Assembly: GCF_000018105.1 (NCBI RefSeq) | Contig: NC_009925.1 | Location: forward strand, 1,710,001-1,742,000 | DNA: 32,000 nt | Direction: 5' to 3' | Source of the DNA: Acaryochloris marina MBIC11017 | GTDB lineage: Bacteria > Cyanobacteriota > Cyanobacteriia > Thermosynechococcales > Thermosynechococcaceae | Part shown: positions 1-32,000 of the stretch, one piece after another | Layout: each line of letters opens with the position of its first letter | Numbering within the stretch: position 1 is the stretch's first letter | Notes under the pieces: generated by a model | The model's input: the letters and a program-made list of their open reading frames with translations, nothing else | The model's database searches: none | Told to the model about the DNA's origin: nothing | Position numbers and translations under genes: made by a program

Positions 1-1889
1 TCTGACTTTTCTGTATCAGTCACCAACCCTTCAATAAAAGAACGATCGATTTTCAGGGTGTCTAAGGGGAAGTTATGTAAAAAGCTCAGAGATGAATAAC
101 CAGTCCCAAAGTCGTCGATTTGGAGTTGAAGCCCCAAAGCGCGCAGTTGACTAATGAGTTCAGAAACCATCACCTCATTTTCCATAATCATGGTTTCTGT
201 AATTTCTAGCTTGAGGTGACGAGCACTGACTCCCGTCTCCGATAGAATCGATTGGATTTGTTTGCCTAAACTGGCCTGAGAAAACTGCTTACGGGACAAA
301 TTAACGCTAATACTCAAGGGTGGAATCTCAGTCAGGGTCTGATGCCACTGCCATAGCTGTTGACAGGATTCTTCCAGGACCCACTGACCAATCGCTAGGA
401 TCAATCCCGTTTCCTCCGCCACAGGAATAAATTCCTGGGGCGAAATTAAGCCTCGCTGAGGATGTTGCCAGCGGATCAGCGCTTCTAGGCTAACGATTTC
501 ATGGGTTTTGAGGGAAATAATCGGTTGATAATAGAGCTGAAATTCCTGGTTGGCAATGGCAGCTCGCAGGTCGGTTTCTACCCGAAGCAATGCCTGAACG
601 CGATCGCGCATGGCTGCTTCGAAGACGACATATCGAGACTTGCCCAGGGCTTTGGCTCGATACATGGCATTATCCGCATCCCGCAATAAATTTTCTGCCT
701 GGGGCGAATGGTCTGAATTCAGAGCAATCCCGATGCTGGCCGAAATATAAACTGTATGCCCCTGAAGTTCAAAGGCTTTCTCTAACTCTCGATTGAGACG
801 GCTGGCCACTTGTTCCGCTTGATCTTGCCCAGCAATATTCTCCAAAAGGATGGCAAACTCATCACCGCCCAACCGAGCAATCACATCACCGGGGCGTAAC
901 GCTGTTGTCAGCCGTTGAGCCACTTCAATCAGCAGCTGATCCCCAATGGCATGGCCCAAACTATCATTAATAACCTTAAACCGATCGCAGTCCAGAAACA
1001 GCACGGCAAATAGATAGTTGGTCTGGCGATTGACGCGCGTCAGAGTCCGATGAAGCTGGTCCAAAAATAACGCCCGACTGGGTAGCCCTGTGAGATGATC
1101 GTAAAGCGCCACATGGTTAGTGAGATCCGTGTGCGACCCTGCCATCCGTACCACGCGATTTTTGGGGCCAAACACCGCCATGCCGCGGCTACTGACCCAG
1201 CGATAGGACTGGTCCCGGTGAAGCATGCGATATTGACATTCAAAGGCGGTTGTTTCCCGTCGCAAATGCCGCCGTAAATCGATGCGGAATCGTTCCTTAT
1301 CTTCCGGGTGAATGCGATCAAACCATTCTTGAATAGAAGGCTGTAGCGTCACTTCTGCTTGGCCAATAATCGCGGCCCAACGGGGAGAATAATAAACTTG
1401 ATGGGTTTGTAAGTTCCAATCCCAAAGCCCATCATTTGAGGCTTGGGCCACCAAATTATATTGTTCCTCTCGCTCCTGCAACGCCACTAATGTCCGAGTA
1501 TGGTTAATGGCATAGCGAATCGACCGCTCCAGTAAAGCGGATGTAATCATCCCTTTCACCAAATAATCCGTCGCCCCTGCCGTCATCGCAGCTAAGTCGA
1601 TCTCGCGATCTTCCTGGCCCGTCAACAAGATAATCGGAATCCGATGGCCTAAAGCAACCACTTCTTCTAGCAAGTCCAAGCCTGTTCGACTGCCTAAGCG
1701 AAAATCGAACACATAAATATCATGCTGGTGACGCTGAACCGCCTCTAGTCCTTTGTCATAGGTATCCGCCCAGTCCAGATCAAACTGGATGCTTTGAAAA
1801 TCGTCTAGGAGATCTTCAAAAAAGAAATAGTCATCTTCATCATCTTCCACCAGCAATAGTTTGATATGCAGTGGATCAAGATGCCTCAC
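1..1889 (-). CDS. Receiver-PAS-GGDEF-EAL protein (c-di-GMP turnover); C-terminus cut by the window edge
   Basis: Absent from the ORF track because it runs off the window. My translation of the minus strand in the frame of GTG at 1889 gives: VRHLDPLHIKLLLVEDDEDDYFFFEDLLDDF...IILLTGQEDREIDLAAMTAGATDYLVKG (receiver); EWFDRIHPEDKERF (PAS-like, about 1328-1265); ARLGGDEFAIL (GGDEF, about 869); EALIRWQHP, DDFGTGYSS and LKIDRSFI (EAL, about 500-10). The frame is consistent at 1889, 1328, 869 and 5. The start codon is uncertain: GTG 1889 lies 11 nt upstream of the upstream gene's stop codon, and there is no nearby in-frame ATG. Confidence 0.85.
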   Translation of the reverse strand, partial: MRHLDPLHIKLLLVEDDEDDYFFFEDLLDDFQSIQFDLDWADTYDKGLEAVQRHQHDIYVFDFRLGSRTGLDLLEEVVALGHRIPIILLTGQEDREIDLAAMTAGATDYLVKGMITSALLERSIRYAINHTRTLVALQEREEQYNLVAQASNDGLWDWNLQTHQVYYSPRWAAIIGQAEVTLQPSIQEWFDRIHPEDKERFRIDLRRHLRRETTAFECQYRMLHRDQSYRWVSSRGMAVFGPKNRVVRMAGSHTDLTNHVALYDHLTGLPSRALFLDQLHRTLTRVNRQTNYLFAVLFLDCDRFKVINDSLGHAIGDQLLIEVAQRLTTALRPGDVIARLGGDEFAILLENIAGQDQAEQVASRLNRELEKAFELQGHTVYISASIGIALNSDHSPQAENLLRDADNAMYRAKALGKSRYVVFEAAMRDRVQALLRVETDLRAAIANQEFQLYYQPIISLKTHEIVSLEALIRWQHPQRGLISPQEFIPVAEETGLILAIGQWVLEESCQQLWQWHQTLTEIPPLSISVNLSRKQFSQASLGKQIQSILSETGVSARHLKLEITETMIMENEVMVSELISQLRALGLQLQIDDFGTGYSSLSFLHNFPLDTLKIDRSFIEGLVTDTEKS

Positions 1890-2346
1890 AACATTGCTCC
1901 GGGGGTAATGCCACAACGGTAAACCAGTACTGGCCTAGGGTTTGCATCACCTCAACTAATGCGTCAAAGGTCACAGGTTTGGTGATGTAGGTATTGGCCC
2001 CCAAGTCATAACTGCGGTAAATATCAATATCCGTATTAGAGGTGGTTAAGACCACAATTGGAATACGGCGGAGTTCAGGATTCGCTTTAATCTCCTGTAA
2101 TGCCTCTCGTCCGTCTTTCTTCGGCATATTGAGATCCAGCAAGATTAGACCGGGGCGGGGCGACGTTTTCGGGTCGGCATATTGACCTCGGCGAAATAAG
2201 TAATCCATCAATTCTTCGCCATCTTTGACAAAGCGAAGGTCATTACTCAGTCGGCTCTCCTCTAAAGCTTCGGCCGTGAGCATCCGATCATCTTCATCAT
2301 CGTCAGCCATCAAAATCGTAATCGGGGCAGCATTGACTGAGGTCAT
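1876..2346 (-). CDS. Single-domain CheY-like response regulator, Rcp1-like
   Basis: 156 aa ORF. It carries the acidic pocket ILMADDDEDD, the phospho-acceptor context LILLDLNMPKKDG, VVLTTS and KP. From memory, the overall pattern (PRPGLILLDLNMPKKDGREALQEIKANPELRRIPIVVLTTS...YWF) closely resembles Rcp1, the partner of cyanobacterial phytochrome Cph1. Its ATG overlaps the upstream kinase stop (ATGA at 2343-2346). Confidence 0.9.
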   Translation of the reverse strand: MTSVNAAPITILMADDDEDDRMLTAEALEESRLSNDLRFVKDGEELMDYLFRRGQYADPKTSPRPGLILLDLNMPKKDGREALQEIKANPELRRIPIVVLTTSNTDIDIYRSYDLGANTYITKPVTFDALVEVMQTLGQYWFTVVALPPEQCCEAS

Positions 2347-3815
2347 GATTGGGGCTCCATGGAGGTTTGGGTAAGCGGTAAGGTGATGAAAAATGTTGCG
2401 CCTTGGCCCGGTGAACTTTCAGCGGTGATGGTGCCACCATGATGCTCGGCTATTTTGGCACAGACCGCTAGGCCAATGCCCGTGCCATCATATTCATTGC
2501 GACTATGTAAACGCTGAAACACTCGAAAAATACGGTCCGTATACTTTTGCTCAAAGCCAATGCCATTATCTTCAACGCTGATTTGGTACAGGCTCTCGGT
2601 CTCAGTACTTTCATTAACCGACTGCCCGCCAATCGTGATGCAGAGGGGCTGATCCGGCTGACGAAACTTGAGAGCATTGCTAATCAGGTTTTGAAACAGT
2701 TGGCGAATTTGCATCGGTTCCGCATCAATCGTAGGTAACGCAGTCACCTCAACCTGGGCCTCCGTTTCCTGAATCCGAATTTCCAGATCATCTAAAACGC
2801 TGCCCACCACTTCATTGAGATCGACTTCAGTAAAGGGTTGTGACTTTGACGTCACTCGAGAAAAAGCTAATAGGTTCTGCACCAGTTGCCGCATGCGACC
2901 CGCCGCTTTTTGCATACGGTCCACATAATCTTTCCCCCGATCGCTCAGATCATCTCTACATTTCGTTTGTAATCGATCACCAAAGGCCTCAATTTTGCGG
3001 AGGGGCTCTTGTAAATCATGGGAGGCTACATAGGCAAATTGTTCTAATTCCTTATTGGAGCGGAGTAAGGCTTCATTCGAACGAGCTAGCGCCTCAGACT
3101 CTTCTGCTAGTTTGGCTTCAGCTTCCTGCTTGGCTTTTTCCTGCCGTATCAGAACGGCTTGAGCATAGCCAACGATAATGACGAGCACCCCATATAGCCC
3201 GACAAAGATAACGATAACGGCGATCAGCCCTTCTTGCTGAGCATCTTCTACCTGTTGTACGAGCGGTGTGACATTGCTATAGACCTCGATAACACCTTCA
3301 ATCTCTGAATCAGCACCCTGAGGCCGAAGGGGTAAATAGCTGGAAATCAGTTTTTTCTCTGTCAGGAGTCCCTGTACACCCCGAAATTTCTTTTTATGGG
3401 ACAGCTTAGTAATGGTTTCACCAGAACGCGCTGTCAGGAATCCAGAATATTTCGATTTATCCTGACCAATTTGTTTGGCGTTGGTCGAAAACACCACTCG
3501 ACCGTTTAAATCGAAAATTTTGAGTTTGGCGATGGACGTTCCTTGAATCAGACGACGAACGGTGTCATCGATATCTTCAATCTGAGGATGATTTTGTAAG
3601 TCTTTCCTAGATAAGGACTCCGTAGAACTCAAGAGAGATTTGTGCTGAGGCCATACCGAATTAGCAAAAACTTGGGTAATTTCAACATTCTTTTGCTCAC
3701 TCGCACTAATCAGTTGGGCCGTTGTCGTTTGCTGATTATAGTGCCGCAAGAAGAGGGTGGCGCTCCCACAGGCAACTAAACTCGCAATCGAAAAATATCG
3801 CAGTAACTTAAACAA
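2343..3815 (-). CDS. Membrane sensor histidine kinase (extracytoplasmic sensor domain, coiled coil, HisKA, HATPase_c)
   Basis: 490 aa. It has an N-terminal TM (FSIASLVACGSATLF), an extracytoplasmic segment of about 170 aa, a second TM (LIAVIVIFVGLYGVLVIIVGY) and a coiled coil (KAKQEAEAKLAEESEALARSNEALLRSNKELEQF). The H-box is FAYVASHDLQEPLRKI, the N-box NLISNALKF and the G-boxes DNGIGF and GTGIGLAVC. Confidence 0.9.
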   Translation of the reverse strand: MFKLLRYFSIASLVACGSATLFLRHYNQQTTTAQLISASEQKNVEITQVFANSVWPQHKSLLSSTESLSRKDLQNHPQIEDIDDTVRRLIQGTSIAKLKIFDLNGRVVFSTNAKQIGQDKSKYSGFLTARSGETITKLSHKKKFRGVQGLLTEKKLISSYLPLRPQGADSEIEGVIEVYSNVTPLVQQVEDAQQEGLIAVIVIFVGLYGVLVIIVGYAQAVLIRQEKAKQEAEAKLAEESEALARSNEALLRSNKELEQFAYVASHDLQEPLRKIEAFGDRLQTKCRDDLSDRGKDYVDRMQKAAGRMRQLVQNLLAFSRVTSKSQPFTEVDLNEVVGSVLDDLEIRIQETEAQVEVTALPTIDAEPMQIRQLFQNLISNALKFRQPDQPLCITIGGQSVNESTETESLYQISVEDNGIGFEQKYTDRIFRVFQRLHSRNEYDGTGIGLAVCAKIAEHHGGTITAESSPGQGATFFITLPLTQTSMEPQS

Positions 3816-3973
3816 AAGCTAAATTCCAAAGGCAATACATCCTGGTGTCCTGATCCAGTTGTCAGGATCCCTTTGGTTAGAATTCCCAGAATTTCCTACC
3901 TTTGGAACAAATCATTGATGGACATCACAACAAACGCGATATGTGAAGTTTTAAAAAGTATTTAAATTAAGAC

Positions 3974-5341
3974 TTATTTGCCAATACAAAAGCGACTAAA
4001 TATGCGGTCGAGCACTGATTCTGTGATGTCTTCTCCCGTGATTTCGCCTAAGGCCTGAATTGCCCCTCTCAGGTCTATGGTCCAAAAATCAAGGGGGAGC
4101 TGATCTGCGATCGCACCTTGGACATGCTCTAAAGCGGCTTGAGCTTTTTGGAGAGCAGCAGCCTGTCGCTGATTAATTGCCCAATCTAAATTAGCCGCTT
4201 TCAGAGACTGGGTTTGCACCGTTTCCAATATTGCCGTTTCCAATTCAGAGATGCCCTGGTTTTGGGCGGCAATGGTAGATACAACCTGAGCAATGGCTTC
4301 AGGGTAAACCACCTGCTCTTGGGGAACTAAATCCACTTTATTCACAATCAAAATCAGCGGTAGATCTTGAAACGCCTGATAGAGCTGCTGATCGTCAGAG
4401 GTCCATCCAACAGAGGCATCGATGGTGAGCAAAACCAAGTCAGCGGATTGAGCTGCTTGATGCGATCGCGTGACGCCAATTTGTTCAACCTGATCCTCAG
4501 TCTCTCGAATTCCAGCGGTATCTAAAACTTGAATGGGAATGCCTCCCACCACTAACTGGGATTCCACCACATCCCGAGTGGTGCCAGGGAGGTCCGTAAC
4601 GATGGCGCGATCGCATCGACACCACGCATTTAACAAGCTCGACTTGCCCACATTCGGACGACCTATAATCGCCACTGTCAGACCATTTCGCAATAATTCG
4701 CCTTGGTCTGCCGTTGCTAAAATCGCTTGAAGAGTGGCATGAATGTCTTGCAATTCCGCTTGGACACCCGCTTCATCCAACGGTGGTAAATCATCCTCAA
4801 AATCGACCCTAGCCTCCACTTCTGCCAAGGTATCCAGACAGCGCTGCCGCAGTTCCCGAATTGGGGATGCCAGCTTTCCCTGCACGCCCGCTAAGGCGGC
4901 TTGCGCCGCTTGGGGGGAACGAGCTCCCACCAGATCGGCTACCCCTTCCGCCTGGGTTAAGTCCAAACGGCCATTCAAAAAAGCTCTGAGGGTAAATTCT
5001 CCAGGCTGTGCAAGCTCAGCACCTGCTTGCAAGCAGGCCTCTAGCACCTGCTGCACAGCAATCATGCCCCCATGGCAATGAAATTCCACCACATCTTCAC
5101 GGGTATAGGAGCGAGGCGCCAGCATCAGCAGTAACAAACCTTCATCAATAATCTGCTGCGTTAAAGGCTGTTGAATATAACCATAAAGAACCCGATGACT
5201 CTCCCACTGCTGCTTTCCCGGCGTCTGAAAGAGCTGCTTGGCAATCGATACTGCTTCTACACCCGATAGGCGAACGATACCAATACTGCCTTGTTGGGGA
5301 ACAATAGCGGTTGCGATCGCTGCGATCGTAGTTTGCTTCAT
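3974..5341 (-). CDS. mnmE: tRNA modification GTPase MnmE (TrmE)
   Basis: 455 aa. It has an N-terminal TIAAIATA...[10 protein letters not shown], the G1 motif [26 protein letters not shown] and NKVDL, and the family-typical C-terminal CIGK. Confidence 0.95.
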
Positions 5342-5563
5342 AAGCGGTCCGGGAGATGTCTGTTTATATGAGCAATGTCAACCAGTTTATGGTGAGACCT
5401 TTGGCATTGTCCCGTCTCTATCGATCCTCCGTCCCCAAACCGATGAATGCCGACTCTTAAGGTCTTCGTCAAATTGTTAGTCTTCTAGCCAAGCTATACT
5501 GGCCTGCAAGTCCACCGTCCTGAAGCAAACCGAGCCTCTTACTGTTACCCGTCATCCATACCC

Positions 5564-6556
5564 ATGCCCAGTCAAGTTGAATATAAAACAACACGCCGGT
5601 TTATGAATATTTGGGTCTACTTGGCCCTCGGCGCCGTTGGCATGATCATTTTGGCAGGATTGAGTTCCATTTTTTTCGTCAAACCGTTAGCCTCCAAAAC
5701 CCTGCAGGCTCGGGAAGGTCAACCTGCACGATTACAGCCGTTTAAAGTTAAACCTCAAGCCATTGGAGCGGTCAGAGTAGATGTCACGGCCCGAATCCCC
5801 ACCAATCGCTACCTCGCCTATGAGGTGCAAATTCGAGACCAACAAGACAAAATCTTGGCAGCCGGCCTCAAAAATGCCTGGAATGAGTCAGGGATTTGGC
5901 GAGAAGAAGGGCAAACAGGCACCTGGCAAGAAGATGATTTAGACGCAGGTTTAGATGTCAGTAGTGCCAAAGCGGAACCCCTAACTGTTGTGGTCGAGGT
6001 GCTGGAGTATGGCACCTCTCGTAACCAGACCCTCACCGAGTCCGTTTCCTTCCGCATTAAAGTCAATCAAGGCATTATCGACACCCGCTATTTATGGCCT
6101 GGTTTTTGGGGTGGCTTACTGATGGCAGGTTTAACCTGTCTATTTTCCAAGTCGGCTGGAGCCACCTTAAGCGATAAAAGCATTGGGGATAGTGACTTAG
6201 GGGACCGAGTCAATGCCGGGGGGCCAAACAAACTCATCAAAGTCATCGTCAAAACTGTGGCCGACGAAACCTCTCCTCCTTCTCTCAACTGCCGACTAAT
6301 GGTCAGGGACGGCAATGGTGACGAGCTGTTTAATGCCTCGGAAGTGATGCCCCTCAAATTCAAGCGAGATGAAGACGGCGATATCGACAGTACCCACGGT
6401 CAAGCCACCTTTTTTATGGTGCTGGAAAAACCCAGTTCCTACGGGTTTTATGTTGAAGTCACCCCCGATGCTCCTGTCGATTCAACTCGGCTGATTATCA
6501 AGCAAGGTGCTGTGACTTTAGGGGCCGTCAAAGTCGCTCATATTGGCGCAGCCTAA
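5564..6556 (+). CDS. Hypothetical two-TM membrane protein with two soluble beta-rich segments
   Basis: 330 aa ORF. TM1 is IWVYLALGAVGMIILAGLSSIFFV and TM2 is LWPGFWGGLLMAGLTCLFS. I recognise no family motif. It is the first gene of a same-strand cluster with short gaps. An alternative start is M14 (5603). Confidence 0.6.
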   Translation: MPSQVEYKTTRRFMNIWVYLALGAVGMIILAGLSSIFFVKPLASKTLQAREGQPARLQPFKVKPQAIGAVRVDVTARIPTNRYLAYEVQIRDQQDKILAAGLKNAWNESGIWREEGQTGTWQEDDLDAGLDVSSAKAEPLTVVVEVLEYGTSRNQTLTESVSFRIKVNQGIIDTRYLWPGFWGGLLMAGLTCLFSKSAGATLSDKSIGDSDLGDRVNAGGPNKLIKVIVKTVADETSPPSLNCRLMVRDGNGDELFNASEVMPLKFKRDEDGDIDSTHGQATFFMVLEKPSSYGFYVEVTPDAPVDSTRLIIKQGAVTLGAVKVAHIGAA

Positions 6557-6627
6557 ATCCAGCTCCCTTCCCAAAGATGCAACTCGATTTTTTCTCATTT
6601 AGGATGGCAGTAGAAACCTTTTAAACT

Positions 6628-6858
6628 ATGCTGACAAAACTTTTTTCAGTCGCAACAGTCGCTATTGTAGTCGCTTCTATCTTGGCTGCATACACCCAAC
6701 GCTCCGCCTTTCAGCTTCGGCAAGAGAACCAGCCCCATTATTGGACCCGTCGCGGCACCCGAACCTCTGGGCGCTATCGCGGTGGTGTTTGGATCGTCTC
6801 TCCGGCCCGGTCTTCCTACAGCGGATTCCGCGGTGGCAGTCTGGGTGTAGGTAAATAA
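6628..6858 (+). CDS. Small membrane protein with an Arg/Gly-rich tail (hypothetical)
   Basis: 76 aa. It has one N-terminal TM (LFSVATVAIVVASILAAY) followed by the basic tail RRGTRTSGRYRGG...SYSGFRGGSLGVGK. It ends 8 nt before the next gene's ATG. The coding call rests only on position and architecture; an antisense ORF (6646..6885) of similar length exists. Confidence 0.4.
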   Translation: MLTKLFSVATVAIVVASILAAYTQRSAFQLRQENQPHYWTRRGTRTSGRYRGGVWIVSPARSSYSGFRGGSLGVGK

Positions 6859-6866
6859 GTTGCGGT

Positions 6867-8435
6867 ATGGCCGAGTCAGAATCAACCTCTGGGGGAGTCC
6901 AGAGGCCTGAATCTATTCCCCTCAGCTCTAGTCAGCAACGCTGGTTACTGGCAGCCGCTGCCATCTCTTCCAGTGTGGGCCTCGCCGCAGAATTACTCTT
7001 AGGAACCCTAGCCAGTTATTTAGTCGGCAATACTGCATTAGCTTACGGTGTAGCCGTAGGAGGCTTTCTAGCTGCCATGGGATTGGGAGCCTATATCAGT
7101 CAATTTATTGCCGTAGACAATCAACAAAGCCAGTTAATCAAAGTTTTCTTACAAATTGAGTTGTGGGTTGCCCCATTAACAGCTGGCTTACCCATTGGAC
7201 TGTTTGTCGTTTTTGTCGCCGATGGACCGATTTGGCTAGGGCTCTTTCTTGTAACCCTTATTTTGGGTATTCTATCGGGCCTAGAAGTCCCCATTTTGAC
7301 TCGCATTATCGAACAAGATCGGGACGTCAAGTTCGCCCTTGCTGGAGTCTTGGCCTTAGATTATGTTGGCGCTTTAATCGGTTCCTTGGCGTTTCCGGTC
7401 CTACTTCTGCCCCTGTTGGGATTATTTCCCACCGCCGTGCTGATCGGGTCTTTACCTGCCTTTATGGTCTTTCGGTTAGGACGCTTATTTCGAGGCATGC
7501 GATCCTGGAGTTATTGGGGCCTCTGCATTGGCGTTGGCTTATGTGTGTTTGCTCCGTTCGTGATACCGTTTAGCGATCGCTTAGAAAATACCCTGTACCG
7601 AGCCCCCATTGTTAGTCGTATTCAGTCCACCTACCAGCGCATCGTCCTCACCCGCTCTGGCAACGACACCCGGCTCTATCTCGATGGCGACCTCCAGCTA
7701 TCCACCGTCGATGAATACCGCTATCACGAAGCCCTGGTCCATCCAGCCCTGAGCACCCATCCCCAGCGACGCCAAGTGCTGGTGCTCGGAGCTGGAGACG
7801 GCATGGCCGTAAGGGAAATCCTTAAATGGCCGGAAGTTGAAAAAGTGGTGCTTGTTGAGCTGGATCCTGCCGTCGTGAAACTCGCCCGTCAGTATCCTGT
7901 GCTCGTCGATCGCAACGCCCATGCCCTAGACGATCCTCGGGTAGCCGTGGTGTATGGAGATGCCTTTAAGCTCGCCCCTCAGCTGCCGGATACCTTTGAC
8001 GTCATCATTGCCGATTTCCCAGATCCCGATCGCCCTGCCCTCGCCAAGCTCTACTCCCAAGGATTCTATCGACAACTGTTCGCTCGCCTTGCCCCCAACG
8101 GCATCTTCGTCACCCAGGCATCCAGTCCTTTTTTCGCCCCAAAGGTTATGGACTGTATCGCCACAACCCTAACAGCTACTGATTTACAGGTTTATCCCTA
8201 CACCGTCAATGTGCCGAGCTTTGGTCCCTGGGGGTTTGTCTTGGCGTCGCCGAAGCCAGTCCAGTTTTCATCCCAAAGCCTAACGGTTCCCACTCGGTTC
8301 CTGACCCCAGCCCTCCTCCCTGAACTCTTTCAACTTCCCAAAGATATTTCTATCGGTAACGCCAAGATCAATCGGCTCACCGATCCAGTTATAGTTCAGT
8401 ACCAAGCCGATCCACGCTGGTCGGCCTATTATTGA
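6867..8435 (+). CDS. Polytopic membrane-anchored spermidine-synthase-like aminopropyltransferase (SpeE-like)
   Basis: 522 aa. About 7 hydrophobic helices fill the first ~230 aa. A SpeE-type catalytic domain follows: YQRIVLT...RLYLDGDLQLSTVDEYRYHEALVHPAL, the SAM-binding VLVLGAGDGMAVRE, VELDP, GDAF, and IIADFPDP. Confidence 0.85.
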   Translation: MAESESTSGGVQRPESIPLSSSQQRWLLAAAAISSSVGLAAELLLGTLASYLVGNTALAYGVAVGGFLAAMGLGAYISQFIAVDNQQSQLIKVFLQIELWVAPLTAGLPIGLFVVFVADGPIWLGLFLVTLILGILSGLEVPILTRIIEQDRDVKFALAGVLALDYVGALIGSLAFPVLLLPLLGLFPTAVLIGSLPAFMVFRLGRLFRGMRSWSYWGLCIGVGLCVFAPFVIPFSDRLENTLYRAPIVSRIQSTYQRIVLTRSGNDTRLYLDGDLQLSTVDEYRYHEALVHPALSTHPQRRQVLVLGAGDGMAVREILKWPEVEKVVLVELDPAVVKLARQYPVLVDRNAHALDDPRVAVVYGDAFKLAPQLPDTFDVIIADFPDPDRPALAKLYSQGFYRQLFARLAPNGIFVTQASSPFFAPKVMDCIATTLTATDLQVYPYTVNVPSFGPWGFVLASPKPVQFSSQSLTVPTRFLTPALLPELFQLPKDISIGNAKINRLTDPVIVQYQADPRWSAYY

Positions 8436-8454
8436 AACACTCTAGAGGCAGACT

Positions 8455-9048
8455 ATGGCTTACCTTTGGCTATTTATCATCATCATGGGCGTATTGGGTG
8501 TTGTCATCTATATGAGACAACAGTCTGGTAAATCCCTCCCCTTCGCCTCCCAACCCCAAGCGTTACCATCCCTCGAACGCACTGTTTTTACTCTAGAAGT
8601 GGGTGATATTGTTCAACATATGGGAACAGACTGGATCGTTGAAGGCAAACTCGTCTATGACGATCAAGGCTACTCCTGGTTAGAGTATCTATTGCAAGAC
8701 GGCAATCGTCGTCAATGGCTCTCTGTTGAAGAAGATGATGTCGTGGAAGTAGCGCTTTTAGAGGTCACCACAGCCTTGGAAGTTGGCACCAATCCACCCC
8801 CAGAACTGACCTTCGCCAATGAGACCTACCGCCATAAGGGATCTGGTATGGCTCAAATGACCCGCAAAGGGACTACTCTCAATCGCAATGCTGAACGGTG
8901 TCAATATTTTGACTATCAGGGACCAAATGACAAAATTCTCTCCATTGAAAATTGGGATGGCGATATTGAAGTGACAATCGGCCAAAAAATTCATCCCTCT
9001 ATGCTGACCTTACTCCCTGGGGATGGTCGTCGTATTTACGGGGCTTAA
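8455..9048 (+). CDS. DUF4178-domain protein with N-terminal TM anchor
   Basis: 197 aa. The TM is YLWLFIIIMGVLGVVIY. The following LEVGDIVQHMGTDWIVEGKLVYDDQGYSWLEYLLQDGNRRQWLSVEEDD matches the DUF4178 signature as I remember it. It starts 19 nt after the SpeE-like gene. Confidence 0.75.
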   Translation: MAYLWLFIIIMGVLGVVIYMRQQSGKSLPFASQPQALPSLERTVFTLEVGDIVQHMGTDWIVEGKLVYDDQGYSWLEYLLQDGNRRQWLSVEEDDVVEVALLEVTTALEVGTNPPPELTFANETYRHKGSGMAQMTRKGTTLNRNAERCQYFDYQGPNDKILSIENWDGDIEVTIGQKIHPSMLTLLPGDGRRIYGA

Positions 9049-9131
9049 TGTTGCGCAACGTTTGGTTCAGACCGGATACGCAATAGGATATTCTGACTAA
9101 GTTACACCGTTAGGGAAATCAGAGGTCAAGT

Positions 9132-10208
9132 ATGGGCAGCGATTTCAGTAAGTGGGTCAGAATCGCCTTGTCAGAAGAGACTTTCCCCCAAGCTTCAGCC
9201 TTAACCCTATTATCGGACCCCAATATCGACCTGCTGTCCTTGGTTGCGGCAGCCGGAGAGGTGCGCATGACCTATTTTGGTCGGCAAGTAATGCTACACC
9301 GCATCAATGACATTCAAAACGGCCTCTGCCCAGAAGATTGTGGCTATTGCGCCCAGTCTAAAATTTCCGATGCCCCGATCAAAAAATATCCTCTCAAAAG
9401 CGAAGAGGACATTATCCAAGAGGCCTATGAAGCCAAAGCGAAGGGGGTATATCGCTACTGCATGGTGTCGAGCGGTCGAGGGCCAACTGCCGAACGGACC
9501 GAGCATTTAGCCCATATTATTCGCCGCATCAAAAATGAAGTGGGGATCCAAACCTGTCTTTCTGCCGGTTTAATGGACCACGAACAGGCTGCTGTCCTCA
9601 AGGAAGCAGGACTAGACCGTCTCAATCACAATCTCAATACCAGCGAGTCACACACGCCTGATATTGTCACCACCCATACGTTCCAAGATCGGATTAACAC
9701 CTTAAAAGCAGCTCGGTCAGCTGGACTAGATTTGTGTAGCGGCATGATTGCAGGTATGGGCGAAACGGACCAGGATATCGTTGACATAGCCTATCAACTG
9801 CATGAGTACCAGGTCCCCTCGATTCCCATTAACTTCCTGATACCGATTTCTGGGAATCCCATTTATGACTGTAACCAGCTCACGCCTCAACGCTGCTTAC
9901 GGATTCTGTGTCTATTTCGATTCGTGAACCCCAAAGCTGAGATTCGCATTGGAGGTGGCAGAGAAGGGCACTTAAGGAGCTTGCAAGCTCTGGCACTTTA
10001 CCCCGCCAACTCTCTTTTTGTGGAAGGATATCTAGCCACAAGAGGCCATAGTGTCGACCAAGTCTACCAGCTCATTCATGATGCAGGTTTCGAGGTTGCC
10101 GGAGAGACTTCGTTGACGGGCGATCTGAGTGCAACATCCCAATTTCAGTTGGATGACAATCCCAACATTTTGAATCCACAAACCACCATCAGTTTCTCAA
10201 ACTCATAA
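9132..10208 (+). CDS. bioB: Biotin synthase (radical SAM)
   Basis: 358 aa. It has the radical-SAM cluster CPEDCGYCAQS and BioB-like blocks (YCMVSSGRGP, NHNLNTS, CSGMIAGMGET). AGAGG lies upstream of the ATG. Confidence 0.9.
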   Translation: MGSDFSKWVRIALSEETFPQASALTLLSDPNIDLLSLVAAAGEVRMTYFGRQVMLHRINDIQNGLCPEDCGYCAQSKISDAPIKKYPLKSEEDIIQEAYEAKAKGVYRYCMVSSGRGPTAERTEHLAHIIRRIKNEVGIQTCLSAGLMDHEQAAVLKEAGLDRLNHNLNTSESHTPDIVTTHTFQDRINTLKAARSAGLDLCSGMIAGMGETDQDIVDIAYQLHEYQVPSIPINFLIPISGNPIYDCNQLTPQRCLRILCLFRFVNPKAEIRIGGGREGHLRSLQALALYPANSLFVEGYLATRGHSVDQVYQLIHDAGFEVAGETSLTGDLSATSQFQLDDNPNILNPQTTISFSNS

Positions 10209-10229
10209 GGGAAAAACATTAATCAACAG

Positions 10230-10262
10230 AAATGCCTTGAAGACTTTTTCTTCAAGGCATTT
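10230..10262. terminator. Perfect 14-bp stem / 5-nt loop hairpin between convergent bioB and the PEP-CTERM gene (candidate bidirectional terminator)
   Basis: AAATGCCTTGAAGA-CTTTT-TCTTCAAGGCATTT, read directly. A/T runs flank it on both sides, and it sits 22 nt after the bioB stop. Confidence 0.65.
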
Positions 10263-10342
10263 ATTAAGGATCGAATTTTGATCCACAACCTGAATGGTCG
10301 AATATAATCACCCAGGCTATGCGAGTCTGCAGTCTGAGAATA

Positions 10343-11002
10343 TTAGCGAGAACGGTTCATCTTCCGTTTAGCCAACACACCAACAACTCCCAAGCAGGCA
10401 AATAAACCAGCGGTAGCCGCTTCAGCAGGCTCAGGAACGCTAGGAGGAGCTGGATCAGGAGGGTCAATTACTGGAGGTGCAGGGTCAGCGGGATCATCAT
10501 CGCCTCCAACCACAAAAGGAATCGCTGCTGCTGCTGCGCCTGCTGGAATCAATGCAGCTGCCAAAGGGAAACCTGCGGCAGCGGGAAGACCCCCTTCAGG
10601 GGCGACACCGCCAATTCCACAATCAATCAACCCATTCTCTGCAATGAGGGTCTGAGAGGACAGCAATCCGGTTGACACATCCGAGGTGGTCGCATTAGCC
10701 AGCAAGTTGGGTCCCGAAGATTGGCTCAATGGCCCCGAGGATTCTTGTAAAGCTTCAGGGGAAATAATGGGCTCTTCTTCACAAACATCGCTTTGAGCGG
10801 TCTCTGTATTGAGCTTTGAGTCAGCCTCAATCGAATCCCCAAGACCAAGCTGAGCAGCATGGCTGAAGGGAGTATTGATAGCGTTATACAAAACGACCAA
10901 CGATAAGGCAGTCAATGAGCCACATGTCTTTAACAATTTCATAGTTGAGATTCGATCCTTAGATAGTTTTCCCCGCTTGATATTCGAAGACGAAGCTACC
11001 AT
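10343..11002 (-). CDS. Secreted PEP-CTERM sorting-domain protein, Ala/Pro/Gly/Ser-rich
   Basis: 219 aa. The C-terminus ...PSVPEPAEAATAGLFACLGVVGVLAKRKMNRSR is a PEP motif, a TM and a basic cluster. A signal-peptide-like MKLLKTCGSLTALSLVVLYNAINTPFSHA begins at the second Met, so the real start is probably 10942. Confidence 0.75.
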   Translation of the reverse strand: MVASSSNIKRGKLSKDRISTMKLLKTCGSLTALSLVVLYNAINTPFSHAAQLGLGDSIEADSKLNTETAQSDVCEEEPIISPEALQESSGPLSQSSGPNLLANATTSDVSTGLLSSQTLIAENGLIDCGIGGVAPEGGLPAAAGFPLAAALIPAGAAAAAIPFVVGGDDDPADPAPPVIDPPDPAPPSVPEPAEAATAGLFACLGVVGVLAKRKMNRSR

Positions 11003-11269
11003 AAATCTGCGAAATAGGCGGTGTAAGCCAATACTTATGCAAATTTTCAGGTACTCGCTACATTATGCCAAACAACTCCGAAAAAGCAACTAGAGTCAGT
11101 TGAGGTTAGGATTGAAAATTATTCCCTGGACAAATTTTAGAGCCCTCACTCCTTTGGATTGGAAAAATTCAGCAAACCTTAATCTCTTGAAACAGAATCC
11201 AAATTTTTCCCAGAGGGGAACCGTAATACCTGTGAGAGCAACACATCCACAGCAATGGAAATTCCTTCG

Positions 11270-11285
11270 CCTTAAACGTTTAAGG
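11270..11285. promoter_or_regulatory. Perfect 16-bp palindrome CCTTAAACGTTTAAGG in an ORF-free gap
   Basis: Read directly. Function unknown; it could be a protein-binding site or a hairpin. Confidence 0.3.
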
Positions 11286-11458
11286 TTTGCGAACAATCTC
11301 TTCTGGTGCCCTCTCAATCCAGAGATCATTTGCGTAGTTCCGATAAATGAAGCCTAGTCAAGAATTTAGAACATTCTTTCATGGCTATGCCGTTTTAATC
11401 CTAATGATTCAAAATTCTCTGAACTTAAGCGAATCGATTAAAACGCTTTAAAGCAGCA

Positions 11459-11490
11459 ATGCCCTCTGCAAAAGATATTGCAGAGGGCAT
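11459..11490. other. Perfect 12-bp stem / 8-nt loop hairpin in an ORF-free gap
   Basis: ATGCCCTCTGCA-AAAGATAT-TGCAGAGGGCAT, read directly. On the minus strand a T-rich stretch (TGCTGCTTTAAAGCGTTTT) follows it but is not immediately adjacent, so it is not a textbook intrinsic terminator. Confidence 0.4.
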
Positions 11491-11953
11491 CCACTGAGAT
11501 TAAGGAAAGTCCCTTCGACACTAGCAGCATCCATACCCCGTAATGCTTGGATTTTAGGCCTGCTAATTTGCGCCTTACCCTTTCGGTGCAAGTTGCCATT
11601 TCGGGGACTTGAACTGGGCTTATGCGGGGGGTATGACAGCCCAATGAACCTAACATAGCTGGAAACACCCGATAGGCTAAACCGCAGAACTACTGAACTT
11701 GAGGAATATTTTTGGGGAAAATTTTCCGTACTATTTCGGATTTTTTTGAAGGAATCGCTAAAATCCTCTGAGCGCAAGATAATCAAACTTTGACCGCCCC
11801 ACTGATCTCTTTAGAACAATATCCGTGCTTATACGGATGCATCAATATCAATATTGAGTTCTATAAAAACCTCAAGAGCGAGCAGACAGAAGCTATGTCA
11901 CACTAGATCACTGTGCAGATTGCATTGTGATCAACGATTCAAACATTTAAAGC

Positions 11954-12964
11954 ATGGGTAAGCAACGTGTTCTTTCAGGTGTCCAACCCACTGGCACCCT
12001 TCACTTAGGTAATTACTTGGGAGCCATTCGGAATTGGGTCGAAGGACAGAGTAACTATGAAAACTATTTTTTTATTGCGGATCTCCATGCCATCACTGTT
12101 CCCCATGATCCTCAACAACTAGCCGATAATACCTATTCCCTTGCTGCCCTGTATTTGGCCTGCGGCTTAGATCCTGAACACACTACAATCTTTGTTCAGT
12201 CCCATATCTCTGCCCATGCAGAACTGGCCTGGCTATTTAACTGCATTACACCGCTTAATTGGCTCGAGCGCATGATCCAGTTCAAAGAGAAGGCCCTTAA
12301 GCAAGGAGAGAACGTCAGCATTGGCTTACTCGACTATCCCGTTTTACAAGCTGCCGACATCCTGCTGTATCAAGCGGATCTAGTGCCCGTGGGAGAAGAC
12401 CAAAAGCAGCATCTAGAGCTCACCAGAGATATTGCAGCCCGTCTAAACTTTCAGTATGGAACCGAAGAGAATCCTATTCTCAAGGTGCCAGAGCCTCTTA
12501 TTCGGCCAGAGGGGGCCCGGATCATGAGCCTGACAGACGGCACTAATAAAATGTCAAAGTCAGATCCCTCGGAACAAAGTCGAATTACCTTACTAGACAC
12601 TCCCGATCAAATTCGCAATAAAATTAAGCGCTGCAAAACTGATCCCGTCCGAGGACTGAGTTTTGATGATCCAGACCGCCCAGAATGCCAAAATCTGCTG
12701 ACCTTATATCAGTTAATGTCAGGGCAAGCTAAAACGGCAGTCGCAGAGGAATGTGCAGAGATGGGCTGGGGACAGTTCAAGCCCCTGCTGACTGAGGTAA
12801 TGATTGAGGGCCTGCGCCCCATCCAAGACCGCTATACAGCGTTAATGACGAATAAACAAGATTTGGAGGGGGTTCTCCAACAGGGCAAAGACCAAGCCAG
12901 TGAGATTGCCAACAAGACCTTAACGAAGGTCAAGGATGCTTTGGGTTATTCTCGGCCCCTCTAA
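11954..12964 (+). CDS. trpS: Tryptophan--tRNA ligase
   Basis: 336 aa. It has the class I motifs GVQPTGTLHLGNYLG (HIGH-type) and KMSKS, plus the TrpRS-typical GEDQKQHLELTRDIA. Confidence 0.95.
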   Translation: MGKQRVLSGVQPTGTLHLGNYLGAIRNWVEGQSNYENYFFIADLHAITVPHDPQQLADNTYSLAALYLACGLDPEHTTIFVQSHISAHAELAWLFNCITPLNWLERMIQFKEKALKQGENVSIGLLDYPVLQAADILLYQADLVPVGEDQKQHLELTRDIAARLNFQYGTEENPILKVPEPLIRPEGARIMSLTDGTNKMSKSDPSEQSRITLLDTPDQIRNKIKRCKTDPVRGLSFDDPDRPECQNLLTLYQLMSGQAKTAVAEECAEMGWGQFKPLLTEVMIEGLRPIQDRYTALMTNKQDLEGVLQQGKDQASEIANKTLTKVKDALGYSRPL

Positions 12965-14928
12965 GGGTGACTGGTTTGGGTAACCGGCATTAGATCTTGG
13001 GAGTCACTAGGCGCCTCTAAGGGCAGCGTGAAATGAAATGCGCTGCCTTGATCGCGTCCGGCAGATTCCGCCCAGATTCTGCCATTCATCCCTTGAATCA
13101 CTTGTCGGCAAATGGCTAATCCCAAGCCCGTACCGCCTTTACTACGCCGCAGAAAGTCTTCTTCTTGATAGAAAGAATCAAAGATAGATTCCAATCGGCT
13201 CGGCTCAATGCCTCTCCCAGTATCGGCGACAATGACTTCCAAACAGTCATCGTCTGGGGCAATATGAGCTTGAATGGTCACTTCTCCATCCACCCCTGTG
13301 AACTTACAAGCATTATCCAGAATCCGATTAAGCACTTCTTCTAGGCCTTCCGCATCGACCTGAATGGTGGGTAGATGCGGATCAACCTCCACACTGATGG
13401 TGGGTAAATCTTTACTGTTATTGCTCGATCGCATGGAACTCAAGGCCAGCTCTAGGGTTTCTTGAAATTCAATGGACTCAATTTGGTTATAGATTTGTCC
13501 CCCCTCTAACCGAGAGAGAATTAGAATATCTTGAATCAAATCCCGCAAACGACCTAAGTCTTCTAGGGCCGTGCTCAGGAGAGCTTGGCGAAAGACTGGC
13601 GAAATATCCGGTTCACTATCCAAACTTTCTAAACAAACCTGGATAGTAGACAGGGGAGTCCGCAGTTCATGGCCAACAATGGCAATCAAATTACTCCGGG
13701 TTTGTTCGAGAGCAGCCAAGTTGCGGTTAAGGGATTCAGAATCTGAATAGGCTTGAGCTTGGGTGAGGGCAACCCCGGCTTGGGCAGCAATGGCTTCGAC
13801 TAGGGCAATATCATTTTCATGCCACTGATAAATCAGGGGTCCACCATGGTGCAACTCTAAGACCCCCAACAATTCTCCCTGATGTCGAATCGGGGCAATC
13901 AACCAGGAATGAATTTGCCATTGTTCTAACTTGGCTGCAAATTTTTTATCTTGGCGCAGGTGTTGAACTTCAAAGACATCGGCAATGGCAATGGCCCGTT
14001 CTTGGGCTAGAGCAACAGATAAGAGAGGGTTGGTGCTAATGGGCCAGGGGGTTCCTTGTAAGGAGGGCAAGCCTGGGGCCACAAATTCATATTCAATTTC
14101 AACGGCTTCATCGGTGCGATCGCAACAGTAGAGAATACACCGACAATGCTCGAATACTTTACCTAACTCATTGACGGCAACCGCCAACACTTCTTTCGGG
14201 TCAAGGGATTGGCGGATCGCAGCCGTCATGGCATTGGCAAACCGCTCTTTTCGTTCTTTAGCCGATAGGGCTCGATAGGCTTTGAGTAATTTGTATTGAC
14301 TCGCCTGTAAATAAGTCACCAATCGCTGGCCAAACACCCGAGATTGCAAGACAGGCAAGGGGGGAATGGAAGAAGTCGAAGTTAAACAGTATTGCTTCTT
14401 GGCCTTTTTGACTTTAGACGCCAGCTCAGGACGATATTGGGCAATCCGATCCAACAGAAGGCTGGCGGCATGCAGGCACACGTCTCGTTCAAAGGTCCAA
14501 ATGCCTTCGTACCGTTGAGACTGTTCGACGGACGTGAGTACTTTCTTCTGTTCTTGGCAGGCCAAGCAGGCCGTGTAGTCTTGACCCACGATAATCAAAT
14601 GTTTTTCGTTGGCCAGACTATCCTCAAGATCGAGGGGAATGGTTTCGTATTGATCGGATGCGATCGCAAAACTGGATTCCGGTTCAGGGGCTGCCAGAAC
14701 ATAGACATGGTCTGTCTTTTGAGCAATACGCTGATATCGACGGGTTTCTTGGCGATAAAAGCGCTCCTGTTGAAAACTAGCAATGACGAGGGGGGCTTCA
14801 TTTCCCGCCAGCACAACATCTTCAATGGCCCGACAGAGAGCATTGAGAGACGACTTAAAATACATCTGTGGATGCAGATCTGGTAAGTCCGTTAACAGAG
14901 TCTGCAACAAAGAGTCTAAATTACTCAC
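12961..14928 (-). CDS. Cytoplasmic sensor histidine kinase: N-terminal sensory domain (DICT-like?) - GAF - HisKA - HATPase_c
   Basis: 655 aa with no TM segment. A GAF-like core spans about aa 235-390 (...IHSWLIAPIRHQGELLGVLELHH...). The H-box is GHELRTPLSTI and the N-box ILDNACKF. The G-boxes are DTGRGI and GTGLGLAICRQ. From memory, the N-terminal ~130 aa (LVIASFQQERFYRQETRRYQRIA..HVYVLA) resembles the DICT domain. Confidence 0.9.
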   Translation of the reverse strand: MSNLDSLLQTLLTDLPDLHPQMYFKSSLNALCRAIEDVVLAGNEAPLVIASFQQERFYRQETRRYQRIAQKTDHVYVLAAPEPESSFAIASDQYETIPLDLEDSLANEKHLIIVGQDYTACLACQEQKKVLTSVEQSQRYEGIWTFERDVCLHAASLLLDRIAQYRPELASKVKKAKKQYCLTSTSSIPPLPVLQSRVFGQRLVTYLQASQYKLLKAYRALSAKERKERFANAMTAAIRQSLDPKEVLAVAVNELGKVFEHCRCILYCCDRTDEAVEIEYEFVAPGLPSLQGTPWPISTNPLLSVALAQERAIAIADVFEVQHLRQDKKFAAKLEQWQIHSWLIAPIRHQGELLGVLELHHGGPLIYQWHENDIALVEAIAAQAGVALTQAQAYSDSESLNRNLAALEQTRSNLIAIVGHELRTPLSTIQVCLESLDSEPDISPVFRQALLSTALEDLGRLRDLIQDILILSRLEGGQIYNQIESIEFQETLELALSSMRSSNNSKDLPTISVEVDPHLPTIQVDAEGLEEVLNRILDNACKFTGVDGEVTIQAHIAPDDDCLEVIVADTGRGIEPSRLESIFDSFYQEEDFLRRSKGGTGLGLAICRQVIQGMNGRIWAESAGRDQGSAFHFTLPLEAPSDSQDLMPVTQTSHP

Positions 14929-15084
14929 ACCAACAGCTTGCTGAATCTTGCTTAGATTAGGGACAACGGCCTGACACTAGTAGGGAAAGTTAACAGCAGA
15001 AAAAAGCGAACTGAGGCTCGTTTTGGCGTGAAACCAAGGATCGCCCCCCCTTATGGCTAACAAGGTTCGGATAACCAACAAAAT

Positions 15085-15108
15085 ATAAATTCAGAAATAT
15101 GAATTTAT
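15085..15108. promoter_or_regulatory. 9-bp perfect inverted repeat with 6-nt spacer in a divergent promoter region
   Basis: ATAAATTCA-GAAATA-TGAATTTAT, read directly. It lies between the divergently transcribed GAF kinase (start 14928) and the solute-binding protein gene (start 15334). Confidence 0.3.
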
Positions 15109-15333
15109 GATTGACCCAGTACTAGCCAGCATAGCGCAGGACGGTGCCCTTAATGCTGTACTTCACTAGACTTAGCCAAGTTCTACCCATCGACAATTGG
15201 GGCTCATTTTTATCCTAGATCGACCGTTAATCTATGCAGCAGCGAATGAGGTATCGGAACAAAGTCACGAGAAAAGGATTCGGATCAGCGTAAACTGTTA
15301 CTCAATATTTTCTGACAAGCGATCGCATAACCC

Positions 15334-16614
15334 ATGATTCAACGAAAAACTTGGCAACGCTTTGGCCTCTTAACCTTACTCGGGATATTCCTGAGTTGGT
15401 TAATTAGCTGCACACCAGCCTCCCAAAGTAATGGCAATACCCTGGATTTTTGGACGATGCAGCTCTCGCCCAAATTCGACACCTATTTTGAGCAGGTTAT
15501 TGACCAGTTTGAAAAAGAGAATCCAGAGATCAAGGTGAAGTGGACGGATGTGCCCTGGTCGGCCATGCAGAGTAAAATTCTTGCGGCTGTCGCTGCGAAA
15601 ACGGCTCCTGATGTCGTCAATCTCAATCCTGACTTTGCCTCTCAGCTAGCCAGTAAAGGGAGTTGGTTGGACTTAGATGAAGCCATCGGCCAAGCCGATC
15701 GCGATCGCTATCTCTCTAATATTTGGGATGCCAGTTCCTTGAACGGCAAAACCTTTGGCATCCCCTGGTACTTAACGGCCCGGATCGCCATTTACAACAA
15801 AGGAATTTTTGATGAAGCTGGCATCTCAGAGCCTCCTAAGACCTATGCAGAATTGGCAGCTGCAGCTAAGAAAATCAAAGATAAAACGGGGAAATATGCC
15901 TTCTTTGTAACCACAGTGCCCACGGATTCTGGAGAGTTAATGGAATCCTTTGTCCAAATGGGGGTCAAGCTAGTGGATCCCGCAGGTAAGGCCGCCTTTA
16001 ACTCCCCGGAGGGGAAAGCCGCCTTCCAATATTGGGTGGATCTCTACAAGCAAAAATTAATCCCCCCCGCAGTACTGACCGAAGGACACAAGCGAGCCGT
16101 TGATTTATATCAATCAGGGGAAGTGGCCTTGCTATCTTCCAGCCCTCAATTTTTGAATAGTGTTAAAACCAATGCCCCTGACATTGCCAAAAACTCTGTT
16201 GCGGCCCCTCAAATTACAGGCCCCACGGGCAAAAAAAATGTGGCGGTCATGAACCTGATCATCCCTAAAGATACGGATAAAGCAGAAGCAGCCCTTAAAT
16301 TCGCCCTGTTTGTCACCAACCCTGAGAATCAGCTCACCTTTGCTAAAGAAGCTGATGTTCTGCCTTCTACCACAGAGTCTCTAGCAAATCCCTATTTCAG
16401 CGAAGTCAAAGACGGCGATGATATCTCCCAAGCTCGGGTCGTCAGCGCCCAACAAATGGAAGATGCTGAGATATTGATTCCGGCCATGAAGGACATCAAA
16501 AAACTGCAGAAAATCCTCTATGAGAATCTGCAGCAGGCCATGCTCGATAAGAAGTCGGTGGATCAAGCCATCACCGATGCCGAGAAAGCTTGGAATCAAA
16601 CCGTGGGGGCATAG
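15334..16614 (+). CDS. ABC transporter solute-binding lipoprotein (family 1, carbohydrate-type)
   Basis: 426 aa. The signal peptide carries a lipobox (LSWLISC). The sequence is typical of sugar-binding SBPs (DFWTMQ..., WTDVPW, GIPWYL, TNPENQL). No permease or ATPase gene is adjacent. Confidence 0.85.
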   Translation: MIQRKTWQRFGLLTLLGIFLSWLISCTPASQSNGNTLDFWTMQLSPKFDTYFEQVIDQFEKENPEIKVKWTDVPWSAMQSKILAAVAAKTAPDVVNLNPDFASQLASKGSWLDLDEAIGQADRDRYLSNIWDASSLNGKTFGIPWYLTARIAIYNKGIFDEAGISEPPKTYAELAAAAKKIKDKTGKYAFFVTTVPTDSGELMESFVQMGVKLVDPAGKAAFNSPEGKAAFQYWVDLYKQKLIPPAVLTEGHKRAVDLYQSGEVALLSSSPQFLNSVKTNAPDIAKNSVAAPQITGPTGKKNVAVMNLIIPKDTDKAEAALKFALFVTNPENQLTFAKEADVLPSTTESLANPYFSEVKDGDDISQARVVSAQQMEDAEILIPAMKDIKKLQKILYENLQQAMLDKKSVDQAITDAEKAWNQTVGA

Positions 16615-17876
16615 GTCTGAAGATAGTGACCTACGAGATATAACGAACCACATAACACATGCATAGAGGATGTCTGAGACTCAGGTCGAAAGGCATCCTT
16701 CAATGCTTTTTCTAGGCTGGTAAAGCACTGACAACGCGCCAGCCCAGGACAAACCGTCTTCGCTAGTTCTGCTAAGGCTTGGGGTTCAGCGCTACTGTGG
16801 CCGGGAACTGGAACGAGAGATAGGGTATCCCCTGGCTGTAGAAGAATCTCCAGAATATCTTGGTGATCCTTAGTGGATAACATACCCATGAGCCAATGGA
16901 CCTGAGACGGTTGCTGGCTGTCCACATACTGTCGTAAGCCTCGGGCTGCTGCAACATTATGGGCACCATCAATCAGTAATGGATGTTGTTGCCAGTTAAC
17001 CCACTGCAGCCGTCCCGGCCAACGGGTATTCGCCATCCCGGTGATAATGGCTTCATCTGAAATTTGCCAGCCTTGGAGTTGAAGTTGTTTGAGGGTTGCG
17101 ATCGCAACCGCCGTATTCGTCAATTGAATCTCCCCCGGCAAGCTGAGAGGGAATCTCACACCCGCCGATTCTGCCCAAGGCAACGTATCAGGAGTGGCAT
17201 GGGGAGCTTCAACTCGCCGAGCCGGTTGAGGCCAGATCGCCGGACAATTGAGTTTTTGAATTTTGGCTTGGACTACTGCTGCAGCTTCGGGGGGTAGGAG
17301 ACCCACTACAGCAGGCCGCTGAGGCTTCAAAACCCCTGCCTTTTCCCCAGCGATATCGGCCAGAGTCGGTCCCAAGCGCTGCCAATGTTCGCGACTTAAT
17401 GAGGTAATCACGCTGACTAAGGGCTGCTCACAAACATTCGTCGCATCTAACCGTCCCCCCAGGCCCACTTCAATCACCGCCAGATCCACCTGCTGCTGAG
17501 CAAAATACTGCCAAGCCAGGGCAGTAATCACCTCAAATTGGGTGAGAGGGGACGGCAAGGCAATCGAGGCCAGCTCCGCCTCTAAATCCACTAGAAGCTG
17601 CGTCAGAGCTGAAGTCTCAATGGGCTGATTATTAATACAAATTCGTTCAGTCCAGTCCACCAAATGGGGAGAGGTATAGCGGCCGACTCGATACCCAGCC
17701 GCTGTTAAGACGGACGACAGATAGGCACAAACAGACCCCTTGCCATTCGTACCTGCCACATGAATGATCGGCACCTGCAGGTGAGGTTGGCCAATTTGAT
17801 CAAGCAGATACTGAATCCGCTCTAAGCCCAGATGGATACCAAATCGCTCGTAACGACTAATTAAAGATGAAAACAA
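16596..17876 (-). CDS. folC: Bifunctional folylpolyglutamate synthase / dihydrofolate synthase
   Basis: 426 aa. It has the Mur-ligase P-loop HVAGTNGKGSV, YTSPHLVDWTERI, EVGLGGRLDATN and DGAHN. Confidence 0.9.
   Translation of the reverse strand: MFSSLISRYERFGIHLGLERIQYLLDQIGQPHLQVPIIHVAGTNGKGSVCAYLSSVLTAAGYRVGRYTSPHLVDWTERICINNQPIETSALTQLLVDLEAELASIALPSPLTQFEVITALAWQYFAQQQVDLAVIEVGLGGRLDATNVCEQPLVSVITSLSREHWQRLGPTLADIAGEKAGVLKPQRPAVVGLLPPEAAAVVQAKIQKLNCPAIWPQPARRVEAPHATPDTLPWAESAGVRFPLSLPGEIQLTNTAVAIATLKQLQLQGWQISDEAIITGMANTRWPGRLQWVNWQQHPLLIDGAHNVAAARGLRQYVDSQQPSQVHWLMGMLSTKDHQDILEILLQPGDTLSLVPVPGHSSAEPQALAELAKTVCPGLARCQCFTSLEKALKDAFRPESQTSSMHVLCGSLYLVGHYLQTYAPTV
17094..17109. repeat. HIP1 (GCGATCGC) embedded in a 16-bp perfect palindrome GGTTGCGATCGCAACC
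   Basis: Read directly. It is one of at least 18 exact HIP1 octamers I located. They start at 600, 4107, 4462, 4607, 5313, 7573, 14116, 14660, 15319, 15701, 17098, 21389, 22077, 23174, 26564, 31404 and 31788, among others. Confidence 0.9.
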
Positions 17877-17908
17877 TGAGAGCAGCCATTAGAAACGAAC
17901 GGAAGGAC

Positions 17909-18415
17909 TCAGAGACCTGGCCCCGACTCATCCAAGGAAATTGGACGAGGTTTGCGTCCTGCTTTTTTGGGTACCACCCGTTTAGTATAGGTAGCCGGAA
18001 TTTGGGAGCCGAGAATATTCACCTGCTGATATTTCCGATCGGCTTCTAGCTGCTGCAGCTGCGTATAATCGACCCAATGAATACAATCTACAGGGCAAGT
18101 ATCAATCGCTTCTTGGACAATCTCAAACGCATCGCCATCCTGTCGAAACACCCGTGACCGCCCATACCCTGGCTCGATATAAAACGTGTTTCGAGCGACA
18201 TGGGCACAATGCTTACAGCCAATACAGGTGGGTTCATCAACATAAACCCCTTTCTGGCGAATCACACCGCCCAGCTCAGGTTCTAGACCAGTACGCTCAT
18301 TTTCAGTACGAAACCCACCCCCCAGTTCAGGCTCTAGGCCTGAGCGTGAGGAAGCAGGTTGAGTAGATTTTGGCGTCCCGTCGGGGACGCCAGCATTTTT
18401 TAAATCAGTCATCAC
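17909..18415 (-). CDS. 4Fe-4S ferredoxin-domain protein with a repeat-containing N-terminus and a basic C-terminal tail
   Basis: 168 aa. The core CIGCKHCAHVARNTFYIEPGYGRSRVFRQDGD...QEAIDTCPVDCIHWV is the conserved single-cluster Fd module also found in plant and cyanobacterial DnaJ-Fd proteins. The likely start is ATG at 18412, which overlaps the ycf35 stop by 1 nt (TGATG); the track start at 18415 is GTG. Confidence 0.8.
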   Translation of the reverse strand: MMTDLKNAGVPDGTPKSTQPASSRSGLEPELGGGFRTENERTGLEPELGGVIRQKGVYVDEPTCIGCKHCAHVARNTFYIEPGYGRSRVFRQDGDAFEIVQEAIDTCPVDCIHWVDYTQLQQLEADRKYQQVNILGSQIPATYTKRVVPKKAGRKPRPISLDESGPGL

Positions 18416-18798
18416 GCATTCCAGCGCTGAACCACTAGACGAATGGAGCCATCTTCATTATTGACTTGCTCGGCGACCTGGAAGCCTTGCTGAGCAGTGG
18501 TATTAATCACAGTGTGGTATGCATAGCGCTGAGTCACTTGCTCTAAGAAGCGATCAACGGACCAAGCCTGCTGCCAAAAGTCCATGTCAGCAACAAGCTC
18601 ATACGCTTCGTCTGATTTGCTGAAGCCAATGTCATAACCGTTGTCTTGTTCAATCACCAACTCAGCAGATTGGGTCTTGCCTTTGTAGCCTCTAATGGGC
18701 TGAGGGCCAGCTTTCCAGTCTAAACCGAGATCGTTTAAAGCTGACTGCAATGCAGGCAGATTACGAATTTGAGTTTTGATTTGGCTGAAATGAGACAT
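18412..18798 (-). CDS. ycf35: Ycf35 / DUF1257 family protein
   Basis: 128 aa. From memory, MSHFSQIKTQIRNLPALQSALNDLGLDW...GYKG....AELVI.....YDIGF matches the DUF1257/Ycf35 pattern. Confidence 0.8.
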   Translation of the reverse strand: MSHFSQIKTQIRNLPALQSALNDLGLDWKAGPQPIRGYKGKTQSAELVIEQDNGYDIGFSKSDEAYELVADMDFWQQAWSVDRFLEQVTQRYAYHTVINTTAQQGFQVAEQVNNEDGSIRLVVQRWNA

Positions 18799-18864
18799 AG
18801 TGACTTAATTTTTGTGAGTGATATGAACAATTGGGAGAGGAAACTTGAGCCTAAAACCCAGGAT

Positions 18865-19074
18865 TTACCATTGGCTATGGCCAACTTGATTGACAGCAGT
18901 CTGCTGCAAGGTATCTGGTTGAGTAAAAAATTCTGAGGTGGGTTGATGGCTCACCACTTTGCCAAGTTGGGCTTCGATAGCGGCAGTCACTTCTGCACAG
19001 GACGCACCAACAATACCGGTCACCATTTCTTGCACCCGACCATCTGGGTAAATGACAAACTCAAGGGTTTCCAT
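18865..19074 (-). CDS. DUF2997-like small protein
   Basis: 69 aa. METLEFVIYPDGRVQEMVTGIVGASCAEVTAAIEAQLGKV fits the DUF2997 pattern (I.PDG.V...V.G..G.sC......l...LG). It lies directly upstream of ycf35, its usual partner. Confidence 0.65.
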   Translation of the reverse strand: METLEFVIYPDGRVQEMVTGIVGASCAEVTAAIEAQLGKVVSHQPTSEFFTQPDTLQQTAVNQVGHSQW

Positions 19075-19582
19075 GCTTTATAAACCACCGAAGACTAGAG
19101 GAGCTGGGGAAGATCCAATGCACTCCAGCATCGAACCTATATAAGTTGTCTTAATGAACCGTTATCAATTTAGGACAAATTATAACAAAAGTTCTTGATC
19201 GAGAGAGTAACTACTTGAAATTAGTTTCTAAGAAGACTCAAAAGGCGTCAAGTCTTGATATGTAAAATTTTGTAGAGGCATCAAGGGGCCTGCAGCCTAA
19301 AGGATTAACGCTAGTTTCGAAGAACTAACATCCAACCCCTTTTCTATTCCAGCCCTGAACTAAGCCCTTCTTTAAATCTTGGTAAAAGGCGTAGTAGTAA
19401 AGACTTAACCGCAATATTGGGCAAGGAATACCGCCGCTCCGTTAAGACGGTAACGTAGTTATGCGAAGAAAGTCATTCATTTCTCCATTCTCTTAATAAG
19501 AAAGATAAAGAAACGTATCTCTCTTTACAAAACAGACACAAAAAGACTGCGCCGACCTGCCTCTCCATCTGAACGGAGGGGA

Positions 19583-20935
19583 CTAAAATGCTTTCTGCCA
19601 ACCCAGGGTTAACACCCAATCTGTTTCTAATTGGGGGCCATCCAGGGACTGATAAACCGGCAGGGCAAACTCTACGGCTAACCGATGGCCTGCCAAGACT
19701 CCCTGATTGACGAGAAAGTTAAGTCCCAAGCCCACATCCAAACGGGTTCCTCCTCGGAGATTGGGGTTGGCGGTCGGGATAATCGCCGGATTCAGGCGAG
19801 GATCGGCACCTATAATATTGCCCCAGGTCGCCCCTTTCAACCGTATCGAGGTACTAAACCAGTTATTCCAACGGCGGGCTCCCCATCCTGTTAGATTGAA
19901 GCGGTTGCCAAGCCGATAGCTATTCCCGTTCGTTCCTAGACGAATGGTGCCTAAGGCCTGTCCGCCCCAGGACCAATGATCGGATTGGCCTAAATAGGTG
20001 ATCCCAGGGTGTAAATCAAAAGTGCCTGATCCCAACTGCATGGGATAGGGAAGGACTTGATTTGGACCTGCAGGGGTATCGTCTCTGCGGTTAGTCGATC
20101 CAGTTGGGAAGCTGATCCCCGCGTTGAAGTGAATCCGCTGCCGATCTTGATCGAGAATTTTGTACAGCCCCATCAACTGAATATCCCCAAAACCATCGGA
20201 CTGAGTGGTAAACCGTGTCCCCATACGGGTGACATGTTCCATACTTTTGAAGATATAGGGAGCCATCACACTCAGAGTGAGTTCATCAGTAGGGGCATAC
20301 ATGGCTCCAAACATGTGCATGTCCGTCGTCATTTCGGTGGGGGTAACTGGAAACTGTTGCAATACTTGAGCAGGCGTCAAATCAGTTGTGCCATCTCGAT
20401 TGCCCGCCATATCCATCCGCATAAAGCGGTAGGAAAACATCACTTCGCCCGCTCCATGGGTATGATCGCCCATGACACCAATCGGTGCATGGCCGTCGGG
20501 ACGCCCTGAACGCCACAGGTTATCTGAGGATTCTGCCGGTTCCGACTTATCATCCTTCTCAGCAGACGGTTCTTCTTCAGCTGAGTCACTCTCCAGGCGA
20601 TCGGCAATATGTAGGGGGGCATCCCCTGAGGCAATAACACCCCAATCTTGAGGATGATCAACCGATTTCGGTTTTAGTTCAGCCATGGTCTGGAGGCTCG
20701 ACTTAACACCCGTTTGTGGATCATCAGAAACCTCGTTTTGGAGATCAGAGTCTAAAACAACGAGTTGCGCTTCAGAACCCTTGAGAGAAAACAGCTCTGA
20801 AACTTCTAGCAGTTGGGGCTGCTGTACTTTGAAATCTTCTGCCATGCAGGGCTCTATTCCTAGAAGAATAGCGAGGATCATGGCACCAGAAGACTGTAAT
20901 GCCTGGGGAGAACACCAAAGGAGGTTAACTTTCAA
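19583..20935 (-). CDS. Outer-membrane beta-barrel protein (transporter-like, possibly Phenol_MetA_deg-type) with an acidic N-terminal extension
   Basis: 450 aa with a signal-like N-terminus (MILAILLGIEPCMA). An acidic low-complexity stretch (ESDSAEEEPSAEKDDKSEPAESSD) precedes HAPIGVMGDHTHGAGEVMFSYRFMRMDMAG. The last ~300 aa show an alternating beta-strand pattern, and the terminal residue is an aromatic F (LGWQKAF), typical of OMP barrels. The family assignment is from memory only. Confidence 0.65.
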   Translation of the reverse strand: MKVNLLWCSPQALQSSGAMILAILLGIEPCMAEDFKVQQPQLLEVSELFSLKGSEAQLVVLDSDLQNEVSDDPQTGVKSSLQTMAELKPKSVDHPQDWGVIASGDAPLHIADRLESDSAEEEPSAEKDDKSEPAESSDNLWRSGRPDGHAPIGVMGDHTHGAGEVMFSYRFMRMDMAGNRDGTTDLTPAQVLQQFPVTPTEMTTDMHMFGAMYAPTDELTLSVMAPYIFKSMEHVTRMGTRFTTQSDGFGDIQLMGLYKILDQDRQRIHFNAGISFPTGSTNRRDDTPAGPNQVLPYPMQLGSGTFDLHPGITYLGQSDHWSWGGQALGTIRLGTNGNSYRLGNRFNLTGWGARRWNNWFSTSIRLKGATWGNIIGADPRLNPAIIPTANPNLRGGTRLDVGLGLNFLVNQGVLAGHRLAVEFALPVYQSLDGPQLETDWVLTLGWQKAF

Positions 20936-21100
20936 AACAAATCCTATTTTTTCGCAGATAAAGACAACTCGGTATTCTCGTCAAATCCTTTTATGGCGTC
21001 AAAAGACCAGCCGTCTTAGTTCGACAGCGAGTCAAAGAAAGACATCACACCTAAAAACTGAGTCTCCGGCGAAAATGCCCCCGTCACCCCTACGCCTTGA

Positions 21101-22846
21101 TTACTTCAACTGTTTGGCATAAAGACTGGCATAGCGAGTCAAACCATTCGCCATCAGCTGTTGATGGGTTCCAGATTCGACAATTTGGCCTTTTTCAACT
21201 ACAAAAATTCGATCCGCGTTCAGAACGGTTGTCAGACGATGGGCAATCAGGATAACGGTGCACTGACCTGAGGCAGGCCCGCCCATCAGATTCTCCAAGG
21301 CGGCCTGAACCAATGCTTCCGATTCTGTGTCCAAGGCAGATGTGGCCTCATCCAATACCAAAATACGGGGATTACGAAAGACTGCTCGGGCGATCGCAAT
21401 GCGCTGACGCTGTCCCCCTGAGAGGGTGGTGCCTTGTTCCCCTAAATAGGTATGAAAGCCTTGAGGAAGCTGCTGAATAAATTCGGTAGCATTGGCGATA
21501 TCAGAGGCTTTCTGGACCTGGGCGAAGTCAAAGTCAACCTGGCCATAGGCGATATTTTGGCCGATCGTACCTGAGAATAAATAGGTGTGCTGCGGCACGA
21601 TACCAATCTGTTGATACCAGCTCTGGCGAGAGATGGATTGTAGATCAATCCCATCTATCAAAATTTGACCTGCCGTCGGCTGATACAGGCGCAACAACAG
21701 ATGCGCCAAGGTGGATTTCCCTGCACCGGATGGACCAATCAGGGCCACGGTCTCTCCGGGTTGCACCTGAAAACTCAGGTTCTCTAACACCGGTTGCTGA
21801 GGATGATAGGCAAAAGAAACATGCCGGAATTCCACTGCCCCTTTAATCCGGGGCAACGGCTTTACATTCTGAGGCTCAGGATAAGACGGCAGATCGAGGA
21901 GAGCCTGGATACGATCAATAGAAGCCTGTCCCTGCTTGAACTTGTTGTAGTTTTCGGTGATCAGGTTGATTGGATCAATCAGTAAAACCGCCGCCGCCAC
22001 AAAGCTAATAAATTGGCTGGGGGTCAGCTGTCCCAAACTGATTTGCCAGCCGCCTATGAGAAAAAGTAGCGAGACTGCGATCGCTTCAATAATGCCCACA
22101 ATCGGATATTGAATCGCCTTAATCCGCTCGACGGCGAAGGTGGCCTGACGGCTTTGCCGAGCCACCTGCATAAACCGCTCCATCTCATAGTCTTCAGCGC
22201 CATAGGCTTTGACTACTGCCATACCCCTGAGGGTTTCCGTCAGGAGACTAGCCAAGCTGGCCACTTGGGTCTGACTTCTACGAGCAAACGCTAACAGGCG
22301 CTCACCAAACCAGCCAATCACCCAGCCCACCAATGGCGCTAAGATCAAAGCGGCAACAGTCAAGGTCCAGTTGAGATAAATCATATAGGCCAGAATCGCC
22401 ACTAGCTGTAGGGCACAGGGCACAGATTGATGAAACAACTGGTTGAGAATCTCACCAATGCGATCAATATCTTCCGTCATCCGATAGACTAAATCGCCTG
22501 TAGCAGCCTGCTGAAAATAGGGCAGTTCTTGTTGCTGAAGCTTGGTATAAACGCGGCGACGAAGATTCAAGGTGATATCAAAGGCGACTTGAGCCATCAA
22601 CACATCTTGGCCATATTCAAACCCACCCCGAATCACAAAAAACAAGCCAACGACACCCGGTAAATAAAGGAGGGCCTGGAGGTTTTGGTCCCCCACATAC
22701 TGGGCGGCCTGACCAATCAGGACGGCAATCATCGGCATGGACAGTACATAGACCACCGTACAGATCAAAGCGAAGGTCAATGATCGTCGATACACCCGGA
22801 TATGGGGGAAAAGTGCTAAATAGGAGAGACGAGAGTTCAACAGCAA
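21101..22846 (-). CDS. ABC exporter, fused permease/ATPase (MsbA/ABCB-type half transporter)
   Basis: 581 aa. Six TM helices occupy the N-terminal half. The motifs are Walker A GPSGAGKST, signature LSGGQRQRIAIARA, Walker B ILVLDEATSALD and the H-loop IAHRL. Confidence 0.9.
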   Translation of the reverse strand: MLLNSRLSYLALFPHIRVYRRSLTFALICTVVYVLSMPMIAVLIGQAAQYVGDQNLQALLYLPGVVGLFFVIRGGFEYGQDVLMAQVAFDITLNLRRRVYTKLQQQELPYFQQAATGDLVYRMTEDIDRIGEILNQLFHQSVPCALQLVAILAYMIYLNWTLTVAALILAPLVGWVIGWFGERLLAFARRSQTQVASLASLLTETLRGMAVVKAYGAEDYEMERFMQVARQSRQATFAVERIKAIQYPIVGIIEAIAVSLLFLIGGWQISLGQLTPSQFISFVAAAVLLIDPINLITENYNKFKQGQASIDRIQALLDLPSYPEPQNVKPLPRIKGAVEFRHVSFAYHPQQPVLENLSFQVQPGETVALIGPSGAGKSTLAHLLLRLYQPTAGQILIDGIDLQSISRQSWYQQIGIVPQHTYLFSGTIGQNIAYGQVDFDFAQVQKASDIANATEFIQQLPQGFHTYLGEQGTTLSGGQRQRIAIARAVFRNPRILVLDEATSALDTESEALVQAALENLMGGPASGQCTVILIAHRLTTVLNADRIFVVEKGQIVESGTHQQLMANGLTRYASLYAKQLK

Positions 22847-22992
22847 TTCAGTCCATCACAGCAGCTTTCGGCATCCGCCCAGTAGGATAGAGAAATAGCC
22901 CGCTGGGCCAAGCACAGCTTATACGATCGAACCTGACGCCCCCCTGTACGACGCATTGGTACTCACCGAGCCATCAACCTGACGATTGAGAT

Positions 22993-25242
22993 TTGCCCAT
23001 GACATCTCCTAAACCTTCTCCGTCAAAAACCTTTCTAGGGAATGTGACGCAGGTGGTTCGTACCATTCAAGCGAAAGCAGATCTGTCAAAGCTTACCCTG
23101 AAGCGGAATGCTCGGGTGCCAGAGCTAAAAATTAATTCCGGTGAAGGGGAACCCCAAAGCTATCCCCTGATTAGCGATCGCTATATTATTGGCCGCAGTG
23201 CCCGCACCTGTGACATTGTGATTCGCAATCCCATTGTCAGCCAGGTACATGCCTCGATTCAGCGGGATGGCAAACGCCGCACCTTTTTGATTCGGGATGA
23301 GCAATCCACCAACGGCATTTTCCGCCGCAAACGTCGAGTAGACTCCCATGCCTTGCGCCATAAAGATGTCCTCACCCTCGGCCCCGCCGCTCTAGAAGCT
23401 GCGGTCAGTGTCGAATATATCGATCCACCGCCCTGGTACGTGCGAGGGATGCGCTATCTTCTCTATGGCACTGCAGGCGTCGTGGGCTTAACCCTCCTCG
23501 TGGTCGCGGCAGAATGGCAGAAATTCACGGTTCGTCCCTTACCCACCACTAACCAAGGGCCTATCGTCGTTCTATCCCGAGACCAAACGCCTTTGGCACG
23601 CCGTCGGGATACGGTTCATGGGGAGTTGAAAAGTCTGGATGATTTTTCCCCCCATATTGTGAATGCCTTACTAGCCTCTGAGGACAGTCGCTTCTATTGG
23701 CATATGGGCGTCGACCCGATTGGGATTGTCCGGGCAGTGATTACTAACGTGGCTGGGGGCAGTGTTAGGGAAGGGGCCAGTACGATTACCCAACAGCTTG
23801 CTCGCAGCGTTTTTCGTAGCTACGTCGGCAGTGAAGATACCCTAGACCGCAAATTCCGCGAGGCCGTCGTTGCGCTTAAATTAGAGACCTACTACAGCAA
23901 AGACTTCTTATTGCTGACCTACTTAAATAAGGTCTATTTAGGCATCTATGCCAATGGGTTTGAAGATGCAGCTCGCTTTTATTTTGATAAGTCTGCCAAA
24001 GACTTAAGCATTGCCGAATCTGCCACCCTCGTGGGCATTTTACCTGCCCCTAATGCGTTTAACCCTGTCCAGGACTACAATGCGGCCCTAGAATTTCGCA
24101 ATCGAGTCATTACCCGCATGGCTCAGCAAGGTCGAATTAGCCAAGAAGAAGCTAATCGCGCCCGTCGTTCTCGCATTGAAATTAGCCCCAAAGCTCGGGA
24201 AGAACTGCAAAGCGTCAAGGCCCCTTACTATTACAGCTATGTCTTTGACGAGCTAGAGGAATTATTAGGGGCCAGTCTGGCTCAAGAAGGCAATTTTATT
24301 GTCACGACTAACTTAGATCTGGCGGTTCAAAACACGGCAGAACAAACCCTGTCCAATGCCGTCGCCACCTCTGGATCAACCTTTGGCTATTCCCAAGGGG
24401 CGTTACTCACCGTGGATTATGAAGCGGGGGAAATTATTGCATTAGTGGGCGGCACCGACTTTAGTAAAAGTCAGTTTAACCGCGTCACCCAAGCCCAGCG
24501 ACAACCCGGCTCGACTTTTAAACTATTCGGCTATACGGCAGCCGTAGATGCCAATATCTCCCCTAATAAAACCTATTCCTGCTCTCCGTTGACTTGGCAG
24601 GGACAAACCTTTACCGGCTGCCAGAATGGCGGCAGCGGCAATATTGATATGTTTCGAGGATTTGCCCTATCCGAAAATGTTGTGGCTTTGCGTGTCGCCC
24701 AAGATGTTGGTATTCCCCGAGTGGTCCAAACCGCTCGCCAATTGGGAATTACCTCTCCCTTGCAGGCGGTGCCAGCCTTAGTACTAGGGCAAAGTGAAGT
24801 AACGCCCTTGGAGCTGACGCGGGCTTTTGCTATTGTGGCCAATCGGGGTCGTCGCCATACCCCCCGAGCCATCCGCCAGGTACTCGATGCCGGAGATTGC
24901 AAAGATTCCCGTTCTATTTCTACCTGCCGAGTCATTTATGACGGCACCCAAAATGCCAGCACTCAAGTGCTCGATCCTGGGGTTGCTGTGGTGATGCAAG
25001 ATATGATGCGCCAAGTGGTTCAATCCGGCACAGGGCGAGGCGCTGCGGTTGCCTCTGGGGCTGCGGGAAAAACAGGTACCACTAATTTAGGTCGAGATTT
25101 ATGGTTTGTGGGTTACGTGCCTCGCCGCAACTTATTGACAGGAATTTGGCTCGGCAATGACGATAATAGCCCTACATCTGGCAGTAGTGCCCAAGCCGCT
25201 GCTGTATGGGGAGATTATATGCGGCAAATCATCAATCAATGA
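22993..25242 (+). CDS. FHA-domain-fused class A penicillin-binding protein (transglycosylase + transpeptidase)
   Basis: 749 aa. The FHA domain reads YIIGRSARTCDIVIRNPIVSQVHASIQRDGKRRTFLIRDEQSTNGIF, and the TM is LLYGTAGVVGLTLLVVAA. The GT51 domain has EDSRFYWHMGVDPIGIVRA, GASTITQQLAR and RKFREA. The transpeptidase motifs are STFK (PGSTFKLF), SEN (LSENV) and KTGT (GKTGTT). The track start 22993 is TTG; ATG at 22999 is an alternative. Confidence 0.9.
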   Translation: MPMTSPKPSPSKTFLGNVTQVVRTIQAKADLSKLTLKRNARVPELKINSGEGEPQSYPLISDRYIIGRSARTCDIVIRNPIVSQVHASIQRDGKRRTFLIRDEQSTNGIFRRKRRVDSHALRHKDVLTLGPAALEAAVSVEYIDPPPWYVRGMRYLLYGTAGVVGLTLLVVAAEWQKFTVRPLPTTNQGPIVVLSRDQTPLARRRDTVHGELKSLDDFSPHIVNALLASEDSRFYWHMGVDPIGIVRAVITNVAGGSVREGASTITQQLARSVFRSYVGSEDTLDRKFREAVVALKLETYYSKDFLLLTYLNKVYLGIYANGFEDAARFYFDKSAKDLSIAESATLVGILPAPNAFNPVQDYNAALEFRNRVITRMAQQGRISQEEANRARRSRIEISPKAREELQSVKAPYYYSYVFDELEELLGASLAQEGNFIVTTNLDLAVQNTAEQTLSNAVATSGSTFGYSQGALLTVDYEAGEIIALVGGTDFSKSQFNRVTQAQRQPGSTFKLFGYTAAVDANISPNKTYSCSPLTWQGQTFTGCQNGGSGNIDMFRGFALSENVVALRVAQDVGIPRVVQTARQLGITSPLQAVPALVLGQSEVTPLELTRAFAIVANRGRRHTPRAIRQVLDAGDCKDSRSISTCRVIYDGTQNASTQVLDPGVAVVMQDMMRQVVQSGTGRGAAVASGAAGKTGTTNLGRDLWFVGYVPRRNLLTGIWLGNDDNSPTSGSSAQAAAVWGDYMRQIINQ

Positions 25243-25332
25243 CAGGGAGTAATGCTGAAGGTTATATTAAGATATGTTATCCATTCTTACAAAAAACCTT
25301 AAGATTAAGCCGTAATCCCCTTCACAACCCTT

Positions 25333-25725
25333 TTGGAAGACCCTGCACTCAAATCAGATCAAACTCTAAATCCCGGCCTCAGTATTCAAAAAGCACTCTT
25401 GGTCGTTCTTGGCTGGCTCCTCGTGATCGCAGTGATCATCGGTGTGGTTTATCAAGCTCGTTTGTCTGATCCCTATGTGCAAGATGTCTTGCACCATGAA
25501 GGCACCGTTGCTCAAGGCAATGCTATTTTTCAACTCAATTGCTCTGGCTGTCATGGCACATCTGGAGACGGCAAGGTCGGCCCCAGTTTGCGCCGGGTCA
25601 CCACCCATCGGTCCCAGGTAGGTTTGATTTATCAAATCACCAGCGGCAAAACACCACCGATGCCCAAGTTTCAAGCCAACCCTCAAGAGATGGCTGACCT
25701 GCTGGAATATTTAAAAACCCTTTAA
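25333..25725 (+). CDS. Membrane-anchored mono-heme c-type cytochrome
   Basis: 130 aa. It has an N-terminal TM (LLVVLGWLLVIAVIIGVVY), the heme motif CSGCHG and a distal Met context (GKTPPMPKF). The start is TTG at 25333, and no in-frame ATG lies upstream of the TM. Confidence 0.75.
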   Translation: MEDPALKSDQTLNPGLSIQKALLVVLGWLLVIAVIIGVVYQARLSDPYVQDVLHHEGTVAQGNAIFQLNCSGCHGTSGDGKVGPSLRRVTTHRSQVGLIYQITSGKTPPMPKFQANPQEMADLLEYLKTL

Positions 25726-26018
25726 TCGGCTTCTTGTTGGGCTTGCAGAATCGCCTGACGAAACCCCAGCACAATCACAATATTAGACAGGGTCAAAAAG
25801 ACTTCAGCTGAGCCGTGGAGCCAGTCAAGATTGGCTAATGAAACCCCATAAACCTTAAGGGCATAAATGCCAGCAGGGGCGGTTACTGCAATAAACAGCA
25901 GGGTTAGGTAAAACCCAATTAGAGCCAGTCGAGGAGCCTGCCCCGAGCGGGTCAAAAACCACAGAAACCCCAGATAAGGGATGAGGGAAATAGCAAATAG
26001 TGCGTCTTTAGTAGCCAT
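25722..26018 (-). CDS. DUF3593-like small membrane protein
   Basis: The ORF is open to 26135, but that extension overlaps the upstream gene and is Ser/Pro/Cys-rich. The internal start MATKDALFAISLIPYLGFLWFLTRSG... (ATG at 26018) gives a ~98 aa protein with 3 TMs, typical of the DUF3593 partner of ycf49-like genes (from memory). Confidence 0.7.
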   Translation of the reverse strand: MATKDALFAISLIPYLGFLWFLTRSGQAPRLALIGFYLTLLFIAVTAPAGIYALKVYGVSLANLDWLHGSAEVFLTLSNIVIVLGFRQAILQAQQEAD

Positions 26019-26029
26019 GGTTGAGCAGG

Positions 26030-26338
26030 TTAAGCATCGGGATTGGGTTGGCGTTGGGACCAGAGCAGGGCCGCTACACCACAGAGGGTCGTATTGCCGA
26101 GAACGGTCATAGACGCTTGCAGGGTCACGAGCCACTCCAGCTCGACAGGATTATCAAAGAAATGCCAAGTGCAGGCACACATGGCTCCCACCAAGGCGGG
26201 CAACATCGCGAGAGAAAACCACCGCCATGTCGGGTTTTGACTAACTTCGCTATAGGTCCAGATCAGCCAAATGGCCATGATCCACTCGATCACGCTGGAG
26301 ACGTGAATAATCCAGGTGGGAATTGAGAGGGCGTGCAT
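26030..26338 (-). CDS. DUF2499 / Ycf49-like membrane protein
   Basis: 102 aa with 3 TMs. MHALSIPTWIIHVSSVIEWIMAIWLIW matches the Ycf49-like/DUF2499 N-terminus as I remember it. Confidence 0.7.
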   Translation of the reverse strand: MHALSIPTWIIHVSSVIEWIMAIWLIWTYSEVSQNPTWRWFSLAMLPALVGAMCACTWHFFDNPVELEWLVTLQASMTVLGNTTLCGVAALLWSQRQPNPDA

Positions 26339-26409
26339 AACCGATACATGAATAAGGGGCGGTCTAGGATAATCTTACAGAAGATTGGATTGGGAGAGGT
26401 CTGAAACCG

Positions 26410-27450
26410 ATGCGGGCGATTTTAAGTGGCTACTATGGTTTCGGCAATGGCGGCGATGAAGCCTTGCTTGCGACCCTACTGCAAATGTTGCCGGAAGAAG
26501 TGTCACCCCTAGTTTTGTCTTCGAATCCCAAGCAGACAGCGCGACAGTATCAGGTGGAGACTTGCGATCGCAACAATTCGATCCGCGTGTTTCAGGCCAT
26601 CCAACAGTCTCAAGCCTTTATTTGGGGCGGCGGTAGCCTAATCCAAGATGCTACCAGTGCCCTCAGCCCGGTCTATTATATTGGCCTAATGGGATTGGCC
26701 CAAGGACTAGGCTTAAAAACCATTGCTTGGGCTCAGGGGATTGGTCCTCTCAAACGCAAAAGTACTCAAATCTTGGCTCGACGGGCATTTCGCAACTGCT
26801 CTGCCGTCAGCGTGCGCGACCCAGCTTCAGCAAAATATATCGAGGACTGGGGGATTCCCTACCAAATTGCTCCTGATCCAGTCTGGAACTTGGCGGCAAA
26901 GCCCGTGGGGTGGGTGGATAAACTGCCATCGCCAAAGGTTGCATTGGTGTTAAGGTCACATCCTCAACTTACTCCCCCTCATTTGCAAAACCTGACCACA
27001 GCCCTGCTCAAGTTCCAGGCCCAAACCCAAGCCCATATCCTGATTGTCCCGTTTCAAGCCACCCAGGATTTGGAGATTGCCCAATCTATCCACGGCCAAA
27101 TCCCTGACCATAGTTCACTCATTCGTCTGACCAATCCTAGCGATCTGAAGGGGGTGTTCCAAACCGTCGAAATGACCATTGCTATGCGCTTGCATGGACT
27201 AATTATGGCTGCTGCCGAGGGTAGCCGCTGTTTTGCCCTCAGCTACGACCCCAAAGTGCGTCAATTTATGCAGGCTCAACAGTGTCCCGGCTGGGATTTA
27301 GATCAAATCCCTGATGACCCAGAGGTGATTTGCCAAAGCTGGCTGGAGCATTTTCAAAAAGGAACTGCCTTGTCGAGGAATGAGATTGCAAATCGCACCC
27401 AGCAAGCCCTGAGCCACCAACAGGTTTTGCATGAGACCCTACTCTCATGA
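26410..27450 (+). CDS. csaB: Polysaccharide pyruvyl transferase CsaB
   Basis: 346 aa. The N-terminus MRAILSGYYGFGNGGDEALL is CsaB-typical, followed by IWGGGSLIQD, RD, MRLH and YDPKV blocks. Confidence 0.8.
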   Translation: MRAILSGYYGFGNGGDEALLATLLQMLPEEVSPLVLSSNPKQTARQYQVETCDRNNSIRVFQAIQQSQAFIWGGGSLIQDATSALSPVYYIGLMGLAQGLGLKTIAWAQGIGPLKRKSTQILARRAFRNCSAVSVRDPASAKYIEDWGIPYQIAPDPVWNLAAKPVGWVDKLPSPKVALVLRSHPQLTPPHLQNLTTALLKFQAQTQAHILIVPFQATQDLEIAQSIHGQIPDHSSLIRLTNPSDLKGVFQTVEMTIAMRLHGLIMAAAEGSRCFALSYDPKVRQFMQAQQCPGWDLDQIPDDPEVICQSWLEHFQKGTALSRNEIANRTQQALSHQQVLHETLLS

Positions 27451-28706
27451 CAAAAATCACTATCTTGACGATCGGCTCCCGAGGAGATATTCAGCCTTTT
27501 TGTGCCTTAGCCCTAGGTCTGATGGCCAAAGGTTATTCGGTAACGTTAGCGGCCAGCATCAACTTTGCCGATTTTGTCCAAGAGCTGGGTATTGCCTTTG
27601 CGCCCATTGCAGGTGACTTTCAGCAAATTCTATCCTCACCTGCTGGGCTAGCCTTTCTCCAGGGCAATACCAATGTCTCGTTAATAGATGATGATTTGCG
27701 ATGGCAACAACGGTTGGATGCTTGGAAAGCTTGCCAGGGGAGTGACTTACTAATTTTTGCGCCCTTAGCTGCATGGGGATATCACCTAACTGAAGCGCTC
27801 AATATTCCAGCGATTCTGGTCACGCCTGTCCCCGTTACCGCCACTCGTTCTTATCCATTTCTCAAATTCGCTGATTCTGCCCAAGGGAAATTAGCCGGTT
27901 ACTTCAACGTCTTTACGTTTCGATTGGTAGAGTTTCTCTCTTGGCAAAAAAGCCAACCGTTAATGAATCGGTTTAGACAAGAGGTACTGCAGTTACCTCC
28001 TCTCTCACGAATGGGAGCACGTTATCGTCGCTCCCACCCACCCCACCTATCACCACTCCCTGTTCTCAACTGTTACAGCGAGGCAGTCTTACCACCGCCG
28101 CCGGATTGGCCATCTCATGTGCATCAGGGCAGTTATTTATTTCTCGATAATTCAACTCCCTACACGCCCTCTTCTAAGCTGAACGCATTTCTCCAAGCTG
28201 AGCCAAAACCCTTTTACATTGGCTTTGGCAGCATGATGGCCTGCAATCCTGAAATGATTGTTGACGCTATTGTTACTGCTCTTCGTGAAACTGGACAGCG
28301 TGCTATTTTCTGCACGGGATGGGGCGGATTTAAAACCACAGAAGTGCCTGATTTTCTCTATGTGACTCAGGAAGTACCTCATGATTGGCTTCTACCCCAG
28401 GTGACTGCCGCCATCCACCATGGTGGATCGGGTACCACTGCTGCCACACTGAGAGCTGGAACGCCTTCTATTGTTGTGCCGTTTTTTGCCGATCAGCCTG
28501 CTTGGGGTAAACGACTAGAACAGTTAGGGGTTGGAACTGCACCGCTTCCTTTTGCTGAGTTAACGGCTGAAACTTTAGCTACCAGGATTCAGGCTATTAT
28601 TAACACTCCATCAATGCAGCATAAAGCCCAAGACCTCAGTCAACAAATTCAGCAAGAAGATGGCCTAGCAATGGCAATTGAAGTGATTGAGCAATATTTT
28701 ATGTAA
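27447..28706 (+). CDS. GT1-family glycosyltransferase (MGT / sterol-glucosyltransferase-like, GT-B fold)
   Basis: 419 aa. It has ITILTIGSRGDIQPFCALALGL at the N-terminus, and the C-terminal donor-binding block HHGGSGTTAATLRAGTPSIVVPFFADQPAWG. Its ATG overlaps the csaB stop (ATGA at 27447-27450). Confidence 0.85.
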   Translation: MTKITILTIGSRGDIQPFCALALGLMAKGYSVTLAASINFADFVQELGIAFAPIAGDFQQILSSPAGLAFLQGNTNVSLIDDDLRWQQRLDAWKACQGSDLLIFAPLAAWGYHLTEALNIPAILVTPVPVTATRSYPFLKFADSAQGKLAGYFNVFTFRLVEFLSWQKSQPLMNRFRQEVLQLPPLSRMGARYRRSHPPHLSPLPVLNCYSEAVLPPPPDWPSHVHQGSYLFLDNSTPYTPSSKLNAFLQAEPKPFYIGFGSMMACNPEMIVDAIVTALRETGQRAIFCTGWGGFKTTEVPDFLYVTQEVPHDWLLPQVTAAIHHGGSGTTAATLRAGTPSIVVPFFADQPAWGKRLEQLGVGTAPLPFAELTAETLATRIQAIINTPSMQHKAQDLSQQIQQEDGLAMAIEVIEQYFM

Positions 28707-28730
28707 ATCACTCACTCAAACATTCAATTA

Positions 28731-29378
28731 TCACTCTGGAATACTCACCAATTGTCGAACCTCTATTGATATATCAGGAAAAGCAACAGGACAGACGATT
28801 CCGTCACTCGCTACATTTTGAGTCGAATAATCACCATCCCATAAGTCTCTAAACATTGTCATTTCCCTTCCAGTCACATCAATGACCCAATACTCCGCAA
28901 TACCTGCTTCCGCATAGAGCTTTCGTTTAGTGTTCAAATCGTAAGCCAGAGTAGAATCTGCAACCTCCACCAACCAATAAATATCTTCTGGATAGGGATG
29001 ATGCTGTAGATAAAGAGTATCGGGTAGACGAACAACTGCAATGTCTGGCTCTGGCTCAGACTCCGCTAGCGTGACGGGATGGGCCTCAAACACTTCTGCT
29101 TCTCCCTTCATCATCTCGCGTAAATAGTTGCCCCCACGATGATTAACAAATCGATGAAATTCACCTTCGGGAACCATATCCCAAATCTCTCCATTAATCA
29201 GCTCACAGCGCCGCTGATCGAGAATGCCTAGCTTGCGCATATGCTGATAGTCTGCAACTGACCATTTGGTTAGTGTCCGCACAACTGCACTCTCCCTTAC
29301 AGGCCGAAGGTGTATCCATATCCTAACTTCACCCGACAGCCGACTCTGAGATCTATCAACATACGAGATAGTGAACAA
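28731..29378 (-). CDS. Uma2 (DUF820) family PD-(D/E)xK-like putative endonuclease
   Basis: It has WSVADYQHMRKLGILDQRRCELINGEIWDMVPEG, PDIAVV, the catalytic-like WLVEVADS, and KRKLYAEAGIAEYWVIDV. The first ~32 aa are not family-like; GTG at 29282 (VRTLTKWSV...) is a more plausible start. Confidence 0.8.
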   Translation of the reverse strand: MFTISYVDRSQSRLSGEVRIWIHLRPVRESAVVRTLTKWSVADYQHMRKLGILDQRRCELINGEIWDMVPEGEFHRFVNHRGGNYLREMMKGEAEVFEAHPVTLAESEPEPDIAVVRLPDTLYLQHHPYPEDIYWLVEVADSTLAYDLNTKRKLYAEAGIAEYWVIDVTGREMTMFRDLWDGDYSTQNVASDGIVCPVAFPDISIEVRQLVSIPE

Positions 29379-29394
29379 CCCCAGCCATTTTTAT

Positions 29395-29967
29395 TCATTC
29401 TGCAAGATAATGATGCAGCAACTCATTACGATTTTTCTGTGGAGCAGGTTCTACACAGGGAACGATCTGCCATTGAGTATCCACACGTTCTAGCGATGCC
29501 ACCAGCAGCATCGTCACGCCCTGCCATTGAGCATTAGACAAAGAACACTGCAACAACACCTCTTGGTTGGCATCATTCAAAATTCGCCAAAACGCATTTT
29601 CAGTTTGACTAAAATCTTGCTTTTGGGTTTCCCCACAATCAATCGAAACCACAAACACCAGCTTGGCGATATCTGTCGGTAACATCAGCAGATAAACTAA
29701 CAGCTCCTCATCATCCCCTTCCCCCTCACCCGTCAAGTTATCAGCAAGCAACTTAATCGCGCCAGACGGATGGCGAGGACGCCCCGCATAAATCATGCCC
29801 CTTTTTCCGTCCACTAACGTCCCATCCGCCCCCAGAGCCAAAACCGTCAGATCTAAATCCAGTGCGGAGTCCAACTGGGCATCCCAGCCCAAACCACAGC
29901 GGAGTTGAGAAATATGGTGGGGTAAGGCTTGCGGGTCAGAATCTGGAGTCATACCGTAGAGTCGCAT
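29395..29967 (-). CDS. TerD-family stress-response protein
   Basis: 190 aa. It has GLGWD, DLDLTVLALGADG and the Ca-binding-type motif DNLTGEGEGDDEE, followed by VFVVSI. Confidence 0.85.
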   Translation of the reverse strand: MRLYGMTPDSDPQALPHHISQLRCGLGWDAQLDSALDLDLTVLALGADGTLVDGKRGMIYAGRPRHPSGAIKLLADNLTGEGEGDDEELLVYLLMLPTDIAKLVFVVSIDCGETQKQDFSQTENAFWRILNDANQEVLLQCSLSNAQWQGVTMLLVASLERVDTQWQIVPCVEPAPQKNRNELLHHYLAE

Positions 29968-30096
29968 TAACGTACCCTACACAATATCAAGATCAGGGTT
30001 CATCGCTGCTCAACCGTTAATAGACCGACATGCAGCACGAATAATCCTCTTAGCAAACCAGCGAACTCAATTCTTTCGGGTTGAATGCCCTTTTTA

Positions 30097-31032
30097 CTAA
30101 GACAACAATTGAATGCCACTACTACAAAATTTAGTTACCAGAATTTCTAAATCTGGATCTGGAAGAGCCGTTTGTAACTGGGTCGCCATTAACTCGGCCT
30201 TGGAACGCGAATCCGCTAACCCAAACACCGTTGGTCCTGACCCTGACATCATCGTTCCCAAGGCTCCAAAAGATTGGAATAAGTCACGAATTTCCTGCAC
30301 CTGAGGATGTTCAGGCAGAACCACTTTCTCCAAATCGTTATATAGATATTGAGGCACTTTTTGGGAATCGCGATGGGAAATCGCGGCCAACAGTTCCACC
30401 GAATGTCCTTCACGTCGCCGCTTTTCTAGCGCTTCTGGATCACGAGCATAGGACTCACTAAATTGTTGCCGATAGGTCTTATAGGCCCAAGGCGTGGCAA
30501 CGGACAAACTTCGATACTTGGCCAACACTGCATAGAGCTGATCCAAGTCAGGAAGTGGCGTCAGTTCTTCCCCTCGCCCTAAGGCCAAGGCCGTTCCCCC
30601 CGACACACAAAAGGGAATATCAGACCCCAACTTGGCCGCATAGGTATGGAGTTCAGCTTGGGTTAATCCCAACCCCCACATCAGATCCAACCCCACTAAC
30701 ACGGCTGCCGCATCTGCAGACCCTCCCGCCAGCCCCGCACCAATGGGAATTTTTTTATCAATCGTAATGGCGACACCGCCTTTGCCTGGGAACTGTTCCT
30801 GCATCAGCCTCGCGGCCCGATGGGCCAAGTTCGACTGGTCGCAAGGCACTTGAGGATGATTGCAAAACAGCTCAATCCGATCGCCACTCAGGGGCTGTAA
30901 CTCAACGATATCCGCCAAGTTAACGCTCTGCATCACCATCACCAATTCATGGAACCCATCCGGTCGATCACCAATAATTTCCAACAATAGATTGATCTTG
31001 GCGGGAGCCTTCAGGGTATAAGCGTGCATCAT
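30097..31032 (-). CDS. ispE: 4-diphosphocytidyl-2-C-methyl-D-erythritol kinase (MEP pathway)
   Basis: 311 aa. It has KAPAKINLLLEIIGDRPDGFHEL, the GHMP kinase motif PIGAGLAGGSADAAA, and MSGSGPTVFG. Confidence 0.95.
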   Translation of the reverse strand: MMHAYTLKAPAKINLLLEIIGDRPDGFHELVMVMQSVNLADIVELQPLSGDRIELFCNHPQVPCDQSNLAHRAARLMQEQFPGKGGVAITIDKKIPIGAGLAGGSADAAAVLVGLDLMWGLGLTQAELHTYAAKLGSDIPFCVSGGTALALGRGEELTPLPDLDQLYAVLAKYRSLSVATPWAYKTYRQQFSESYARDPEALEKRRREGHSVELLAAISHRDSQKVPQYLYNDLEKVVLPEHPQVQEIRDLFQSFGALGTMMSGSGPTVFGLADSRSKAELMATQLQTALPDPDLEILVTKFCSSGIQLLS

Positions 31033-31077
31033 AAGTTAGAGGCCGGATGAACCAGTGCAATCAACACTCTACCTCGT

Positions 31078-31887
31078 CTATACCTGGCTTGGATGCACAG
31101 AATCACTTAAGGCAATCCACTGGGTCACACTCAGGTCTTCTGCACGAGCCTGGAGACTGATATTGAGGGTATTCAAGCACTCTGATAACTGGTCCCGATC
31201 CACTAGTGATTTCAGATTATTGCGCAGCATCTTGCGACGACTGCTAAATCCTACCTTTAGTAAGGTTGAAAGCCATTGCGGATTTTGCACAGGTTGGGGA
31301 TAGGGGCGAGGGGTTAGTCGCACTACAGCCGACTCCACTTTAGGGGCAGGCTTAAAGGCAGAGGCGGGGACTGGACATATTAATTCGCAGTCCGCTAGAT
31401 ATTGCGATCGCACCGACAATCCATTAAATATCTTTGAACCCGGTTCGGCCACCAACCGATCCGCCACCTCTTTTTGGATCAGCAATACCACCGTTTCATA
31501 AACGGGCTGCGCTGGTGCATCAATACGGCCCAGCAGCTTACTTAGAATCGGACTCGTAATGTTGTAGGGAATATTGGCAACGACTTTATTCGGGAGCGGC
31601 TCTGTGAGTTCTGCCGCCACATCCAGATTCAGAAAGTCCAATTCCAGTAATGTGAAATTTTCCTGGTCATTAAAGGTGTGACGCAGGGATTTGCATAGGT
31701 CTCGATCTAGCTCAACGGAAACCACGGACTGAGCTTGGGCCAGCAGTTCGCGGGTTAAGACCCCTCTGCCCGGACCGATTTCAAGGATGCGATCGCATCC
31801 TTGTATCTTGGCTGCAGCAATAATCTGCCGAAGCACAGCCTGACTTTTGAGCCAATGCTGAGCAAAACGTTTACGGGGCCTGGGCAT
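31078..31887 (-). CDS. rsmA: 16S rRNA (adenine1518/1519-N6)-dimethyltransferase
   Basis: 269 aa. It has PRKRFAQHWL, the SAM motif ILEIGPGRGVLT, VELD and ANIPYNITSPIL. The ksgA-ispE adjacency is a widely conserved arrangement. Confidence 0.95.
   Translation of the reverse strand: MPRPRKRFAQHWLKSQAVLRQIIAAAKIQGCDRILEIGPGRGVLTRELLAQAQSVVSVELDRDLCKSLRHTFNDQENFTLLELDFLNLDVAAELTEPLPNKVVANIPYNITSPILSKLLGRIDAPAQPVYETVVLLIQKEVADRLVAEPGSKIFNGLSVRSQYLADCELICPVPASAFKPAPKVESAVVRLTPRPYPQPVQNPQWLSTLLKVGFSSRRKMLRNNLKSLVDRDQLSECLNTLNISLQARAEDLSVTQWIALSDSVHPSQV
31784..31799. repeat. HIP1 embedded in a 16-bp perfect palindrome GGATGCGATCGCATCC
   Basis: Read directly, inside rsmA. Confidence 0.9.
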
Positions 31888-32000
31888 TGTAGATTTACCG
31901 AAATACCATCAATATTAGCCTGAGATCCAGGCTTTCGCTCCGCACATTCTTAAGCTTTTCATTATAATTGTCCCAAACCACCAAGGCATCCACTAACAAA

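Follow-up and report, generated by a model that had tools for sequence, protein, structure and literature searches.

The window analysed here, 32,000 nucleotides of Acaryochloris marina MBIC11017, holds four consecutive genes for predicted membrane proteins, one of which carries a spermidine synthase-like (SpeE-like) domain. Does such an array make bulk cytosolic spermidine, or does it serve aminopropyl transfer at the membrane or envelope? We favour the second answer and read the whole as a cyanobacterial, PspA-less envelope module, a reading to which we assign an even chance (probability about 0.5).

Four genes kept together

All four genes are on the + strand at the coordinates given by the initial annotation: ORF1 (5564..6556, 330 aa), ORF2 (6628..6858, 76 aa), ORF3 (6867..8435, 522 aa) and ORF4 (8455..9048, 197 aa), separated by 71, 8 and 19 nt. 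The 222-nt region between ORF1 and the divergent mnmE (5342..5563) presumably contains the module promoter; neither a sigma-70 consensus above background nor an Rfam element was found in it. Downstream of ORF4 and in the same orientation comes bioB, after an 83-nt spacer; it lies outside the conserved unit, the conservation of the mnmE and bioB flanks being limited to Acaryochloris.

Whether the four genes are also neighbours in related genomes was a check that the initial annotation had proposed, and they are. The order ORF1-ORF2-ORF3-ORF4 is kept across cyanobacteria in a set of 80 loci where ORF1 identity is only 36-45%: ORF1 is followed by ORF2 in 79/80, ORF2 by ORF3 in 60 of the 66 loci with enough sequence, and ORF3 by ORF4 in 46/49. 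Median spacers are short (57, 57 and 92 nt), and in distant versions of the module start and stop codons overlap, with overlaps of 4 nt. Because the order recurs at such divergence and between differing flanks, the arrangement is not due to chance, and ORF1-ORF4 are one conserved unit. Six cyanobacterial loci carry ORF1-ORF2 without a nearby SpeE-like or DUF4178 gene (four of the six with an upstream DUF350 gene), which could mean that ORF1 and ORF2 also function apart from the enzyme.

At least 27 of 80 other cyanobacterial loci, and likewise Synechococcus-type contigs, have a divergently transcribed DUF350 gene ahead of ORF1; this window has none there. Since neither the window nor the Acaryochloris loci have a DUF350, speD, amine oxidase or PspA gene adjoining the module, parts of the model proposed below are borrowed from distant relatives.

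Across phyla, ORF1-like and ORF2-like proteins co-occur with 7-TM SpeE-like and DUF350 genes. A Proteobacteria MAG (L084) encodes DUF350, an ORF1-like protein, a small peptide ending in GK, an amine oxidase and 7TM-SpeE. A Myxococcota MAG (L085) has DUF350, 7TM-SpeE, a GK-ending lipoprotein and a Rosetta-stone fusion of the ORF1 N-domain to DUF4178, and the same gene set is found on a metagenome contig of unknown taxon (L091). On a Novosphingobium plasmid (L116), SPFH, two DUF4178 genes, a small peptide, DUF350, 7TM-SpeE, an amine oxidase and speD are present. The amine oxidase gene adjoins the module in Proteobacterial versions, and in three lineages the adjacent oxidase bears a twin-arginine (Tat) signal (SRRRFFG, TRRSFL, TRRQVL), of which the Pfam TAT_signal match is weak.

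The membrane-bound SpeE-like enzyme

ORF3 scores 564 bits against NCBIfam NF002956/PRK03612 (cutoff 472, residues 12-520) and matches Pfam Spermine_synth at 1.6e-41 (residues 284-463). Assignment to NF037959, 'fused MFS/spermidine synthase', was rejected in favour of NF002956, as ORF3 reaches only 30.7 bits there (cutoff 40), with a match confined to the catalytic region. The NF002956 model is an equivalog whose plain name, 'polyamine aminopropyltransferase', sits uneasily with an envelope-specific role.

The catalytic domain (residues about 248-496, 7608..8354, + strand) aligns with solved SpeE and ACL5 structures. The nearest are thermospermine synthase 6bq2 (3.9e-39), aminopropyltransferase 7xif, Bacillus subtilis SpeE 1iy9, and 1uir and 3anx, which we take to be the Thermus triamine/agmatine aminopropyltransferase, with E-values of 1e-35 to 1e-39. 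The spermidine synthase motifs quoted in the initial annotation are present, and among 67 homologues the residues Q257, G274, Q277, D282-E283, Y286-H287-E288, G308-x-G310-D311-G312, E317, E/D331, D333, D365-A366, D383 and D386-P387 are invariant or nearly so. Judged by sequence, no catalytic motif of the dcAdoMet-dependent aminopropyltransferases is missing from ORF3.

The estimate of about seven TM helices also stands: seven hydrophobic spans lie within residues 27-236, both in the single sequence and in a profile averaged over the 67 homologues. This hydropathy-defined domain (residues about 26-236, 6942..7574, + strand) has no match in Pfam and contains four acidic residues within the membrane, E42 in 66/67 homologues and E98, E140 and D165 in 67/67. 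Such invariant buried residues, and the description of the domain as transporter-like (Ravi et al., PMC11237479), would suit a transporter or sensor whose SpeE-like domain binds a ligand without catalysis, for example to regulate a polyamine channel made of the 7-TM domain and DUF350. We regard this as highly improbable, because the catalytic and dcAdoMet-binding motifs, all of them kept in distant homologues too, would not be expected to be invariant or nearly so in a domain that only binds; the speD gene co-encoded in Novosphingobium also speaks against it.

The same intact motifs fit a simpler proposal, in which ORF3 is a plain membrane-anchored spermidine or thermospermine synthase supplying the cell's polyamines and its three neighbours are accessory or unrelated. 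The score above the equivalog cutoff, the closeness to genuine thermospermine, spermidine or triamine aminopropyltransferases, and the Novosphingobium speD gene all agree with it. It is nevertheless unlikely in view of the tight linkage of the enzyme, across phyla, to three or four uncharacterised membrane proteins, of the Tat signals of the partner amine oxidases, and of the distribution of loop charges. Mean K+R is 10.7 for the N-terminus together with loops 2-3, 4-5 and 6-7, against 0.0 for loops 1-2, 3-4 and 5-6. By the positive-inside rule and the hydropathy count of TM spans, this alternation most likely gives the catalytic domain an extracytoplasmic position. The outward orientation would in turn require dcAdoMet outside the cytoplasm, for which we know of no precedent. 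Ordinary synthesis is also disfavoured by a related membrane-SpdSyn-like fusion from the work of Li and colleagues in 2019, which reportedly failed to complement an Escherichia coli speE mutant and whose hosts are said to be without spermidine. The preference for an envelope role over bulk synthesis, voiced already in the initial annotation, is thus strengthened by the predicted topology, the Tat-signal oxidases and the conserved membrane partners.

The membrane partners and a proposed mechanism

The AlphaFold2 model of ORF1 (mean pLDDT 87.8) has two helices, 16-38 and 177-196, each followed by an all-beta domain (40-171 and 200-327). Foldseek returned only generic jelly-roll/beta-sandwich matches for it, at TM-scores of 0.25 or less, and neither ORF1 nor ORF2 matched a family in Pfam or NCBIfam. 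Among 1.84 billion representative proteins, profile searching gathered 113 members of the ORF1 family, none with a database name other than 'hypothetical protein'. The first domain contains a Trp/Glu-rich motif, AWxESGxWxExGxxGxWxExD (residues 105-125, 5876..5938, + strand), where A105, W106, E108, G110, G119 and W121 are invariant and W112, E114, G116, E123 and D125 conserved at 90% or above in 43 sequences; it recurs in remote homologues from Proteobacteria MAGs, Myxococcota MAGs and metagenomes. From the flanking charges and the lipobox-type N-termini of remote homologues, ORF1 is predicted to have its N-terminus inside and domain 1, with the motif, outside the cytoplasm. By analogy with the polyamine-binding sites of PotD/PotF-type proteins, we propose that the motif may bind polyamines.

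ORF4 is a TM-anchored DUF4178 protein, as annotated: it matches Pfam DUF4178 at 1.9e-42 (domain residues 49-181) and has an N-terminal TM helix at 2-23. Its AlphaFold2 model (mean pLDDT 87.6) shows an all-beta domain, for which no PDB structure was matched at E < 0.001. Mean K+R in 51 homologues is 0 before the TM segment and 2.8 after it, from which the DUF4178 domain is predicted to be cytoplasmic. Non-cyanobacterial DUF4178 proteins are without a signal sequence; two have an N-terminal CxxC-rich segment, the larger one with a weak Pfam zinc-ribbon match.

ORF2 has a hydrophobic segment (5-23) followed by a basic, Gly-rich tail. The initial annotation had given every product a TM anchor, and hydrophobic segments are indeed present in all four, but the one in ORF2 is not necessarily a permanent anchor and might serve as a signal anchor or as a signal peptide that is cleaved off. 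The family consensus ends in ...RSSYGGFRGGGPGxGK; the C-terminal motif FRGGxxGxGK-COOH spans residues 67-76 (6826..6855, + strand), and its terminal Lys is invariant (K is the last residue in 79/79 ORF2-type sequences, and GK the last two in 78/79). The ORF2 family profile gave 52 database matches, all named 'hypothetical protein'. Similar endings close the small exported peptides of the non-cyanobacterial operons, GGFRGGGTSLGK (L084), YRGGGVRGGK (L085) and SFRGGGLHGGK (L091). The suggestion that ORF1 and ORF2 are lineage-specific did not hold: both are kept in all major cyanobacterial groups, picocyanobacteria included, and have remote counterparts in like operons of Proteobacteria and Myxococcota MAGs and of metagenome contigs of unknown taxon.

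This unusual ending raises the idea that ORF2 is itself the acceptor, ORF3 aminopropylating the epsilon-amine of the ORF2 C-terminal Lys once or several times to give a polyamine-tailed peptide that ORF1 binds or presents. The constancy of the GK ending, even in the three remote operons, is as expected from this idea, and the gene order is suggestive: the ORF2 gene adjoins the enzyme gene (8-nt gap here, 4-nt overlap in locus L081), and the peptide gene comes directly after it in L085 and L091. Moreover, the signal sequences of the remote peptides are of lipobox or AxA type and would put the tail on the predicted side of the catalytic domain. There is also an analogy in E. coli, where YjfC and YgiC are peptide-spermidine ligases and yjfC lies beside the genes of a DUF350 protein and of a DUF1190 protein (YjfM), the latter membrane-anchored and with a Gly-rich tail. 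However, the charge distribution of cyanobacterial ORF2 favours a cytoplasmic tail, opposite the predicted catalytic side, ORF2 and YjfM are not recognisably homologous (hhalign probability 0.2%), and the six loci with ORF1-ORF2 have no enzyme gene nearby. To our knowledge, no aminopropyltransferase acts on protein lysine. Overall, aminopropylation of the peptide appears quite unlikely.

In the envelope module as we favour it, ORF3 would aminopropylate an amine at the membrane or envelope, with its catalytic domain facing the periplasm or lumen, and the 7-TM domain, with its four buried acidic residues, might move a cationic substrate (dcAdoMet, for example) or the product through the membrane. 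ORF1 would span both compartments, its outer Trp/Glu-rich beta-sandwich binding either the product, a cation, or the basic, glycine-rich ORF2 tail, while its inner beta-sandwich and the membrane-tethered ORF4 could together form the face of the complex toward the cytoplasm. In other phyla, that face would be coupled to PspA/CesT or band-7 proteins, a coupling that suggests a role of the module in membrane homeostasis or stress. The initial annotation knew of no experimentally defined function for such a module, and we found none in the literature for any of the partners. For the molecule on which the module acts, the analysis offers concrete candidates.

Comparison with known systems

ORF3 agrees with the soluble aminopropyltransferases (SpeE, ACL5, 1uir and 3anx) in its catalytic fold and in every signature motif. 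It differs from them by an added N-terminal 7-TM domain with buried acidic residues, by a catalytic domain predicted to lie outside the cytoplasm, and by an operon with membrane partners. Membrane relatives of SpeE with conserved active-site residues are also predicted in the archaeon Haloferax volcanii (HVO_0255 and HVO_B0357), with no equivalent partner genes reported, and disruption of HVO_0255 leads to a stress phenotype, hypochlorite hypertolerance (PMC6267482).

The E. coli yjfIJKLMC genes (DUF2170, PspA-family YjfJ, DUF2491, DUF350 YjfL, DUF1190 YjfM and the peptide-spermidine ligase YjfC), together with ygiBC, resemble this type of module in their make-up: a membrane protein of the DUF350 family, a small protein anchored in the membrane whose tail is rich in Gly, Arg and Ser, and an enzyme for polyamine-type attachment chemistry. 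The E. coli enzyme, however, is an ATP-grasp ligase and not an aminopropyltransferase, and no DUF4178 or ORF1-like protein is among the annotated genes of the region. The fusions of Li and colleagues, considered here with NCBIfam NF037959, reportedly join an MFS-like membrane domain to a SpdSyn-like domain and cluster with AdoMetDC and DUF350. They share with ORF3 the C-terminal position of the aminopropyltransferase-like domain and the DUF350 association, whereas no AdoMetDC gene adjoins the module in cyanobacteria. Both raise the idea of an acceptor other than putrescine, which for the SpdSyn-like fusions is cited by Ravi et al. (PMC11237479).

A counterpart to the whole module is the 7TM-SpeE/DUF350/DUF4178 operon type, reported from computational analysis in Ravi et al. 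2024 (mSystems, PMC11237479), and the link of membrane SpeE-like, DUF4178, DUF350 and PspA genes that the initial annotation had named is thus real and published. In Shewanella, the SO_3765 operon encodes a lipoprotein (Ctha_1186 with a low-complexity region), DUF350, signal/TM-Spermine_synth, CesT/DUF2170, PspA, DUF4178 and RHH (PMC11237479). Like the module here, it combines a 7-TM SpeE-like enzyme, a DUF4178 protein and a small protein, exported or anchored, whose Gly-rich tail is of low complexity, and by description ORF2 is plausibly the counterpart of the Ctha_1186 lipoprotein. Its DUF350 gene is shared by many cyanobacterial relatives, although none is adjacent in the window, while the PspA/CesT dyad and the RHH gene are absent from both the window and the conserved neighbours. 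The Acaryochloris module is a PspA-less variant of this widespread and already described operon type, hence not novel in kind; it differs by the membrane anchor of its DUF4178 protein and by the addition of ORF1, a two-TM double beta-sandwich protein not described by Ravi et al. (PMC11237479).

The four-gene unit and its conservation in cyanobacteria

The four neighbouring genes, all on the same strand (+) and separated by 71, 8 and 19 nt, lie exactly where the initial annotation had placed them, and hydropathy and AlphaFold2 models agree on the membrane segments, at least one in every product, as it had predicted. ORF1 (5564-6556, 330 aa) has predicted TM helices at residues 16-38 and 177-196, and ORF2 (6628-6858, 76 aa) has a hydrophobic segment at residues 5-23; neither has any match in Pfam or NCBIfam. 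ORF3 (6867-8435, 522 aa; Spermine_synth, NF002956) has seven spans within residues 27-236. ORF4 (8455-9048, 197 aa) combines a helix at residues 2-23 with a DUF4178 domain (Pfam PF13785, 145.1 bits vs a gathering threshold of 25, E = 1.9e-42), its residues 49-181 aligning to positions 2-136 of the 136-position model, so that the last gene does encode a TM-anchored DUF4178 protein, as had been read from the sequence. Searched separately against Pfam, the 7-TM domain of ORF3 and each ORF1 domain gave no match. The unit is flanked upstream by a divergent mnmE and downstream, after 83 nt, by bioB on the same strand. Scans for promoter and terminator consensus sequences and an Rfam search for riboswitches or RNA elements returned nothing above background, and neither speD, a soluble speE nor PspA/Vipp1 was found among window ORFs of at least 150 aa.

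A profile search with ORF1 on one-genome-per-species contigs retrieved 80 loci, all cyanobacterial, covering among others Acaryochloris, Leptolyngbyaceae, Coleofasciculus, Moorena, Calothrix/Rivularia, Scytonema, Phormidium, Geitlerinema and Dactylococcopsis. ORF1 is followed by ORF2 in 79 of these 80; on contigs of sufficient length, ORF3 comes after ORF2 in 60/66 loci and ORF4 is found no more than 3.5 kb from ORF3 in 46/49. Median gaps in the cyanobacterial loci are 57, 57 and 92 nt, and overlaps of 1-4 nt take the place of gaps in picocyanobacterial contigs. When every ORF of the 80 loci was clustered all against all, ORF1-ORF4 came out as the only widely shared families, with no further conserved neighbour. 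Since ORF1 identity is only 36-45% and the flanks are unrelated, the linkage appears to be selected rather than due to chance. The shared strand, the short gaps and an order kept in distant genomes identify the four genes as a predicted operon, and the operon-like unit first proposed from gene spacing extends across cyanobacteria. bioB was rejected as a fifth member of the unit, and mnmE as linked to it, since the five Acaryochloris loci alone keep these flanks.

At least 27 of the 80 loci have a small, divergently transcribed gene of the DUF350 (YjfL) family immediately upstream of ORF1, as do further contigs, among them Synechococcus-type ones, L081 and L086; tblastn found no DUF350 in the 32-kb window or in the Acaryochloris loci (L001-L005). 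Six loci with room downstream (L024, L026, L035, L040, L066 and L075, from Limnospira, Lyngbya, two Dactylococcopsis, Baaleninema and Brunnivagina) have ORF1-ORF2 without a nearby SpeE-like or DUF4178 gene, the enzyme having been sought within 3-6 kb downstream, and four of them have the upstream DUF350 gene. ORF1, ORF2 and DUF350 thus form a sub-module separable from the enzyme, at least by gene position. Downstream of ORF1-ORF2 in one of the Dactylococcopsis loci (L035, 7492-10858), four paralogous genes of 153-164 aa are interleaved with two of 205-229 aa, in what looks like a repeated two-gene cassette.

Several other features were noted around the unit. Two sensor systems flank it in the window (12961-14928 and 1876-3815, both on the minus strand), one a DICT-CHASE6_C-GAF histidine kinase, the other a histidine kinase gene overlapping a stand-alone receiver gene by 4 nt; neither is kept beside the module in other genomes. 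A 219-aa ORF (10343-11002, minus strand) has a hydrophobic segment near its N-terminus, contains a region rich in Pro and Ala and ends ...PEPAEAATAGLFACLGVVGVLAKRKMNRSR; it has no Pfam/NCBIfam match, and its ending resembles a PEP-CTERM (exosortase) sorting signal. A putative 450-aa ORF with a TTG start (19583-20935, minus strand) also has no Pfam/NCBIfam match. A class A penicillin-binding protein (22993-25242, plus strand; TIGR02074 above cutoff) has transglycosylase and transpeptidase domains and an N-terminal FHA domain, which suggests that peptidoglycan synthesis is controlled by Ser/Thr phosphorylation. At 28731-29967 (minus strand), a TerD-domain gene (190 aa) adjoins a Uma2-family putative endonuclease gene (215 aa). 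A solitary DUF4178 gene in Thalassoporum PCC 7367 lies beside a TerB-domain gene (L083), perhaps a sign that DUF4178 and Ter stress proteins are connected.

ORF3 as a putative aminopropyltransferase and its predicted orientation

ORF3 scores 564 bits against the NCBIfam equivalog NF002956/PRK03612 'polyamine aminopropyltransferase', over the cutoff of 472, with residues 12-520 aligning to model positions 7-520 of 522, and matches Pfam Spermine_synth at 1.6e-41. The match to NF037959 (fused MFS/spermidine synthase) was below cutoff (30.7 bits vs 40) and confined to residues 301-437. Its signature motifs (GxGDG, the acidic ribose-binding residue, D-A, DxxDP and Y-H-E) align with those of 6bq2 and 7xif, and its catalytic domain matches solved thermospermine, spermidine and triamine aminopropyltransferases at 1e-35 to 1e-39. 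Score, motifs and the N-terminal polytopic domain together class ORF3, from its sequence, as a membrane-type polyamine aminopropyltransferase, and the early description of about seven TM helices joined to an intact spermidine-synthase fold was accurate. Invariant or nearly so in 67 homologues are Q257, D282-E283, Y286-H287-E288, G308-x-G310-D311-G312, E317, E/D331, D333, D365-A366, D383 and D386-P387. The 7-TM domain likewise holds conserved acidic residues inside its helices (E42 in 66/67 homologues; E98, E140 and D165 in 67/67 each), which would be suited to cation binding or passage and would be congenial to a ligand-binding transporter or sensor that has given up catalysis. Such a role is nevertheless very improbable, because the catalytic residues are so nearly invariant that a catalytically dead sensor is not expected.

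The distribution of positive charges bears on where this chemistry may take place. On family average, the N-terminus and loops 2-3, 4-5 and 6-7 of ORF3 carry 10.7 Lys+Arg, loops 1-2, 3-4 and 5-6 carry none, and 2.2 are found in the 15 residues that follow TM7. For a protein of seven spans, the positive-inside rule would predict a cytoplasmic N-terminus and a catalytic domain on the other side, for which we infer, from these sequence statistics, a location in the periplasm or thylakoid lumen. An independent hint comes from amine oxidases encoded next to the enzyme in three lineages, which have twin-arginine signals (SRRRFFG, TRRSFL and TRRQVL), one of them also with a clear lipobox and a weak Pfam TAT_signal match; amine chemistry tied to the 7-TM enzyme thus appears to be extracytoplasmic. 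ORF3 might still be an ordinary membrane-anchored spermidine or thermospermine synthase, as its similarity to the solved enzymes would allow; set beside the predicted outer position of its catalytic domain, this seems unlikely to us.

ORF1 is predicted to be N-in, with its first beta-sandwich outside and its second inside; the predicted outer domain bears an invariant Trp/Glu-rich motif (residues 105-125), and in remote homologues the first hydrophobic segment resembles a lipoprotein signal. Averaged over 51 homologues, ORF4 has no Lys or Arg before its TM helix and 2.8 after it, predicting a cytoplasmic DUF4178 domain. Soluble DUF4178 homologues have no signal sequence, and two of them have an N-terminal CxxC-rich segment, the larger of which has a weak Pfam zinc-ribbon match. 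As for the ORF2 tail, charge favours the inside in cyanobacteria, and lipobox or AxA signals favour the outside in remote homologues; the candidate signal-peptide cleavage site in cyanobacteria always has Gly, Ala or Ser at -1 and often Phe or Trp at -3. Literature that mentions M. tuberculosis Rv2601 offered no data on topology.

The ORF1 and ORF2 families and the candidate acceptor

Structure searches did not assign a function to ORF1 or ORF4. The ORF1 AlphaFold2 model (pLDDT 87.8) drew only generic beta-sandwich/jelly-roll matches from the PDB at TM-scores of at most 0.25 (SIDT1/2 ectodomains, viral capsids and CBM22), which, for the model, is no functional assignment, and the ORF4 DUF4178 model (AlphaFold2, pLDDT 87.6) had no PDB match at E < 0.001. 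A faint similarity of DUF4178 to lipid-binding half-barrels (RseB, LolB, FABP; probability at most 0.41) was set aside. The notion that the ORF1 C-domain is a divergent DUF4178 domain drew no sequence-level support (hhalign probability 0.2%) and was set aside, as was kinship of ORF2 with DUF1190 (YjfM), also at an hhalign probability of 0.2%, for which only the analogy is kept.

Both unnamed families reach beyond the lineage to which they had at first been assigned, with relatives in picocyanobacteria, Proteobacteria and Myxococcota MAGs and metagenome contigs. A profile search of 1.84 billion representative proteins returned only 113 ORF1 relatives, the distant ones including picocyanobacterial proteins and two proteins from non-cyanobacterial MAGs. 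The Proteobacteria MAG locus (L084) encodes DUF350, an ORF1-like protein, an 81-aa peptide whose C-terminal end is GGFRGGGTSLGK, a flavin amine oxidase, a TM protein and a 7-TM Spermine_synth protein, all genes overlapping by 4 nt; in the Myxococcota MAG locus (L085), an ORF1-like gene is accompanied by genes for DUF350, a 7-TM Spermine_synth protein and a lipobox peptide of 90 aa that ends YRGGGVRGGK. In three weaker relatives (P0275, P0278 and P0262), the ORF1 N-half with YWxESGTWxExGESGTWxE is joined to a DUF4178 domain after the second TM helix. Their genes are ordered DUF4178, fusion protein, DUF350, followed by the 7-TM enzyme in L087, the only one whose contig is long enough. A metagenome scan added a locus (L091) with a Sel1 lipoprotein, fusion protein, DUF350, 7-TM enzyme and an 83-aa peptide ending SFRGGGLHGGK. 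These fusions argue that ORF1 and DUF4178 act in one membrane-spanning complex.

On plasmids, tblastn turned up two further arrangements: the 7-TM enzyme with an amine oxidase behind it on Ralstonia megaplasmids and, on Novosphingobium plasmid p1, the series SPFH, DUF4178, composite protein (CxxC-rich segment, DUF4178, TM helix and beta-rich domain), 48-aa peptide, DUF350, 7-TM enzyme, amine oxidase and speD. The locus on the Ralstonia solanacearum megaplasmid (L115, 5866-9079) is a minimal pair, 7-TM aminopropyltransferase then Tat-signal flavin amine oxidase, with no DUF350/DUF4178 protein among nearby annotations; experiments on the system could conveniently begin with this genetically tractable pathogen.

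ORF2 and the proteins remotely related to it are short, start with a hydrophobic stretch or a lipobox, and end in a low-complexity tail rich in Gly. The terminal residue is Lys in 79/79 family members and the ending Gly-Lys in 78/79, and a database search with the family profile retrieved 52 proteins, every one named 'hypothetical protein'. One reading of this ending is that the ORF2-type peptide, with its candidate acceptor end ...SSYSGFRGGSLGVGK, is the true substrate, the 7-TM SpeE-like enzyme aminopropylating the epsilon-amine of the invariant C-terminal Lys on the external side of the membrane. The 7-TM domain would then supply dcAdoMet, the aminopropyl donor, across the membrane, and the product would be a ribosomally made peptide with a polyamine tail. 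Given the divided signals on the side of the tail, we hold this to be a long shot.

In its general form, the reading that we prefer is that the module carries out envelope-directed aminopropyl transfer rather than bulk spermidine synthesis, at a probability of about one half. ORF3 would aminopropylate a membrane or envelope amine, or export its product; ORF1 would connect the chemistry outside with a platform in the cytoplasm, formed by its C-domain and DUF4178, that in other phyla may be coupled to PspA or band-7 membrane-stress proteins. Polyamine sites of PotD and PotF are built of aromatic and acidic residues, and by analogy the Trp/Glu-rich outer domain of ORF1 may bind a polycation, either the product or the Arg/Gly-rich ORF2 tail. 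The interpretation offered in the initial annotation is supported in part: it agrees with these results on the operon, the recurrence across phyla, the lack of a known function and the envelope orientation, and has to be given up as to the lineage-specificity of ORF1 and ORF2.

Three handles are now available on the system: the predicted outside catalytic domain, the Tat-signal amine oxidase in proteobacterial relatives and the ORF2-type candidate acceptor. If the acceptor is an envelope component or peptide, polyamine biochemistry would extend beyond free cytosolic polyamines and would bear on the membrane stress biology of photosynthetic bacteria. Were the peptide itself the substrate, both the protein modification and this use of the spermidine-synthase fold would be new.

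Relation to known polyamine-linked operons

The E. coli operon yjfIJKLMC encodes a PspA-family protein, the DUF350 protein YjfL, the DUF1190 protein YjfM and YjfC, annotated as a peptide-spermidine ligase. YjfM (L117, E. coli K-12, 7388-8026), whose gene directly precedes yjfC, contains the lipobox-like sequence LKGC and has a tail, rich in Gly, Ser and Arg, that ends ...ARGHWGG. Its C-terminal Gly-Gly could be the ligation site, making YjfM a candidate physiological substrate of YjfC, a proposal that we did not find in the literature surveyed. Aminopropylation of an ORF2-type peptide, if true, would be convergent with the E. coli peptide-spermidine ligases YjfC and YgiC, and would account for the presence of two unrelated polyamine enzymes next to small, Gly-rich-tailed proteins in DUF350 operons of analogous make-up.

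Fusions of MFS-like and SpdSyn-like domains, clustered with AdoMetDC and DUF350, were reportedly described by Li et al. in 2019, and are said to have failed to complement an E. coli speE mutant. An operon described in Shewanella, among other bacteria, encodes a lipoprotein (LipoSIG, Ctha_1186 and a low-complexity region), DUF350, a signal/TM-Spermine_synth protein, CesT/DUF2170, PspA, DUF4178 and RHH, with variants that include band-7, AdoMetDC and polyamine oxidase, and the PspA systems were proposed to monitor polyamines or 'aminopropylation of other substrates' (Ravi et al. 2024, PMC11237479). The recurrence of membrane SpeE-like, DUF4178, DUF350 and PspA-family genes as neighbours, which the initial annotation had pointed out, is thus documented (Ravi et al. 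2024, PMC11237479). With this operon type and the yjf parallels, the kind of module is already known, from comparative genomics only, in line with the earlier remark that no experimentally defined function is known for it; membrane-fused SpeE-like, DUF350 and DUF4178 proteins are widespread and have been noted by that approach alone (2019, 2024).

Like the operon of Ravi et al. (group 2), the window has 7-TM Spermine_synth and DUF4178 genes on the same strand, 19 nt apart. In contrast to it, the cyanobacterial form is without PspA, CesT and RHH (no member of the PspA or CesT families was found among window ORFs of at least 150 aa), the window is also without DUF350, and ORF1, which we found undescribed in the literature surveyed, is added. 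The locus is therefore a stripped-down version of the module, conserved across cyanobacteria, and what it contributes anew are two unnamed partner families, one of membrane proteins with a Trp/Glu motif and a predicted beta-sandwich on either side, the other of small peptides ending in Gly-Lys.
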